In this document: one piece after another, positions 1 through 64,000 of the stretch
How positions within the stretch are numbered: the first letter of the stretch is position 1
Layout: each line of letters begins with the position of its first letter
Source of the DNA: an uncultured Collinsella sp.
GTDB lineage: Bacteria > Actinomycetota > Coriobacteriia > Coriobacteriales > Coriobacteriaceae
NCBI GenBank assembly: GCA_902496455.1
Contig: CABVAY010000007.1
Location: forward strand, 422-64,421
Reading direction: 5' to 3'
Length of the DNA: 64,000 nucleotides
Notes under the pieces: model-generated
What the model saw: only the letters and a program-made list of their open reading frames with translations
The model's database searches: none
Told to the model about the DNA's origin: nothing
Program-made: the position numbers and the translations under genes

Positions 1-1
1 C

Positions 2-844
2 GACGTCGTGGCCGACGCCATCGCTCGCGAGGTCGATCCATCCAAGCCCCTCGGCATCGATACCGTCATGCGCTCCGGCTTTTTGATGCCGCTCATGGAT
101 CGTCACGCCGCCAGCGAGTTTTTCCTGGGCGACTTTGCCGTCACCGCCGCACGCACCCACAAGGATGCCGTCGAGCAGGAGCTGATGCGCGCGTCCTCGG
201 CCGCCAACGACGCTGTGATGGCCGACGCCATCAAACTCGTCCACGAGGGCGTGACGGAGCGCGAAATTGCCGACCAGATGCTCGGTCTGTACCGCAATCA
301 CGGCTGCGAGGACTTTAGCTTTCCGCCCATCGTGAGCTTTGGCGCCAACGCCGGCGACCCGCACCACGAGCCCGACGATACCGTGCTCAAACGCGGCGAC
401 GTGGTGCTGTTCGATATTGGCGGACGTCACCGCAACTACTGCTCGGACATGACACGCACATTCTTTTGGGGCGAGCCGGACGAGGAGACGGCGCGCATCT
501 ACGATATCGTGCGCCGCGCCAACGAGGCCGCCGAGGCGCTCATCGCCCCGGGCGTGCGTATGTGCGACCTAGACCGCGTCGCGCGCGACGTGATTGAGGA
601 TGCGGGCTATGGGCAGTACTTTACGCACCGCCTGGGACACTCGATCGGCCTGCAAGACCACGAGCCGGGCGATGTCTCACTCGTCAACGAGCAGGTCGTA
701 GAGCCGGGCATGACGTTCTCTATCGAACCGGGCATCTACCTCCCCGGCCACACCGGCGTCCGCATCGAGGACCTGGCCCTAGTGACCGAGTCTGGCGTCG
801 AGATTCTCAATGCCTACTCCCACGATCCGACCCGCCTAGACTAG
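2..844 (+). CDS. Xaa-Pro dipeptidase / aminopeptidase P-like M24B metallopeptidase, C-terminal part (5' end lies outside the window)
   Basis: The reading frame is open to the window edge. It carries pita-bread metal-ligand motifs: FDIGG..YCSDMTRT, HRLGHSIGLQDHEPG, EPGIY, RIED. Confidence 0.85.
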   Translation, partial: DVVADAIAREVDPSKPLGIDTVMRSGFLMPLMDRHAASEFFLGDFAVTAARTHKDAVEQELMRASSAANDAVMADAIKLVHEGVTEREIADQMLGLYRNHGCEDFSFPPIVSFGANAGDPHHEPDDTVLKRGDVVLFDIGGRHRNYCSDMTRTFFWGEPDEETARIYDIVRRANEAAEALIAPGVRMCDLDRVARDVIEDAGYGQYFTHRLGHSIGLQDHEPGDVSLVNEQVVEPGMTFSIEPGIYLPGHTGVRIEDLALVTESGVEILNAYSHDPTRLD

Positions 845-867
845 CCTGGTCCCCAAGCCCCCAAACT

Positions 868-935
868 AAGTTGCGGTGGAATAGTTCCTGGATGGGCTGC
901 TAGAGCCCAAAAACAGGAACTATTTCACCGCAACT
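868..935. repeat. REP-like palindromic intergenic repeat, family 1, copy 1
   Basis: Termini AAGTTGCGGTGGAATAGTTCCTG ... CAGGAACTATTTCACCGCAACT form an inverted repeat. It lies between the convergent stop codons at 844 and 951. One of six copies in the window. Confidence 0.9.
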
Positions 936-950
936 GATGAGGGGGATGGG

Positions 951-2294
951 TTAACGGAGCAGGCCGGCAACTTCGCCGGCCAGGGTGATGGTGCCGGCTG
1001 CTACGAAAGGCTCGTCCGCGGCTTCGAAAGCTGCGAGAGCCTCGGATACGCTGGGGTACACGCCCGCAAGCTTGTCGGCATCCACCAGGGCAGCGAGTTC
1101 CTCTGCCGGTAGGGCGCGATCGGAATCGGTCTGGGTCACGACTACGCGCGGGAAGGCCGGAATCAGCACGTCGACGATGCCCGCCACGTCCTTGTCGGCC
1201 AGCGCGGCGCACAGCAGCGTGGGGCGATTCTCCACGCACGGGTCGATCTCGTCCAGCGCGCTCACAAAGTTCTCGCAGCTCTGGGGATTATGGCAGGCGT
1301 CGATCAGCTTGAGCGGATCGGTTCCCAGCACATCAAAGCGACCCGGCGTGGGACAGCCCGCAAGCGAAGCGTCGAGCGCATCATGGTCGAGCTCGCGACC
1401 CAGATAGCCCTCGCACAGCATAATCGCGCACGCGGCATTCTGCGGCTGATACGCCGGCTTGACCATACTCGACGTATAGATCGCGCGCGGCGTGGTGCAG
1501 CTAAACTCCACCGTATCGCCCACGTGTGCCGGAAGTTTGGTCGTCGTATGGCTCACCACGAGCGGCACAGCGCCGCACTCACGGCAACGGGCATCCATCA
1601 CGCATTGAACGCTTGCCTCATGCGTGCCCTCGCCCAAAACAACCAAACGCCCAGGCTTAATAACCGCAGCCTTCTCCCCCGCAATGGCCTCGAGGGTATC
1701 GCCAAGGACCTTCGTATGGTCGAGTCCAATGCCCGTAATGGCGACGGCCACGGGATCAGTCGCACTCGTAGCATCCCATCGTCCGCCCATGCCAACCTCA
1801 AGCACGGCCACGTCCACACAAGCCTCGGCAAACATAGTCAAACCAGCCACGGACAAAAGATCGAAGGGCGTAATAGAACGAAGCTCCTGGCCCGCCGCCT
1901 CACGACGTGCGTTGAGACGACGACCTGCCTCATACGCCGCAGAGACACCATGGGCAAAGACCTCGTCCGAGACGACCTTTCCATCAATCTCCATACGCTC
2001 GGGATAGCGCACCAGATGAGGAGACGTAAAGAGTGCCGTCTTAAGGCCCTCACCACGAAGAATGGCAGCCGAGAATCGCGTCGTCGAGGTCTTTCCATTG
2101 GTACCGGCTATCTGGACGCAATCATAGAACTCGTCAGGACGACCAAGCTCATCGAGCATCTCGACGACAGTCTCGAGCAGCGGCGTGGAATAACGCGCAA
2201 TCTTGCCCGTATCGGCCGCAAGTGCAACAGCCTCATCAAAAGAAAGCTCCGGAACCTCAAACGGCACCGAATACAACCCAGAACGCTTAGCCAT
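951..2294 (-). CDS. folC: Bifunctional folylpolyglutamate synthase / dihydrofolate synthase
   Basis: Mur-ligase P-loop GTNGKTST and FolC-like domain order. I chose the ATG at 2294 (MAKRSGLYSVPFE) rather than the longer ORF start at 2399. Confidence 0.85.
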   Translation of the reverse strand: MAKRSGLYSVPFEVPELSFDEAVALAADTGKIARYSTPLLETVVEMLDELGRPDEFYDCVQIAGTNGKTSTTRFSAAILRGEGLKTALFTSPHLVRYPERMEIDGKVVSDEVFAHGVSAAYEAGRRLNARREAAGQELRSITPFDLLSVAGLTMFAEACVDVAVLEVGMGGRWDATSATDPVAVAITGIGLDHTKVLGDTLEAIAGEKAAVIKPGRLVVLGEGTHEASVQCVMDARCRECGAVPLVVSHTTTKLPAHVGDTVEFSCTTPRAIYTSSMVKPAYQPQNAACAIMLCEGYLGRELDHDALDASLAGCPTPGRFDVLGTDPLKLIDACHNPQSCENFVSALDEIDPCVENRPTLLCAALADKDVAGIVDVLIPAFPRVVVTQTDSDRALPAEELAALVDADKLAGVYPSVSEALAAFEAADEPFVAAGTITLAGEVAGLLR

Positions 2295-2454
2295 AACCCA
2301 AAGTCTCCCATAACAGAAAAAGAGGCCCACCAATAAGAATGAGCCCCTCGCGTTGACAATTTCAGCCTTTACCCGATTGCAGCGAGAACAAGGCCACAAC
2401 CAAGTGGCCCTAACCTACCAGTTGCAAACAACCACGTAAACGAACTAGGAGCGG

Positions 2455-2555
2455 CCCGATGCTTTGCTCGCCGCAAGTTCCGCACGCAAAGGACAGCACT
2501 TAATGTGCTGTCCGTCTTGCGCAGGACTGTCCGCAGCGGAGAGCAAAGCATCGGG
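2455..2555. repeat. Long imperfect palindrome, family 2, copy A (3' of valS)
   Basis: Outer 15-bp stem CCCGATGCTTTGCTC/GAGCAAAGCATCGGG and inner stem around GGACAGCAC-TTAA-TGTGCTGTCC. It aligns with the reverse complement of the element at 5292-5404. Confidence 0.75.
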
Positions 2556-2574
2556 ACGCGCCCCTCAGTAACGC

Positions 2575-5271
<2,697 letters not shown>

Positions 5272-5291
5272 ATATCTCTCCCTGTCCCGCC

Positions 5292-5404
5292 GGCGTGTCC
5301 GCCTGCTTGGTTTTCGCTCGGTCAGGTCCTGGCTCGCACGAAGAGCACATTAAGTGCTCTTCGGCTCGTGCGGAATCTACGAAAACCAGGCAGGCGGACA
5401 CGCC
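5292..5404. repeat. Long imperfect palindrome, family 2, copy B (5' of valS, opposite orientation to copy A)
   Basis: Outer stem GGCGTGTCCGCCTGCTTGGTTTTCG / CGAAAACCAGGCAGGCGGACACGCC and inner stem GAAGAGCAC-ATTAA-GTGCTCTTC. It shares the TTCCGCACG..AGCACTTAATGTGCT..CAGGAC core with copy A. Confidence 0.75.
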
Positions 5405-5493
5405 TTAGGTATCGATTACTTCAGTCTGAATTGACTTCGCTTTGGCTTAAACAAACACACAGAATAGCACAGGTAGTTGGGGTTATTGCGTAT

Positions 5494-5533
5494 CTATAAA
5501 ATAGCCTCCGACCGCGGATGGTCAGAGGCTATT
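5494..5533 (-). terminator. Intrinsic terminator downstream of clpX
   Basis: 14-bp stem AATAGCCTCTGACC/GGTCGGAGGCTATT followed by UUUAUAG on the minus strand. Confidence 0.7.
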
Positions 5534-5555
5534 TGCAAACACGTTTTAGGCTGGT

Positions 5556-6971
5556 TTAGCCGTAGATACGCTGGGGCTGTTCTTCGCCCTTTACGGAGGC
5601 TTCGGTCACGATGACCTTGGTGACGCCCTCCTCACTGGGGAGGTCGAACATCGTCTGCTGCAGCACGTCCTCGCAGATGGAGCGCAGGCCGCGGGCGCCG
5701 GTCTTGCGGGCAAGCGCCATGCGGGCAATCTCGTGCAGGGCGGCGTCCTCAAACTCAAGCTCAACGTCTTCGAGCTGGAACATCTTGCGGTACTGACGCA
5801 CAACGGCGTTCTTTGGCTCGGTCAGGATCGACACCAGGTCGTCCTCGTCGAGCGCCTGTGTCTGGGTGACGACGGGCGTACGTCCCACAAACTCGGGGAT
5901 CATACCAAAGGCGTTGAGGTCCTGCGGGAGCACCTGACGCAGCAGGTCGTTCTCGTCGACCGAGGTGGGGCCGGCGATCTCGGAGTTAAAGCCCACGCCC
6001 TTGTTGCCCACGCGATCGGCGATAATCTTGTCCAGACCCACAAAGGCACCGCCGCAGATAAACAAGATATTGGTCGTGTCGATCTGCAGCAGCTCCTGCT
6101 GGGGGTGCTTGCGGCCGCCGGTGGGCGGAACGCTTGCCACCGTGCCCTCAAGGATCTTAAGCAGCGCCTGCTGAACGCCCTCGCCCGAAACGTCGCGGGT
6201 GATGGAGAGGTTCTCGGCCTTGCGGGCGATCTTGTCGATCTCGTCCACGTAGATGATGCCGACCTGCGCACGCTCGATATCGCCATCGGCAGCATTGATG
6301 AGCTTGAGCAGGATGTTCTCCACGTCCTCGCCCACGTAACCGGCCTCGGTGAGTGCGGTGGCGTCGGCGATGGCAAACGGCACCTCGAGGATGCGCGCGA
6401 GCGTCTGGGCGAGCAAGGTCTTACCGGTACCGGTGGGACCGAGCAGCAAGATGTTGGACTTGGCGAGCTCCACCTCGTCCATATCGTAGTCGAGCCGCGA
6501 GCCCGCACCCGAGGCCTCGTCAAAGGCCGAAAGCGCGGCGCCACCCTCGATCACGCGACGGTAGTGGTTGTACACGGCAACCGACATGGCGCGCTTGGCG
6601 TCTTCCTGACCCATGACATAGGCCGAAAGCTCGTCATAGATCTCGTGCGGGGTCGGCACGTGCGTGATGACCTGACGCACGTCGTCCTCGAGCTCAAAGC
6701 CCTCGGCCTCGGGATCCATGGCAGGCTGCCCGGCAGCCTGACCGTGGTCGTTGAGGAAGCCCGGCAGCTTGCCGTTGCAGGCGGCATCCATAAAGTCCGA
6801 AGCCAGCGACTCCTCCAAGATCTCGGAGCAGGCGGCAACGCACTCGTCGCAGATAAAGATGTTGGTAGGGCCCTTTACAAGGCGGCGCACCTGACCCTGC
6901 TCTTTTCCGCAGAAGGAGCAGCGGATGGGGTTGCCGTTCTCGTCAAAGTTGTCCTGCATGTTACCGGCCAT
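5556..6971 (-). CDS. clpX: ATP-dependent Clp protease ATP-binding subunit ClpX
   Basis: N-terminal zinc-binding CSFCGK..CDEC, Walker A GPTGTGKT, Walker [10 protein letters not shown]. The ATG at 6971 (MAGNMQ) lies directly after the clpP stop. Confidence 0.97.
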
Positions 6972-6972
6972 C

Positions 6973-7593
6973 CTAGGCGTCCTTCGCGGCAAGATCGCGC
7001 GAGGTGACAATACGGTCGATCAGGCCGTAGTCAAGCGCCTCGGCAGCGGTCAGGTAGTTGTCGCGCTCGGTATCGGCCTGGACCTTCTCGATCGGCTGGC
7101 CCGAGGCGTCGGACAAGATCTGGTTGAGCTCGCGACGGGTCTTCTTGATCTCCTCGGCCACGATCTCGATCTCGGTCTGCTGACCCTGGGCACCGCCACT
7201 GGGCTGGTGAATCATGACCTTGGAGTGCGGCAGGCAGAAGCGCTTGCCCTTGGCGCCGGCCGAAAGCAGCACGGCGGCCATAGACGCGGCCATACCGACG
7301 CAAATGGTGGAGACCTGCGGCTTGATAAAGTTCATGGTATCCAGAATCGCCAGGCCGGAGTAGACCTCGCCACCGGGCGAATTGATGTAGAGCGAGATAT
7401 CCTTCTCGGCATCCTGGCTCTCAAGATGCAGCAGCTGGGCAACGACCAGGTTGGCGCTGACGGAGTTGATCTCCTCGCCCAAGAAGATGATGCGGTCGTT
7501 GAGCAGGCGCGAATAGATATCGTAGCTGCGCTCGCCGCGCGGCGTCTGCTCGATAACGTATGGCACGAGGGCGGAATCGAACTTAGCGATCAT
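6973..7593 (-). CDS. clpP: ATP-dependent Clp protease proteolytic subunit
   Basis: [11 protein letters not shown] and the [11 protein letters not shown] serine motif. The ATG at 7593 is preceded by GGAGA at 5 nt; the longer ORF reaches 7623. Confidence 0.95.
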
Positions 7594-7632
7594 ACGCATC
7601 TCCATTTCTCTCTTGCGGACCAAATTGGTTCT

Positions 7633-7680
7633 AGATAAACGTACGGTGCCCGCATGCTATGCATTGGCTGGCACCGTACG
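7633..7680 (-). terminator. Hairpin/terminator downstream of tig
   Basis: 11-bp stem CGTACGGTGCC/GGCACCGTACG followed by UUUAUCU on the minus strand; the loop is large (19 nt). Confidence 0.5.
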
Positions 7681-7756
7681 AAGCAACCGAATGACCGGTT
7701 TATAACTTTACCCCATCACGGGCGCCTGCATGCGCTCGCGGGAAAGGTGGCGAGAA

Positions 7757-9055
7757 TTACTCGGCGTCCTTGGCGGTCTCGTCGACCTCGGTCACCTTGG
7801 CGTTCTCGACCAGGTGGTCGACGGCCTTGGAGCGACGGATGGACTCGCGGACGGCAGGCATGCGTCCATCGGCGATGAACTCGGCCTTGGAAGCCTCGAC
7901 GTCCTTGACGCCGGCCTTCTCGAACTCGGCGTTGACGTCGTCCTCGGTAACCTCAATCTTGAGCTCGCGGGCGAGGGCGTCCAGAGCCAGGGACTCACGG
8001 GCAACGTCGTTGGCCTGCTTGTGCAGGTCGCCGATGAACTGCTCCATGGTCAGACCGGAAGCGGGCAGCCAGGTGTCCAGGGTCATGCCGCGGGCAGCGA
8101 GGTTGGACAGGAAGTTCTGGCCAAGCTCCTCAAAGACGGACTGCTCGTAGTCGGCGTCCATCTCGTCGAGCTGCAGGCGCTCGGCGAGAGCGGAGACGCA
8201 ACGGTTCTCCTTCTCGGCCGGGAGGCGGGAAGCCTTGTCCTGCTCGATCTCGATCTTGATGGCGTCGCGCATAGCGTCGATGCTGTCGAAGCCGAAGTCG
8301 GACTTGACGAGCTCGTCGGTGAGCTCGGGGGTGTTGCGGACCTTGATGCCCTTGACGGTGACCTCGACGGTGTGGGTCTCGGCCTCCTCGCCCTCCTCGA
8401 CCTCGTCGGTCCAGGTGACGGTCTTGACGTCGTCAACGTTAGCGCCGATCAGGGCCTCGTTGAACTCCTTGGGGTTGCTGTCGCTACCGGCGATGAGCAT
8501 GCGGCCCTCGGCGGCAAAGTTGTCGGCGTTCTCGACGGCCTTGAGGTCGACGGTCACATAGTCGTCAGCCTCGACGGCGCGACCCTCGACGTCCTCGAAG
8601 GTGGCACGGTAGTTGAGGAGCATCTCGACCTGGTTGTTGATCTCGGACTCGGTGACCTCCGCAGGGGGCATCTCGATCTCGACGGCGCCGAAGGAGGAGA
8701 GCTCGGCAGCAGGACGCAGGGAGAACTCGACGGTGTAGGTGTAGTCCTCGTGATCCTTGGCGAGGTCGAGCTCCTTGTAGTCACCGTTCTTGGTGGGGAC
8801 GATGTCCAGCTCGTTGAGGACGGCGGGCTCGTTGGCGGCGATCAGGTCGTTGGTGGCCTGAGCGAGGGTAGCCTCGGCGCCAAGAGCGGAGTCGATGACC
8901 GGACGGGGAGCCTTACCGGCGCGGAAGCCCGGGAAGCGGTACTTCTTGGCGGTATCCTTGTAGGCCTTCTTGATCGCGGCGTCGACGTCGGCGGCCGGGA
9001 TGGTGACCGTAGCGGTGAGCTTGGCGTCCTTGACGTCAGAAGCGGTGATGTTCAA
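7757..9055 (-). CDS. tig: Trigger factor
   Basis: FPGFRAGKAPRPVI ribosome-binding motif and an acidic multi-domain body. The likely start is TTG at 9055, 6 nt after AGGAGG; alternatives are GTG 9058 and ATG 9070. The ORF-track start at 9112 is unlikely. Confidence 0.9.
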   Translation of the reverse strand: MNITASDVKDAKLTATVTIPAADVDAAIKKAYKDTAKKYRFPGFRAGKAPRPVIDSALGAEATLAQATNDLIAANEPAVLNELDIVPTKNGDYKELDLAKDHEDYTYTVEFSLRPAAELSSFGAVEIEMPPAEVTESEINNQVEMLLNYRATFEDVEGRAVEADDYVTVDLKAVENADNFAAEGRMLIAGSDSNPKEFNEALIGANVDDVKTVTWTDEVEEGEEAETHTVEVTVKGIKVRNTPELTDELVKSDFGFDSIDAMRDAIKIEIEQDKASRLPAEKENRCVSALAERLQLDEMDADYEQSVFEELGQNFLSNLAARGMTLDTWLPASGLTMEQFIGDLHKQANDVARESLALDALARELKIEVTEDDVNAEFEKAGVKDVEASKAEFIADGRMPAVRESIRRSKAVDHLVENAKVTEVDETAKDAE

Positions 9056-9146
9056 CACGTTCCTCCTCATACTGCCCAGCTTATCTGAGGTGCTGGTACC
9101 TTTATGCAACAAAGAGTCGCGACGGCCGAAGCCGACGCAGATGCGT

Positions 9147-9230
9147 TGGTGCGGGCGAAAGGACTCGAACCTTCACGGGAATCCCACCAGAACCTAAATC
9201 TGGCGCGTCTACCAATTCCGCCACGCCCGC
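9147..9230 (-). tRNA. tRNA-Leu (anticodon TAG)
   Basis: Cloverleaf GCGGGCG...CGCCCGCACCA, anticodon loop TT-TAG-GT, long variable arm, GGTTCGAGTCC T-arm, encoded CCA. Confidence 0.95.
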
Positions 9231-9315
9231 ATGAGCGCACAGACTAGGAATGATAGCAGATACGAACGGCAAGCGCACGCACACCTTTTACAAGCTCACG
9301 ACCTCACCACGAGTG

Positions 9316-9346
9316 CAAAAGGCGGGACGAGTTGCCCCGCCCCGCC
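9316..9346 (-). terminator. Putative intrinsic terminator after the Mo-hydroxylase gene
   Basis: GC stem GGCGGG/CCCGCC followed by UUUUG on the minus strand, about 25 nt after the stop at 9371. Confidence 0.5.
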
Positions 9347-9370
9347 AATTACGACTTGTTCGCTGACCTG

Positions 9371-12171
9371 TTACTCCCCCAGCAGGGCCTTCTCGGGCGT
9401 GATCGGCAGCGAGCGAACCTGGTGGCCGGTGGCGTGTGCCACGGCCGAGGCCACGGCGGCGAGCGGCGTGTTGATGACGACCTCACCGATCGACTTGGCG
9501 CCAAACGGGCCCGTCGGCTCGTAGCTCGGCTCAAAGGCCACGCGAATACTGCCGATATCCAGGCGCGTGGGCAGCTTGTAGCTCATAAAGTTGCCGGTGC
9601 GCAGGCGGCCGCGCTCATCATGCTCGACGATTTCGTAGAGCGCGTGGCCGATACCCTGGGCAATGCCGCCCTCGGCCTGGACGCGCGCGAGCGCCTCGTT
9701 GATCACGGTGCCGCAGTCCACAGCCGCCGCGTAGTCCACCACAGTCACCTTGCCGGTGGCCTTGTCGACCTCGACCTCGGCAATGCCGGCCATAAACGGC
9801 GGGGGCGAAACGGGCAGGCAGGCAGAGGCATGCGAGGTGAGCGCGTCGCCGCCTGCGATGTTCTTGACGCACAGGTTGGCAAAGTCGCGCAGCGTGAGGT
9901 AGCGGTTCTGCTCACGCGCGGCACGCTCGTCGGACAGACGCACGTACTGGCCATCAAAGACCACATCGGCGGCGTCCACGTCCCACATCTGGGCGGCCTT
10001 GGCGCAAATTTTCTCGCGCAGCTCCGTCGCGGCGTTCTTGGCTGCCAGGCCCGTCACGTACGTGCCCGAGCTCGCGTACGAGCCGGCGTCGAACGGCGAC
10101 ACGTCGGTGTCCACGCCGCGCACCACAATGAGCGAGCTTTCAACGCCCAGCTCCTCGGCGGCAATCTGCGCCAGGATCGTATCGACGCCCATGCCGTTAT
10201 CGGTGGCGCCGGTGCCGATGGTAATGAAGCCGTCCTCTTCCAGGCGCATGTCGATGCCGGCGATATCCACGTTAGAAATGCCCGAGCCCTGCATGGTGAG
10301 CGCACAGCCCAGGGCACGCACGCGGTCGCCCAGGTCGACGGCCAGCGGCTTGTCGCGCCAACCGATCATGTCCATCGCGCGCAGCAGGCAGCGGTCGAGC
10401 GCGCAGGCGTTGAGCTTTTCGTTGTAGTACTGCGGCATAATCTCGCCCTCGTGAACCATGTTCTTAAGACGCAGGTCGGCGGGATCCATGTGCAGCATGT
10501 CGGCGAGCTCGTTGACGGCACTCTCCACGGCAAACTGGCCCTGGGTGGCACCGTAGCCGCGATACGCACCGCCGCGGTTGGTATTGGTGTAGACGGCGTC
10601 CCAGCTAAAGCGGCTCGCCTTCACATGGTTGTAGATGGGCAGGCTCTTGTGGCCCGAAAGGCCGATCGTCGTGGTGGCATGCTCGCCATACGCGCCGGCG
10701 TTGGACAGCGTATGCAAGTCGATGGCCGTGATGGTGCCGTCGTTCATGGCACCCAGCTTGACGGTCATCTGCATCTGATGGCGCGAGTTGCCCGCGGTGA
10801 TGGTCTCCTCACGGGTGTAGCAGCAGTAGCTCGGACGGCCGATCTGCTGGGTCACGAACGCCACGAAGATCTCGCAGCAGCCCGTCTGCTTGGAGCCAAA
10901 GCCGCCGCCGATGCGCGGCTTAATGACCTGCACCTGCGACTGCGGGATATCGAGCGACTGCGCGACCATGCGGCGCACGTGGAAGGGCACCTGCGTGGAG
11001 GTGGTCACCGAGATACGCCCAAACGCGTCGGTCGTCGCGAAGGCGCGGAAGGTTTCCATGGGCGCGGTCTGCGTGGCCTGGCTGGTGTAGGTGCGGGTGA
11101 ACACGATGTCGCTCTGGGCGAACGCCTCGTCAAGGTTGCCAAAATCGCTGGTACCGCTGCACACCAGGTTGCGGGACACGTCGCCGCCCTGCGGGAACAT
11201 AAAGGTCACGTCGCCCTCGGGGTGGACCACGATGTCGTTATCGAGCGCCTGGGTAAAGTCGAGCAGCGGCTCGAGCACCTCATAGTCGACCTTGATGAGC
11301 TTGAGCGCCTTGTCGGCGGCCTCCTCAGTCTCGGCGGCGACGATCGCCACCTCCTCGTTTTGGTAACGGACGAGGTTCTCGAGAATCAGGCGGTCGTAGG
11401 GACTCGGCTGCGGATAGCTCTGGCCGGCGATGGTAAAGCGGCGCTTGGGCACGTCCTCGTAGGTGTAGACGCCCACCACACCGGGCACCTTCAGGGCGCG
11501 CGACGTATCGATGGAACGGATCTTGGCGCGGGCATAGGGGCTGCGCTTGAGCTTGACGATCAGGGCGCCGGCGGGCACCATGTCGCCCGTGTAGACGGGA
11601 CGACCCTCGAGCAGGGCCTTCGAGTCCTTCTTGGGCTGCTTCTTGGTGATCTGCTTGTACGCGACACCGTCGGAGCTCGTCTCGTTGACGGGCAGCTCGG
11701 GCATCTCAAAGCCAACCTGCACGCCGGACTCGTTGAGGAAGCGCACAATGGCGCGCAGCTGGCTTTCGTAGCCACTGCAACGGCAGAGGTTGCCGGCGAG
11801 CTGGCGCGAGAGCTCCTCGCGCGTGGCGACGAGGCTCGGGTCCTCCTTGGCGGCGCGGGCAAGCGCCAGCACGTTCATGATAAGGCCGGGGGCGCAAAAA
11901 CCGCACTGCTCGGCGCCTTCGGCAGCCATCGCACGGGCCAGCGCCTCAGACTCGGCTTTGAGGCCCTCGAGCGTGGTGATGGTGTGGCCCTCGACGCGAG
12001 CGGCGGGAGCCACACCGTGCACAGGCCGCAGTTGGTGGTCTCGCAGGCGCAGCGCACCGACGCGCAGCCCTGCTCGCGCAACAGCGCAAAGAGCATGGTA
12101 TCGGGGGCAATCTGAACCTTGACCTTGCGGTCGTTGAGCGTAAAGGAAAGATCGATGAGTTTGGCAGCCAT
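9371..12171 (-). pseudogene. Xanthine dehydrogenase/aldehyde oxidase-family molybdenum hydroxylase with fused [2Fe-2S] and MoCo-binding domains; the reading frame is broken inside the first [2Fe-2S] domain
   Basis: The N-terminus (MAAKLIDLSF..CETTNCGLCTV) is in the frame of ORF 11875-12171. The rest (EGHTITTLEGL, CGFCAPG, NLCRCSGY, RIGGGFGSKQ, FGAKSIGE) is in the frame of ORF 9371-12268. The span is 2801 nt, which is not a multiple of 3. Confidence 0.75.
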
Positions 12172-13085
12172 TAGCGCACCTCGCTAGAATCGACGCCGGG
12201 CACGCGGCGGCAGGAATACTCGTCCGTGGCAAACTTGGGGACCTGCACGGTCTCGAGCTCGCGGGCAAGCGCGGCAGAAAGCTCGATGCCGGCGGCGCGG
12301 CGCACGGCCTGGATGGCGAGCGGGGCCGAGATGCGGCGACGGTAGTCGGCCGAGCCCCAAAGGTTGGTGCCGTAGCTCAGGGAACGCACGGATGCGGCAA
12401 GGGCGCGAAGCTCGTCCTCGGAAGGCTGCTCGCTGGTGAGGCCAGATGCCTCGCCCTGCAGCAAGGTCGCGCGCAGCGGGCGGGCGCCCACGGTGACGTG
12501 CCAGGAGCCGTCCCACCAGGCGGCGGTAACGTTCAGCGAGGGGAAGTCGGTCGCGGCCTTGCGCACGGCCTCGTAGCTCGCACGGTAATCGTGCTTGACG
12601 ACCACGACGCGCTCGATCACGTCACGTACGTAGCCCATGTCCACGAACTCCGCGAGCGGCACGCGGCCGGCGCCCGTCAGCTCAACATAGGAATCGAGCG
12701 CCAAAAAGGCCGAGAGCACGTCCGAAAAACCAAAGCGGCCGTAGATGCTGCCGCCCACCGTGGCGGTATTGCGCAGCTGCACGCCTACAATATCGTGGAC
12801 GGCGAACTCAAAGACATGGTTGACAAGCGCGTTGAGCCCGGTATGGCGCTCGATCTGGCGCAGGGTGCACATGGCACCGATGCGAAACTCGGTCTCGGTC
12901 TCCTCGATCTGATCGAGTCCGCAGGCCGAAAGGTCAATCGCCGTCGCCACGCGACGCGAACCCAGGCGCATCCAGATGCCGCCTCCCACAATCTTGTTGT
13001 TGCGGTTCTTCTGTAAGAGCTCATAGGCTTCGGCCGCGTTTCCAACACGGACGTAGGTACCGAACTTGAGCACGTTCTCCCCCAT
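12171..13085 (-). CDS. FAD-binding subunit of a molybdenum hydroxylase (CoxM/XdhB-like)
   Basis: 304 aa with the layout of a molybdopterin-dehydrogenase FAD-binding domain. Its stop overlaps the downstream ATG (TAATG), indicating translational coupling. Confidence 0.75.
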   Translation of the reverse strand: MGENVLKFGTYVRVGNAAEAYELLQKNRNNKIVGGGIWMRLGSRRVATAIDLSACGLDQIEETETEFRIGAMCTLRQIERHTGLNALVNHVFEFAVHDIVGVQLRNTATVGGSIYGRFGFSDVLSAFLALDSYVELTGAGRVPLAEFVDMGYVRDVIERVVVVKHDYRASYEAVRKAATDFPSLNVTAAWWDGSWHVTVGARPLRATLLQGEASGLTSEQPSEDELRALAASVRSLSYGTNLWGSADYRRRISAPLAIQAVRRAAGIELSAALARELETVQVPKFATDEYSCRRVPGVDSSEVR

Positions 13086-13167
13086 CTCTTCACTTGTCCA
13101 GTATTTTTAAGTGTACCAAACGAGGGGCCGCACACCGTTTTAGGACAAAATCCACCCACCCATCCAT

Positions 13168-13237
13168 AACTTGCGGTGATATACGGACTGATTAGCCGTT
13201 CTGGGGCGCTAAACAGTCCGTATTTCACCGCAAGTTA
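13168..13237. repeat. REP-like palindromic repeat, family 1, copy 2 (variant stem)
   Basis: AACTTGCGGTGATATACGGACTG ... CAGTCCGTATTTCACCGCAAGTT. Confidence 0.85.
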
Positions 13238-13254
13238 TGAGGAGTCCTCCGGGA

Positions 13255-13287
13255 TAGAAAAGGCTCCCAGCCAGATAGCTGGGAGCC
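13255..13287 (-). terminator. Intrinsic terminator of gdhA
   Basis: Stem GGCTCCCAGC/GCTGGGAGCC followed by UUUUCUAU on the minus strand, 28 nt after the stop. Confidence 0.75.
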
Positions 13288-13314
13288 TCATCACATGCTA
13301 TGTCGAGCGAAGAT

Positions 13315-14670
13315 TTAGCAGACGCCCTGGGCGAGCATGGCGTCGGCGACCTTCAGGAAGCCGGCGATATTGGCACCCATGACGAAGTTGCCCTCCTCGC
13401 CGTACTCCTTGGCGGTGTCGTCCACGTTGTGGAACATGCCGCGCATGAGCTGCTCGAGCTTGCCGTCGACCTCCTCGAAGGTCCAAGACAGGTGCTCGGC
13501 GTTCTGGCTCATCTCCAGGCCGGACACGAGCACGCCGCCGGCGTTGGCAGCCTTACCGGGCATAAAGGCGACGCCGTTCTTCTGGAAGTAGGTCGTAGCC
13601 TCGATGGTCGTGGGCATGTTCGCGCCCTCGCCGACCACCTTGCAGCCGTTGGCGACGAGCGCCTGGGCGTCCTCGAGCAGCAGCGTGTTCTCGCGAGCAC
13701 AGGGCAGCGCGATATCGCAGGGCAGCTGCCACACGCCGCGGCCGTCGCCCTCATGCCACGTGGCATTGGGCTTCTCGTCGACGTACATAGCGAGCGTAAC
13801 GCCCTTGTCGTGTCCGGAGCGCTTCTTGTTGTAGACATGCTCGAGCACGGTGTAGTCGATGCCGTCGGGATCCTCGACCCAGCCATGGGTGTCGGAGCAG
13901 GCGAGCACCTTGCCGCCGAGCTGGGCGACCTTCTGGACCGCGTAGATGGCGACGTTACCGGAGCCGTGAACGACGACGTTCTTGCCCTCGAAGGAGTCGC
14001 CGCGGCTCTTGAGGTACTCGTCCACAAAGTAGACCAGACCGTAACCGGTGGCCTCGGTACGGGCGAGCGAGCCGCCAAAGGAGAGGCCCTTGCCGGTAAG
14101 GACGCCGGTCCACTCGTTGGTCAGGCGCTTGTACTGACCGAACAGGTAGGCAACCTCGCGGCCGCCAACGCCCAGGTCGCCGGCGGGAACGTCGGTGTTG
14201 GGGCCAATGTGGCGATAGAGCTCGGTCATGAAGGACTGGCAGAAGTGCATGATCTCGTTGTTGGACTTGCCCTTGGGGTCAAAGTCGGAACCGCCCTTGC
14301 CGCCGCCCATGGGAAGGGTGGTCAGGCTGTTCTTGAGGATCTGCTCCAGGCCCAGGAACTTGAGCATGCCCAGGGTGACCGTCGGGTTAAAGCGCAGGCC
14401 GCCCTTGTAGGGTCCAATGGCAGAGTTGAACTCGACGCGGTAACCGCGGTTGACCTGGACCTTGCCCTGGTCGTCGACCCAGGGAACACGGAACATGACG
14501 ATGCGCTCGGGCTCGACGAGGCGCTCCAGCAGGGCGGCCTCCTCGTACTCGGGGTGGGCGTCGAGCGCCGGCTGGATGGTGCCGAGGATCTCGGTCGCGG
14601 CCTGGATGAACTCAGGCTGCTCGGGATAGCGGGCCTTGAGCTCTTCGAGAACTTTCTGCGTGTAGCTCAT
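13315..14670 (-). CDS. gdhA: NADP-specific glutamate dehydrogenase
   Basis: 451 aa, GGGKGGSDFDPKGKS catalytic motif, GSGNVA dinucleotide fold, GGAGGAAGC Shine-Dalgarno sequence. Confidence 0.95.
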   Translation of the reverse strand: MSYTQKVLEELKARYPEQPEFIQAATEILGTIQPALDAHPEYEEAALLERLVEPERIVMFRVPWVDDQGKVQVNRGYRVEFNSAIGPYKGGLRFNPTVTLGMLKFLGLEQILKNSLTTLPMGGGKGGSDFDPKGKSNNEIMHFCQSFMTELYRHIGPNTDVPAGDLGVGGREVAYLFGQYKRLTNEWTGVLTGKGLSFGGSLARTEATGYGLVYFVDEYLKSRGDSFEGKNVVVHGSGNVAIYAVQKVAQLGGKVLACSDTHGWVEDPDGIDYTVLEHVYNKKRSGHDKGVTLAMYVDEKPNATWHEGDGRGVWQLPCDIALPCARENTLLLEDAQALVANGCKVVGEGANMPTTIEATTYFQKNGVAFMPGKAANAGGVLVSGLEMSQNAEHLSWTFEEVDGKLEQLMRGMFHNVDDTAKEYGEEGNFVMGANIAGFLKVADAMLAQGVC

Positions 14671-14927
14671 GCTTCCTCCAATGATGGGAAACGAAAAATG
14701 TTGGTCGCGGCACCCTATGCGCCGCGAACTTTATCGAGTATGGATAATATCGCACTATTGCAGCAAAGTTTCGCATAAGCCAACGAGCAGATGTTTCGTT
14801 TTGATTACGATGCAGGTAGAGGCGTTTTTGAGCACCTGACGTGCAAAACCCGTGTTTCAAACCTGTTTCGTCCACGTGTTCCAAACCACCACATTGGGGA
14901 CAGGCACCTTTGTGGTGGTTTTGGTGA

Positions 14928-15323
14928 TTAGAGGACGAGCTGGTGGTAGTCGGCAGGGGTTACGCGACCCTCGGTGGCGCCGCGGAAAGCGGCAAGGGCA
15001 TCGCCCGAGAACGGCATGGCCCAGCACAGCCCGCAGCCGGCGGTGATGGAGCCGGGCAGCGGCATGATGCGCCCGGGCACACCGGCGGCAAGGCACAGCT
15101 GCTCGCATTCCATCACATCGAAGGTGCTATCGAACGAAACGATGATCTTGCGTTCATGGTCGAGAGCATCACCGGACGGGCCTTCGCGGTGTGCATCGCG
15201 ATACGCCGCGGCGGCCGCTTCCTCTTCCGCAGTATGTCCACAGCCACCGCAACCGCAGGTACAGGGTTCGGACCCGTCGCAAGTGCAAGTTTCTCCCGTG
15301 TCGGGACAAATATCGTGAGACAT
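14928..15323 (-). CDS. DUF3343-type (putative Se/S carrier-like) protein with a Cys-rich N-terminal extension
   Basis: The C-terminal 75 aa align with the ORF at 43058-43309 (VPGRIMPLPGSITAGCGLCW vs LPGRTIPVPGEVAAGCGLAW). The N-terminus is ICPDTGETCTCDGSEPCTCGCGGCG. Confidence 0.7.
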   Translation of the reverse strand: MSHDICPDTGETCTCDGSEPCTCGCGGCGHTAEEEAAAAAYRDAHREGPSGDALDHERKIIVSFDSTFDVMECEQLCLAAGVPGRIMPLPGSITAGCGLCWAMPFSGDALAAFRGATEGRVTPADYHQLVL

Positions 15324-15338
15324 GGCAACTCCAATCGT

Positions 15339-15971
15339 CTAGGCGAGTAACTCGGCCGCCGCAAACTCCTCGGGCGTATTGACGTTCTCGAAGCAGAGCG
15401 TGGAACCGGCAACCTCGACAATCTGGGGCTCATCCAGATAGCCGGCATGGACCTGGTCGATCAAACAGCGGATGCGTTGGCGGTCCCGGTCGAGCAACTC
15501 ACGGGCAACCGGCGCGCAAGCTTGGCGGCGCCACACGGCGCACAGCGGCTCAATCCCCCGCTCCTCGCGCGGGACGCACACATCGAGCGGGCCTTCCTTG
15601 ACCCGATCAGAAAGCGCGCCGATCAGTTCTGGCGAGACGAACGGCATATCGCAGGCGACGATCGCCGCGAGGGGCAACCGAGCGGCAGCCAGCGAGCTCG
15701 CGATGCCACGCATGGCGCCCGCCGACCCTTCAAGGTCCGTTACCACGCGCGGCACAAGACCGCCAAATGCGAGCTCCTCAAGATAGGCAAGCTCGCTGGG
15801 ACGCGAGGTCGTCACGACCAATTCGCCGGCAACTTGCGCCAGCCGACCCAGCACGCGTTCGATGAGCGGCTCGCCGCAAAACAACATCCGCGCCTTGTCG
15901 CAACCCATGCGCGACGACAGCCCGCCCGCTTGGACGACGCAAGAAAGATCGGCTCGTCTTACGGTAGTCAT
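15339..15971 (-). CDS. mobA: Molybdenum cofactor guanylyltransferase
   Basis: AGGLSSRMGCDK nucleotide-binding motif and ACDMPF motif. The start is taken at ATG 15971 (MTTVRR). Confidence 0.8.
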   Translation of the reverse strand: MTTVRRADLSCVVQAGGLSSRMGCDKARMLFCGEPLIERVLGRLAQVAGELVVTTSRPSELAYLEELAFGGLVPRVVTDLEGSAGAMRGIASSLAAARLPLAAIVACDMPFVSPELIGALSDRVKEGPLDVCVPREERGIEPLCAVWRRQACAPVARELLDRDRQRIRCLIDQVHAGYLDEPQIVEVAGSTLCFENVNTPEEFAAAELLA

Positions 15972-16125
15972 ACGGCAAAACACCCCCATCGGCATGCTCG
16001 AAACCCGGTGCACGAAGCTAAATACAGCCGCCGAAATAGCGGCGCTACGAAAAGCTCATGCAAAAATAAAACAGCGCCTTTGCGGCACGCAGCAAGACCG
16101 CGAGCACAAAAGCGCTGGTAGCGTA

Positions 16126-16222
16126 TGGCGGGAACGTATGTGAATCGAACACATCCAAGACGTTTTGCACGCCTCGCAACGGTTTTGAGGACCGCGGAGC
16201 CCACCGGAGCCCATCCGTTCCC
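16126..16222 (-). tRNA. selC: tRNA-Sec (anticodon UCA)
   Basis: 97 nt: acceptor GGGAACG(G)/(A)CGTTCCC + G + CCA; 6-bp D-stem GGGCTC/GGGCTC with a CGGT loop; anticodon loop CC-TCA-AA; 7-bp long variable arm; T-arm ATGTG-TTCGATT-CACAT. It lies directly downstream of selA-selB. Confidence 0.85.
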
Positions 16223-16278
16223 AAGTGCGCCGGTATTTTACCAAACCGAAACGGCTCCATCCCAAAAAGACGAGCAAG

Positions 16279-16345
16279 AAGTTGCGGTGGAATAGTTCCT
16301 GTTTTTGCTGCCAAAGCCCCCAACTAGGAACTATTTCACCGCAAC
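16279..16345. repeat. REP-like palindromic repeat, family 1, copy 3
   Basis: AAGTTGCGGTGGAATAGTTCCTG ... TAGGAACTATTTCACCGCAAC, located between the selB stop and selC. Confidence 0.9.
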
Positions 16346-16371
16346 AGAGGAGACGGGGGCAGGTGACCGGC

Positions 16372-18339
16372 CTAGCGCAGGGAGCGCAGGCCGCCGGCAT
16401 CCTTGTCGAGCACCGTAAAGCGCACGGCATCCAGGTGCTCTAAGATGCTGATGGCGCGTTTGCGCGACACGCCCAGGGCCTCGCGCAGCACGCTCGTGGT
16501 GGCAGCGCCGCCGGCCGCCTCAATGGCGGCGGCGACGAGCTCACGCGCATGGGCCTCGGCAGCAGCGGACAGGGCAACGTCGCGTTCGACCTTAACGATC
16601 GAGCGGTTGAGCGAAAGCTCGCGCAGGGCACGCGTCATGGTGTCGCGACCGAGCTGCAGTTGTTCGCCCACCTCGGGAAGAGCCGGTGCATCCAGCCCGG
16701 CCTCGTCAAGAAGCGCGACGATCCGCTCGCAAGCCTCTCGCACCACGCGTGCCGCCGCGGCGGCCGAATGCGGATCGAATACCTCGGCGCCCTCGGCGGC
16801 GCACACGCCGCGCGAACAGCCCTCGGCAATCAGAGCCGCGGCAACGCCTTCATCAGCGGCAGGCCACGCAGCATGGGCAACGGCGCCGGGCGTAAAGCCC
16901 GTCTCCTTGGGAGCCGCCGCGTGCATGGCTGACAGGGTCGCCGCCAGTGCATCCATCGCGGCGTCGAGCACCGCAGCGTCCGCCAAGAGGTCCGCGTCAC
17001 CCGCGGCAAGCTTGCGAACGGAGCCCTGCGCCACCAACCCACGCAGTGCGGCATCGACCTCATCGACACCAAGGTCCAAAGCCTCGGCAGCATCAACCGC
17101 CGTAACCGGCAGCGTCTGCAGCGCCAGCCAAGCGCCCACACCGCCCGCGATATCGCCGGACTCGAGCGCCGCATACAGCGAACGCTCCCCTTCGGAAAGC
17201 TCGCGCGAGCGACGGCAGCGCGAAAGCAGCACACGCCCGCCGCCAATAAGCATCACGGGTGAATAGGACAGCACCACGACATGGTCCCCGGCACGTAGCG
17301 GCAGCGAGTTTTCTAAGCGCACCTGAACAATACGGGTTTCGCCCACCGCCATGGGGGCCTCGCCCTCCATGAACATGATGCGACCGACGACCTCGGCCGT
17401 ACCCGCCATCACGTGCACGCGCGCACCCGACTCGAGCACGCGCGGCTTGGTGCCCTCGCGGCCCAGGTAGGTGAACGTCATCATAAAGCGCAACGTCTGG
17501 CCAAAGCGGTCCGCCACGCCCAGCATCTCGCCACGGTCAAGCGCCGCGACACCGTCACCAACTAGGTTGAGCGCCACACGCTGACCAGGCAGCGCGCGCG
17601 GCGTATCGCCATGCACCTGAATCCCGCGCACGCGACAGACCGTGCGCGACGGCAAAGCCATCAGCTCGTCGCCCACCGCAACCGGCGCATCGTGCAGCGT
17701 TCCCGTTACGACAGTGCCGACGCCCTTAATCGTAAAGCAGCGGTCAATCGGCAGGCGCGGCGCGGCATCGGTGCGCTCGGCACGGTCGCGGCAGGCATCC
17801 CAGCAGGCACTTACCTGCTCGTCGAGCACCGCAAGCAGCCCGTCGATCCCCTCGCCCGTCTTAGACGACACGGGCACAATCGGCGCGCCCTCAAACACGG
17901 TACCCGACAAAAAGTCATCGACATCGAGCTCGGCAAGCTCGGTCATCTCGGCGTCGGCCAGGTCGCACATCGTCAGCGCGACCACCATATGCGTAACGCC
18001 CAGCAGCTCCAGCACATGCACGTGCTCGCGGGTCTGCGGCATCACGCCCTCGACAGCCGAAACCACCAGCACCGCCACGTCGATGCCCGTGGCGCCCTGC
18101 ACCATGGCGCGCAAGTAATGCGCGTGGCCCGGCACGTCGACCAGGCCAACGATCTTGCCACTCGGCAGTGCCAGCTCGCCAAAGCCCAGCTCCACGGTCA
18201 TACCGCGACGGCGCTCAACCTCCAGACGGTCGGGATTCTTGCCGGTCAATGCCTCGATCAGTGCCGACTTACCATGGTCAACGTGGCCCGCCGTGCCAAC
18301 GATAACGGGACACTCTACCAGCGCTTGAACCTCACTCAT
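16372..18339 (-). CDS. selB: Selenocysteine-specific translation elongation factor
   Basis: N-terminal GTPase GTAGHVDHGKS, DVPGH, and a long winged-helix C-terminal extension (655 aa). ATGA overlap with selA. Confidence 0.93.
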   Translation of the reverse strand: MSEVQALVECPVIVGTAGHVDHGKSALIEALTGKNPDRLEVERRRGMTVELGFGELALPSGKIVGLVDVPGHAHYLRAMVQGATGIDVAVLVVSAVEGVMPQTREHVHVLELLGVTHMVVALTMCDLADAEMTELAELDVDDFLSGTVFEGAPIVPVSSKTGEGIDGLLAVLDEQVSACWDACRDRAERTDAAPRLPIDRCFTIKGVGTVVTGTLHDAPVAVGDELMALPSRTVCRVRGIQVHGDTPRALPGQRVALNLVGDGVAALDRGEMLGVADRFGQTLRFMMTFTYLGREGTKPRVLESGARVHVMAGTAEVVGRIMFMEGEAPMAVGETRIVQVRLENSLPLRAGDHVVVLSYSPVMLIGGGRVLLSRCRRSRELSEGERSLYAALESGDIAGGVGAWLALQTLPVTAVDAAEALDLGVDEVDAALRGLVAQGSVRKLAAGDADLLADAAVLDAAMDALAATLSAMHAAAPKETGFTPGAVAHAAWPAADEGVAAALIAEGCSRGVCAAEGAEVFDPHSAAAAARVVREACERIVALLDEAGLDAPALPEVGEQLQLGRDTMTRALRELSLNRSIVKVERDVALSAAAEAHARELVAAAIEAAGGAATTSVLREALGVSRKRAISILEHLDAVRFTVLDKDAGGLRSLR

Positions 18340-19793
18340 CGAGCAATCGCCTTCTCAACGCACGCGACGAGCGTCGATGCCGCCGTCTCGATATCGCGGT
18401 CGCCAACGAGCGTGCGCACGTCAAACAAAATGCGATCGTGCGAGGTTCGCGTGACGACCGGCGTGTCGAAGTCCTGGACAAGCGAGCGCTTGAGCGCGTC
18501 GACTGTCAGGCGCTTGTCAACAAGACGCACGGCCACGCACATCGTGGGCAGCTCAACGGTAGGCAGCGAACCGCCACCGGGCGTCGAGGACTCCTCGACA
18601 ATCTCCAACTCAACGGCGCACGGGCAACCCGCCTTATCGAGCCCGGCGGCCATGCGATCGCGCAGCTTGCGTGCGCGACGCTCCAGATGAGCCTGCGGAA
18701 GCGTGAGCATGTTGAGAACCGGCACCTCGCGATGGGCAACATCCGCCCCGTCCATGTAAATGCGCAGTGTGGCCTCGAGCGCCGCCAGCGCGAGCTTGCC
18801 CGGGCGCAGGGCACGCATAAGCGGATGCGACCCGCAAGCCTGGACCAGATCGCGACGGCCCATGATAATGCCTGCCTGCGCGGCACCGAGCAGCTTATCG
18901 CCCGAGCACGACACCAGATCGAGCCCTGCCGCGACCGAAGCCGGCGTGGGCTCCTCACCGCCGCGCACCAGAATGTCATCGGGCAAAAGCGCGCCCGAAC
19001 CCTGGTCCTCGTAGAACAGCAGACCATGCTTGTGGGCCAGGGCGGCAAGCTCCCGAGAGCCCACTTCCTCGTGAAAGCCCTCGATGCGATAGTTGGAAGG
19101 ATGGACCTTGAGGATCATGGCCGTATCGGGCGTAATGGCGCGCTCATAGTCGTCCAAATGCGTGCGGTTGGTGGCGCCGACCTCGACGAGTTTGGCGCCC
19201 GAAGCCGCCATGACATCGGGGATGCGGAAGCTGCCGCCGATCTCGACAAGCTCGCCGCGGCTGACGATAACCTCCTTGCCTGCGGCATGGGTCGCCAGCA
19301 CCAGCAGTACCGCGGCGGCGTTGTTGTTGACCACGAGCGCGTCCTCGGCACCGGTGAGCGAGCGGATCAGCTGCGCGGCGTGCTCCTTGCGCGACCCGCG
19401 CGAACAAGTGTCCACACTGTACTCGAGCGTGCTGTACCCGCGCGCAACCTCGGCCACGGCCTTGGCGACCGACTCCGCGAGCGGGGCGCGGCCCAAGTTG
19501 GTATGGATGACCACACCCGTGGCATTAACTGCTGGGCGCAGGCTCGGCAGCGCAGAGCGATGCGCACGCCACTCGATGGCCGAGGCCAGGTCGCGCTTGG
19601 AACGCGGGGCGGCACCGGCACGAATCGCAGCGCGCTCCTCGTCGAGCTCGGCCGTCACGGCAGCATGGACCACCGCGTCACAGGTCTCCCCCGCCGCCTT
19701 CACCACCGGCCACTCGGCAAGCAGCTCGTTGACGGAAGGAATAGCGCGAAGGCGGGCGCGTACCTCATCGGACATGTTCTGGCTATCGCTCAT
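18336..19793 (-). CDS. selA: L-seryl-tRNA(Sec) selenium transferase
   Basis: 485 aa, PLP-lysine motif SGDKLLGAAQAG, NNNAAAV motif. Confidence 0.93.
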   Translation of the reverse strand: MSDSQNMSDEVRARLRAIPSVNELLAEWPVVKAAGETCDAVVHAAVTAELDEERAAIRAGAAPRSKRDLASAIEWRAHRSALPSLRPAVNATGVVIHTNLGRAPLAESVAKAVAEVARGYSTLEYSVDTCSRGSRKEHAAQLIRSLTGAEDALVVNNNAAAVLLVLATHAAGKEVIVSRGELVEIGGSFRIPDVMAASGAKLVEVGATNRTHLDDYERAITPDTAMILKVHPSNYRIEGFHEEVGSRELAALAHKHGLLFYEDQGSGALLPDDILVRGGEEPTPASVAAGLDLVSCSGDKLLGAAQAGIIMGRRDLVQACGSHPLMRALRPGKLALAALEATLRIYMDGADVAHREVPVLNMLTLPQAHLERRARKLRDRMAAGLDKAGCPCAVELEIVEESSTPGGGSLPTVELPTMCVAVRLVDKRLTVDALKRSLVQDFDTPVVTRTSHDRILFDVRTLVGDRDIETAASTLVACVEKAIAR

Positions 19794-19869
19794 GTGCGGC
19801 CTTTCAAAACCAAAGGTGAATCAATCGTTCGAACGTCAAACTATCAGCCAATTCGATCGGCTGAGTCAA

Positions 19870-21987
19870 TCAATCGCTATTATCCTCGCGCGCCGCGATC
19901 TTTTCCACGCGAACGGCGTTTTCCTGGGTGAGCGCGGCACCCGTCAACGGGTCCCAGCGCAGCGGCGTATGGTCGAGTGGGCCCACGCCCAAGGCTTGAG
20001 CGCCATCGGCATCGGCGCCAAACGAACGTCCGCCGGGGGCGGCCGAGGTGAAGATGCACGCCGGATGCAGATACGGCGTCGTCTCCACGCGCACGCGGTC
20101 GCGGCCCATATCGCTCACCAGCTCGACGACCTCGCCATTGGCGATACCCATGCGTGTGGCAACACCGGCATTCATCTGCACGGCGTCCAAGTCGGAACCC
20201 GCCTCGGCGGCACCTGCTGCCGCGAGCCTGCGCGAGGTATGCGATTCAAAGGGTCGATTGCCGCTAATGAGGCGAAACATCCCCGGGCTGGGCTCCACCA
20301 TGGGCGCAATCCAGTTGGGCACACGACCCATGCCGACTCGTTCCCATACGTCGCTTGCCAGCGCAATTTTGCCGCCGGCAAGCGGAATCACCGGCTCACC
20401 CGTGCGCGACGGCAGCGCCACGCCCGTATCGGCCCAGCCGCGCTCCTTGAGCTCGTCCAGATCGATCCCAAAAGGCGCCACCTGGGCAGCCGCCAGATCG
20501 TCAGACGTAAACTGGAAATACTCGCCCACGCCACACGCCTGCGCCAGACCGGCAAAAATCTCCCGACCGGGACGTGTGCCGTCATGCTGCACGGGCAGCA
20601 CGGCGTTGCGGTAGAACACGCGCGAATCGTTGGCGCCCACGACTGTGCCCACACCGCGGTCGGCCTCCAGATACGTCACGTCGGGCAGCACGAAGTCAGA
20701 AGCACGCGCCGTCTCGGACCAACGAATATCAATCGTCACAAGCAAGTCGAGCTGCTGCAAAATACCCAACCAAGCCTGTGCATTGCCATAGCCCGCACCG
20801 GGGTTACTGGCATAGACGATGAGCCCACGCAAATCGCCGGCAAGAATCGACTGACCGATGGTCGTGCACAGCCCGCGCACCGGATCGACCAGTGGATAGC
20901 GCTCGGACCCCAGCTTGGGCTCGCGCGGCACCGGCGGCGTCGCAAAGCGAGTGGGATCGAGGTCGCCCAGTGAAAGCGGTGTGGGCGGATTGAGCGCGCC
21001 ACCCGCATGTCCAATACAGCCCAGCAGCACATCGACCAAGCAGATAGCGCGTGCGGTCTGGGTGCTATTGGCATACGCGATGCCGATGCCACCATGAAAA
21101 CCCGCATCCACCACAGCGGCAGGCGCGGCGGCAGCGAGATCGCGCGCCGTGGCGACAATCTCTGCGGCCGGCACGTCGCACATCGATTCGGCCCACTCGG
21201 GTGTCCAAGCACTGGCCGCCTGCGCCAGCTCGTCAAAGCCTGTGGCGTAGCGGTCCACGAACTCGTGATCGTACAGGCCCTCGGCTACCAGCACATGTGC
21301 GATACCCAGCAGCAACGCCAGATCGCATCCAGGACGTACGCGCAGCCAGCGGTCGGCAAGCGCAGCCGAGCCACTGCGCCGGGGGTCAACCACGATAATC
21401 TTAGCCCCACGTCGACGGGCATCGTTGAGCGCATCAACGGCCCCCATCGTCGACGAATCGACAATGGAGCGCCCCAGATACATGATGCAATCGGTGTGCG
21501 CAAGGTCGGAGGCGGGACTATAGCCCAAGCTGTGCTCCCAACCGGTAAGTCGACTTACCTCGCAGGCACCGTCGGCACCGTACACGTTGGGCGAACCAAG
21601 CGCATGCATAAAACGAGACGCCCAGTAGCGGTCGAACGAGGGCACGCCGAGCGTCATACCCAGCGCACGAGGCCCGCGCTCGTCAACAATGCCCAAAAGA
21701 CGCTCGGCAATCTGCGCGAACGCCTCGTCCCACGAAATCACATCGAACCCCGAGCCATCCTGGCGGCGGCGCATGGGATGCACGATGCGGTCGCGCTCGT
21801 CAAACGGCATTGCCAGGCGATGCCGCCCGCGGGCGCACAGGGCACGCGCCGCGCACGGATGCCCCGGCACCGGCAACTCAGCCACCACATGCCTATCCTC
21901 AACGTGGGCCGCAAAGGCGCAATCGGCATAGCATCCCCCGCATGTGGTCACCACGGCGCGACCGCCACGCTCCACAGCAGATGCCAT
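19870..21987 (-). CDS. Cytoplasmic molybdopterin (bis-MGD) oxidoreductase of unknown substrate
   Basis: N-terminal [4Fe-4S] motif C-GG-C-YAD-C..(27)..C and a DMSO-reductase-family body. No twin-arginine signal and no FDH-type (U/C)H active-site motif. ATG 21987 was chosen. Confidence 0.75.
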   Translation of the reverse strand: MASAVERGGRAVVTTCGGCYADCAFAAHVEDRHVVAELPVPGHPCAARALCARGRHRLAMPFDERDRIVHPMRRRQDGSGFDVISWDEAFAQIAERLLGIVDERGPRALGMTLGVPSFDRYWASRFMHALGSPNVYGADGACEVSRLTGWEHSLGYSPASDLAHTDCIMYLGRSIVDSSTMGAVDALNDARRRGAKIIVVDPRRSGSAALADRWLRVRPGCDLALLLGIAHVLVAEGLYDHEFVDRYATGFDELAQAASAWTPEWAESMCDVPAAEIVATARDLAAAAPAAVVDAGFHGGIGIAYANSTQTARAICLVDVLLGCIGHAGGALNPPTPLSLGDLDPTRFATPPVPREPKLGSERYPLVDPVRGLCTTIGQSILAGDLRGLIVYASNPGAGYGNAQAWLGILQQLDLLVTIDIRWSETARASDFVLPDVTYLEADRGVGTVVGANDSRVFYRNAVLPVQHDGTRPGREIFAGLAQACGVGEYFQFTSDDLAAAQVAPFGIDLDELKERGWADTGVALPSRTGEPVIPLAGGKIALASDVWERVGMGRVPNWIAPMVEPSPGMFRLISGNRPFESHTSRRLAAAGAAEAGSDLDAVQMNAGVATRMGIANGEVVELVSDMGRDRVRVETTPYLHPACIFTSAAPGGRSFGADADGAQALGVGPLDHTPLRWDPLTGAALTQENAVRVEKIAAREDNSD

Positions 21988-22109
21988 CTCGATTACCCCT
22001 TTCACAAGCCAAACACAACAGGCCAACAGCCCGGCAACGAGTCCCAGACCCAAAAAGCCTCCCGCACGGCAACGCCCCGCGGGAGGCCCAACGTCAAACA
22101 GACGGTACC

Positions 22110-22949
22110 TTACGCCTCGGACTGCTTGGCGTAGATAAACCAGTAGCCGAGCGCGATCAGGACCGCGCCGCCCACGATGTTGCCCAGCGTGGCGGCGGAC
22201 AAGTTAAACGCAATGCCCGCGGCGTTGAGCGCATCGGCGCCGGCGACGTCGGCACCATAACCGCATGCATGCATCACGGCACCCATGGGCAAAAAGTACA
22301 TGTTGGCAACGCAGTGCTCAAAACCGCAGGCCACAAAGGCGGCAATGGGCAGCAGAATGCCCACAACCTTATCGACCACGGTCTTGCCGGCGGTACCGAT
22401 CCACACGGCAAGGCACACAAAGATGTTGCACAGGATGCCGCGGAAGAAGATCGTCACCCAGTCGATCGTCACCTTGCCGGCGGCGACGCTCACCATGGAG
22501 TTGGCGACCGCCTCGCCGTTGAGCTTGTAAATGCCGGCCATGTACACCAAAAAGACAATGAACAGGGCACCGACAAAGTTACCGACCCATACGACGACCC
22601 AAGCCTTGAGCATCTGAACCAAGGTGATCTTTTTGCTCTTGAGCGCGCACACCATAAGCGAATTGCCGGTAAACAGCTCGGCGCCGCACACTAGCACCAG
22701 CACCAGGCCCAGGCAAAAGCACAGACCGCCCACGACGCGCTGGGCACCCCAGCCCAGCGTGCTGTCGCTCAAAAACACCGTAAAGAACAGGCCGCCGAAG
22801 GCGATAAACGCACCGGCGAACATTGCCAACAGAAAGGCCTTAGCGACCGGCAGGTTAGCCTTGGTCACGCCGGCGGTCTCGGTCTTGGCCTCGATCGCGG
22901 CGGGCGCCAGGCAATCGGGAGCGGGATATTCTGCCTTGGAATCTGCCAT
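22110..22949 (-). CDS. focA: Formate/nitrite transporter family channel (FocA/FocB-like)
   Basis: Six-TM FNT fold with GAELFTGN and FEHCVANM signature stretches. It sits at the distal end of the hyf operon, as focB does in E. coli. Confidence 0.85.
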   Translation of the reverse strand: MADSKAEYPAPDCLAPAAIEAKTETAGVTKANLPVAKAFLLAMFAGAFIAFGGLFFTVFLSDSTLGWGAQRVVGGLCFCLGLVLVLVCGAELFTGNSLMVCALKSKKITLVQMLKAWVVVWVGNFVGALFIVFLVYMAGIYKLNGEAVANSMVSVAAGKVTIDWVTIFFRGILCNIFVCLAVWIGTAGKTVVDKVVGILLPIAAFVACGFEHCVANMYFLPMGAVMHACGYGADVAGADALNAAGIAFNLSAATLGNIVGGAVLIALGYWFIYAKQSEA

Positions 22950-22988
22950 GTCAATCACTTCTTTCCTATTCAGCAGAGGCAAGCGCTG

Positions 22989-23492
22989 CTACAGCTCCTG
23001 CCCCAAGCGGACAAAGTGGGAAAAGTCGTTGGCGGCCACGGCGTCGTACACGGCGTCGACGGCCTCAAAGACCTCCGGGGACATGGGGTTATAGAACTCC
23101 GTATCGCCCGGCTGAATCCCTATGAAGACGATATCTTCGCACGATTGCTCAATCTCTTCGATCAGAATCGACAAAGGGAGCGAATGCGTGGTGAACATCG
23201 ACTTACGGGCCACATCACGTTTGTCGAGCAAGCGGATGGCGCCGACGGGCAGTGCCATGTCGGCGGCATCGACCAAAACCAAACGCGGCGGACGCTCGCG
23301 CTTGACCTCGATGATGTCGTCCTCGGGCGTTTGGCCGCCGTCGATGGTGTACCAACCAGCAATGGGTGCGTCTTCCATCTTTTTGGAGAGCACGGGGCCG
23401 GCGGCATCGTCGGCACGCAGCACGCTTCCCGCCGTGAGCACGATACCCGCAAACGGGGCGCCGTTCACACGTCCATCCACAACGTGACCCAT
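22989..23492 (-). CDS. hycI: Hydrogenase 3/4 large-subunit maturation endopeptidase
   Basis: 167 aa, LRADDAAGP (DDxxG) motif. TAATG overlap with the upstream gene. Confidence 0.75.
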   Translation of the reverse strand: MGHVVDGRVNGAPFAGIVLTAGSVLRADDAAGPVLSKKMEDAPIAGWYTIDGGQTPEDDIIEVKRERPPRLVLVDAADMALPVGAIRLLDKRDVARKSMFTTHSLPLSILIEEIEQSCEDIVFIGIQPGDTEFYNPMSPEVFEAVDAVYDAVAANDFSHFVRLGQEL

Positions 23493-24073
23493 TACTGCAA
23501 CCTTCCCGTCAGATACACGCCCGACACATCGCGCACGCGCTCCACCAAATCGCGAAACTTCATTAAGAACGCGACCTGCTGGGCATGCAGGCCAAAGTCA
23601 TCGTCGAACACCGAGATGCCGGCCTTGGCCGACCCGCGAAAACCGCGCTCGTCGAGCAGTGCATCGCAGGCCTCGAGCAGCGACGGCACCGCCGCCTTGT
23701 CGAGCTGGCACTCGCCAAAGGAGCGGATGGCCTCGAACTTGGTCTTGGCCTCCCCCTCCGGCAGCGCGTCGACGAGCGAATAGAAGACATCCACCGGCAC
23801 CGACAGACGCGGCTCGAAGCAGTCGAGCACGCCGGTGTGGTGGCCCACGGCGAGCGTGTAGTACAGCACGTCGCAGGCCTCCTGGGGAACGTCTTCCTCG
23901 GTCTCCACAAACTTACGCGTGAGCTCGTAGAAGACCACCTGGTCGGGCGCGTGGCCCAGGCAGGGGTCGACGACGCCCTCGGCGGCCTCGTCGCTTGCGC
24001 GCGAGGCATCGCCAAAGGAGCCGCCGAGCATGCCGGGGCCCGCAAAGTAACCAGAGCGGTCCGTGAGCTCCAT
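23492..24073 (-). CDS. hyfJ: Formate hydrogenlyase maturation protein HycH/HyfJ-like
   Basis: VVFYELTRKFVETEEDVPQEACDVLYYTLAVGHHTGVLDC resembles the E. coli HycH N-terminal region, quoted from memory. Confidence 0.75.
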   Translation of the reverse strand: MELTDRSGYFAGPGMLGGSFGDASRASDEAAEGVVDPCLGHAPDQVVFYELTRKFVETEEDVPQEACDVLYYTLAVGHHTGVLDCFEPRLSVPVDVFYSLVDALPEGEAKTKFEAIRSFGECQLDKAAVPSLLEACDALLDERGFRGSAKAGISVFDDDFGLHAQQVAFLMKFRDLVERVRDVSGVYLTGRLQ

Positions 24074-24856
24074 CTAGCGACCTCCGGCCAGCACCAGATC
24101 CTGCAGCGCCGAGTACACCTCGACGCGGCGCGGATCATCTTGCTTGTCGATGAGCAGCGCCATGGCACCGCGAATATCGCCCTTGGGCGCGCCCTCGAGC
24201 GTATCCATAAACTCGTTGGCCAGGTCGCGGCCGTAACGGTAGCCGCTCATGGCGCGAGCCTCGCGCTCGATGGCAACGCGCAGCTTGTACGGCACGCCAG
24301 GGTGCAGGATATCGGCCTGCTCGCCGGCGGCCTCCACCGTGGTCTCGGCATGGAGCTTTTGGTCCAGCAGGCCAAGTGCCATAGCAAAGCCGTAGATGGT
24401 CTGCGCGGGACTGGGCGGGCAGCCGGGGATATAGACATCGACCGGCAAGATCTTGTCCGTACCGCCCCAGACGCAGTAGTTATCGTAGAAGATGCCACCG
24501 GTGCAGCCGCACGCGCCATAGGACACCACGATCTTGGGATCAGGTGCAGCCTCAAAGGCGCGCAGGGCCGGCATGCGCATGGCACGCGTCACGGCGCCGG
24601 TGTACAGAAGCACGTCGGCGTGACGGGGCGAGGGCACGACCTTGATGCCAAAGCGCTCGACGTCAAAGACGGGCGTGATGGAACCGAAGATCTCGATCTC
24701 GCAGCCGTTGCAGCCGCCGCAGTCAACGCGGTAGACGTACACCGAGCGCTTGATCTTCTTAAGAAGGGTCGCCTTGGCCTTCTCGATGCTCTCGTCGAGC
24801 TCGATCTTGGTCGGGCGGTACTGAAGCCGCTCGGGCAAAAGCGTGGGTTCGGCCAT
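24074..24856 (-). CDS. hyfI: Hydrogenase-4 small subunit (NuoB-like)
   Basis: CGGCNGCEIEI and GCPP cluster-binding motifs. Confidence 0.9.
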   Translation of the reverse strand: MAEPTLLPERLQYRPTKIELDESIEKAKATLLKKIKRSVYVYRVDCGGCNGCEIEIFGSITPVFDVERFGIKVVPSPRHADVLLYTGAVTRAMRMPALRAFEAAPDPKIVVSYGACGCTGGIFYDNYCVWGGTDKILPVDVYIPGCPPSPAQTIYGFAMALGLLDQKLHAETTVEAAGEQADILHPGVPYKLRVAIEREARAMSGYRYGRDLANEFMDTLEGAPKGDIRGAMALLIDKQDDPRRVEVYSALQDLVLAGGR

Positions 24857-25574
24857 GGTTACTCCTCCTTCGTTTCAAAATCCATGATGATGCCCTCGAC
24901 CGGCGCCGGACCGGCGGGAATCTCGGGCGCATCGGGTTAAGCTCGCGGTCGATATACTCCGGGTTCACGCCGTGGCCGCCCAGATACTCCATGCCGGGGC
25001 CCTGGGGCTCGCCGGACGCAAGCGTCTCGTTGGCAGCCATGCCGTGTGCGTTGCCGGTCTTTACGGCCGATGCGGCGCGCAGGGCGTCGAGCTCGCGCTT
25101 GCACTCCTGGCACATACCGACGGTGCGGGCGGCCTGCTCGGCCTCCATGCCGCCGGCCTTTTGCAGCAGGCGCTTGGCATAGTCGATCTCCTTGTGCGGG
25201 GCGAACGGCTTGCCGCAACGCGAGCAGTGCTCGAGCGCATAGACGCTCTTGCTGGTGAGGTCGTCCTTGCTCATGACGGCCAGCTCAAACTCCTCGGTGA
25301 GCTTGATGGCCTCCATGGGGCAGGCTTCCTCGCAGCGGCCGCAGAAGATGCAGCGGCCGTAGTCGATCGACCAGGTGATGGTATCGGCCGAAAGGTCGGT
25401 GTCCATGCGAATGGCATCGGCCGGGCACGCCACGCCACAGGCGCCGCAGGCAATGCAGAGCTCTGAGTCGTGCTCGGGCTTGCCGCGCATGTCCTTGTTG
25501 GTGGGGAACGGCGCAAACGGGTACTTGACCGTCGCGTCGCCGGCCTTGGCGTTAACCTTCCAAAGCTTCAGCAT
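24759..25574 (-). CDS. hyfH: Hydrogenase-4 2x[4Fe-4S] ferredoxin subunit (NuoI-like); the 3' end is uncertain
   Basis: CIACGACGVACP and CIFCGRCEEACP. The annotated frame runs 98 nt into hyfI with an Arg-rich tail; an alternative frame stops 2 nt before the hyfI ATG. Confidence 0.8.
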   Translation of the reverse strand: MLKLWKVNAKAGDATVKYPFAPFPTNKDMRGKPEHDSELCIACGACGVACPADAIRMDTDLSADTITWSIDYGRCIFCGRCEEACPMEAIKLTEEFELAVMSKDDLTSKSVYALEHCSRCGKPFAPHKEIDYAKRLLQKAGGMEAEQAARTVGMCQECKRELDALRAASAVKTGNAHGMAANETLASGEPQGPGMEYLGGHGVNPEYIDRELNPMRPRFPPVRRRSRASSWILKRRRSNHGRTHAFARAASVPPDQDRARREHREGQGDPS

Positions 25575-25575
25575 A

Positions 25576-27348
25576 TTAGAGCGCCTCCTCATCGAGCGGA
25601 GCGGCCACGGTGCCCTCGCCCGCAAGCGGCGACTTGTCGCGCCAGACGTTTTCGAACTGCTCCTTGTCGAGCACATGGTCACGCTTGGCGGCGACGTCGG
25701 TCACCGTCACGCGGTCGGTGCAGGAGTAGCACGGGTCCAGCGAACCGACGATCAGCGCCGCGTCGCCCACGGTGTTGCCGCGGAACATGTAGCGCAGGAC
25801 CGGCCAGTTGCTGTACGTGGCGGCCTTGGCGCGCCAGCGGTAGCACTTCTGGTTGTTGCCGAGCATCGCCCAGTGCACGTCCTCGCCGCGCGGCGCCTCG
25901 GTGGCACCGATGGCGTACTTGTGCGGGGTGTACTCCCAATCCGTTGTAAGGATGGGGCCCGACGGGCAGTTCTCGAGCATGGTCTCGATCATGTCGATCG
26001 AATCGTAGACCTCCTGGATACGCACGGCGGTACGGCCGAAGGCGTCGCAGGTGTCGGCCGTGGCGGCGTGCATCTTTTGGACGTCCGGATCGGCGTAGCC
26101 GTCGAAGGGATGGTCAAAGCGCACGTCGCGGGCATAGCCCGAGCCACGCATGAGCGGGCCGACCGGCGAGAAGTCACGTGCGATCTTGCGGTCCAAGATG
26201 CCGATGCCGCTCGTACGCTCAATGAAGTTGGGCGTGGAGAGCAGCACGTCGACGAGCTCTTGAACCTCGGAGCGCAGCTGGTGGATGGTCGTGAGCGTGG
26301 AGAGCTTCTGCTCGGCCAAAATGTCGCGACGCACGCCGCCGATCACGTTGAGGCCGTAGGTCTTGCGGTGACCGGAGAGCTTCTCGGCCAGGTCCATGGA
26401 CTTCTCGCGGACGCGGAAGAACTGTTGGAAGCCGGAGTCGAAGCCCGTGTAGTGCGACGCCAGGCCAATGTTGAGCAGATGCGAGTGCAGGCGCTCGACC
26501 TCGAGCATGATGGCGCGGATGTACTGGGCGCGCGGCGGGACATGAATGCCCTGGGCGCGCTCGACGGCCTCGGCATAGGCCACCGAGTGGGCGCAGCCGC
26601 AGATGCCGCAGATGCGGTCGGCAAGGAACGTCACGGCATCATAGTTCAGGCGCGTCTCGGCGACCTTCTCCATACCGCGATGCACGTAGAACAGGCGGTA
26701 GTCGGCATCGACGATCGTCTCGCCCTCCACGAACAGGCGGAAGTGGCCGGGCTCGTCGGAGGTGATGTGCAGCGGTCCCATGGGGACGAGCGTAGTCTCC
26801 TTGCCCTTGGTGTCGGCCAGGAATTCGTAGTTTTCCATGTCGCTCGCGGGGGCGGGGCGGAAACGGTAATCCATCGAATCCTTGCGCAACGGGTACAGCC
26901 CGCTGGGCCAATCGTCGGGAAGCACCAGGCGACGGCGGTCGGGCAGACCCTCGGGAATCAGGCCAAACATATCGCGCAGCTCGCGCTCGCCCCACACGCA
27001 GGCGGGGACGAACGGCGTCACGGACGGGAACGTCATCTTGGCGGGGTCGACCTCGGCACGCACGGTAACCCAGCCGGGGTCCTCCCCCTCCATGGAGATG
27101 ACGTAGTACACGGCGTAACGGCCGCACAGGCTGCGCTCGTCGTTGCCGACAATCACAGGAATCCAGCCGTAGCGCTCGTAATACAGGTAGTGGACGGCCT
27201 CGGGCAGCTTGTCCTGCTTGACGGTAATCGTCAGCTGGTCCTCGCACTGCCATTCGACCTTCTCGATAGCGCCCGGCACTGCAGCACGCAGGGCCTCGAC
27301 GTGGCTTTCGCAGCGACGAGCGTAGTCCTTCTTTTCAGGTTCTGCCAT
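25576..27348 (-). CDS. hyfG: [NiFe] hydrogenase-4 large subunit (fused NuoC/NuoD-like)
   Basis: RICGICGCAHS N-terminal Ni-ligand motif and C-terminal DPCYSCTDR. Confidence 0.93.
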   Translation of the reverse strand: MAEPEKKDYARRCESHVEALRAAVPGAIEKVEWQCEDQLTITVKQDKLPEAVHYLYYERYGWIPVIVGNDERSLCGRYAVYYVISMEGEDPGWVTVRAEVDPAKMTFPSVTPFVPACVWGERELRDMFGLIPEGLPDRRRLVLPDDWPSGLYPLRKDSMDYRFRPAPASDMENYEFLADTKGKETTLVPMGPLHITSDEPGHFRLFVEGETIVDADYRLFYVHRGMEKVAETRLNYDAVTFLADRICGICGCAHSVAYAEAVERAQGIHVPPRAQYIRAIMLEVERLHSHLLNIGLASHYTGFDSGFQQFFRVREKSMDLAEKLSGHRKTYGLNVIGGVRRDILAEQKLSTLTTIHQLRSEVQELVDVLLSTPNFIERTSGIGILDRKIARDFSPVGPLMRGSGYARDVRFDHPFDGYADPDVQKMHAATADTCDAFGRTAVRIQEVYDSIDMIETMLENCPSGPILTTDWEYTPHKYAIGATEAPRGEDVHWAMLGNNQKCYRWRAKAATYSNWPVLRYMFRGNTVGDAALIVGSLDPCYSCTDRVTVTDVAAKRDHVLDKEQFENVWRDKSPLAGEGTVAAPLDEEAL

Positions 27349-27352
27349 GGTG

Positions 27353-28918
27353 CTAATTCACCTCACTTGTCTTGGTCTGGGAACTGAACACCATGCGGTA
27401 GAGAGGGGCCTCGTGGAGCTCTTCGACGCTCTGGTTCAAAACGACGGACGTTGCATCCTCGACGCCGCTCGTGATGGCGACCGGGGTGGCGATACCGAAC
27501 CACATGACCACGATCGCGAGGGCGATCTCGGGGATGATCATGAGGGCGGGCACCTCGTGGCGCTTCATGCCCTCGGGCGCCTTGCCGAAGATGGACTTGA
27601 GCGCGATGCCGGTAAGGGCGAAGTACACGCCGGTGAGGCCGATGGCCACGAGCACGACCACCCAGATGGGACCGGACTGAACACCGGCCACGAAGGTGAG
27701 GAACTCGGAGATGAACAGGGCGAACGGCGGGAAGGCGGCGAGCGCGAGCAGGGCGATGATGGTGAGCGCTGCCGTGACGGGAGCGATCTCGACGACGCCC
27801 TTGATCTTGTTCAGGTCGCGGGTGTGGTAGATGTGCTGGATGTTACCGGCCATGCAGAAGGCGAGCGCCTTCGTGAAGCCGTGGAAGATGCAGTGCAGCA
27901 GGCAGGCGGCGATACCGAGCGGGCCACCGATACCCAGGCACAGCGCGACCACGCCGACGTTGTCGACGGAGGAGTACGCGAAGCGGCGCTTGATATCGTC
28001 CTGCTTGAAGATGCACAGGGCAGCCACCAGGATGGACAGCGTGCCCAGGATGAGCAGGAGCGTTCGCGGATAGGTGTCGCCCACCGTGATGATGGACAGG
28101 GAGTAGAAGCGGATGATCACCAGCATGGCGCACTTGAGCAGCACGCCCGAGAGCAGCGCGGAGACCGGGCTCGGAGCCTGGGAGTGCGCGTCGGGCAGCC
28201 AGGTGTGCATGGGGAACAGGCCCGCCTTGGTGCCGAAGCCGATGACGATGAACGCGAACGCGAGGCGCACGAGCATCGGGTCGAACTGGTCGGCGTAGGG
28301 CATGATGGAGGTGAGGAAGGCGGCCTCATGCGCGTTGGGCATGATATCGGCGGCGTTCGCGTAGATGAGCAGCGTGCCGAACAGGCCGAAGGCCACACCG
28401 GCGGTGCAGACCATCGCGTACTTCCAAGACGCCTCGAGCGCCTGCTTGTTCTTGTAGATGCCCACGAGGAACACGGTCGACAGCGTAGTGGCCTCGACCG
28501 CCGCCCAGGTGAGGATGATGTTGTTGGACAGGCAGGCGAGCAGCATCGTGAAGACGAACAGGCTGAACAGCGCGTAGTATTGCTTGGTGCGCTCGGCCGG
28601 CATGGTCTTCTCCTCGATATCGATCTTGATATAGGAGATGGAGTACACGCCGGTGATGAACCCGATGATGCCTACCAGAAGGACGAAGATCGACGAGAGC
28701 GAATCGAGATGGAGCCACAGGCCCAAAGCGTCGATATTCTGCCCGCTCGAGAGCATGGTTCCCGCGGTGACGACCGAAAGGACAAGGGTCGCCGCGACGG
28801 AGATGGTGTTGAGCCCCGCGAAGACGTTGTAGGACGTCGTCTTGGGGAGCGCAGCCATAATCAGGGAGAACACGAGAGGACAAGCGAGCAGGGCGACCGT
28901 CAGCATTGAAACATCCAT
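27353..28918 (-). CDS. hyfF: Hydrogenase-4 membrane subunit F (NuoN/M antiporter-like)
   Basis: 521 aa polytopic protein with Mrp/Nuo antiporter-like repeats, at the HyfF position in the hyf gene order. Confidence 0.8.
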   Translation of the reverse strand: MDVSMLTVALLACPLVFSLIMAALPKTTSYNVFAGLNTISVAATLVLSVVTAGTMLSSGQNIDALGLWLHLDSLSSIFVLLVGIIGFITGVYSISYIKIDIEEKTMPAERTKQYYALFSLFVFTMLLACLSNNIILTWAAVEATTLSTVFLVGIYKNKQALEASWKYAMVCTAGVAFGLFGTLLIYANAADIMPNAHEAAFLTSIMPYADQFDPMLVRLAFAFIVIGFGTKAGLFPMHTWLPDAHSQAPSPVSALLSGVLLKCAMLVIIRFYSLSIITVGDTYPRTLLLILGTLSILVAALCIFKQDDIKRRFAYSSVDNVGVVALCLGIGGPLGIAACLLHCIFHGFTKALAFCMAGNIQHIYHTRDLNKIKGVVEIAPVTAALTIIALLALAAFPPFALFISEFLTFVAGVQSGPIWVVVLVAIGLTGVYFALTGIALKSIFGKAPEGMKRHEVPALMIIPEIALAIVVMWFGIATPVAITSGVEDATSVVLNQSVEELHEAPLYRMVFSSQTKTSEVN

Positions 28919-28921
28919 GGC

Positions 28922-29575
28922 CTACCCCTTCAATTCGGTCAGGTCGTGGGAGTCGAGCGACTTGGTGTCGTTCCAAATCCTCACGACGACGGCGGACATG
29001 ATGATGACGGCGAAGATGGCGTCGGTGGCGATGCCGATCTCGATGATCTCGGGGGCCGTGGGCGCGAGCAGAGCGAGCGTCACGTGGCTACCGTTCTCCA
29101 TAAGGCAGTACCCGAAGATCTGCTTGAGGATGTTGCGCTGGGAGATGATGCACGTGAGGCCGACGAAGAAGTGCGCGAAGCTGATGGCGAGGGCCGGAGT
29201 GGCCACCTCGGCGGTGGGCAGGCTCAGGCGCGTGACCACCGCGAAGCAGACGGCCACCTCCAGACCGGTGAGGATGATGGTCCAGGCCGGCTTGATGGAG
29301 GAGGTCAGCGTGCTATCGGCAGGCGAACCCATCTTCTTGTAGGCACGGTTGAGAATGAACGGAACGAGGATCACCTTGGTGACGAAGGCCGACGCGGCCC
29401 ACATGAGAAGCTCGGTGGCACCGGTGGTGAGGCCCAGGGTGAGCAGCACGCCCACCAGGACAACCGACTGGATCGCGTACCACTTGATGGCGGACGGGAT
29501 GGTCTTCGAGACGACCACCATGGTGGAGGTCACGATCAGAAGACCGCCCAGGATATTGACTAACGAATAACCCAT
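28922..29575 (-). CDS. hyfE: Hydrogenase-4 membrane subunit E
   Basis: 217 aa small polytopic membrane protein at the HyfE position. Confidence 0.75.
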   Translation of the reverse strand: MGYSLVNILGGLLIVTSTMVVVSKTIPSAIKWYAIQSVVLVGVLLTLGLTTGATELLMWAASAFVTKVILVPFILNRAYKKMGSPADSTLTSSIKPAWTIILTGLEVAVCFAVVTRLSLPTAEVATPALAISFAHFFVGLTCIISQRNILKQIFGYCLMENGSHVTLALLAPTAPEIIEIGIATDAIFAVIIMSAVVVRIWNDTKSLDSHDLTELKG

Positions 29576-29585
29576 GTCCTACCTC

Positions 29586-31043
29586 CTAACCCATCCAACT
29601 AGAGGACAGAGGACCGGCGACGACGACCATGATCATGAGGACGACGAACACGAACGCCATGGCGCGCGGAAGGGGCTGGCCGGCGGCCACGGTCTCGCTC
29701 GGCTCACCGGGCAGGACCTTACCCATCCAACGCAGGAACCATGCGAAGGTGGCGACGGTCTCGACGACCATGACGCACACGAGGACAAAGATGACCGTGT
29801 TGGTAGCACCAACCGCGAAGCCACCGGAAATGATCTGGAACTTGGAAAAGAACGTGCTCATGGGGGGCACGCCGGCGATAGCGGTCGCGGCGACCGCAAA
29901 GCCCACGCCCGTGACCGGGTACTTCTTCATGAGGCCCTGGATCTTGGGCAGCATACGGGTTCCCAGCGTGAAGCTGAGAGAGCCAGCGATGAGGAAGAAC
30001 AGGGTCTTGGTGAACGCGTGGTTGAAGATGTGCTCGACGGCGCCGTTAAACGCCATCTGGCTTCCGAACACGGAGAGGCCCAGGCCAAAGAACACGTAGG
30101 CGAGCTGCGCGATCGTCGAGAAGGCGAGCAGGCGCTTCATATCCTTCTGGGGCAGGTACATGAGGAAGCCGAAGAGCATGGTCACGACGGCGTCGATGAT
30201 GGCGACCCAACCGACGATCTCGGGAATATCGCCGGCGCTCGCAAGAGCGCGGGCGAACACGCACACGCCGACCTTCACCATGGACGCGCCATGAAGGTAG
30301 GCGGAAACGGGCGTGGGGGCCTCCATTGCGGAGGGCAGCCACATGTAGAGCGGGAACTGGGCGGACTTGGCCCAAGCAGCGAACAGGATGAGCAGCAGCA
30401 CGACGGTCTTCATACCGGAATCGAGCTGGGAGATCGCGCTCAGCGCGAACGTGCCGGTTCCGGCGAACAGGAAGGCCGCGCCGATGTAGAGTCCCAGAGC
30501 GCCGATATGGGTGATGATGAGCGCCTTCATACCGGCCTTCTTGGCCGTGGGCGTCATGTAGTAGCTGATGAGGCCCCAGGAGCACACACCGGTGATCTCG
30601 AAGAAAACGAGCTGGCCGACGATGGTGGAGCTGTAGGCGAGACCGGCCATGGCGCCGATGAACGTGGAGAAGTACACGTAGAAGCGACGACGGGGCGCGT
30701 CGGGATGCTCCTTATTCTTATCGCTCATGTACGGGAACGAATAGATGACGACGAGCAGGCCGATAGCGACGAACGCGGGTGCGAGCAGCGTGCTCATCCG
30801 GTCGAATATGAAGCCCATGACCAAGGTCTGGCCCATACTCGCCCAGGTTACATCGACCGCGTTCATGCCGTTTCCGGCAAACGTCGCGGCCAAGCCAACG
30901 GAAGCGACCGTGGCGATGCCGCCGGCAAAGGCGCAGATCCATTTAGCGTAGGGACGCGGCAGCATGACGATGAGCAGGGAGCCCAGCATGGGGACGGCGA
31001 TCGCCACCATGGCAAAGAGGGACAAGCTCGATTCGATTGACAT
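29586..31043 (-). CDS. hyfD: Hydrogenase-4 membrane subunit D (NuoL/M antiporter-like)
   Basis: 485 aa antiporter-like membrane protein at the HyfD position. Confidence 0.8.
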   Translation of the reverse strand: MSIESSLSLFAMVAIAVPMLGSLLIVMLPRPYAKWICAFAGGIATVASVGLAATFAGNGMNAVDVTWASMGQTLVMGFIFDRMSTLLAPAFVAIGLLVVIYSFPYMSDKNKEHPDAPRRRFYVYFSTFIGAMAGLAYSSTIVGQLVFFEITGVCSWGLISYYMTPTAKKAGMKALIITHIGALGLYIGAAFLFAGTGTFALSAISQLDSGMKTVVLLLILFAAWAKSAQFPLYMWLPSAMEAPTPVSAYLHGASMVKVGVCVFARALASAGDIPEIVGWVAIIDAVVTMLFGFLMYLPQKDMKRLLAFSTIAQLAYVFFGLGLSVFGSQMAFNGAVEHIFNHAFTKTLFFLIAGSLSFTLGTRMLPKIQGLMKKYPVTGVGFAVAATAIAGVPPMSTFFSKFQIISGGFAVGATNTVIFVLVCVMVVETVATFAWFLRWMGKVLPGEPSETVAAGQPLPRAMAFVFVVLMIMVVVAGPLSSSWMG

Positions 31044-31059
31044 AGTTTCTCCCTTCTCC

Positions 31060-31983
31060 CTACACGCCTACGACGACGAAGACGAACGCGAGGACCGCGA
31101 TGCCGACGACGGCCCAGGTCTGGTTACCGAGCACCTTGAAGCGCGAACGGGAAACGGAGTTCTCGAGCACGCCGCAGACAACGAAATCGACCAGGCACTT
31201 GACAAGGAAGACGACGGCGCCCACGAGAGCGGTGACGCCGATGGTCGCGGGCTCTCCCCAGGGGATGAAGATGGAGGTGAACCAAGCGACGACCACGACC
31301 TGCTTCATGCCCATGGCGAGCTTCATCATGGCCAGGGACGGGCCGGAGAGCTCGGCGAGCGGGCCCTCCTGGAGCTCCTGCTCGGCTTCGGCCTGATCGA
31401 ACGGAAGCTTGCCGAGCTCCATATAGCAGGCGGCCGCGAAGGCGACGCCGGCGAGGATGACGGCGACGACGCTCGAGACGTTGCCCGTAACGATGTGCTG
31501 ACCCATGGTCGCAATGTCCGTGGAGCCGCACACGATGGCGACGGTAAACAGCGCGATGAGCATGGACGGCTCGATGAGCACGCTCATGAGGAGCTCGCGG
31601 ATACCGCCGAAGCCCGCGTAGGCGTTGGAGGAATCCACGCCGGACAGCGCGAAGAAGAAGCGGGACAGCGCGAGCGCGTACATGATGGTGATGGCGTCAC
31701 CAAAGACGGGCATGGGGCTCTCGAGCGTGAACATGGGCAGGCCCATGGCGAGCATGAACGACACCGCGAGGAACAGCGGCGGCATGATGCGCAGCACGAA
31801 GCTCGAGTCGGAACTCACGGACTCGGGACGCGCCATGAGCTTCGCGAGGTCCCGGTAATCCTGAAGGATGGACGGACCGCGGCGATTGTGCATCTTCGCG
31901 CGAATCACACGGGCGAGGCCGGAGAAGAAGGGCGCGACCAGCATGACCACGAGGCCCTGCGCTATCGCAAGAACGATGTTCAT
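31060..31983 (-). CDS. hyfC: Hydrogenase-4 membrane subunit C (NuoH-like)
   Basis: 307 aa NuoH/HycD-like membrane protein. Confidence 0.85.
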   Translation of the reverse strand: MNIVLAIAQGLVVMLVAPFFSGLARVIRAKMHNRRGPSILQDYRDLAKLMARPESVSSDSSFVLRIMPPLFLAVSFMLAMGLPMFTLESPMPVFGDAITIMYALALSRFFFALSGVDSSNAYAGFGGIRELLMSVLIEPSMLIALFTVAIVCGSTDIATMGQHIVTGNVSSVVAVILAGVAFAAACYMELGKLPFDQAEAEQELQEGPLAELSGPSLAMMKLAMGMKQVVVVAWFTSIFIPWGEPATIGVTALVGAVVFLVKCLVDFVVCGVLENSVSRSRFKVLGNQTWAVVGIAVLAFVFVVVGV

Positions 31984-32000
31984 AATATCCTCTCCCCTCT

Positions 32001-34019
32001 CTAGACCATGACCACGGCGAGCACGAGGAAGACCACGAGCGCCGCGACGATGTAGCAGATGTATACGGAGTAGTTGCCGCCCTCGATCTTGGAGGCGAGG
32101 CCGGCCAGCTTATCGGCACCCTCGCTCGGTGCATCGACCAGGAAGCGGTCGGGCAGGGGCTCAACGCCCTGGGCGACACCGGTGAGCTTCTGGAACACGT
32201 GCGCGATGGACCAGCAGATCTTGGTGCATACCTCGCGCAGGGTGTAGAGCGGGCCCATGAAGAGCTCTACGTCTGACGCGAAGCTCGTGGCGACGACGGG
32301 CATGTGCTCGTTGGGCTCGTAGCCGCACGCCCAAGGGTCGGTCTTCTTAGCGGGGGCCTTGGTGCCGAGGCAGGACCTCAACACGAACGCGAGGCCGGTG
32401 AGGACCACGAGCGCGATGGCGATCGCGGGGGTGGAGGTGGCGGCACCGGAAATCTCGTTCACCAGAGACACACCCGAGGTGGCTGTGATGGCAGAGCCGG
32501 CAAGCACGCTCTGGGCGACGTCGCCCAGAACCGGGGCGATGACGGGAGAGCCGATTCCCAGCACCACGCAGATGGCCGCGAGGAGCATCTGCGAGAACAA
32601 CATCGGAGCCGGGGACTCCTTGGCGTTCGCGGCCTCCTGGGAACGAGGGCTGCTCGCGAACGAGACGCCGTAGGCCTTCACGAAGCACGTGACGGCCAGG
32701 GCACCGGTGATGGCGAGGGCGGCCGCGGAGGCGACGGCGAACACCATGACGACCGGGTCGGAGATCGTCGAGATGTTGAACAGGGACTGGTAGGTGAACC
32801 ACTCGGAAACGAAGCCGTTGAGCGGCGGGATAGCCGAGATGGCAAGGGCACCGATGAGGAAGCAGACGGCCGTGACCGGCATACGGCGGAACAGGCCGCC
32901 CATCTTCTCCATGTTGCGCGTACCCGTGGCATAGAGCAGGGAGCCCGCGCCGAGGAACAGCTCGCCCTTGAACATGGCGTGGTTGAGCGTGTGGTAGAGG
33001 GCGGCCATGAGCGCGATCGTCGCGATGACGTCGTTGCCCAGGGCGTGCGCCGTCATGGACGCGCCGACACCGAGCAAGATGATGCCGATGTTCTCGACGG
33101 AGTGGTAGGCCAGCAGGCGCTTAATGTCGTGCTCGTGGAGGGCGTAGACGACGCCCAGGACCGACGAGATGGATCCGAAGACCAGGACCATGAGGCCCCA
33201 CCAGAGCTGGACGCCCGAACCCGCGAGCAGGTCGAGACCGACCTTGAGGATTCCCAGGATGCCGATCTTGATCATGCCGCCGGACATGAGGGCGGACACG
33301 TTGGACGGCGCCTCGGGGTGCGCCTGGGGCAGCCAGGAGTGCAGCGGGATGATACCGGCCTTTGCGCCGAATCCGAAGAACGCGAGGACGAAGCACGCGG
33401 AGGAGACGGCGGGTCCAAAGTCATGCGTACGGAAATCACTGAAGCTGAAGGAACCGCCCACGCCGTTGGTCATAAGCAGGAAGCTCGCCATGATAAGGAC
33501 AAAGCCCACGTGCGCGATGACGAAGTAGAGCCAACCGCCCCTAATGGAGTTCTTGTTCTCCTCGATAACGACAAGGAAGTAGCTCGTAAGGGACATGAGC
33601 TCAAAGGCGACCAGGAACCAGAACACGTTGTCGGCGGTGATGACGAGCATCATCGAGGCGACGAAGGTGTTCATGAAGAAACCGGCGCGCCCGACCTTGC
33701 CCGGGTACTCATCGAAGTAGGACAGACCGTAGATGAAGCCCGCAAAGGCGAGGATTGAGATGAGGACCACGATCAGGCCCGCAAGGCCGTTGAGCAAGAG
33801 CTCGAGACGGGCGAACGGGAAAAAGAAGACCGTGTTGAGGGACGAAACGTCGCCAAGCACGGCCTCGAGGCCCGCGATGAACGACAGCACCGCGGCGACG
33901 GCGCCGATAAGGCAGCCGGCGGTTTTGGCGGCGTTATCGGCCTTGATCAGCAGAACCGAGGCGAGCGCACCGATGCACGAGACGGCAAGCGATGCGATAA
34001 ACAGCGTCATGCTATACAT
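32001..34019 (-). CDS. hyfB: Hydrogenase-4 membrane subunit B (NuoL-like)
   Basis: 672 aa antiporter-like membrane protein. Its start overlaps the hyfA stop by 8 nt. Confidence 0.85.
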   Translation of the reverse strand: MYSMTLFIASLAVSCIGALASVLLIKADNAAKTAGCLIGAVAAVLSFIAGLEAVLGDVSSLNTVFFFPFARLELLLNGLAGLIVVLISILAFAGFIYGLSYFDEYPGKVGRAGFFMNTFVASMMLVITADNVFWFLVAFELMSLTSYFLVVIEENKNSIRGGWLYFVIAHVGFVLIMASFLLMTNGVGGSFSFSDFRTHDFGPAVSSACFVLAFFGFGAKAGIIPLHSWLPQAHPEAPSNVSALMSGGMIKIGILGILKVGLDLLAGSGVQLWWGLMVLVFGSISSVLGVVYALHEHDIKRLLAYHSVENIGIILLGVGASMTAHALGNDVIATIALMAALYHTLNHAMFKGELFLGAGSLLYATGTRNMEKMGGLFRRMPVTAVCFLIGALAISAIPPLNGFVSEWFTYQSLFNISTISDPVVMVFAVASAAALAITGALAVTCFVKAYGVSFASSPRSQEAANAKESPAPMLFSQMLLAAICVVLGIGSPVIAPVLGDVAQSVLAGSAITATSGVSLVNEISGAATSTPAIAIALVVLTGLAFVLRSCLGTKAPAKKTDPWACGYEPNEHMPVVATSFASDVELFMGPLYTLREVCTKICWSIAHVFQKLTGVAQGVEPLPDRFLVDAPSEGADKLAGLASKIEGGNYSVYICYIVAALVVFLVLAVVMV

Positions 34020-34629
34020 TGTTTACGCTCCCTTCTGCTTTCTCGGACAGGCCCTGGGCCACAGCGGTAACGTCAACGACCGGACCGTTTTCGATCGAAC
34101 GCAGGCGCTTGGCCTCGTCGAGCTCGCGATCGGCCGCGCCGCCCATGACGGTCAGCGCCTTGGTGGGGCACGCCGCCACACAATGCGGGCCGTCCGGATC
34201 GAAGGCGCACAGGTCGCACTTGACGGCGCAGGTGTACTGGCCAGGAGCCCACGTAAGCAGGCTGCTCAGGGACTTAGGATACGAAGGCGTCGGGTCGCAC
34301 ATGCCTGCGACACCGGCGATAGACGTGCCATCGGGATGGATGGCTCCGAAGGGGCACGCGATGGCGCACAGCCTGCACCCGATGCACTCCTGCTCCTTGA
34401 CGTGGATGCGATCGCCATCGTGCTCGATGGCATTCACCGGGCAAACCTCGGCGCAGGGGGCACCCTCGCAATGGTGGCAGGCAAGGGCGGCCGAAATACC
34501 GCCGGTCTTCACGAGCGCCAGGCGCGGCGTATCCTGAAGACCCTGCATCCGGTGGGCGTCGGCACAGGCGGACTGACATGTTCCGCAGCCGATGCACCTC
34601 TCCGGGTTGATGTCGATGAAGCGGTTCAT
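34012..34629 (-). CDS. hyfA: Hydrogenase-4 4x[4Fe-4S] ferredoxin subunit (HycB/HyfA-like)
   Basis: Four CxxCxxCxxxCP-type motifs. ATG 34629 (MNRFIDINPERCIGCGTC) follows AAAGGAAG. Confidence 0.85.
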   Translation of the reverse strand: MNRFIDINPERCIGCGTCQSACADAHRMQGLQDTPRLALVKTGGISAALACHHCEGAPCAEVCPVNAIEHDGDRIHVKEQECIGCRLCAIACPFGAIHPDGTSIAGVAGMCDPTPSYPKSLSSLLTWAPGQYTCAVKCDLCAFDPDGPHCVAACPTKALTVMGGAADRELDEAKRLRSIENGPVVDVTAVAQGLSEKAEGSVNNV

Positions 34630-34707
34630 CCCCACTTCCTTTCAAAATAACGGGCCGGGCTCCCGAACGTACGGGACGCCCGGCCCAAATAGCCAACGAG
34701 AACGGGA

Positions 34708-36930
34708 CTACACGATTTGGTTCACGTGCGTCTCGTCGTCGAACTTGGCGGCGCCGGGCTCAACGTCCTGGGGAGCGGCGGCGTCCACCAGAGCCTGCTT
34801 GAGCTCGGTGTACTGACGCTCCACCTCGCCCTCAGCCCAGACCTGGTCAGCGATAGCGTCGACCTGGCAGGCGGAGAACTTGTCCTCGGGCGTATGCGAG
34901 ACCGGGTCGACCTTGTGCATGGTCAGCTCGTTGCACTTGCCGATCCACCACTGGTAGGTCATGTAGACCGTGCCCTTGTTGATGCGATCGCTCACGTCGG
35001 CGCGGCTGTATACCTGGCCGCGGCGGCTGTGAATCGAGACGATGTCGCCGTTCTTGATGCCGCGCGCCTGGGCGTCCGCGGGATTCATGCGGACAAAGCC
35101 GGGTTCGTCGGCAAGCAGCGCCAGCGTCTTGCAGTTGCCGGTCATCGAGCGGCAGCTGTAGTGGCCGACCTCGCGGACGGTGCACAGGATGAGCGGGTAC
35201 TCATCGTCGGGAAGCTCGGAGGGCGCCTCCCAGTCGTGCGCCATCAGGTTGGCGCGGCCGTCCTTGGTGGTGAACTTGCCACCAGCGAACATGTCGGGCG
35301 TACCGTGGTCGTTCACATCGGTGCTCTTGACGGGCCACTGGGCGTAGCCGCCCTCGGGAGCCATCTTCTCGTAGGTCGCGCCCACAAAGTTGGGGCACAG
35401 GCTAATGCACTCGTTCCAGATCTGCTCGGTGTTGTCGTAGTGCATGGGGTAACCCATGCGCGTAGACAGATCCGCGAAGATCTCCCAGTCGTGACGGCAC
35501 TCGCCCTTGGGCGGAACGGCCGCGTCAAAGTGCTGGAAGCTACGGTCGGATGCGGTAAAGACACCCTCGTGCTCGCCCCAAGAGGTGGCAGGTAGGATGA
35601 CGTCGGCGAGCATGGTCGTCTGCGTCATAAAGATGTCTTGGCAAATGAATAGATCCAGCTCGGAGAGCGTCTTGCGCATTCCGGCCGAATCGGGCTCGGT
35701 CTGCACCGGGTCCTCGCCGTAGTTGTAGAAGCAGTGCACCTTGCCCTCGTCGACCAGGTGGCCCAGGTCGGTGAGCTTGTAGCCCTCCTCGAGCGGGAGC
35801 TTTTCCTCGGGCACGCCCCAAGCCTTGGCAAACTTGGCACGCACTGCCGGGTCGGTGACCTTCTGGTAGCCAGGGTACAGGTTGGGCAGCATGCCCATAT
35901 CACAGGAGCCCTGGACGTTATTCTGGCCACGCACGGGCGCGAGACCGGAATTGGGTTTGCCGATCTGGCCGGCAACGCAGGCGATGGAGGCGATGGTGTG
36001 CACCGTCTTCAGGTTCTGCTTCTGCTGGCATACGCCCATGCCCCAGCCAATGATGGCAGAGGGCTTCGCCGTGGCGTACATCTCGGCAGCTTGGTGGATC
36101 AACGCGGGCTCGACACCCGTGATGTCCTGTACGGATTCGGGAGTGTAGTTCTTGATGGTCTCCCACCACTCGTCAAAGCCGTTCGTGTGCTCGGCGACGA
36201 ATTCCTTGTCGTAGAGGCCATCGTTGACCAAGCAGTTGGCAAAGGCGTTGAGGAACGCGACGTTGCAACCATTCTTGATCGGAAGGTAGAGATCGGCGAT
36301 ACGCGCGGTTTCGATATGGCGCGGATCGGCGACGATGATCTTGCAACCCTTTTCTTTGGCTCGCACGATACGCCTTGCGACGATGGGGTGCGAATCGGCA
36401 GGGTTATAGCCGAAGAGGAAAATGCAGCCCGCATCCTCCATACCGGGGATGGAGCATGACATGCAACCTGAACCAACCGTGTCCATCAGACCGAGGACAG
36501 TAGGGCCGTGTCAAGTACGGGCGCAGTTGTCTACGCTGTGGGTGCCGATGCACGCACGCGTAAACTTCTGCATAACGTAGTTCGCCTCATTGCCGCCGCC
36601 TCGCGAAGAGCCGGTGGTCATGACAGCGTTAGGACCATATTCGTCAATTATGGCCTGCATCTTAGATGCGGTGAAATCCAGTGCCTCGTCCCAGCTTACG
36701 CGCTCAAGATCCGCGCCCTTAGTGCGGCGGATCATCGGGTGCAGTACGCGAGGAGTCAAGATCTTGGTGTCGTTGATGAAGTCGTAGCCGCTCATGCCCT
36801 TAAGGCACAGCTCGCCCTGATTGGTGATGCCGTTGAGCGGTTCGGTACCCACGACCTGGCCGTTTTGGACCAAGAGGTTAAACTGGCAACCGGCGCCGCA
36901 GTACGGGCAAATCACTTTATGCTTCTCCAT
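34708..36930 (-). CDS. fdhF: Formate dehydrogenase H, selenocysteine-containing (UGA at 36511-36513 is read as Sec at codon 140)
   Basis: ORFs 36511-36981 and 34708-36486 are in one frame, separated only by TGA. The junction reads HSVDNCART-U-HGPTVLGL, matching the FdhH CARVUHGPS motif. N-terminal CPYCGAGC; AGGAGGG lies before ATG 36930. Confidence 0.92.
36473..36510 (-). promoter_or_regulatory. Putative SECIS hairpin of fdhF
   Basis: Immediately 3' of UGA: CACGGCCCUACUGUCCUCGGUCUGAUGGACACGGUUGG. UGUCC/GGACA stem flanking a GGUC-containing loop. Confidence 0.6.
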
Positions 36931-37004
36931 GACACCCTCCTTCCTTTCTCTGCTACCGATTACTCGGTACTTATTTGACAATCATTGGGCCTGTCGCCCG
37001 ACGC

Positions 37005-37523
37005 TTACGCCTCGTTTTCGATGGTGGCGCGGGCACGCTCGGCAGTCAGCTCCGCCAGGCGCTCCTCGTCTACCAAGGTGAGGCCCTTGGTCGGGCACGC
37101 CTCGGCGCACGCCGGACCGCCGGGACGGTCCACGCACAGGTCGCACTTGAGCACGAAGCTCTTAGTCTGCGAACCCACGCGCACGTCACCCATCAAGACG
37201 GGGACCTGCGTGGTCGCCACGCTCACGGCGCCAAAGGGGCATGCCATGACGCAGCTCTTGCAGCCGATGCAGTTGTCCTCGTTGACGCCGATGCGATGGT
37301 TCTTTGGATCAAAGAACAAGGCGCCCGTAGGACAGGCCTTCGCGCACGGGGCATCCTCGCAGTGATGGCAAGCCACCGGTGCGGAGATCTCGTACGTACG
37401 CGTCACGCGCAGGCGCGGCGCGGCGATGTTACCGGGGATGTCGTGCGCCTCGATACACGCCGCCATGCAGGTTTGACACCCAATGCAGCGCGAAGAATCG
37501 GCTACGACTCGCTTATTACCCAT
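37005..37523 (-). CDS. hydN: HydN/HycB-like 4x[4Fe-4S] electron-transfer protein
   Basis: CIGCQTCMAAC, CHHCEDAPC, CIGCKSCVMACP, CDLC..CAEACP. ATG 37523 is preceded by AGGAGGGAG. It lies directly upstream of fdhF. Confidence 0.8.
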   Translation of the reverse strand: MGNKRVVADSSRCIGCQTCMAACIEAHDIPGNIAAPRLRVTRTYEISAPVACHHCEDAPCAKACPTGALFFDPKNHRIGVNEDNCIGCKSCVMACPFGAVSVATTQVPVLMGDVRVGSQTKSFVLKCDLCVDRPGGPACAEACPTKGLTLVDEERLAELTAERARATIENEA

Positions 37524-37700
37524 GTTGTTCACTCCCTCCTGAATCCCTTGTCGGAGAGACCCTGTCGACATTGACCCAAGCCGCCCGTGGCCTGGCATCG
37601 ACGTATCGAATGCATGCGGCGAAACATGCACTCGGTAGAGTTTCTCCAACGATATACAGGTTAAATATACGCAGTTGCAGGGGGCAAACTTGAGCATAGG

Positions 37701-37726
37701 CCCTGCAATACGAGTGTATTGCAGGG
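37701..37726. promoter_or_regulatory. Perfect 11-bp inverted repeat in the divergent region between hydN and the TA module
   Basis: CCCTGCAATAC-GAGT-GTATTGCAGGG, about 180 nt upstream of the hydN ATG and about 220 nt upstream of the antitoxin ATG. Confidence 0.4.
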
Positions 37727-37949
37727 GTTTGGGCTGGTTGGAACTATTCTCGGATAGCTATAAAGGTGAGTGTATTACATGCGTACGCCTCAGAGATTTT
37801 TACGCGCTCCCATTTTGGATGTACTACGCTTGTATTCGTTTTAATGGTTATTTACTTGAGTGAAATAAAGTAATGGTTATAAGATTCTAAAAGGTCGGCA
37901 TACGCCGCATTAGACCGACTATATTGCACGCTCATTAAGGGGGCAAGTG

Positions 37950-38273
37950 ATGTCATCGACTCAAAAACGAGCCATCCTGCAGGTGCGCATTCGCGAGGAA
38001 GACAAGCAGCATGCCGAGCGTCTCTACGACGCCATGGGAACATCGCTCGCCGAGGCCGTGCGCCTTTTTGTCGCGCAGAGCATTTTGATGCGCAAGCTCC
38101 CCTTTCAGCCGGTCGCCGTGCGTTCCAAGGACGGCACGGCCGCCTATGGATCGCTCAAAGCATATGGGGACCCCAATCGCCGCTCCGAAGAGCGCAATGC
38201 CTGGATTGAGTACCTTGCCACAGAAAGCGACGATTCGATTTTGGGCCCCGAGGAAGTAGATATCCATGAGTAG
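37950..38273 (+). CDS. RelB/DinJ-family type II antitoxin
   Basis: ILQVRIREEDKQHAERLYDAMGTSLAEAVRLFVAQSILMRKLPF fits the DinJ ribbon-helix-helix pattern. AAGGGGG lies 6 nt before the ATG. 8-nt overlap with the next gene. Confidence 0.8.
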   Translation: MSSTQKRAILQVRIREEDKQHAERLYDAMGTSLAEAVRLFVAQSILMRKLPFQPVAVRSKDGTAAYGSLKAYGDPNRRSEERNAWIEYLATESDDSILGPEEVDIHE

Positions 38274-38742
38274 CACCATCATCGACGAGACCGTCATCCT
38301 TCGCTATCTGCTCGACGACGACGAGGTCCTGTCACCGCGCGCCGCCAAGGTCATCGCCACGCGCACCGCTCGTGTCTACCCCGAAATCATCACGCGCGTC
38401 GTGGTCACGCTGCGCGACGTCTATAAGGTTCCCCGCGTTGAGATTGCTGCGGCCATGAAAAGATTGCTCGATGACGTCATGGTCGACGAGCCCACCGTTG
38501 TCGCCCTTGCCGTCAAACTCTTTGGCAAGACCCATATGGACTTTACCGACTGCCTCCTCGCAGCCCGAACCGCCATCTACAACGATGATGTCGTGAGCTT
38601 TGGCAAGCCCATCATCCAAGGCATGATCGATTACCGCCGCCAGCGCCAAACCGCTGCCGACGCCCGCGACCGCGCCGCCGAATCCCGCAGTCACAGCACC
38701 GACTCCACCATCGACAAGCTCCGTCACCGCCCCCGCAGCTAA
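38266..38742 (+). CDS. PIN-domain (VapC-like) toxin with a basic C-terminal tail
   Basis: N-terminal IIDETVILRYLLDDDE and an internal DFTDCLLAA acidic motif typical of PIN nucleases. Confidence 0.7.
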   Translation: MSSTIIDETVILRYLLDDDEVLSPRAAKVIATRTARVYPEIITRVVVTLRDVYKVPRVEIAAAMKRLLDDVMVDEPTVVALAVKLFGKTHMDFTDCLLAARTAIYNDDVVSFGKPIIQGMIDYRRQRQTAADARDRAAESRSHSTDSTIDKLRHRPRS

Positions 38743-38787
38743 CCGACAGACGACGGCATCGCCCGCCCCTCAGCCCCATCCCCACCT

Positions 38788-38856
38788 GAGTTGCGGTGAA
38801 ATAGTTCCTGGATTTAGGCTTATTCGAGCCTTTCAGGAACTATTCCACCGCAACTT
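38788..38856. repeat. REP-like palindromic repeat, family 1, copy 4
   Basis: GAGTTGCGGTGAAATAGTTCCTG ... CAGGAACTATTCCACCGCAACT, preceded by CAGCCCCATCCCCACC. Confidence 0.9.
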
Positions 38857-39028
38857 TCTGTAAGGGTGGTTTTTAGTGCCGCCGAGGGGCACTAATCAAC
38901 CGTTTGCCGATATGTTTGGCTCTGACTCATGGCTCTGACCTGCCCCGTCAAGCTTTTGGTCAGTTCATGGCAAGGTCTGGCGGACCAAATATGGGATAGC
39001 GTAGTGTCATTCACTCCCCCTCGAGACC

Positions 39029-40036
39029 ATGGGGTCGAAAATGAGTCATGATAAACGCTGTTCCAAACCGCAAATAGAGCTGTTCTTCCAGTTATTCGAG
39101 GCCCATCATGGCGGGCATCTGTTTGTAGCTACCAAAAAATGGGATGAACGCTGTGCCTACGCGCTCATGCAAAAAGAGATGATTATTCGACTCTACAACC
39201 ATGTCTACGCTGATCCCGCGTATTGGAATGACCTCGGCGTCGAAGATCGCATCTTTCAATTGGCATCCGCTATTGCGGTCGTTGAACCGGATGCCGTGTT
39301 TTGTGGAGCAACGGCGGCACTGCTCTATGGCGTCGGTTCTGCATATTCCCTTCTCGACAAGGTGCAAGTGCTGCTGCCGCGTTCCACCAGACGCGATATG
39401 TACGAATTCGTTGAATACCGACGCTGGCGGGCGGGCAACGTATGGCAGCTCGGCCCGTTTACGTTAACGGATCCATATCGCACGGTGGTCGACATCGCCC
39501 GAACGAGCGCTTTTCGATATGCACTAGGCTATGTCGACGGGCTGGCTCGTGAGTACGGTGTCGAGCGTGAAGAATTGCGTGCATATGCACAAGCGAACTG
39601 CCGCGGACTGCACGGCATTGCGCGCGCATTTAACGTTTTTGAACACATGGATGGCAGATCGGATAACGGTGGAGAATCCGAAGCACGGGCGGCAATGATT
39701 CTGGCGGGAGTTGCCACTCCCGAACTTCAGGTTGAAATCACTCGACCGGGAAACGCCGGCTATTATTTGGCAGATTACGGCTGGCAGATGCCAAACGGCT
39801 CTTGGATGCTGGCTGAGCTGCATGGACTAGGCAAGTTTGAGGACGATGCCCAAAATGATCCGGAACATACTGCGGCAAAAACCTATCGAGATGCCCTCAT
39901 GCGCGACGCGAACCTGCGTGCCATGGGCCACAACGTCATTCATTTCAAGCTCTCAGACACCTACGATGTCAAAGCGTTCGGCTCCATGATGCGCGGCTAC
40001 GGTATACCAACCACAAAACCCTACGCAGACTCCTGA
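39029..40036 (+). CDS. Hypothetical protein with a C-terminal DUF559/Vsr-like endonuclease-fold region
   Basis: The C-terminal GESEARAAMILAGVATPELQVEI..YYLADYGW..LAELHG..RDANLRAMGHNVIHF pattern matches DUF559-like proteins. Third-codon GC is visibly lower than in neighbouring genes. Confidence 0.55.
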   Translation: MGSKMSHDKRCSKPQIELFFQLFEAHHGGHLFVATKKWDERCAYALMQKEMIIRLYNHVYADPAYWNDLGVEDRIFQLASAIAVVEPDAVFCGATAALLYGVGSAYSLLDKVQVLLPRSTRRDMYEFVEYRRWRAGNVWQLGPFTLTDPYRTVVDIARTSAFRYALGYVDGLAREYGVEREELRAYAQANCRGLHGIARAFNVFEHMDGRSDNGGESEARAAMILAGVATPELQVEITRPGNAGYYLADYGWQMPNGSWMLAELHGLGKFEDDAQNDPEHTAAKTYRDALMRDANLRAMGHNVIHFKLSDTYDVKAFGSMMRGYGIPTTKPYADS

Positions 40037-40098
40037 CCGGCTGACCCCATCTTCTCGACAACAGAACCCATCATCGAACCAGCCCGCTCGGCCTCAAT

Positions 40099-40166
40099 AA
40101 GTTGCGGTGAAATAGTTCCTGGATAACAGCTTTTGTGGCTAATCGGGAACTATTTCACCGCAACTT
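40099..40166. repeat. REP-like palindromic repeat, family 1, copy 5
   Basis: AAGTTGCGGTGAAATAGTTCCTG ... GGGAACTATTTCACCGCAACT, followed by TAGGAGGGGATGTGGGG. Confidence 0.9.
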
Positions 40167-40194
40167 AGGAGGGGATGTGGGGTCCCCGGCATGT

Positions 40195-40235
40195 ATATGA
40201 AAACGGCTCTGGCACCAAAAGGAGCCAAAGCCGTT
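40195..40235 (-). terminator. Hairpin downstream of the tRNA-Pro/tRNA-Gly pair
   Basis: 15-bp imperfect stem AACGGCTTTGGCTCC/GGTGCCAGAGCCGTT followed by a weak U tract (UUCAUAU). Confidence 0.4.
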
Positions 40236-40247
40236 AAAGATATCCTA

Positions 40248-40321
40248 TGGAGCGGGCGACGGGAATCGAACCCGCGTCATCAGCTTGGAAGGCTGGGGTT
40301 CTACCATTGAACTACGCCCGC
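40248..40321 (-). tRNA. tRNA-Gly (anticodon TCC)
   Basis: GCGGGCG acceptor, anticodon loop CT-TCC-AA, GGTTCGATTCC T-arm, encoded CCA. Confidence 0.93.
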
Positions 40322-40327
40322 AAGATA

Positions 40328-40404
40328 TGGTCGGGACGACAGGATTTGAACCTGCGACATCCTGCTCCCAAAGCAGGCGCGCTACCAAACTGCGCCACGT
40401 CCCG
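40328..40404 (-). tRNA. tRNA-Pro (anticodon TGG)
   Basis: CGGGACG acceptor, CCTGC-TT-TGG-GA-GCAGG anticodon arm, GGTTCAAATCC T-arm, encoded CCA. Confidence 0.93.
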
Positions 40405-40495
40405 AAGGTGTTGAGCAGCTAAGGTCTAAACCTTGCGTGTCCCAAAGCGAAGGAAATTATAGGGGAGACTCCCCGCCTGTGCAAGCGCAGAAACC

Positions 40496-41854
40496 CTAGC
40501 TCCTCGAATGTGCGACAAACTTGCTGTGAAGCAGACCGATCACAAACGCCACCACGGCAACCGGCGCCCACGCGGCTCCAATGTCCGCCAGCGGCAGCGC
40601 ATCGAACGGCAGCCACGCGCCCGCAAAGAACGCATCGCGGACCGAGGTGATCACGCTCTGCACGGCAACCACACCGCCAACCCAGACCCACACCTGCGGA
40701 TGAGCGTCGCAAAAGCCGTGTACCAAACCCATGAGAACCAGCACGATGGCGACGGGATACAAGGCGTTAAGCATGGGCACCGAGAACATAAGGATCACGT
40801 CGAGGCCCACGTTGGAGAGCACGCACGAAAACGCCGCGAACACAAAGGCAAGGATCGCGAAGGGGCGGCGCATGGCCCCCTCGGAAGCCTCCGCTCCCCC
40901 TTCAACTACGTACGTCTCACAGAAATAGCGCGAGCAGCAGCTAATAAGACCGATGCACACGTTCATGCAGGCGAGGAAAAAGATCGCGAAGACCACGACC
41001 GTGCCAGCAAGCCCAAAATGCATGGAGGCCGAACGAGCGAGGATGGCAGCGCCGTTGGTGGCATCGGGCATAACCGTGCCGAGTTGCATTCCGGCAAGCG
41101 CCAGGCCGCAGTAGATGATGGCCATGAGCACGCCGGCGATCACACCCGAACGCGAGATCTCGAAGGCCACGCGCCTATCGTCGGTAACGCCCAACTCGTG
41201 GATGGTCTCGGCGATGATGATGCCGAAGGCGAGCGACGCGAGCAGGTCCATGGTCTGATAGCCAGTCAAAAAGCCCTGCACGGCGGCGCCTGCATCGTAG
41301 GGAGCCTGCGGCGCGGCAGCCGGTCCCAGCGGCGAGATCACGGCAGCACCCACAACCAGCACGATGAGCGCAATGAGCGCGGGGCCCGTAATGCGGCCGA
41401 GCACGCGCGTGATGACACCCGGGCGCAGCGTGAGCGCAAACGCGACAACGAAGAACCCGATGGCAAACACCAGACGTGCCGTGCCAAGCGAAACACCCTC
41501 GGGTAGCAGCGGCACCAGCATTTCGAACGCCGTAGAGCTTGTGCGCGGAATAGCCAGGCACGGGCCGATGGCCAGATACACCGCCGCGACAAAGAACTCA
41601 CCGAACTTGGGGTGCACGCGGCCGGCAAGCTCGCGTGCCGTTCCGGCAAGCGCCACGGCGATAAAGCCCATAACAGGCAGACCGATAGCGGCAATCAAAA
41701 AGCCAATCATGGCAAGCGGCGTGGCCGTACCGGCCTGAAGTGCCAGCAACGGCGGAATGATGAGGTTACCGGCGCCAAAGAGCATCGAGAACAGCGCAAT
41801 GCCGACGGTAACGACATGGTCGGAGCGCAAACCGCGCGGAGCGGATGAGGCCAT
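40496..41854 (-). CDS. brnQ: Branched-chain amino acid transport system II carrier (LIVCS family)
   Basis: FSMLFGAGNLIIPP motif and 12-TM profile. ATG 41854 follows GAAAGGTG. Confidence 0.88.
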   Translation of the reverse strand: MASSAPRGLRSDHVVTVGIALFSMLFGAGNLIIPPLLALQAGTATPLAMIGFLIAAIGLPVMGFIAVALAGTARELAGRVHPKFGEFFVAAVYLAIGPCLAIPRTSSTAFEMLVPLLPEGVSLGTARLVFAIGFFVVAFALTLRPGVITRVLGRITGPALIALIVLVVGAAVISPLGPAAAPQAPYDAGAAVQGFLTGYQTMDLLASLAFGIIIAETIHELGVTDDRRVAFEISRSGVIAGVLMAIIYCGLALAGMQLGTVMPDATNGAAILARSASMHFGLAGTVVVFAIFFLACMNVCIGLISCCSRYFCETYVVEGGAEASEGAMRRPFAILAFVFAAFSCVLSNVGLDVILMFSVPMLNALYPVAIVLVLMGLVHGFCDAHPQVWVWVGGVVAVQSVITSVRDAFFAGAWLPFDALPLADIGAAWAPVAVVAFVIGLLHSKFVAHSRS

Positions 41855-41873
41855 ATGCACACCTTTCGGGTCG

Positions 41874-41907
41874 AAACAAAAACGGGACGGGCAAAAGACC
41901 CGTCCCG
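41874..41907 (-). terminator. Intrinsic terminator ending the selD...cysteine desulfurase gene string
   Basis: Stem CGGGACGGG/CCCGTCCCG followed by UUUUUGUUU on the minus strand, 15 nt after the stop at 41922. Confidence 0.8.
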
Positions 41908-41921
41908 CAAGTATATACGCT

Positions 41922-43061
41922 CTAGCAGGCTAAATCGCGCAAAGCGTCGATCGCGGTGTCGACTTCCTCGCTCGTGTTGAAATACCCAAACGAGAAGCGA
42001 ACGACACCCTGACGCTCGGTCCCCAGCGCGCGGTGCATGAGCGGAGCGCAATGGGCGCCGGGGCGCGTCGCAATCCCCCACCCTTGCATGAGCGCGTCCG
42101 AGATCTCGGCAGAGTCGATATCGCCTACGTTGAGTGAAACGATCGCCGAGTGCACGGGCTGGTCAAACGCACCGTAGAGCGCAATGCTGGGGATTTCGCG
42201 CACGCCAGCGAGAAAGCGATCGGCCAGGGCGCGTTCGTGAGTCGCAATCGCCTCGACCCCACCCTGGGCCTCGATAAAGTCGAGACCAGCGGAAAGTCCC
42301 GCGATGCCATGACCGTTGAGCGTGCCCGCCTCAAGGCACGTGGGCCACCCAAGCGGCTGCAGCGCATCGAAGCTGTGCACGCCCGTGCCGCCCATGGCCC
42401 ACGGAGCCACGTCAATGCCCTCCGCCACGGCCAGGCCGCCGGTCCCCTGCGGACCCATGAGCCCCTTGTGACCGGTAAAGCACACGACGTCGAGCCCCAT
42501 GGCATCCATGTCAATCTTCGCCGTGCCGGCAGACTGCGAAGCATCGACGATCACCAGCGCGCCGGCCGCATGCGCGATGGCAGCCACGCGCGCAATGTCG
42601 ACCGCGTTGCCGGTCACATTGGAGGCGTGCGTCACCACCACAGCACGCGTACCGGGCGTGACAAGCCGCTCGAGCTCGTCGTAGTCGAGCACGCCGTTGG
42701 TATCACAGCCCGCATGCTCAACCGTCACACCCTGCTCTGCCGCCAGGCGGTTGAGCGGACGCAGTACGGAGTTGTGCTCGAGCACCGTTGTGACCACACG
42801 GTCGCCGGGGCGCACCACGCCATTGATGACGGTGTTGAGCGCCGCGGTGGAGTTGGGCGTAAAACAAACATGGTCAGCACGCGGGCAGCCCAGCAAGCGC
42901 GCAAGCTTGGCGCGGCAGCCGTGGATGGTACGTGCCGCATCGAGCGCACCCGAGGTGGCACCGCGCCCAGCATTGCCGAGCGAGCACATCGCCTGCGTCA
43001 CGGCATCGATGACCGTCTGCGGCTTGTGCATGGTCGTCGCCGCGTTATCCAGGTAGATCAT
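41922..43061 (-). CDS. Class V aminotransferase-fold cysteine desulfurase / selenocysteine lyase-like enzyme
   Basis: IYLDNAATT, PLP-lysine FTGHKGLMGP, active-site RPGAHCAP. ATGA overlap with the upstream DUF3343 gene; GGGAGG Shine-Dalgarno sequence. Confidence 0.85.
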   Translation of the reverse strand: MIYLDNAATTMHKPQTVIDAVTQAMCSLGNAGRGATSGALDAARTIHGCRAKLARLLGCPRADHVCFTPNSTAALNTVINGVVRPGDRVVTTVLEHNSVLRPLNRLAAEQGVTVEHAGCDTNGVLDYDELERLVTPGTRAVVVTHASNVTGNAVDIARVAAIAHAAGALVIVDASQSAGTAKIDMDAMGLDVVCFTGHKGLMGPQGTGGLAVAEGIDVAPWAMGGTGVHSFDALQPLGWPTCLEAGTLNGHGIAGLSAGLDFIEAQGGVEAIATHERALADRFLAGVREIPSIALYGAFDQPVHSAIVSLNVGDIDSAEISDALMQGWGIATRPGAHCAPLMHRALGTERQGVVRFSFGYFNTSEEVDTAIDALRDLAC

Positions 43062-43309
43062 CGCACGACCTCCCACATATTAATCACGGTATAGCCCTCA
43101 GTGGGAACGCCCGCCGCGGCGAGTTCGCCGCGCAGCAGCTCCTCATCGACAGGCAACGCCTTCCACGCCAAACCGCAGCCGGCAGCGACCTCCCCGGGAA
43201 CGGGAATCGTCCGCCCGGGAAGACCGCGCTCGATGCACAGGGACTCGCAACCCATGGCGGCCGCCGTGGTGGGAAACGTGATGACAAGCGCCGGGCGCTT
43301 CTCCCTCAT
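43058..43309 (-). CDS. DUF3343-type putative Se/S carrier-like protein
   Basis: 83 aa, LPGRTIPVPGEVAAGCGLAW core, paralogous to 14928-15323. Confidence 0.7.
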   Translation of the reverse strand: MREKRPALVITFPTTAAAMGCESLCIERGLPGRTIPVPGEVAAGCGLAWKALPVDEELLRGELAAAGVPTEGYTVINMWEVVR

Positions 43310-43328
43310 GGCAACTCCAACCAATACG

Positions 43329-43955
43329 CTACGGGCGCACGACGCGCACGGCCTGCTCCATCTTCTCCACGATCACGTACATGTTGGTGACCTCGCCCAC
43401 CGCAAGCTGGTCCTTAATGCCAAAGTGGTCCAGGCAGGTACCGCAGGTGAGAATCTCGACACCCTGCTCCGCCAAGCCCTTCAGGTCATCGAGCACCGGC
43501 GAGCCCTCGACGGTGAGCTTGGCACCGCCGTTGTAAAACAGCATAGTCGCGGGCAGCTCCTCCTGCTGCGTCACGGCAAAGATGAAGGCCTTCATGAGCT
43601 TGTGGCCCAGCTCGTCGTCGCCACGGCCCATGCAGTCGGTGTAGACGGAAATGACGAGCTTGCCCTTGCCGGCGCTGGCATCACAGAAGGCAGCGCCATC
43701 CTGCTCGGGATCGGCCACGGCAACGGCGCCAGAGGTCGCCACGGTCACGTGCCACTCGGCGTCAGAAACCTTCTCGACCAAGGCCGTGCAGCCCTTCTCC
43801 TGCGCCATCTTGGAGATGTTCTTGACGGCGGTCTCGTTATCGACCGAGGTCACGACTGTGCCCTCGCCATCGAGCTGCTTCAGGGCTTTGAGCGTCTTGA
43901 CGACGGGCAGCGGGCAGGCATCGCCCATGGCATTGACTTCAATTTTGGTAGACAT
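43329..43955 (-). CDS. yedF: YedF-like selenium-metabolism protein (TusA/SirA-like domain fused to a DsrE-like domain)
   Basis: N-terminal MGDACPLPVVKT (CPxP) motif, C-terminal TCGTCLDHFG. About 208 aa from ATG 43955. Confidence 0.75.
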   Translation of the reverse strand: MSTKIEVNAMGDACPLPVVKTLKALKQLDGEGTVVTSVDNETAVKNISKMAQEKGCTALVEKVSDAEWHVTVATSGAVAVADPEQDGAAFCDASAGKGKLVISVYTDCMGRGDDELGHKLMKAFIFAVTQQEELPATMLFYNGGAKLTVEGSPVLDDLKGLAEQGVEILTCGTCLDHFGIKDQLAVGEVTNMYVIVEKMEQAVRVVRP

Positions 43956-44014
43956 AGTTTTTCCTTTCAAAAGGGACCGCCCAGAACAGTAGGCGGTCGC
44001 ATAAACGGTTTTCC

Positions 44015-45064
44015 TTAATGCACAACGCGAACGGCAGGACCGCCCGGCACCGGCTCGCACACGCGGCCGATTGTAGCGGCAACGCGCCCCTCGGCATGTA
44101 AACGACGCGCAAGCTCATCCGCATCCGCCGCGGGCGCCGCAATAAGCAAACCGCCCGAAGTCTGCGGATCGTACAGCGCATCCAGCATGCCCGGCTCCAG
44201 GTCATCGTCGGCAGCTACACGCGGGCCAAAGAAGTCCTGGTTGCGGTAGGAGCCCGCGGGGATAATGCCCAGACGCGCCATGTCGAGCACCTGGTCAAAG
44301 AGCGGCACCGCCCCCGACGCGAGCTCGATTTGCACGCCCGAGCCCTCGGCCATCTCGCACGCATGCCCGATCAGACCAAAGCCCGTAATGTCGGTGCAGC
44401 CGTGAAGCTCAAGTCCCTCGGCCAGACGAATCGGAGCCTCGTTGAGGGTGCGCATCGAGTCAAACATGGCTGCGGCCTCGTCCTGCTCGATGAGCTCGCC
44501 CTTAATGGCCGTGGTGATAATGCCCGAGCCGATCGCCTTGGTCAGCAGCAGAACATCGCCCACGCGTGCGCCGCTGTTGGCGAGCATGCGGTCGAGCGCG
44601 ACAAAGCCGCTCACAGACAGGCCATACTTGGGCTCGTCGTCGTTGATGGTATGGCCGCCCGCGATGGAGCAACCCGCCTCGACGCACTTGTCGGCGCCGC
44701 CCGCCAGAATCTGACCGGCACCCTCGATGCCCAGACAACTGGGTATGCAGAGTAGGTTCATGGCATGGCTCGGCCGCCCGCCCATGGCGTAGATGTCCGA
44801 CAGCGAGTTGGCCGCGGCAATCTGGCCAAACAGAAACGGATCGTCGACCATCGGCGGGAAGAAGTCGATGGACTGCACAAGCCCCAGGTTCTCCCCTACG
44901 CGGAAGACGCTCGCATCGTCAGAGGTATCGAACCCCACGAGCAAGTTGTCGTTATGCACATTTGGCAAGTCGCCCAGGACCTGGGCGAGGGCTCCAGGAG
45001 CCAACTTAGCGGCTCAACCGCTCGCGGCCGTCATAGACGTGAGCCTAATCTGATCGTCAGCCAT
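44015..45064 (-). CDS. selD: Selenide, water dikinase (selenophosphate synthetase), selenocysteine-containing (UGA at 45014-45016 = codon 17)
   Basis: An AGGAGG-preceded ATG at 45064 gives MADDQIRLTSMTAASG-U-AAKLAPGAL. U17/K20 occupy the positions of E. coli SelD C17/K20. The ORF track starts only after the UGA. Confidence 0.9.
44970..45013 (-). promoter_or_regulatory. Putative SECIS region of selD
   Basis: The 8-bp stem UCGCCCAG/CUGGGCGA with a GUC loop starts 26 nt 3' of the UGA. Confidence 0.45.
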
Positions 45065-45134
45065 CGATACCTCCTCTCATCGGTCAATCATTTTCTCCCA
45101 GTATACGCATGAATGCGAGCCTGCGGCGGATGCA

Positions 45135-45899
45135 TTAATTGAGCGCCTGTGCGCGAATCGCCGCGCCAATCGCTCCGGCAAAGCGAGCCTGGGGCGAGGT
45201 GGTCACCGGCGACCCCAGCAGCTCGCCCAACCGCTCCACCACGAAGGCGTTCTCGCACAGGCCACCGGTCAGGTAGTACGGGGCGCCCGCGGCCTGCCCG
45301 GCCATGGTCGCCACGCGCGAGACCACGCTGTCGATCACGCCACGTGCAATGTTCTCGCGCGGCTCACCGCGACCGATCAGGCTGATGACCTCGCTTTCGG
45401 CAAACACCGTGCACATGCTGCTGATCTTGGTGGGCTCACCGGAACGCGCAAGGTCGGCCATCTGCTGTTGGGAAATACCCAGACGGTCGGCCATGATCTC
45501 CAAAAAGCGCCCCGTACCGGCAGCGCACTTGTCGTTCATGGCGAACTTGGCCACGCGGCCACTTTTAAGCTGAATGACCTTGGTGTCCTGGCCGCCCACG
45601 TCAATCACCGTGCCGTGATCGCCAAACAGGCGCACGGCACCGGTGCCGTGGCAGGTGATCTCGGTCACGACCTTGTGCGCATAGGGCACGGCGACACGGC
45701 CGTAGCCGGTCGCGATCACGCGCACGTCGTCGGCAGCCACGTCATAGTCGGCTGAAGCGAGCTCGCCGCGCAAGCGCTCGGCCGCATCGACCGACGAATA
45801 CCCCGTCGGCATGACGCAGGTCCACGCAATGGCGCCGTCCGTCTCCACCACTGCAGCCTTCGCGGCCGTCGAGCCTATGTCGATACCAATGCCAACCAC
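45135..45899 (-). CDS. BadF/BcrA/HgdC-type ATPase ([4Fe-4S] activase of 2-hydroxyacyl-CoA dehydratase-like enzymes)
   Basis: GIDIGSTAAKA, DVGGQDTK, cluster cysteines in NDKCAAGTGRFLE and MCTVFAESEV. GTG start 5 nt after AGGAGG. Confidence 0.88.
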   Translation of the reverse strand: MVGIGIDIGSTAAKAAVVETDGAIAWTCVMPTGYSSVDAAERLRGELASADYDVAADDVRVIATGYGRVAVPYAHKVVTEITCHGTGAVRLFGDHGTVIDVGGQDTKVIQLKSGRVAKFAMNDKCAAGTGRFLEIMADRLGISQQQMADLARSGEPTKISSMCTVFAESEVISLIGRGEPRENIARGVIDSVVSRVATMAGQAAGAPYYLTGGLCENAFVVERLGELLGSPVTTSPQARFAGAIGAAIRAQALN

Positions 45900-45949
45900 G
45901 GCATCCTCCTTCTATGCGGCAAAGCAACTATCCCTTTGCCGCATTTGTC

Positions 45950-47113
45950 CTACAGGGTTTCGATGAAGGCGGCGATGCGCGTCTCGATCTGGCCCATGTC
46001 ACCGTTGCTGTAGTCGGTCTCGATCTTCATATACGGAATACCCGCGCCCTCGACAGCCTCCTGCATGCGCGCACTCTCCACGTTAAAGGTGTGGCACGCC
46101 TGGAGCACATTCTCCACCACACCGTCGACGTGGTATTTCTCGCACATGGCCAGGGTGTTGTCCATACGACCGTCGTTGGGCGTCATGACCGAGCAGTTGA
46201 TATCCAGGTAGCGGTCGGCGATAGCACGCAGGATGTCGGGAGCCTCCGGGTCGATCATCATGGCCGCCGTGCGCTCTCCCGAGCAGTCGTCCATACACAC
46301 GACCACGCCGCCGTTGGACTCGATGGTGCGACCGATCTTGTTGATCACGCCGCCCACCGGGCAGCCGGTGATCAGAATGCGCTTGGCATCCGCCGCGACC
46401 GGGCGCTCGCCCGCGTCGTAGGCCTCGCGCAGCTTGGCAACCTTTTGCTCCAGCTGCTGCGTATAGGCCTCGATATCAAAGCTGAACGTACCGGCAAACA
46501 TGGTGCTCATCAGGTCGACGCCGCTCATGGCCGCCGGCTGGTTGGCCTGCAGCGCAAACATCTCGAGCTGGGCCGCACGCAAGCGGTTGCGACGACGGAC
46601 GGCAGCGCGAAGGTCATCGTCGGTAATCGTGATGCCGTAGAAGCCCTCGAGCTCCTCTTTGAGCAGGCGGCACTCCTCGTACCAACCTTCACGCTCGTAG
46701 GCGCGGTCGCGGCTCTGCGGAAGATGTAGGATGTGCGTGCGCTTGAGCTCGTTGAGTAGCTCGTACATCTTCTTCTTACCGTCGCAGGTGGTCTCACCGA
46801 TGATCATGTCGCTAAAGTACGTAAACGGGCACTTTTGCGAATAGGCAAAACCGTACGTCGACTTGATGAGCGGGCACAGGTTTGCTGGCAGCACCTTCTC
46901 GGCCTCGGGAATCACCTCGTCGGATGTGCCGCACAAGGCCACGCTTGCAGCGCCCGCGGCATCGATAATCTCGAGTGGCGTATAGCTGCACAAAAAGCCG
47001 ACCAGGCGATTGCCGGCCTGTTTGTAATCCTTAACGCGAATAAACGCCGCCTTGCGTTGCTCGTTGAACTCCTCAAACGTGGACGGCAACGGCTGTTCAA
47101 TATTTTCCGGCAT
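45950..47113 (-). CDS. HGD-D family protein (2-hydroxyacyl-CoA dehydratase / double-cubane-cluster-protein-like), paralogue 2
   Basis: 387 aa from ATG 47113 (AGGAG Shine-Dalgarno sequence). Motifs [27 protein letters not shown]. Colinear with 47262-48545. Confidence 0.8.
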
Positions 47114-47261
47114 ATAACTCCTAAACCTTTTAACCAACCAAGGAAACGGCTCTCCCAGGTGCCCGAGGTTGCCGTAAAAGGATCGCCGCGTACTTTGGTA
47201 CGCAAGCGACGGTTTGAACGGCAAGATCGGGTGCCTGGGGAAGCCGCCGGGACGAATAGTC

Positions 47262-48545
47262 CTAAATGGTTTCCAAGAAAGCCTCGATCCTGGTTTGCAG
47301 TTGGCCAGCATCCTCGCCGGCGTAGTCGGTCGTGATGTGCATAAACGGAATGCCGGCTTCCTCGGCGGCCTTCTCCACGGCAAAGGACTCCATCTCGTAA
47401 AGCGTGCAGAACTGCAGCGCCACGTCCACGATGCCGTCGGCATGAAGGTCGCGTGCCATCTGAACAATGTCCTTCATACGCTGGTCGTTGGGCGTAAAGA
47501 CGGCGCAGTTGATCTTAAAGTAGCGCTCGGCGATGGCGTCGAGCATCTCGTCGACCGTCTCGCCGGACTCGTCGACCAGGTCCTTGTAGTAGCGCGAGCC
47601 CGTGCAGGACTCCTCGCCCACCACGACGCCGCCGGCCTTCTCGATGAGGTTGAACAGCTTCCAGTTGGGCACGGCCATGGGCGTGCCGGTGTACAGGATG
47701 CGCTTGGTCCCCTTGGGCACCACACCCTCGCCGGCCTCGACACGCTGCTCGCACTCAGCCGCCATATCGTTGATGGCTCCGGTCAGACGCGGCGTGTCGT
47801 CCATAAAGGCGGCCTGAACGGTCAGCAGGCTGTCGAGACCGCTGATGGGCGCTGGGTCGGCAGCGCGCGTGGCAGCGAGGCGCTGCAGGGCGCGACGCTT
47901 CTCATTGACGGCGTGGATGGCGGTCTTCAGACGCTCAGGCGTAATCGTGACGCCACACTCCTTCTCAATCTTGGCGGCGAGCTTCTTGACCTCGGCCTTC
48001 CAGGTCACGAGCGTCGACTCGTCGTGCACGTTGGGAATATCCATGACGTACATGTTCTTTTGCGTGGCAAAGAACTCGTAGGCCTTCTTCTTGCCATCGC
48101 AGGTGTTCTCGCCCACCACCAGGTCGCTCGACTCGATGTAAGGGCAGACCTCACCCAGCTTAAAGCCGGCAAAGCTCTTGATGAGCGGACAGGTGTTGCG
48201 CGGCAAGTGCTCCTCGACCTTATCGGTTGCCCAATCGGCACCCGAGCACAGACCAACGGGAATGCCGTCACAGGCAAGCACGATCTCCTCGGGCACGTAC
48301 ACACAGAACGAGCCCACGATCTTGGTGGCCTCGCCAGCCTCCTTCTTGTCGAGCATCTCCTTAATACGGCCGCTGTGGATGTTGGTGGCCACAAAGTCCA
48401 GGTAGGACGTGGACTTGGGGCGATTGTTCTGCGTCAGGAACATATCGCCGTACATCTGGCCCACGGCGCCCAGCAGCATGTCGTGGTCGGCAAGATTCAT
48501 GCCGAGGCTCTCCCACATCGGATGGAAATCGAATTCTTCAGCCAT
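47262..48545 (-). CDS. HGD-D family protein (2-hydroxyacyl-CoA dehydratase / double-cubane-cluster-protein-like), paralogue 1
   Basis: 427 aa. Motifs [28 protein letters not shown]. Confidence 0.8.
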
Positions 48546-48974
48546 GACGGTTCCCCTCTCGAACCAAAAACGGATAACGGCGTTATCGATGCACGACGGA
48601 CGGCGATTGCCCGGTCGTGCTCAAACCCGGAATTTTAGGGAACCTGCCTTGCGGACGGTTATTTAGTTGTGCGTCGTCTCTCCCGGAGCCGTGAACATAC
48701 CTGCTCATATGCGGCTCCGAGCCATATACAGGGCGCGCGCGGCAACGCGGCGAATGTATGTCGTCTGCGGCATGTGCGCACCCTCCTTTACAAGATAAAG
48801 TCAACTATATCAACGGTCGTCAACCATGCGAACACCGTTGACATTCGTACGACAGCGTCGTGTGCCGTCGTATAATAAATAATTATCTTAATTGATAAGA
48901 GTTTGTCATCCCTCATTCGGCGAGCGGCAAGACAAAGCCGCCGAGGCTTATATCCCCGACGGCATTACCCGGCG

Positions 48975-50045
48975 CTATCGACAAACCAAGTGGATCCTAC
49001 TCGCATCGAAGTGCATGCGCAGCGTCTCGCCTGCTTGCGGCAGCTCGTCGACAGGCACGCCCACCTTGTTGACCTTCCACTGCAGACGCGTGGGCGCATC
49101 AGCGCGCGGCACGTCCAGCAATACCAGCCGCTCAAAGCGCGAATCGCTCACACGGGCCACATGCAAATCGTAGCTGTTACGGCCCCGCTCAACGCGATTG
49201 TCAACATGGAAATAGCTTGCGCGAACGCCCAGGTACGCCACATTATCGGGAACCGCGCGACCCACGTTAAAGGTCATGCCCCAGTCGAGGGCCTCAACTT
49301 CTTCGTCGCCGATCTTGCGCGCCCGGCTTGTATTCTTGCAGCCCGTCAGGCGCAGCGCCGCCAGCGTCTGCGGACGGCGGACCACGTCCTCGACGGAGCC
49401 GATCTCCTCAACATGCCCGTCGTGCATCACGCAGATACGCTGGCACAGGCGGCAAGCTTCGTCGATGTCGTGGCTCACGTAAAGCACGGTGCGGTTGCAC
49501 ACATCGAACAGGTCGAGCATGTTCTGCTCGAGCGCGCTCTTAAGATAGGAATCGAGCGCGCTCATGGGCTCGTCGAACATAAAGATGCCCGGATGCGCCG
49601 CCACCATGCGCGCAAGCGCCACACGTTGCTGCTGACCGCCCGAGAGGCGCGCGGGATAGCGGTCGGCAAAATCGGCTAGACCGAAAATGCTCAGATAGCG
49701 CTCGGCGAGCTTTTTGCGCGCGGCGGCGTCGCCCGCATCCTTTACACCGGCGCATACGTTATCGGCCACCGTCATGTTGGGAAACAGCTGATAGTTTTGG
49801 AACAGCAGGGCACATTTGCGCTCCTGAGGCGACAGGTTGATGCCCGCCGCCGAGTCAAAAAAGGTTACGCCGTTGACGACGATCTTGCCCTCGTCGGGCG
49901 TCTCCACACCGGCAATGCAGCGCAGCGTGCAGCTCTTGCCGCAGCCCGAGGCACCAAGCAGTGCCACACGCTCCTCGCCGGCCTCAAGCTGCATATCGAG
50001 CATAAACTCCGGATAGCGCTTTTTAATATCCAGAACGAGTGACAT
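48975..50045 (-). CDS. modC: Molybdate ABC transporter ATP-binding protein with a C-terminal TOBE-like domain
   Basis: Walker A GASGCGKS, signature LSGGQQQRVALAR, Walker B FMFDEP, plus an additional C-terminal domain of about 120 aa. Confidence 0.85.
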   Translation of the reverse strand: MSLVLDIKKRYPEFMLDMQLEAGEERVALLGASGCGKSCTLRCIAGVETPDEGKIVVNGVTFFDSAAGINLSPQERKCALLFQNYQLFPNMTVADNVCAGVKDAGDAAARKKLAERYLSIFGLADFADRYPARLSGGQQQRVALARMVAAHPGIFMFDEPMSALDSYLKSALEQNMLDLFDVCNRTVLYVSHDIDEACRLCQRICVMHDGHVEEIGSVEDVVRRPQTLAALRLTGCKNTSRARKIGDEEVEALDWGMTFNVGRAVPDNVAYLGVRASYFHVDNRVERGRNSYDLHVARVSDSRFERLVLLDVPRADAPTRLQWKVNKVGVPVDELPQAGETLRMHFDASRIHLVCR

Positions 50046-50048
50046 GGC

Positions 50049-51473
50049 CTATCGACCTCCCTGCATAGCGGGCTCATCGCGCATGAGCTCAGCCAATGCC
50101 TCGCGATCGATACGCAGCGCATCGCCGCCGACTGGGTCGAGCGAATCGCCCTGTCCGGCGAAATCTTTGGCCTGTTTGCGCTCCGCGCGGGAAAGGCCCC
50201 GCTCGCGATACTTTTGCGAGTGTGCTGTGTACATGTTGATAAACAGGATGACCAAGAAGCTGAACGCAATTACGACCACGACCCAAAAGAGGGCCACCGA
50301 CGTATTGCCGCCCATCCACTCAAAGTAGATGGCGATGGGGATGGTCTGGGTAATGCCGGCGTAGTTGCCCGCAAAGAACAGGGTGCAGCCAAACTCGCCC
50401 ATCGCGCGGGCAAAGGCAAGCACCGTACCGGAGGCAATCGAGGGCCAGCCAAGCGGCATCATAAGCTTGGTAAAGATGCGACGCTCGGACCAGCCCAGCG
50501 TGCGCGCCGCATCGAGCATCTGCGTGTCGAGGCTCTCGAAGGCTCCGAGCGCCGTACGATAGACGAGCGGGAACGACACCACCACGGCAGAGATCACCGC
50601 CGCCGGCCACGTAAAGACGATCGAGACACCGTGCGCGATCAGCCACTGGCCCACCCCGGTCGAGCGGCCAAACAGCATGAGGAGCAGAAAGCCGCAGACC
50701 GTGGGCGGCAGCACCATAGGAATCGTAAAGACCGAATCGAGCAGGCCCTTGATGCGACTCGAGGTACCCATAGTCTTCCACGCGGCGAACAAGCCCAGCT
50801 CAAAGGAGATCAGCAGGGCAAGGCCGCTCGTTTTTATGGACACCCAAAACGGTCGGTAGTCGATGCCGCCCAAAAAGGAGGCCAGAGAGGTCAAGGGGAC
50901 CTGCTTATCCCGCAACACGACAGACGATGCCTCTACCATTTGAGCGCTATCAAGCCAACGCGCGCCGCCCTTGGCATCACCCGAGGCTGATGCAATCACC
51001 ACATAGCGGTCCCCATCCGCACCGCGCTCGTCAAAGCCATAGGTATACCCGCCGGTCTCAAACGTTGTTTCCGCCGTGACATACCAAGGAAGATCCACGT
51101 CCCCTAGCTGCGCACCTCCCATGCAGTTTGCGCTGTCGAGCTCACAGACGAGGGCCTTGAGACCCGATACGCACTCGTTATCCTGTGAATCCAATCCATA
51201 CTTCTCGACCGCCTTGGGCGATATCCACACCACAACGCGATCGGCAGCGGGCGCCACCACAAGGTCCACGTCCTCGTCAACGGGAAACCGGTAGCCCTCA
51301 GGCTGGCCCTCCATGGCACGAGCGGTCCCCTTGGCCAACCGCTCAAAACCCTCGATCCCATAGGAAAGCCCATGAGCGGTCGCAGCAACCTGGGCCCCGT
51401 CCTCAGCGTCCCCGGCAAACGCAAATCCCGGCACCCAGCAAAGCGCGAAGGTCAAAGCACAGGCGACAAGCAT
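50049..51473 (-). CDS. modB: Molybdate ABC transporter permease fused to an N-terminal extracytoplasmic domain of about 200 aa
   Basis: The C-terminal half has the ModB/CysTW permease core (EAA-like DAARTLGWSERRIF). The N-terminus has a signal-like MLVACALTFALCWVPGFAFA followed by a soluble domain. The start could instead be GTG 51560. Confidence 0.8.
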   Translation of the reverse strand: MLVACALTFALCWVPGFAFAGDAEDGAQVAATAHGLSYGIEGFERLAKGTARAMEGQPEGYRFPVDEDVDLVVAPAADRVVVWISPKAVEKYGLDSQDNECVSGLKALVCELDSANCMGGAQLGDVDLPWYVTAETTFETGGYTYGFDERGADGDRYVVIASASGDAKGGARWLDSAQMVEASSVVLRDKQVPLTSLASFLGGIDYRPFWVSIKTSGLALLISFELGLFAAWKTMGTSSRIKGLLDSVFTIPMVLPPTVCGFLLLMLFGRSTGVGQWLIAHGVSIVFTWPAAVISAVVVSFPLVYRTALGAFESLDTQMLDAARTLGWSERRIFTKLMMPLGWPSIASGTVLAFARAMGEFGCTLFFAGNYAGITQTIPIAIYFEWMGGNTSVALFWVVVVIAFSFLVILFINMYTAHSQKYRERGLSRAERKQAKDFAGQGDSLDPVGGDALRIDREALAELMRDEPAMQGGR

Positions 51474-51559
51474 GCGGAATCTATTAAGCACGAAAAGCTC
51501 CAAGCGAATACAAGGACGGAGTGAAACACAAAACGATGGAATTATCGCGCCAAGCCGCA

Positions 51560-52429
51560 CTACGCGGAAAGCTCAAAGCCGTACTTAGCCCAAATCTTCT
51601 GGGCCTTTTTGTTGGTCAGACAGAAGTCGATGAACGCCTTGGCTTCGTCGGCATGCTCGGAGCTCTCGGCGACAGCGCCCGGATACACGATGGGTTTGTG
51701 CGAATCCTCGGGGCACACGAAGGCCTCCTCGATGCCATCGTAGCGGAAGATATCGGAGCTGTAGACAAAACCGGCCACGCAGTCGCCTGTGGACACATAG
51801 GCGGCGGCGGTACCAACTTTGTCGGCCAGCGCCACCTTGTCGGCAATCTCGGGCGCGTACTCGCCGTCATCGCCCTCGGTGCCGGTGTAGAGGCCCACGG
51901 AAGCCAGCGCCTGATTGGCGTACTTACCGGCGGGGACGGTCTTGGCGTCGCCGATGGCGATCTTGCCGTCCAGGTTCGCGACGTCGGCGATGGCCTCGAC
52001 GTTGGTGTCGGAGCCCTCGGCGCGAATGATCACAAGGTCGTTGACGAACATGTCCTCACGCGTGTCGGCGTCAACGAGCTCGGCGGCCTCGGCGTCGTCC
52101 ATGGTGCCCTTGGAAGCAGTGATGAGCACGTCGACGGCGGCACCGGCGCGCATCTGCTCGACAAGGTCACCGGACGCCTTAAACTGCGTGTCGGCAAAGG
52201 TGATGCCGGTCTGGCCGGTGTAGAGCTCTTGGACCTCGGGAAGGGCCTTCTCGAGGGAGTTAGCAGCGAAAACCTGCAGCTCGACAGCCTTCTTCTTAGA
52301 GGAAGACTTGGCGGAGCCGGCATCGGAACCAGCGAGCTCGGACGTCTTGTTGCCCGAGCAGCCGGCAAGGCCAAGGCCGGCGGCAGCAGAAAGCGAGACA
52401 AAACCGCGGCGTGAAACCATATCGAACAT
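51560..52429 (-). CDS. modA: Molybdate ABC transporter substrate-binding lipoprotein
   Basis: Lipobox LGLAGCSG and periplasmic-binding-protein fold. ATG 52429 lies 6 nt after AAAGGG. Confidence 0.85.
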   Translation of the reverse strand: MFDMVSRRGFVSLSAAAGLGLAGCSGNKTSELAGSDAGSAKSSSKKKAVELQVFAANSLEKALPEVQELYTGQTGITFADTQFKASGDLVEQMRAGAAVDVLITASKGTMDDAEAAELVDADTREDMFVNDLVIIRAEGSDTNVEAIADVANLDGKIAIGDAKTVPAGKYANQALASVGLYTGTEGDDGEYAPEIADKVALADKVGTAAAYVSTGDCVAGFVYSSDIFRYDGIEEAFVCPEDSHKPIVYPGAVAESSEHADEAKAFIDFCLTNKKAQKIWAKYGFELSA

Positions 52430-52525
52430 ATTCAACCCTTTCGGATCTTGTGCCCGGGTACCCCACCGCGGGCTTTAATCTGTTACTAGATTATACTTCT
52501 GCGCGAATAATGATTATGAGAAATT

Positions 52526-52541
52526 ATTCTCTCCAGAGAAT
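52526..52541. promoter_or_regulatory. Perfect 16-bp palindrome upstream of modA
   Basis: ATTCTCTCCAGAGAAT lies about 30 nt upstream of a minus-strand TATAAT box (52490-52495) in an AT-rich leader. Confidence 0.4.
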
Positions 52542-52582
52542 ATAGTTTCAAGTTACCGTGCACCTCGGTGTCGCTTCGGCGG

Positions 52583-52618
52583 AAAACAAAAGCGGAGCGA
52601 CCGATAAGGTCGCCCCGC
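52583..52618 (-). terminator. Intrinsic terminator after the MogA/MoaB-family gene
   Basis: Stem GCGGGGCGACC/GGTCGCTCCGC followed by UUUUGUUUU on the minus strand. Confidence 0.8.
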
Positions 52619-52632
52619 CGCAGGTAAACCGC

Positions 52633-53112
52633 TTAGTTGGTATGTCCGCCGCCCGCTGTCATCTGAGCCGCATGCTCCAGCTGGTCCGCTATGGCCTCCC
52701 AGCTTTCGCGGGCGGCCTTCGTAGAACCGGGAAAGTTTACGACAAGTGTATGACCTCGTTGCATGCAAATAGCACGCGAGAGCATGGCGCGGCGCGTCTT
52801 GGACATGGAGTACGCACGGATTGCCTCTGCAATACCCGGCACATCGCGGTCGCAAACGGCACGCGTCGCCTCGGGCGTCACATCACGCATCGAAAGCCCC
52901 GTGCCGCCGCAGGTGAGCACGACATTGGCGTGGCACTCATCGGCGGCTTCCACAATGGCATCACCGATCTCGCTGGCGTCGTCGCGCACGACCACATGTG
53001 AGGCAACCGTCCAGCCCTGCGCCTCGATAAGTTCCTCGAGTGCAGCACCCGCCTCGTCCTGAGCAAGATCGCGCGTATCCGAGCACGTCACGATCGAAAT
53101 CTTCAACTCCAT
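52633..53112 (-). CDS. MogA/MoaB-family molybdopterin adenylyltransferase
   Basis: 159 aa from ATG 53112 (AGGAGG Shine-Dalgarno sequence). Motifs TCGGTGLSMRDVTPEA and NFPGST. Confidence 0.8.
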   Translation of the reverse strand: MELKISIVTCSDTRDLAQDEAGAALEELIEAQGWTVASHVVVRDDASEIGDAIVEAADECHANVVLTCGGTGLSMRDVTPEATRAVCDRDVPGIAEAIRAYSMSKTRRAMLSRAICMQRGHTLVVNFPGSTKAARESWEAIADQLEHAAQMTAGGGHTN

Positions 53113-53122
53113 AGTCTTCCTC

Positions 53123-54385
53123 CTACAACACCGTTCCCTCGGGCAGGTCGACGCGCACGACATCCACGACGTCGCCCGCCTTAAGCTCGCACGGTCCTTC
53201 GTCAATACGCAACAGGCAGTTCGCGCGCTGCATAGTTCCGAGCAGCGCCGAATTCTGCGTCTTGGCCTCGGTCACCAACAGCTCACTGGTCTCGGGGTCG
53301 CGCAAAACCGTGGCGCGATCGAAGAAGCGTCGGTCCTGGCGCTTCTTCACGCCGTGCGTGAGCGTCGCCTGCTGCACGGGACGCGAACCCTCGGCAAAGC
53401 CGCGCATCTTGCGAATCGCGGGGCGGGCAAGCATCTCAAAGCCCACATACGCCGCGGCCGGATTGCCTGAAAGTCCCAGGTAGGGCTTACCCCCGAGCAA
53501 GCCAAACGTGATGGCCTTGCCCGGACGCATCGAGATGCGGTCAAACAGCACCTCGCCCTCGCGCCGGACGAGCGCCGTCACGTAGTCGTAATCGCCCGCC
53601 GAGGCGCCACCGCTCGTAATGACAAAATCGCACTCCTGCACGGCGCGATGCACAAGCTCGGCAATCGCCTGCTCATCATCGGGCGCAATGCCGTAGAACA
53701 CGGGCTCGGCACCGGCATCGAGTGCCTCAGCCATCAGCGCCGAGGAGTTGGAATCGCGAATCTGACCGCGCGCCGGTACCTTACTCGGTGCGACCAGTTC
53801 CGTGCCCAGCGAGATAATGCCCACGCGCGGGGCAGCGTGCACCTTCACGCTTGCATACCCGGCGCTTGCCAGCAGACCCGCGCCCGCCGGGGCCACAACC
53901 TCTCCAGCACGCATCACGACGTCACCGGCATGGGCCTCCTCGGCGGCAGAGCGAACATTCTCCCCTACCTTGGCAGGTGCCGAGAAGCTCACGTGCGAGC
54001 CCTCGTTGCCGTCACCGTCAAGTACCTCGACAATCTCGTATTTCACCACGGCATCCGCGCCCTCGGGCACCGGCGCGCCCGTCATGATGCGAACCGTCTC
54101 GCCCGCGCCGATTGCGTCCTCAAACACATGGCCCGCGGCCTCGTGTCCGATAACGTCGAGCGTCACTGGCGCCTCGCCAGATGCCTGCACCAAGTCCGCC
54201 GAGCGCACGGCATATCCGTCCATAGCGCTGTTGGCAAACGGCGAGATGTCGATATCGGCCACCGCGTCCTCGGCCAAGGGAAAACCAGCCGCCTGCCACA
54301 CGGGAATCTCGACGAGATCGGACGGAGCAACGTGCGACAAAACAATCGACTGCGCGTCCTCCAGCGGAATGAGTTTCTCTGCCAT
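53123..54385 (-). CDS. moeA: Molybdopterin molybdenumtransferase
   Basis: About 420 aa, four-domain MoeA layout. Motifs SPFANSAMDGYAV and TSGGASAGDYDY. Confidence 0.88.
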   Translation of the reverse strand: MAEKLIPLEDAQSIVLSHVAPSDLVEIPVWQAAGFPLAEDAVADIDISPFANSAMDGYAVRSADLVQASGEAPVTLDVIGHEAAGHVFEDAIGAGETVRIMTGAPVPEGADAVVKYEIVEVLDGDGNEGSHVSFSAPAKVGENVRSAAEEAHAGDVVMRAGEVVAPAGAGLLASAGYASVKVHAAPRVGIISLGTELVAPSKVPARGQIRDSNSSALMAEALDAGAEPVFYGIAPDDEQAIAELVHRAVQECDFVITSGGASAGDYDYVTALVRREGEVLFDRISMRPGKAITFGLLGGKPYLGLSGNPAAAYVGFEMLARPAIRKMRGFAEGSRPVQQATLTHGVKKRQDRRFFDRATVLRDPETSELLVTEAKTQNSALLGTMQRANCLLRIDEGPCELKAGDVVDVVRVDLPEGTVL

Positions 54386-54595
54386 ATGCACCTCTTAATG
54401 CCACGGCGCACAACAGGGGCGCCGATTCTTTATGCTTGTCTCAGTATAATCCCCCGATGCACGGCCGCGACTCGGTCTGTACCCGCAAATACACCTGTCG
54501 GTTGCAGGCCGCGAAACAGAATGGAAACCAACCCACCGGCTCGTCGCGTTTACCGCGTTTTATAATGCTTGCGTTGCAACCTAAAAGAGGAACGT

Positions 54596-56017
54596 ATGGC
54601 TCATAACGACAAACCCGAAAGCGCAAACGAAACGCAGGATCATTCCCAGCCGCTCGACGACGGCGGCTTTTTCTCCCTGAACGACGTCATCACGGCAGGC
54701 AGGCATCAGATCACCCGCTCCGAGCAGCTCTTGGCTGCCGACACGCGCCGCAACGCCCGCAACCTACTCGCGAGCGCTAAGTTGCTCGTACTCGTCGTCA
54801 TCGTCTCGCTCGCCATGGGCGTTGCCGCTTGGGCGTTTTTGGCGTCGCTGAATATCGCGACCGATTATCGCGAGCACCATGCGTGGATTTACGCGCTGCT
54901 TCCCGTTGTGGGCGTTGCCACCGCATGGGTGTACAAAAACCACGGTCTTGCCGCCAAACGCGGTAACAACCTGGTCATCGACTCCGCTCTGGGCACACGC
55001 CTCATCCATATGCGCATGGCCATCCTCACCTTCGTCTGCTCCACGCTCACGCACCTCACCGGCGGCTCGGCCGGTCGCGAGGGAGCCGCGGTGCAGATTG
55101 GCGGCACCATCGCCAGCAACATCTCGAGCCTCGCCCACCTCAAAAAGCATGACCACCACGACCTCATGCTCGCCGGTATCTCGTCGGCCTTTGGCGCCGT
55201 ATTCGGCTCACCCCTTGCCGGGGCTTTCTTTGGCATGGAGATGTGTTTTATCGGCAAGATCGACTACACCGCGGGCATCTACTGCCTGGTCGCCTCGTTT
55301 ACCGGCTACTTTACATCACTCGCCCTGGGTACCGAGTACGAAGCAAATGTCATCGCCAGCGTTCCCGCTATGACGCCCAAAACGGTCGTCATCGTTGTTA
55401 TCAGCGCCATTATCTTCGGTCTGACGGCACGCCTCTTTGCCTGGTCAGTTCGAACCGTCAAGAGCCTGTACGGTCGCTTTATCACCAATTACCTCGTTCG
55501 CGCACTCATAGGCGCACTCGTGGTTTTGGCCGCCTATGCCCTTCTCGACGCCTGGGACTACGCCGGCCTTTCCACGTGGCTTTCCGGCGCCGGATTTGCC
55601 GGCAACACCACCCTGGCAGACGCAGCCATCAAGTTGGTCGTCACAGCGCTTACCCTGGGTGCGGGCTTCCAAGGCGGCGAGGTCACGCCCCTGTTTGGCA
55701 TCGGTGCGGCGCTCGGCGGCTGGATCGGTTGCCTCGTCGGAATCGACCCCAGTTTTCTGGCAGCGCTGGGCATGCTCGGCGTGTTCTGCGCCGGCCTCAA
55801 CGTGCCCATCACCACCTGTATGATGGCCATCGACCTGTTCCACGGCACGGCAGCCGGGTTCTTTGTCATCGTGGCCTTTATCAGCTACCTAACTGCCGGA
55901 CACCGCGGCGTGTACCCCGCCCAGCGCATCATCTCACCCAAGCGCCGTTCGCTTATTGTGGATGAGGGCGGTACGGTAGCGGATGCTATCGAGCGCCACA
56001 ACGACCTGATAGAGTAG
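54596..56017 (+). CDS. ClC-family voltage-gated chloride channel / H+-Cl- antiporter
   Basis: GSAGREGAAVQIGG and GFQGGEVTPLFGIGAALG selectivity-filter-like motifs; polytopic. ATG 54596 follows GAGG. Confidence 0.85.
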   Translation: MAHNDKPESANETQDHSQPLDDGGFFSLNDVITAGRHQITRSEQLLAADTRRNARNLLASAKLLVLVVIVSLAMGVAAWAFLASLNIATDYREHHAWIYALLPVVGVATAWVYKNHGLAAKRGNNLVIDSALGTRLIHMRMAILTFVCSTLTHLTGGSAGREGAAVQIGGTIASNISSLAHLKKHDHHDLMLAGISSAFGAVFGSPLAGAFFGMEMCFIGKIDYTAGIYCLVASFTGYFTSLALGTEYEANVIASVPAMTPKTVVIVVISAIIFGLTARLFAWSVRTVKSLYGRFITNYLVRALIGALVVLAAYALLDAWDYAGLSTWLSGAGFAGNTTLADAAIKLVVTALTLGAGFQGGEVTPLFGIGAALGGWIGCLVGIDPSFLAALGMLGVFCAGLNVPITTCMMAIDLFHGTAAGFFVIVAFISYLTAGHRGVYPAQRIISPKRRSLIVDEGGTVADAIERHNDLIE

Positions 56018-56104
56018 ACGTAAGTATTCGACGTGCAGCCACAATCGGGGGCAATTCGACCTGAGCGCGACCGCACCGTCACGTCATACGCCGGGAGTCG
56101 CCCC

Positions 56105-57067
56105 ATGCACGCAACTGATTTTGGCCGCACGCTCATCATCGCCAACCCAGCCGCCCAGTCGGGTGCGGCGCACGAAGTTGCCGAGCGCCTGCAACGCTTT
56201 TTGGACATGACTGCACGCGCATCCCAGTTTGACTTGGTGCTAACCGAGCGCATGGGACACGCCAAGGAGCTGACCGCACAGGCCCAGGGCTATCGCACCG
56301 TTATCGCCCTTGGCGGCGACGGCGTGATTCACGAGGTCGTCAACGGGCTTATGACGCAAGAGGAGGACACCCGCCCCGCTCTTGCCATTCTACCCGTGGG
56401 CTCTGGCAACGATTTTGCCCAAACGCTCGGCATCGACGATTTCTCCGGTAAGGATTTTGGCGCGCTGCTCACCTGCAAGCTGCAGCGTCAGGACATCGGG
56501 CGCATTCGCTCGTGGAGCCCTGCGAGCGGCAGCGGCGAGGCTACCGTTGAGTACTACGACCAGACGCTCTCGGTCGGCATCGATGCCGCCATCGGCCTGG
56601 GCACCACCGAGCTGCGCAAAAAGACGGGCCTCGCCGGCGCTCCGCTCTACACCCTATCGGGACTTGAGCAGTTTGGCCTGCGCTATCGCAACTACCCCAT
56701 GACCATCAGCTTTGATGGCGCGCCCGCCGAGCGCGTGCGGGCGATTATCATGGCCATCCAGCTGGGACCCACCTATGGCTCGGGCTATCGCATCTGTCCC
56801 GACGCCGACCCGTGCGACGGCATACTCGACGTCTGCTACGCCTGCGGCCCCGTTCCGCGCGCGGTCGCGCTTCCCATGTTCCTTTCGGCCAAAGATGGCC
56901 ACCATACCAAGCTGCCACCGGTTCGCATGCGCCGCTGTCGCCATGCCGAGCTTACCTTTGAGGAGCCCGACTACCCCATCCAGGCCGACGGCGAGCCCGT
57001 TGTCGCCTCGCGCATCGAGGTCGACATCCTCGCCGGCGCCCTCCACGTCTGGCACCCCACCCACTAA
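56105..57067 (+). CDS. Diacylglycerol/lipid kinase family protein (YegS/DagK-like)
   Basis: IIANPAAQSG, GGDGVIHEVVNG, LPVGSGNDFA motifs. ATG 56105 follows GGGAG. Confidence 0.82.
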   Translation: MHATDFGRTLIIANPAAQSGAAHEVAERLQRFLDMTARASQFDLVLTERMGHAKELTAQAQGYRTVIALGGDGVIHEVVNGLMTQEEDTRPALAILPVGSGNDFAQTLGIDDFSGKDFGALLTCKLQRQDIGRIRSWSPASGSGEATVEYYDQTLSVGIDAAIGLGTTELRKKTGLAGAPLYTLSGLEQFGLRYRNYPMTISFDGAPAERVRAIIMAIQLGPTYGSGYRICPDADPCDGILDVCYACGPVPRAVALPMFLSAKDGHHTKLPPVRMRRCRHAELTFEEPDYPIQADGEPVVASRIEVDILAGALHVWHPTH

Positions 57068-57075
57068 CCCCACCT

Positions 57076-57143
57076 AAGTTGCGGTGAAATAGGGACTGTT
57101 TATGCAGCTAGAGCCGTAAAACAGTCCCTATTTCACCGCAACT
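57076..57143. repeat. REP-like palindromic repeat, family 1, copy 6 (variant stem)
   Basis: AAGTTGCGGTGAAATAGGGACTG ... CAGTCCCTATTTCACCGCAACT, between the convergent stops at 57067 and 57154. Confidence 0.9.
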
Positions 57144-57153
57144 CATGAGGAGG

Positions 57154-57534
57154 CTATTCGTCGCTGCCCGGCTTGCGACGGTTGGCCTTTTTAATGGCGT
57201 TGAAGTGCTTGTCATTGAGCCTGCGCTGGCGAGAGCGCTGAGGCACCTTGGTCTTTACGCGCCGGCGCGGTGGACGCCCGCGACGCCCAAGCTCGGCGCG
57301 CAGCTTACGCAGGCAGCTACTACGGTTTTGGAACTGACTGCGGCTCTCGCGCGCCGTCACGGTAATCCCCGAAGGGATATGTTTCATACGCACCGCCGAG
57401 TCCGTCGTGTTCACGCCCTGTCCGCCCGGACCCGTCGCGTGAAACACCTGCACCTCGCAATCGCGCGCCAACTCCTCGACCGACATCTCGGCATAGCGCG
57501 CATACTCGCGCCATCCCATCTTGTTCTCATCCAT
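57154..57534 (-). CDS. arfB: Alternative ribosome-rescue factor ArfB-like peptidyl-tRNA hydrolase (GGQ domain plus basic tail)
   Basis: [19 protein letters not shown] motif and a Lys/Arg-rich C-terminal tail. ATG 57534 lies 7 nt after GGAGG. Confidence 0.75.
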
Positions 57535-57552
57535 ATCAACACCTCCCCTCAT

Positions 57553-57587
57553 AAAAAATGTGACAAAGGGAAAGTCCCTTTGTCACA
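57553..57587 (-). terminator. Intrinsic terminator of xpt
   Basis: 12-bp stem TGTGACAAAGGG/CCCTTTGTCACA followed by UUUUUU on the minus strand. Confidence 0.8.
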
Positions 57588-57615
57588 TCGCATACCAATC
57601 GCTTGTGTTGCGCGC

Positions 57616-58194
57616 TTAGGCGAAGGTGATCTCGCCGGTATCGCAGTCCATATCGGCGATACGGGCCAGGCTCTCAACGCGGAAGCCGCGCTTGCGGAGC
57701 TTATCGCCACCGCCTTGGAAGCCCTTCTCCACCGCAATGCCAATACCAGATACCTCGGCACCCGCAGCCTCACAGATCTTGATAAGACCCTCGAGCGCGC
57801 AGCCGTTGGCCAGGAAGTCGTCGATAATCAGGACCTTGTCGCCCTCGGACAGGAAGCGCTTGCCAACGATAACCGGGTACTCCTTCTGCTTGGTAAAGGA
57901 GTAGATGGTCGTGGCATACTGCTCGCCGTCGAGGTTGATGGACTGTGCCTTCTTGGCAAAGACCACCGGCACGCCGCCAAAATGCTGGGCCGCAATGCAA
58001 GCCATGCCAATGCCCGAAGCCTCGATCGTCAGGATCTTGTTGATCTCGACACCCTCGAACAGACGGGCCCACTCGGCGCCCATATGGTCGAACAGCTCAA
58101 CGTCGCACTGGTGGTTGAGGAAGGCATCAACCTTAAGGACGTTACCGGCCTTTACGATGCCGTCATGGCGAATACGATCCTCAAGCTCCTGCAT
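57616..58194 (-). CDS. xpt: Xanthine phosphoribosyltransferase
   Basis: 192 aa, [12 protein letters not shown]-binding [11 protein letters not shown]. Confidence 0.9.
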
Positions 58195-58351
58195 GGCGCA
58201 ACCCCTTCTCGCGGCAACGATACCGCGCGATTAATAAACGTTGTTCGATAGTCTACCACGGACCGACCCCCGCCCGTCCCACAAGCCGCATCGCACCACA
58301 AACCAGTCTTTTTGGGACGGCGCGAATCGTGGCAGACAGCCTCCCAACACG

Positions 58352-59656
58352 CTAATGGCGGGCGCGCATCTTCACCAAACGCACCATGGCAAGCGCAAAG
58401 CCCACAGCGGCCACAGCCATCAACACATAGAACACCGAACGGAAACCAAACAGGAACACATCCGGACGTCCTGCAACAAAACTGGTCACGGCCTCGCCCA
58501 TCGCCACGCTCATCTGTCCATACAGGATATTCGACGCCACCGTAATGCCGAGTGCCATACCCGCATAACGCGCCAGGCTACCCAGACTACCCGCAAAGCC
58601 GAGTGCTTCGCGCGGAGCCGAGCCCATATACAACGAGTTGTTAGGACTCTGGAAAACCGACGTACCGCACGACATAAACGCGACACAGCACACGATCACA
58701 GGGATAGAAGAGCGCTCGTCGAGCGTGCTTACCGCAAAGAGACCGCACACATACACGCCCAGGCCGACCGCCGTAGGGCCCTCGCAGCCAACACGGTCCG
58801 AAACCGTTCCCGAAAGCGGCCCGATAAAGGCATTCACCATCGGCAGCGCCAAAAAGAGCAATCCGGAAATGTCGGAACCAAAGCCGTGGGCGTCCTGAAA
58901 ATAGAACGGCAGAATAAACTCGGATGCGCCAATGCCAACGAACACGATGAGCATGCAGGCAAGGTTGATGGTGAAGGTCGAATTTGCAAAGCAGCGACGC
59001 GCGGCCTCCGCCAGCGACATGGGGCGCTCGCCGGCCTCCGGCTTTACATGCGGCAGCGTGTAGAGCCCCACGATAAACGAGATTACGCCGATGGGCAGGT
59101 TGATGAGGAAGATGCTCTCCCAGGGAAAACTTGCCACCAGCATGCCGCCGAGCACGGGGCCACACATCATGCCGAGGGCCACAAAGGTCGCGAGAATACC
59201 CATGGCACGGCCTCGTTCGCGCGCCGGAAACGACTCGGTGATGATACCCATGTTGTTAGCCATGGCCGCCGCGCAACCGATGCCCTGAACAATGCGTGCC
59301 AGGATAAGAACCTCGAGCGAGGCCGAAAGGCCGCACAGCAGCGAACCGACCGAAAAGACGATGACGCCCAACTGGAACACATTCACCTTGCCGCGCACGT
59401 CGCCCAGACGGCCAAACGGCAACATAGCCACGCAAGTCGCAAGCAGATACACCGAGCTTACCAGCTGAATGCGGTCGAGGCCCACGCCCAGCTCCTTTTG
59501 CATCACGGGCAGCGCCACGGTCACGACGGTCGAATCCAGACACACCATAAACGTCATGATGAGCACGGTAAACAGAATCGCCCATTTGTTCTTGCCATGG
59601 GTGTCGCCCTCAAGGGCAATGTGCTCGCGGCGCAGCTGCTCTGCGGTTTTCTCCAT
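58352..59656 (-). CDS. MFS transporter (drug:H+ antiporter-like)
   Basis: Motif A-like LPFGRLGDVRGK and multiple TM segments. ATG 59656 lies 6-7 nt after AAGGA. Confidence 0.8.
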   Translation of the reverse strand: MEKTAEQLRREHIALEGDTHGKNKWAILFTVLIMTFMVCLDSTVVTVALPVMQKELGVGLDRIQLVSSVYLLATCVAMLPFGRLGDVRGKVNVFQLGVIVFSVGSLLCGLSASLEVLILARIVQGIGCAAAMANNMGIITESFPARERGRAMGILATFVALGMMCGPVLGGMLVASFPWESIFLINLPIGVISFIVGLYTLPHVKPEAGERPMSLAEAARRCFANSTFTINLACMLIVFVGIGASEFILPFYFQDAHGFGSDISGLLFLALPMVNAFIGPLSGTVSDRVGCEGPTAVGLGVYVCGLFAVSTLDERSSIPVIVCCVAFMSCGTSVFQSPNNSLYMGSAPREALGFAGSLGSLARYAGMALGITVASNILYGQMSVAMGEAVTSFVAGRPDVFLFGFRSVFYVLMAVAAVGFALAMVRLVKMRARH

Positions 59657-59681
59657 ATCCATCCTTTCGAGTGGCGCAACG

Positions 59682-59728
59682 CAAAAACGGGACCCCAATC
59701 GCCTGCAAACAATCGCGATTGGGATCCC
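59682..59728 (-). terminator. Intrinsic terminator of metY
   Basis: 14-bp stem GGGATCCCAATCGC/GCGATTGGGGTCCC followed by GUUUUUG on the minus strand. Confidence 0.75.
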
Positions 59729-59797
59729 GCCTACGGAATCGGAACGAAAGGTCGCCGAAGCTTTCTGCCAGCATCGGCGCCTTATGCGGACACTAGC

Positions 59798-61081
59798 CTA
59801 GCACTGCTCGAGTGCCTGCTCAAGGTCGGCAATCAGATCGGCCGTATCCTCGAGGCCGCACGACAGGCGCACCATGTCGGCAGAAATGCCACAGGCGATG
59901 AGCTCCTCATCGTTCATCTGGCGATGCGTGGCATTAGCGGGATGCAAGCAGCAGGTACGCGCATCGGCCACGTGTGTGGCGATCTGGGCGAGCTTGAGGC
60001 TCTTCATAAAGGTCTCGGCCGCCGCGCGACCACCGTTAAAGCCAAAGCTCACGACGCCGCAGGTACCGTTGGGCATGTACTTCTGAGCCAGGTCATAGTA
60101 CTTGTCGCCCTCCAGGCCCGGATAGCTCACGAAGCGCACCTTGGGATGGCTCTGCAGGAACTTGGCAACGGCCAGGCCGTTCTCACAATGACGCGGCATG
60201 CGCACATGCAGGCTCTCGAGCGAGCTGTTCAAGAAAAACGCCGCCTGCGGGTTCTGCATGGGGCCAAGATCGCGCATGAGCTGCGCGGTGGCCTTGGTAA
60301 TGAAGGCACCCTCACGACCGAACTTCTCGGCATAGGTCACGCCGTGATAGCTCTCGTCGGGCGTGGTGAGACCCGGGAACTTGTCCGCATGGGCCATCCA
60401 GTCAAACTGGCCGTGGTCGACGATCACGCCGCCCAGGTAGGCAGCATGTCCATCCATGTACTTGGTGGTGGAGTGCGTAACGATGTCGGCGCCCCACTCA
60501 AAGGGACGGCACATCACGGGCGTCGGGAAGGTGTTGTCGACCATCAGCGGCACGCCGTGGTCATGTGCGGCCTTGGCAAAGCGCTCAATATCGAGCACGG
60601 CAAGGGCGGGGTTTGCGATCGTCTCGCCAAAGACGAGCTTTGTGTTGGGCTGAAAGGCAGCCTCCAGCTCCTCATCGGTGCAGTCGGGGGCGACGAACGT
60701 GCAGGTCACGCCCATGCGGCCCATGGTGTGGGCGAGCAGGTTATACGTACCGCCGTAAATGGCAGAGCTTGCGACCACGTGATCGCCGGCACCGGCAACG
60801 TTAAAGATCGCGAGGAAGTTCGCAGCCATGCCCGAACTCGTGAGCATCGCTGCGGTGCCGCCCTCCATCTCGCAGATCTTGGCGGCAACCAAATCGCACG
60901 TGGGGTTCTGCAGACGGCTGTAGAAGTAGCCAGACTCCTCCAGGTCAAACAGCTTGCCCATGTGCTCCGACGTGTCGTACTTCCACGTGGTGGACTGGTA
61001 GATGGGCACCTGGCGCGGCTCCGCATCTCCCGGGTGATAGCCGCCCTGAACACATGTAGTACCGATAGTCTGCTCGCTCAT
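59798..61081 (-). CDS. metY: O-acetylhomoserine aminocarboxypropyltransferase/sulfhydrylase (Cys/Met PLP family)
   Basis: 427 aa. Motifs YSRLQNPT and HSTTKYMDGH (PLP lysine). Confidence 0.88.
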   Translation of the reverse strand: MSEQTIGTTCVQGGYHPGDAEPRQVPIYQSTTWKYDTSEHMGKLFDLEESGYFYSRLQNPTCDLVAAKICEMEGGTAAMLTSSGMAANFLAIFNVAGAGDHVVASSAIYGGTYNLLAHTMGRMGVTCTFVAPDCTDEELEAAFQPNTKLVFGETIANPALAVLDIERFAKAAHDHGVPLMVDNTFPTPVMCRPFEWGADIVTHSTTKYMDGHAAYLGGVIVDHGQFDWMAHADKFPGLTTPDESYHGVTYAEKFGREGAFITKATAQLMRDLGPMQNPQAAFFLNSSLESLHVRMPRHCENGLAVAKFLQSHPKVRFVSYPGLEGDKYYDLAQKYMPNGTCGVVSFGFNGGRAAAETFMKSLKLAQIATHVADARTCCLHPANATHRQMNDEELIACGISADMVRLSCGLEDTADLIADLEQALEQC

Positions 61082-61312
61082 ATCTAGCTCCCTTGCCTGG
61101 GTTTTAGTTTTATTCGGTTCACGATACCGCTACCCTGCACCCCTCTCAACCCATCCCCAAGGTAGGTTATGGGACAAATTGATTAGGGGTATTTATCTCA
61201 AGCCTTGGGCATTTGCTCGATAGATAAAAATGAGGCATACATGAAGCTCTCGATGATTACATGCCCCGTCACGGGTACCATAGGCGGGTACACCGTGACC
61301 AAGGAGACAACG

Positions 61313-61759
61313 ATGAAGCAGATCGATACCACCCAGCTCGACACCGCCGCCTGCCAGGCTCAGGCTGCCGAATACCACGCCCGCGGCTTTAACTGCGCAC
61401 AGGCCGTTGCCTGCACGCTCGCACCTGCCGTCGGGCTCGACCCCCAGACCGCCTTTACCCTCACCGAGGGCTTTGGCGCCGGCATGGGTGGCATGACCGA
61501 GACCTGCGGCGCCATCTCGGGCGCCGTGGCCATCATGGGCGTTGTGATGAGCGACGGCATGGAAAACCCCAAGACCAAGGGCCAGACCTACAAGCTGTCG
61601 CGCGAAATCGCCAAGCGTTTTGGCGAGAAGAACACGACGACCGTCTGCGGCACGCTCAAGGGCATCGGATCGGACAAGGGTCCGCTCCGCAGCTGTCCCG
61701 GTTGCATCGACGATGCCGTCGAAATCGCCTGCGATGTGCTAAAGCAGCTCGCCGAGTAA
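61313..61759 (+). CDS. C_GCAxxG_C_C family redox-active protein (Cys form)
   Basis: GFNCAQAV, TCGAISGA, VCGTL and SCPGC motifs. ATG 61313 lies 6 nt after AAGGAG. Confidence 0.75.
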   Translation: MKQIDTTQLDTAACQAQAAEYHARGFNCAQAVACTLAPAVGLDPQTAFTLTEGFGAGMGGMTETCGAISGAVAIMGVVMSDGMENPKTKGQTYKLSREIAKRFGEKNTTTVCGTLKGIGSDKGPLRSCPGCIDDAVEIACDVLKQLAE

Positions 61760-61777
61760 GCGGCAGCAACAGAAAAA

Positions 61778-61824
61778 CGACGGCCGGCGCGCTTGGGATC
61801 CATCCAAAAGCACGCCGGCCGTCG
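61778..61824. terminator. Hairpin between convergent genes
   Basis: 12-bp GC stem CGACGGCCGGCG/CGCCGGCCGTCG with a 23-nt loop, and A/T runs on both sides. Confidence 0.5.
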
Positions 61825-61827
61825 CCG

Positions 61828-62466
61828 TTAAAACTCGGCAAATTCGGGAGCGCCGACCTCAATCTCCTCGCGCCCCGCCATAAGCTCGCGCATCTTAGCG
61901 CAAAACGGCTCCTGCTCCCCCGCCTTAAACACCAAATGAATCGTCACGGTATCCGCGAAATCGGTATCCGAAACCTTGGCACCCGAATCCTGCGCCAAAT
62001 GAAGCACTTGCTCATACTGCGGATAGGCCACATGCACGTCAACAGGCACGACACTCGTCATCTCGACGATCTGCCCGGCCTCCTGAGCCGCGGCCACCGC
62101 CGTCTGCGTCGCCGCGGTATAGGCGCGCACCAAGCCACCGGGCCCTAACAGCGTGCCACCAAAATAGCGCGTCACCACGCAGCAAACATTTTTGAGCCCC
62201 GCGCCGCGCAGCACCTCGAGCGTCGGCATACCGCTCGTGCGGCTCGGCTCACCATCATCGCTCTGGCGCTCGCGTCCATCGACTAAAATCCACGCGGGAA
62301 CATTGTGCCGAGCGTCGTAATGACGCTTGCGAACCATCTCGATAAAGGCATTCGCCTCGTCCTCGGACTCAATATGGACCAGCTGGGCAATAAACCGGCT
62401 CTTGCGGTCCACAAACTCGCCCGAAGCCTCAATATTCGATTGCAGAGTAAAATAGCTGTCCAACAA
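61828..62466 (-). CDS. yigZ: YigZ/IMPACT-family protein
   Basis: DRKSRFIAQL, HNVPAW, DDGEPSRTSG, VTRYFGGTLLG motifs. TTG start; the exact start is uncertain (62466 or 62463). Confidence 0.8.
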   Translation of the reverse strand: MLDSYFTLQSNIEASGEFVDRKSRFIAQLVHIESEDEANAFIEMVRKRHYDARHNVPAWILVDGRERQSDDGEPSRTSGMPTLEVLRGAGLKNVCCVVTRYFGGTLLGPGGLVRAYTAATQTAVAAAQEAGQIVEMTSVVPVDVHVAYPQYEQVLHLAQDSGAKVSDTDFADTVTIHLVFKAGEQEPFCAKMRELMAGREEIEVGAPEFAEF

Positions 62467-62620
62467 AGCCCCTCAACAAAACTAAGCGCGGCAACAAACA
62501 GCCTCAATAATACGGCAAAGGCCGTACCGATAACCCCGGTAAATAGAACGGCGACACCGATGATCAGGCAAAAACAGCGAGATGCCAAGAACGGAACCGC
62601 CGATGATTCCGTCAACGAAA

Positions 62621-62725
62621 GCGAGAACCCGTCAGCGCGAGCAAGGTGCCTTGAAAGACAAGGGCATTGACCTTATGGTCATGCCCGAAGGCTTGAAAGG
62701 CAAATTGCCGCGCTGACGGGTTCGC
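62621..62725. other. Imperfect hairpin of about 105 nt immediately 3' of rnpB
   Basis: Outer stem GCGA(GA)ACCCGTCAGCGCG / CGCGCTGACGGGTTCGC; inner pairing through the duplicated CTTGAAAG boxes to an apical GGGCATTGACC-TTAT-GGTCATGCCC. Confidence 0.6.
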
Positions 62726-62739
62726 AGCGTCAACAAAGT

Positions 62740-63101
62740 GCTGAGTGGGCCGATAAGCCGGGTTCTGTCGTGAACGGTCATTTATCTTGTCTGCACGTTA
62801 CCGTGCAGCTCCACGCACGCTACCCGAACGCGGACCGGGCCGGCCCATAGCGTTCCTATTCGCGCTTGCTCCGGATGGGGCTTGCCAAGCCGCCGTGTTG
62901 CCACGACGCTGGTGGTCTCTTACACCACCGTTTCAGCTTTTCCCTTTACGCCTTGCGGCGCAGGTGGGAGTCTTCTTTTCTGCGGCGCTTTCCGTCGGAT
63001 CACTCCGCCCGGCCGTTAGCCGGCATCCCGCCCTCTGGAGCCCGGACTTTCCTCACGCGTACTGCAAGCAGCACATCGCGCGACCGTCTGGCCCACTCAG
63101 C
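62740..63101 (-). ncRNA. rnpB: RNase P RNA, bacterial type A
   Basis: Minus-strand GAGGAAAGTCCGGGCTCC (P4 5' strand, 63037-63054) and ACAGAACCCGGCTTA (P4 3' strand, about 62752-62768). Perfect 12-bp P1 GCTGAGTGGGCC/GGCCCACTCAGC. Confidence 0.93.
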
Positions 63102-63375
63102 AGTGCAAGAGTGTAACACACCGTTGCCGCAGGCAATGGCACAACGCAAACGCTCGACACGATAAACCAAGAACCGCCATGCGTTACAATGGTCCTGTCG
63201 ATGGGCAACGTCGTCAGTCGAGACGCGACCGCGCTCCGCACCCCTCCGTCTACTCGGTGTGTTCCCGCCTCCTCCCCGAGGCGGGATGTCGGTATTTTTC
63301 ACGCACCGACAACCCAATAGCCTATGGACAGCCCGGGCAGCATTACGCACGGGCAGCATCGCACATCTCGGCAGC

Positions 63376-63413
63376 AAAAGCAAAAAGGGACCCGTCCATT
63401 ACGGACGGATCCC
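63376..63413 (-). terminator. Intrinsic terminator of rpsA
   Basis: Stem GGGATCCGTCC/GGACGGGTCCC followed by UUUUUGCUUUUGC on the minus strand. Confidence 0.8.
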
Positions 63414-63439
63414 TTAAAACAAGTGATCGTCAAACCGAT

Positions 63440-64000
63440 TTACTCGGCGTCGGTCTCCTCGTCCTTCTTCTCGGAAGGAAGCGGGGTAACCTCGATCTCG
63501 ACGCCCAGAGTCTCAGCAGCGGACTTCATGGACAGGGAGATACGACGACGGTCGAGGTCGATCTCCATGACCTTGACCTGAACCTTGTCGCCCACGTGGG
63601 TGACCTGAGAAGGCTGATCGACGTGCTTGTTGGCCATCTCGGAAATGTGCACCAGGCCCTCGATGCCCTCGCCCAGGTCGACGAAAGCGCCGAACGGGAC
63701 AAGCTTGGTCACAGTGCCCTCGACGATAGCGCCGACGGGGTACTTCTTGACCAGTGCACGCCACGGATCCTCGGTGGTCTGCTTGAGACCCAGGGAGATG
63801 CGCTCGCGGTTGAGATCGACGTCGAGAACCTCGACCTCGACCTCCTGGCCGACCTTGACAACCTCGGAAGGATGGTTGACGTGGTTCCAGGAGAGCTCGG
63901 AGATGTGGATGAGGCCGTCGATACCGCCGAGGTCGACGAAGGCGCCGAAGTCGACGATGGAGGAAACGGTGCCCTGGAGACGCATGCCAGACTTGAGCTT
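63440..64000 (-). CDS. rpsA: 30S ribosomal protein S1, C-terminal S1-domain repeats (5' end outside the window)
   Basis: Repeated S1 motifs (GxVxxIxxFGAFVDLGGIDGLxHISE). The reading frame is open to the window end. Confidence 0.92.
   Translation of the reverse strand, partial: KLKSGMRLQGTVSSIVDFGAFVDLGGIDGLIHISELSWNHVNHPSEVVKVGQEVEVEVLDVDLNRERISLGLKQTTEDPWRALVKKYPVGAIVEGTVTKLVPFGAFVDLGEGIEGLVHISEMANKHVDQPSQVTHVGDKVQVKVMEIDLDRRRISLSMKSAAETLGVEIEVTPLPSEKKDEETDAE

What the first reader, a model, noticed from the sequence alone, without database searches (positions are those of the whole stretch)
41922..48545. HgdC-type activase and two 8-Cys HGD-D paralogues apparently share an operon with selD-yedF-DUF3343-cysteine desulfurase
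Seven same-strand genes run 48545 -> 41922 with gaps of 148, 50, 70, 59, 19 and -4 nt. The only clear intrinsic terminator I can draw is after the last gene (41874-41907).

The upstream three genes form an ATP-driven electron-injection module. The activase carries both bridging-cluster cysteines (KCAAGTG, CTVFAESE). The two HGD-D proteins are colinear and share eight conserved Cys positions: (F/L)C, LC(G/S), CPLIKS, CP(Y/F), TCDGKKK, (S/D)C(T/S)G, INC, (F/A)C. That is more cysteines than the 3-Cys sites of classical dehydratase subunits, and it recalls double-cubane cluster proteins; this comparison is inference.

The downstream four genes are a selenium-donor and trafficking set: Sec-SelD, a TusA+DsrE YedF-like protein, DUF3343, and a SufS-like lyase.

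I know of no described link between an archerase-type reductase and selenophosphate synthesis. One hypothesis is low-potential reduction of an oxidised or bound Se (or S) species to feed SelD.
Basis: partly seen in the sequence, partly recalled or inferred. Interest (0 to 1): 0.72.

Follow-up and report, generated by a model that had tools for sequence, protein, structure and literature searches.

The report
Double-cubane reductase within selenium-donor operon
A gut Collinsella genome strings two double-cubane iron-sulfur reductases and their ATP-driven activator together with the selenium-activating enzyme SelD and three selenium/sulfur carrier proteins; the literature has noticed this link but never explained it, and it hints at what these enigmatic reductases do.

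Summary
Seven minus-strand genes (48545 to 41922) have exactly the stated gaps, with one strong terminator after the last gene.

Both HGD-D proteins are bona fide double-cubane cluster proteins (DCCP; NF040772, 491 and 496 bits against a cutoff of 350). DCCP-A is the long Carboxydothermus type. DCCP-B is the short E. coli YjiM type (47% identity). They are followed by a DCCP-R-type activase, Sec-SelD, YedF, DUF3343 and an EF2568/SclA-family cysteine desulfurase.

- Haft & Gwadz found 955 of 970 DCCPs in SelD-containing genomes.
- Lin et al. 2015 list the same gene set in Slackia.

What I add:
- Across 46 dereplicated DCCP loci, 21 carry a Se/S-trafficking partner within 6 kb: DUF3343 in 17, YedF-type in 12, the desulfurase in 7, SelD in only 2.
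- One distant metagenomic locus has all seven genes in another order.
- E. coli K-12 ytiA, next to yjiM-yjiL, is a DUF3343.

Best reading: a conserved DCCP-carrier module, here fused to selD, that probably reduces bound selenium to selenide. The chemistry is untested.

Verdict: a new member of a known kind, moderately interesting.

The parts
48804..48909 (-). Two sigma-70-like promoter matches upstream of DCCP-A, inside a 429-nt intergenic region
   Evidence: 48909..48882, 10 of 12 positions matched; 48832..48804, 9 of 12 with extended TG. These are consensus matches only. The length of this intergenic region is conserved at 428-450 nt in 72 Collinsella loci.
47262..48545 (-). DCCP-A: long (class I) double-cubane cluster protein, 427 aa
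   Evidence: NF040772 at 490.8 bits (cutoff 350), PF06050. Full-length 421-bit match to C. hydrogenoformans DCCP 6ENO/7YYL. Ligand Cys 81/119/149/314/347/380, plus Cys100 and Cys134.
47186..47205 (-). Weak hairpin in the 148-nt DCCP-A|DCCP-B gap
   Evidence: 8-bp stem with 4 GC pairs and a poor T-tract. The total number of terminator-like hits in the region did not exceed that in shuffled sequence. No DUF3343 remnant in the gap.
45950..47113 (-). DCCP-B: short (class II, YjiM-type) double-cubane cluster protein, 387 aa
   Evidence: NF040772 at 495.9 bits. 39% identical to DCCP-A. 47% identical over its full length to E. coli YjiM. It lacks most of the N-terminal segment of about 60 residues present in DCCP-Ch. 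Ligand Cys 42/80/110/277/307/340, plus Cys61 and Cys95.
45135..45899 (-). Archerase-type ATPase (DCCP-R / HgdC-like activase), 254 aa
   Evidence: TIGR00241 at 231.5 bits, PF01869. PDB matches are MbdQ, HgdC 1HUX and DCCP-R 7YYL_E. The KCAAGTG and CTVFAESE motifs are present.
44015..45064 (-). selD, selenide water dikinase, a selenoprotein (Sec codon TGA at 45014..45016, motif SG-U-AAKL)
   Evidence: TIGR00476 at 358.7 bits with U modelled as C. The TGA is conserved in 64 Collinsella loci and aligns with Cys in the UMGS609 orthologue. selA, selB and tRNA-Sec are in the same window.
43329..43955 (-). YedF-type TusA+DsrE selenium-metabolism protein, 208 aa
   Evidence: TIGR03527 at 212.7 bits, PF01206 + PF02635.
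43058..43309 (-). DUF3343 / Se_S_carrier protein, 83 aa, with the conserved P-x-P...CG motif
   Evidence: PF11823 at 64.5 bits. The 4-nt overlap with the desulfurase start codon is invariant in 50 of 50 Collinsella loci.
41922..43061 (-). Group II cysteine desulfurase / selenocysteine-lyase-like PLP enzyme of the EF2568 family, 379 aa
   Evidence: TIGR01977 at 410.5 bits (cutoff 377). SclA model NF040779 at 352 bits (cutoff 525, not met). PF00266. The best PDB relatives are SufS, CsdA and CsdB.
41882..41908 (-). Intrinsic-terminator-like hairpin closing the cluster
   Evidence: 11-bp stem with 8 GC pairs, followed by TTTTTGTTT.

Best explanation
The seven genes form one selenium-assimilation unit of a Collinsella aerofaciens-group bacterium. 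It joins two pieces.

(i) A widely conserved module: double-cubane reductase(s), their ATP-hydrolysing electron injector, a DUF3343 carrier, a YedF carrier and an EF2568/SclA-type PLP lyase.

(ii) selD.

Proposed mechanism (inferred, not shown):
1. The lyase strips Se (or S) from selenocysteine/cysteine as an enzyme-bound perselenide/persulfide.
2. It passes this to the single conserved Cys of DUF3343, and on to YedF.
3. The activase uses ATP to push a very low-potential electron into the [8Fe-9S] cluster of DCCP-A/DCCP-B.
4. DCCP then reduces the carrier-bound or otherwise oxidised selenium (Se(0), selenotrisulfide or a small Se compound) to selenide.
5. Selenide is handed to SelD to make selenophosphate for the Sec-containing formate dehydrogenase and for SelD itself.

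The closed class I enzyme (DCCP-A) would suit a small-molecule substrate. The open YjiM-type class II enzyme (DCCP-B) would suit a bulkier, possibly protein-bound one.

Shown: gene identities, synteny, and the recurrent DCCP-carrier adjacency across lineages. Inferred: co-transcription, the direction of Se flow and the substrate.
For: Identities.

Operon-like layout with a single strong terminator.

Conserved order in Collinsella. In a sister lineage (L079/L107, DCCP-A 89% identical) DCCP-A abuts selD-yedF-DUF3343-desulfurase directly, with no DCCP-B or activase between them.

A distant metagenomic locus, L163, carries all seven families on one strand in a different order: desulfurase, DUF3343, DCCP-A, DCCP-B, activase, YedF, a CysK-like PALP enzyme, then Sec-SelD. 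Identity to the window proteins is 43-48% for six of them and 30% for DUF3343.

Across 46 DCCP clusters (85% identity), counts within 6 kb of the DCCP gene were:
- activase 35
- DUF3343 17
- YedF/DsrE-type 12
- TIGR01977 desulfurase 7
- SelD 2
- YedE 2
- any trafficking partner 21

For the 24 clusters with at least 3 kb on both sides, 11 have a partner.

Internal control: among 18 loci with at least 9 kb on both flanks, 7 have a partner within 3 kb and none has one at 6-9 kb.

Family checks on the neighbours: 10 of 10 small neighbour ORFs pass PF11823. 4 of 4 desulfurases pass TIGR01977, and the YedF-type neighbours match TIGR03527.

Partner-bearing loci are scattered over most clades of the DCCP tree.

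E. coli K-12 has yjiM-yjiL-ytiA, and YtiA is a PF11823 protein.

Literature:
- 955 of 970 DCCPs lie in SelD genomes.
- The Slackia STRING table lists the same genes.
- DCCP can be reduced only by its ATPase plus ATP, not by dithionite or Ti(III) citrate, so it works at very negative potential (PMC7317905).

Demand for selenium is local: selA, selB, selC and a Sec-FDH (CART-U-HGP) are in the same window.
Against: - No transcript data are available. Many Collinsella strains tolerate same-strand insertions inside the cluster: a GT4 glycosyltransferase between the activase and selD in 21 of 62, and an ABC importer cassette between the two DCCPs in 10 of 68. Tight physical coupling is therefore not essential.
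- SelD itself is adjacent in only 2 of 46 DCCP clusters.
- Three Firmicute loci, including Carboxydothermus islandicus, a close relative of the prototype's source, have only DCCP plus activase, and one whole DCCP clade shows no partners.
- Perselenide or persulfide reduction does not obviously need an ATP-driven reductant.
- DUF3343 also occurs in organisms without SelD (Lin et al.), so the chemistry may concern sulfur rather than selenium.
- The 46 clusters are the loci most similar to a consensus query, not a random sample, and many are truncated.
Confidence: 0.42

Rival explanations
1. The flow runs the other way. The desulfurase/lyase, DUF3343, YedF and possibly SelD are maturation or repair factors for DCCP. 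They deliver the bridging sulfide, or a selenide, to build or re-sulfurate the double-cubane cluster. This is Haft & Gwadz's 'selenium-bridged 2x[4Fe-4S]' possibility. The true DCCP substrate would then be something else.
For: - The most frequent DCCP neighbours are a SufS-like desulfurase and a small Cys carrier translationally coupled to it. This is the classic donor/acceptor pair of Fe-S assembly.
- SelD is rarely adjacent.
- DCCP is almost confined to SelD-containing genomes, whereas most SelD genomes lack DCCP.
- The two unliganded Fe atoms are joined by one exchangeable mu2-sulfide.
Against: - DCCP from C. hydrogenoformans, made in E. coli, carried a complete [8Fe-9S] cluster and was active (PMC7317905).
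- Carboxydothermus, Desulfosporosinus and Thermincola loci lack the partners.
- YedF and the EF2568 family are otherwise tied by comparative genomics to SelD-dependent selenium use, not to Fe-S assembly.
Confidence: 0.2
2. There is no direct biochemical coupling. DCCP-A/B reduce an imported small or organic compound in an anaerobic energy or catabolic pathway that merely depends on selenoenzymes. The genes sit together because this genome region collects Se/Mo-related and anaerobically co-regulated functions.
For: - The window is a Se/Mo island: selABC, two formate dehydrogenase-type molybdoenzymes (one of them Sec-containing), an FHL-like hydrogenase, XDH-like genes, modABC and moeA.
- Different ABC importers are embedded in DCCP clusters: Nik/Opp-type in some Collinsella, SsuA/NMT1-type in Thermophilibacter.
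- In an Atopobiaceae MAG, DCCP-A abuts the glycine reductase selenoprotein cluster.
- Haft & Gwadz link DCCP to the SAO transporter locus.
- Strain-level insertions split the cluster.
Against: - Direct, same-strand adjacency of DCCP/activase with DUF3343, YedF and the desulfurase recurs in many DCCP clades with shuffled gene orders, including E. coli. Partners lie within 3 kb and never at 6-9 kb.
- L163 reunites all seven families independently.
Confidence: 0.25
3. The HGD-D pair and activase are a conventional 2-hydroxyacyl-CoA dehydratase or benzoyl-CoA-reductase-type enzyme, as older annotation says.
For: Pfam places both proteins in PF06050 and the ATPase in PF01869. Source annotations of homologues often read 'BcrC/BadD/HgdB'.
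Against: - Scores against the HadB/HadC and Bcr/Bzd equivalog models are far below cutoff (at most 104 bits against cutoffs of 420-750), while NF040772 is passed.
- The 7-Cys double-cubane motif is present instead of 3-Cys sites.
- No CoA-transferase or acyl-CoA genes appear among the annotated neighbours.
Confidence: 0.03

Closest known systems
DCCP / DCCP-R of Carboxydothermus hydrogenoformans (CHY_0487/0488; PDB 6ENO, 7YYL)
   Same: DCCP-A aligns end to end (421 bits) and keeps all six cluster ligands and Cys94. An archerase-type ATPase is encoded nearby. The system should therefore work as an ATP-driven two-component low-potential reductase.
   Different: The prototype is a single homodimeric DCCP, and the locus of a near-identical homologue (96%, C. 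islandicus) has no S/Se partners. Here there are two paralogues of different classes sharing one activase, embedded in a selD operon. The physiological substrate is unknown in both cases.
E. coli K-12 yjiM-yjiL-ytiA
   Same: DCCP-B is 47% identical to YjiM over its full length (class II, short N-terminus). In E. coli the DCCP and activase genes are also followed, with a 4-nt overlap, by a PF11823 DUF3343 gene, ytiA.
   Different: E. coli has no class I paralogue, desulfurase, YedF or selD at that locus. None of the three E. coli genes has a known function.
Slackia heliotrinireducens Shel_25300-25470 region (Lin et al. 2015, PMC5322559, Table 1)
   Same: Same class of bacteria (Coriobacteriia) and the same families: two HGD-D subunits, activase, DUF3343, Sec-lyase family, YedF, SelD, with SelA and SelB nearby.
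   Different: The gene order differs and the genes are spread over about 17 loci. The authors listed the STRING links but did not discuss the reductase. I did not retrieve the Slackia sequence itself.
Enterococcus faecalis selD-EF2568 (SclA) selenium cluster / 'third selenium trait' (Haft & Self 2008; Zhang et al. 2008)
   Same: selD lies beside a TIGR01977-family NifS-like lyase and small carrier proteins. The window also has an XDH-like molybdenum hydroxylase.
   Different: From memory, the E. faecalis cluster has yqeB/yqeC and no DCCP. The window enzyme does not reach the SclA exception-model cutoff (352 bits against 525).
SAO locus with adjacent double-cubane genes (Haft & Gwadz 2022/2023)
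   Same: DCCP plus activase lie next to selenium-related transport and carrier genes, including a DsrE-like protein. DCCP is confined to SelD genomes.
   Different: No SAO genes (MerB-like SaoL, Sec-containing ABC subunits) were seen here. The partners are selD, yedF, DUF3343 and the desulfurase, none of which that paper mentions as DCCP neighbours.
2-hydroxyacyl-CoA dehydratases / class I benzoyl-CoA reductases with HgdC-type activators
   Same: Same protein superfamily and the same 'archerase' principle of ATP-driven electron injection.
   Different: Those enzymes use 3-Cys [4Fe-4S] sites, CoA-ester substrates and CoA-transferase partners. All of these features were tested here and not met.

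Membership tests
Double-cubane cluster protein (DCCP, NF040772) | Score at or above the curated equivalog cutoff (350 bits) | tested here: met
   DCCP-A 490.8 bits, DCCP-B 495.9 bits.
Double-cubane cluster protein (DCCP, NF040772) | 7-Cys motif: six cluster ligands plus one non-ligand Cys (Cys94 in DCCP-Ch) | tested here: met
   DCCP-A has 81/100/119/149/314/347/380. DCCP-B has 42/61/80/110/277/307/340. These align to Ch 75/94/113/143/308/340/373, with nearly the same spacing as the prototype.
Double-cubane cluster protein (DCCP, NF040772) | Partner archerase-type ATPase encoded alongside | tested here: met
   TIGR00241 activase 50 nt downstream of DCCP-B, carrying both cluster-bridging Cys motifs.
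Double-cubane cluster protein (DCCP, NF040772) | Actual [8Fe-9S] cluster and ATP-dependent reduction | not testable with these tools
   Needs anaerobic purification, spectroscopy or crystallography.
DCCP class I versus class II (Jeoung, Martins & Dobbek 2020) | Class I: about 420 aa with N-terminal channel-closing helices. Class II (YjiM): about 388 aa without them. | tested here: met
   DCCP-A is 427 aa and aligns with DCCP-Ch from residue 3. DCCP-B is 387 aa, aligns only from Ch residue 63, and is 47% identical to YjiM. Absence of the helices is inferred from the alignment, not from a structure.
2-hydroxyacyl-CoA dehydratase / benzoyl-CoA reductase | Equivalog-level match to HadB/HadC, BcrB/C or BzdN/O | tested here: not met
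   Best scores are 104 bits (HadC, cutoff 700) and 85 bits (BzdN, cutoff 454).
2-hydroxyacyl-CoA dehydratase / benzoyl-CoA reductase | CoA-transferase or ligase and acyl-CoA pathway genes nearby | tested here: not met
   Flanking genes are a BrnQ-type transporter, tRNAs, modABC-like genes, moaB and moeA. No CoA-transferase appears among the annotated window genes. Not every ORF in the window was scanned.
Selenophosphate synthetase SelD (selenoprotein form) | TIGR00476 match, and Sec/Cys in the N-terminal Gly-rich loop | tested here: met
   358.7 bits. The TGA in SG-U-AAKL is conserved in 64 loci, aligns with Cys in L079, and is again Sec in L163.
Selenophosphate synthetase SelD (selenoprotein form) | Sec-decoding machinery present; SECIS hairpin after the UGA | tested here: inconclusive
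   selA, selB and tRNA-Sec are in the window. Hairpins follow the UGA, but the fold is not better than that of shuffled sequences (z = -1.1).
YedF (TIGR03527) | TusA domain fused to a DsrE-like domain, above the cutoff of 110 bits | tested here: met
   212.7 bits; PF01206 + PF02635.
DUF3343 / Se_S_carrier (PF11823) | Pfam gathering score, and the conserved Cys | tested here: met
   64.5 bits against 25. The CG motif is shared with 30 neighbour-encoded homologues.
Selenocysteine lyase SclA (NF040779) / EF2568 family (TIGR01977) | Model cutoffs | tested here: inconclusive
   TIGR01977 is met (410.5 against 377). The SclA exception model is not met (352 against 525). Se-versus-S specificity cannot be read from the sequence.
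Single operon | One transcript from DCCP-A through the desulfurase | not testable with these tools
   Layout and terminator scans are compatible with one transcript. RNA data are needed.

The most novel reading that the evidence does not exclude
Double-cubane reductases are the missing ATP-driven 'selenide generators' of anaerobes. Together with DUF3343, YedF and an SclA-like lyase, they would reduce carrier-bound or elemental selenium at very negative potential and feed SelD. This would give the DCCP family, including E. coli YjiM/YjiL/YtiA, its first physiological function. A still more exotic variant not excluded here: some DCCPs carry a selenium-bridged double cubane installed by these same carriers.
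Probability: 0.3. Interest if true: 0.8.

Novelty: new member of a known kind. Interest (0 to 1): 0.52.

Why it matters
DCCPs are a widespread family whose cofactor is nitrogenase-like. Haft & Gwadz found them in about 5% of representative genomes. They have had no known physiological substrate since the structure was solved in 2018.

How anaerobes obtain reduced selenide for SelD is also unresolved, as are the roles of YedF and DUF3343.

This Collinsella operon physically fuses both open questions in a very common human gut bacterium. The wider pattern found here is DCCP and activase travelling with DUF3343, YedF and an EF2568-type lyase across many DCCP clades. With yjiM-yjiL-ytiA as the E. 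coli version, the question becomes testable by ordinary genetics and anaerobic biochemistry.

If the link is real, it would also bear on microbial competition with the host for selenium.

Tried and rejected
1. The genome-contig scan with a DCCP alignment returned only Collinsella-group loci, because GTDB over-splits this genus.
2. A YedF homologue search returned only Coriobacteriia at 64-100% identity, so no YedF-centred survey was possible.
3. To escape this bias, I put an artificial consensus DCCP first in the query alignment for the metagenome scan. That worked: hits were 58-71% identical to the consensus and GC ranged from 0.29 to 0.70.
4. I looked for a published Se(0)/HSe- potential to support the 'needs a low-potential reductant' argument and found none in the library. 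That argument therefore rests only on my recollection of a very negative value and is not used as evidence.
5. The Jeoung & Dobbek 2018 paper and the Haft & Tolstoy 2025 paper are not held in the library.
6. Rfam found no riboswitch or other RNA family in or beside the cluster.
7. The SECIS fold was not significant.
8. No DUF3343 remnant lies in the intergenic gaps.
9. DUF3343 has no solved relative in the PDB. Structure prediction was skipped because only a single sequence could be submitted.
10. The GT4 gene inserted in some strains is not assignable to any specific family, selenosugar synthases included.
11. An ABC-ATPase family recurring in 11 DCCP clusters was judged uninformative, because ABC ATPases are ubiquitous.
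12. The classical dehydratase reading was rejected.

Full report
**1. What is there**

Profile searches give these identities:
- Two PF06050 proteins. Both pass the NCBIfam equivalog model NF040772, 'double-cubane-cluster-containing anaerobic reductase' (490.8 and 495.9 bits, cutoff 350).
- A TIGR00241/PF01869 archerase-type ATPase.
- SelD (TIGR00476, 358.7 bits).
- YedF (TIGR03527; TusA + DsrE domains).
- A PF11823 'Se_S_carrier' (DUF3343) protein.
- A group II cysteine desulfurase of the EF2568 family (TIGR01977, 410.5 bits against 377). It falls short of the SclA selenocysteine-lyase exception model (352 against 525).

selD is read through an in-frame TGA at 45014..45016, in the motif SG-U-AAKL. 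That TGA is kept in 64 Collinsella loci. It aligns with Cys in a related genome and is Sec again in a distant locus.

The consensus scan finds:
- a strong terminator-like hairpin only after the last gene (41882..41908);
- another closing the upstream ABC operon;
- promoter-like sites upstream of the first gene.

Internal gaps hold only weak or U-tract-less hairpins. Co-transcription is plausible but not demonstrated.

**2. The reductase module**

DCCP-A (427 aa) aligns end to end with the crystallised DCCP of Carboxydothermus hydrogenoformans (6ENO/7YYL, 421 bits).

DCCP-B (387 aa) is 39% identical to DCCP-A. It matches the prototype only from residue 63 and is 47% identical over its full length to E. 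coli YjiM.

Jeoung, Martins & Dobbek (PMC7317905) define two classes. Class I is long and has channel-closing N-terminal helices, so it is expected to take small-molecule substrates. Class II is YjiM-like and short, with an open channel, so it possibly takes larger substrates. On that scheme the window encodes one enzyme of each class, sharing a single activase.

All six cluster-ligand cysteines and the seventh non-ligand Cys (Cys94 of the prototype) are conserved in both proteins. So is an eighth Cys that the prototype also has.

Scores against HadB/HadC, Bcr and Bzd equivalogs are far below cutoff. No CoA-transferase is found among the annotated neighbours. The classical dehydratase annotation can be dropped.

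**3. Organism and surroundings**

The closest loci in 185,579 species genomes are all Collinsella (aerofaciens group), at 97-99% protein identity.

The window is a selenium/molybdenum island. It contains:
- an XDH-like molybdenum hydroxylase;
- mobA, tRNA-Sec, selB, selA, a second FDH-like molybdoenzyme and focA (15.3-23 kb);
- an FHL-like hydrogenase cluster whose formate dehydrogenase is a selenoprotein (CART-U-HGP, TGA at 36511..36513);
- modABC-like genes, moaB and moeA directly upstream of the cluster.

There is therefore local demand for selenophosphate.

**4. Is the link to selenium new?**

No.
- Haft & Gwadz built NF040772 and reported that 955 of 970 DCCPs scoring above 400 bits lie in SelD-containing assemblies. 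They proposed either a role in processing selenium compounds or a selenium-bridged cluster.
- Table 1 of Lin et al. 2015 lists, for Slackia heliotrinireducens (also Coriobacteriia), the 'CoA-substrate-specific enzyme activase' and '2-hydroxyglutaryl-CoA dehydratase subunits' among the top STRING partners of YedE, YedF and DUF3343. SelD, SelA and SelB lie nearby. The authors did not discuss this.
- A preprint on mlp gene clusters calls DCCP 'provisionally linked to selenium metabolism'.

No paper in the library reports biochemistry for this link. Haft & Gwadz do not mention a desulfurase or DUF3343 next to DCCP.

**5. How general is the adjacency?**

Within Collinsella the seven-gene order is constant wherever contigs are long enough.

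Outside the genus the content persists while the order changes:
- L079/L107 (DCCP-A 89% identical): DCCP-A is followed directly by selD-yedF-DUF3343-desulfurase.
- Thermophilibacter immobilis: yedE-tusA-DUF3343-[fragment]-DCCP-A-DCCP-B-ABC importer-activase, then C_GCAxxG_C_C, SLAC1/TehA and glycine reductase.
- An Atopobiaceae MAG: DCCP-A lies beside the glycine reductase selenoprotein cluster.
- A Coriobacteriia MAG: DCCP-activase-DUF3343-DsrE, where the DsrE protein corresponds to the YedF C-domain alone.
- Carboxydothermus, Desulfosporosinus and Thermincola: only DCCP plus activase.

To sample more widely, I scanned the metagenome collection with an alignment headed by an artificial consensus DCCP. 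I annotated the 80 loci with tblastn and iterated HMMs.

After dereplication at 85% identity there are 46 DCCP clusters. Counts within 6 kb of the DCCP gene:

| Neighbour | Clusters (of 46) |
|---|---|
| activase | 35 |
| DUF3343 | 17 |
| YedF/DsrE-type | 12 |
| TusA domain | 11 |
| desulfurase | 7 |
| SelD | 2 |
| YedE | 2 |
| any trafficking partner | 21 |

Among the 24 clusters with at least 3 kb on both sides, 11 have a partner.

Checks on these calls:
- Pfam confirmed PF11823 for 10 of 10 small neighbour ORFs.
- NCBIfam confirmed TIGR01977 for 4 of 4 desulfurases and TIGR03527 for the YedF-type neighbours.
- As an internal control, in 18 loci with at least 9 kb on each flank, 7 have a partner within 3 kb and none has one at 6-9 kb.
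- Partner-bearing loci are spread over most clades of a DCCP tree. One clade, and the Carboxydothermus-like clade, have none.

A frequent low-GC arrangement is desulfurase-DCCP-DUF3343-activase.

The best independent replicate is L163, where identity to the window proteins is 43-48% for six of the seven and 30% for DUF3343. Its order is desulfurase-DUF3343-DCCP-A-DCCP-B-activase-YedF-CysK-like PALP enzyme-Sec-SelD, all on one strand.

E. coli K-12 also fits. The 85-aa gene ytiA overlaps the end of yjiL by 4 nt, and YtiA is a PF11823 protein (48.9 bits against a cutoff of 25). I found no paper connecting ytiA to yjiLM.

Caveats: the 46 clusters are the loci most similar to a consensus, not a random sample. 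Many contigs are truncated, so the counts are lower bounds. Their taxonomy is unknown.

**6. Interpretation**

The conserved unit is DCCP plus activase plus DUF3343, often with YedF and an EF2568-type lyase. In Collinsella and a few other lineages, selD has been recruited into it.

My preferred reading (confidence about 0.4) is a selenium-mobilising relay. The lyase makes an enzyme perselenide or persulfide. DUF3343 and YedF carry it; the DUF3343 gene overlaps the lyase start codon by 4 nt in 50 of 50 genomes. The ATP-energised double-cubane enzyme reduces the bound or otherwise oxidised selenium to selenide for SelD.

Supporting this: DCCP can be reduced only by its ATPase plus ATP, not by dithionite or Ti(III) citrate. 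A CysK-like enzyme, which would also consume sulfide or selenide, sits between yedF and selD in L163.

The main rivals:
- (a) The carriers mature or repair the double-cubane cluster, possibly inserting selenium (0.2). This is favoured by the SufS/SufE-like pairing and by the rarity of selD adjacency. It is disfavoured by the active [8Fe-9S] enzyme obtained from E. coli and by partner-less loci.
- (b) There is no direct coupling, and DCCP acts on an imported compound in a selenoenzyme-dependent pathway (0.25). This is favoured by embedded ABC importers, by neighbourhoods with grd or SAO genes, and by same-strand insertions that split the cluster in many Collinsella strains. Those insertions are a GT4 glycosyltransferase between the activase and selD in 21 of 62 strains, and a Nik/Opp-type ABC cassette between the two DCCPs in 10 of 68.

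Whether the element handled is selenium or sulfur cannot be decided from sequence. DUF3343 also occurs without SelD.

**7. Verdict**

The claimed absence of a described link is wrong, and the mechanistic hypothesis is plausible but untested.

The locus is a particularly compact member of an association already in the literature. The added value is twofold: the tight partners of DCCP are DUF3343, YedF and the EF2568-type lyase across many DCCP clades, and E. coli has a three-gene version. This makes the open question of DCCP function experimentally approachable.

Interest is moderate (0.52). Novelty: a new member of a known kind.

Noticed in passing
L168 (E. coli K-12 NC_000913.3) 7669..7926 (-), record 4563668..4563925: ytiA (b4715, 'uncharacterized protein YtiA', 85 aa) overlaps the end of yjiL by 4 nt and is a PF11823 DUF3343/Se_S_carrier protein (48.9 bits against 25). 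E. coli therefore has a DCCP (yjiM)-activase (yjiL)-DUF3343 triad. No paper in the library links them.
   Followed up: partly
window 36511..36513 (-), within the FDH gene about 34708..36930 (-): The formate dehydrogenase of an FHL-like cluster (24759..36930) continues upstream of its listed ORF through an in-frame TGA in the classic CART-U-HGP motif. It is a second selenoprotein in the window. The cluster also holds a NiFe-hydrogenase large subunit (25576..27348) and three antiporter-like subunits.
   Followed up: partly
window 15339..22982 (-): mobA, tRNA-Sec (16126..16222; ARAGORN and Rfam RF01852), selB, selA, a second molybdopterin FDH-like gene (19870..22053) and focA form a Sec-decoding and formate cluster 22 kb from selD.
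   Followed up: partly
window 9371..13085 (-): An XDH / aldehyde-oxidase-type molybdenum hydroxylase (Fer2_2, hammerhead and MoCoBD domains) plus a FAD-binding subunit. It could be a selenium-dependent molybdenum hydroxylase. I did not look for yqeB or yqeC.
   Followed up: no
window 48975..54391 (-): Directly upstream of the cluster lie an ABC importer with a ModA-like (SBP_bac_11) binding protein, then moaB/mog-like and moeA genes. This is molybdate or tungstate uptake and cofactor synthesis. It is syntenic with the DCCP-selD cluster in Collinsella loci.
   Followed up: partly
L100 13590..14765 (+); the same site in 21 of 62 Collinsella loci; corresponds to window gap 45065..45134: About one third of Collinsella genomes carry a 1.22-kb insertion between the activase and selD. 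It encodes a same-strand GT4 glycosyltransferase that matches no specific family. Lin et al.'s STRING table also lists a glycosyltransferase next to YedE in Slackia.
   Followed up: partly
L091 11445..16722 (+); the same site in 10 of 68 Collinsella loci; corresponds to window gap 47114..47261: A 5.5-kb same-strand Nik/Opp/Gsi-type ABC importer cassette (family-5 binding protein, two permeases, two ATPases) is inserted between DCCP-A and DCCP-B in some strains. Thermophilibacter has an SsuA/NMT1-type importer between DCCP-B and the activase (L085).
   Followed up: partly
L163 256..7749 (+): A metagenomic contig (GC 0.61) carries desulfurase-DUF3343-DCCP-A-DCCP-B-activase-YedF-PALP (CysK-like)-SelD (Sec, G-U-AAK). 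The extra cysteine-synthase-like gene suggests that the cluster handles sulfide- or selenide-level species.
   Followed up: partly
L115 about 8090..8645 (+) and L141 2367..2912 (+): DUF3343 is fused to a C-terminal domain of about 100 aa with a GGGCPD(V/I)PYL motif and further cysteines. The domain has no Pfam match. It sits next to YedE/TusA or YedF and DCCP.
   Followed up: no
L085 16243..17720 (+) and L086 8198..9698 (+): A C_GCAxxG_C_C protein and a SLAC1/TehA-type anion channel recur beside DCCP genes in two Atopobiaceae. Both neighbourhoods adjoin glycine reductase genes. A 2026 review lists a C_GCAxxG_C_C form as a selenoprotein family (PMC13188914).
   Followed up: no
window 45915..45943 (-): A perfect 10-bp inverted repeat (GCGGCAAAG...CTTTGCCGC) without a U-tract fills the DCCP-B|activase gap. 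This gap varies from 50 to about 155 nt among Collinsella strains.
   Followed up: no
E. coli literature (PMC9068703): A table of genes changed in a ygfI (LysR-type regulator) deletion lists yjiM and yjiL as down-regulated together with hyc/hyp formate-hydrogenlyase genes. This hints at co-regulation with a selenoprotein pathway.
   Followed up: no
window 62738..63099 (-): Bacterial RNase P RNA class A (Rfam RF00010, 284 bits).
   Followed up: no
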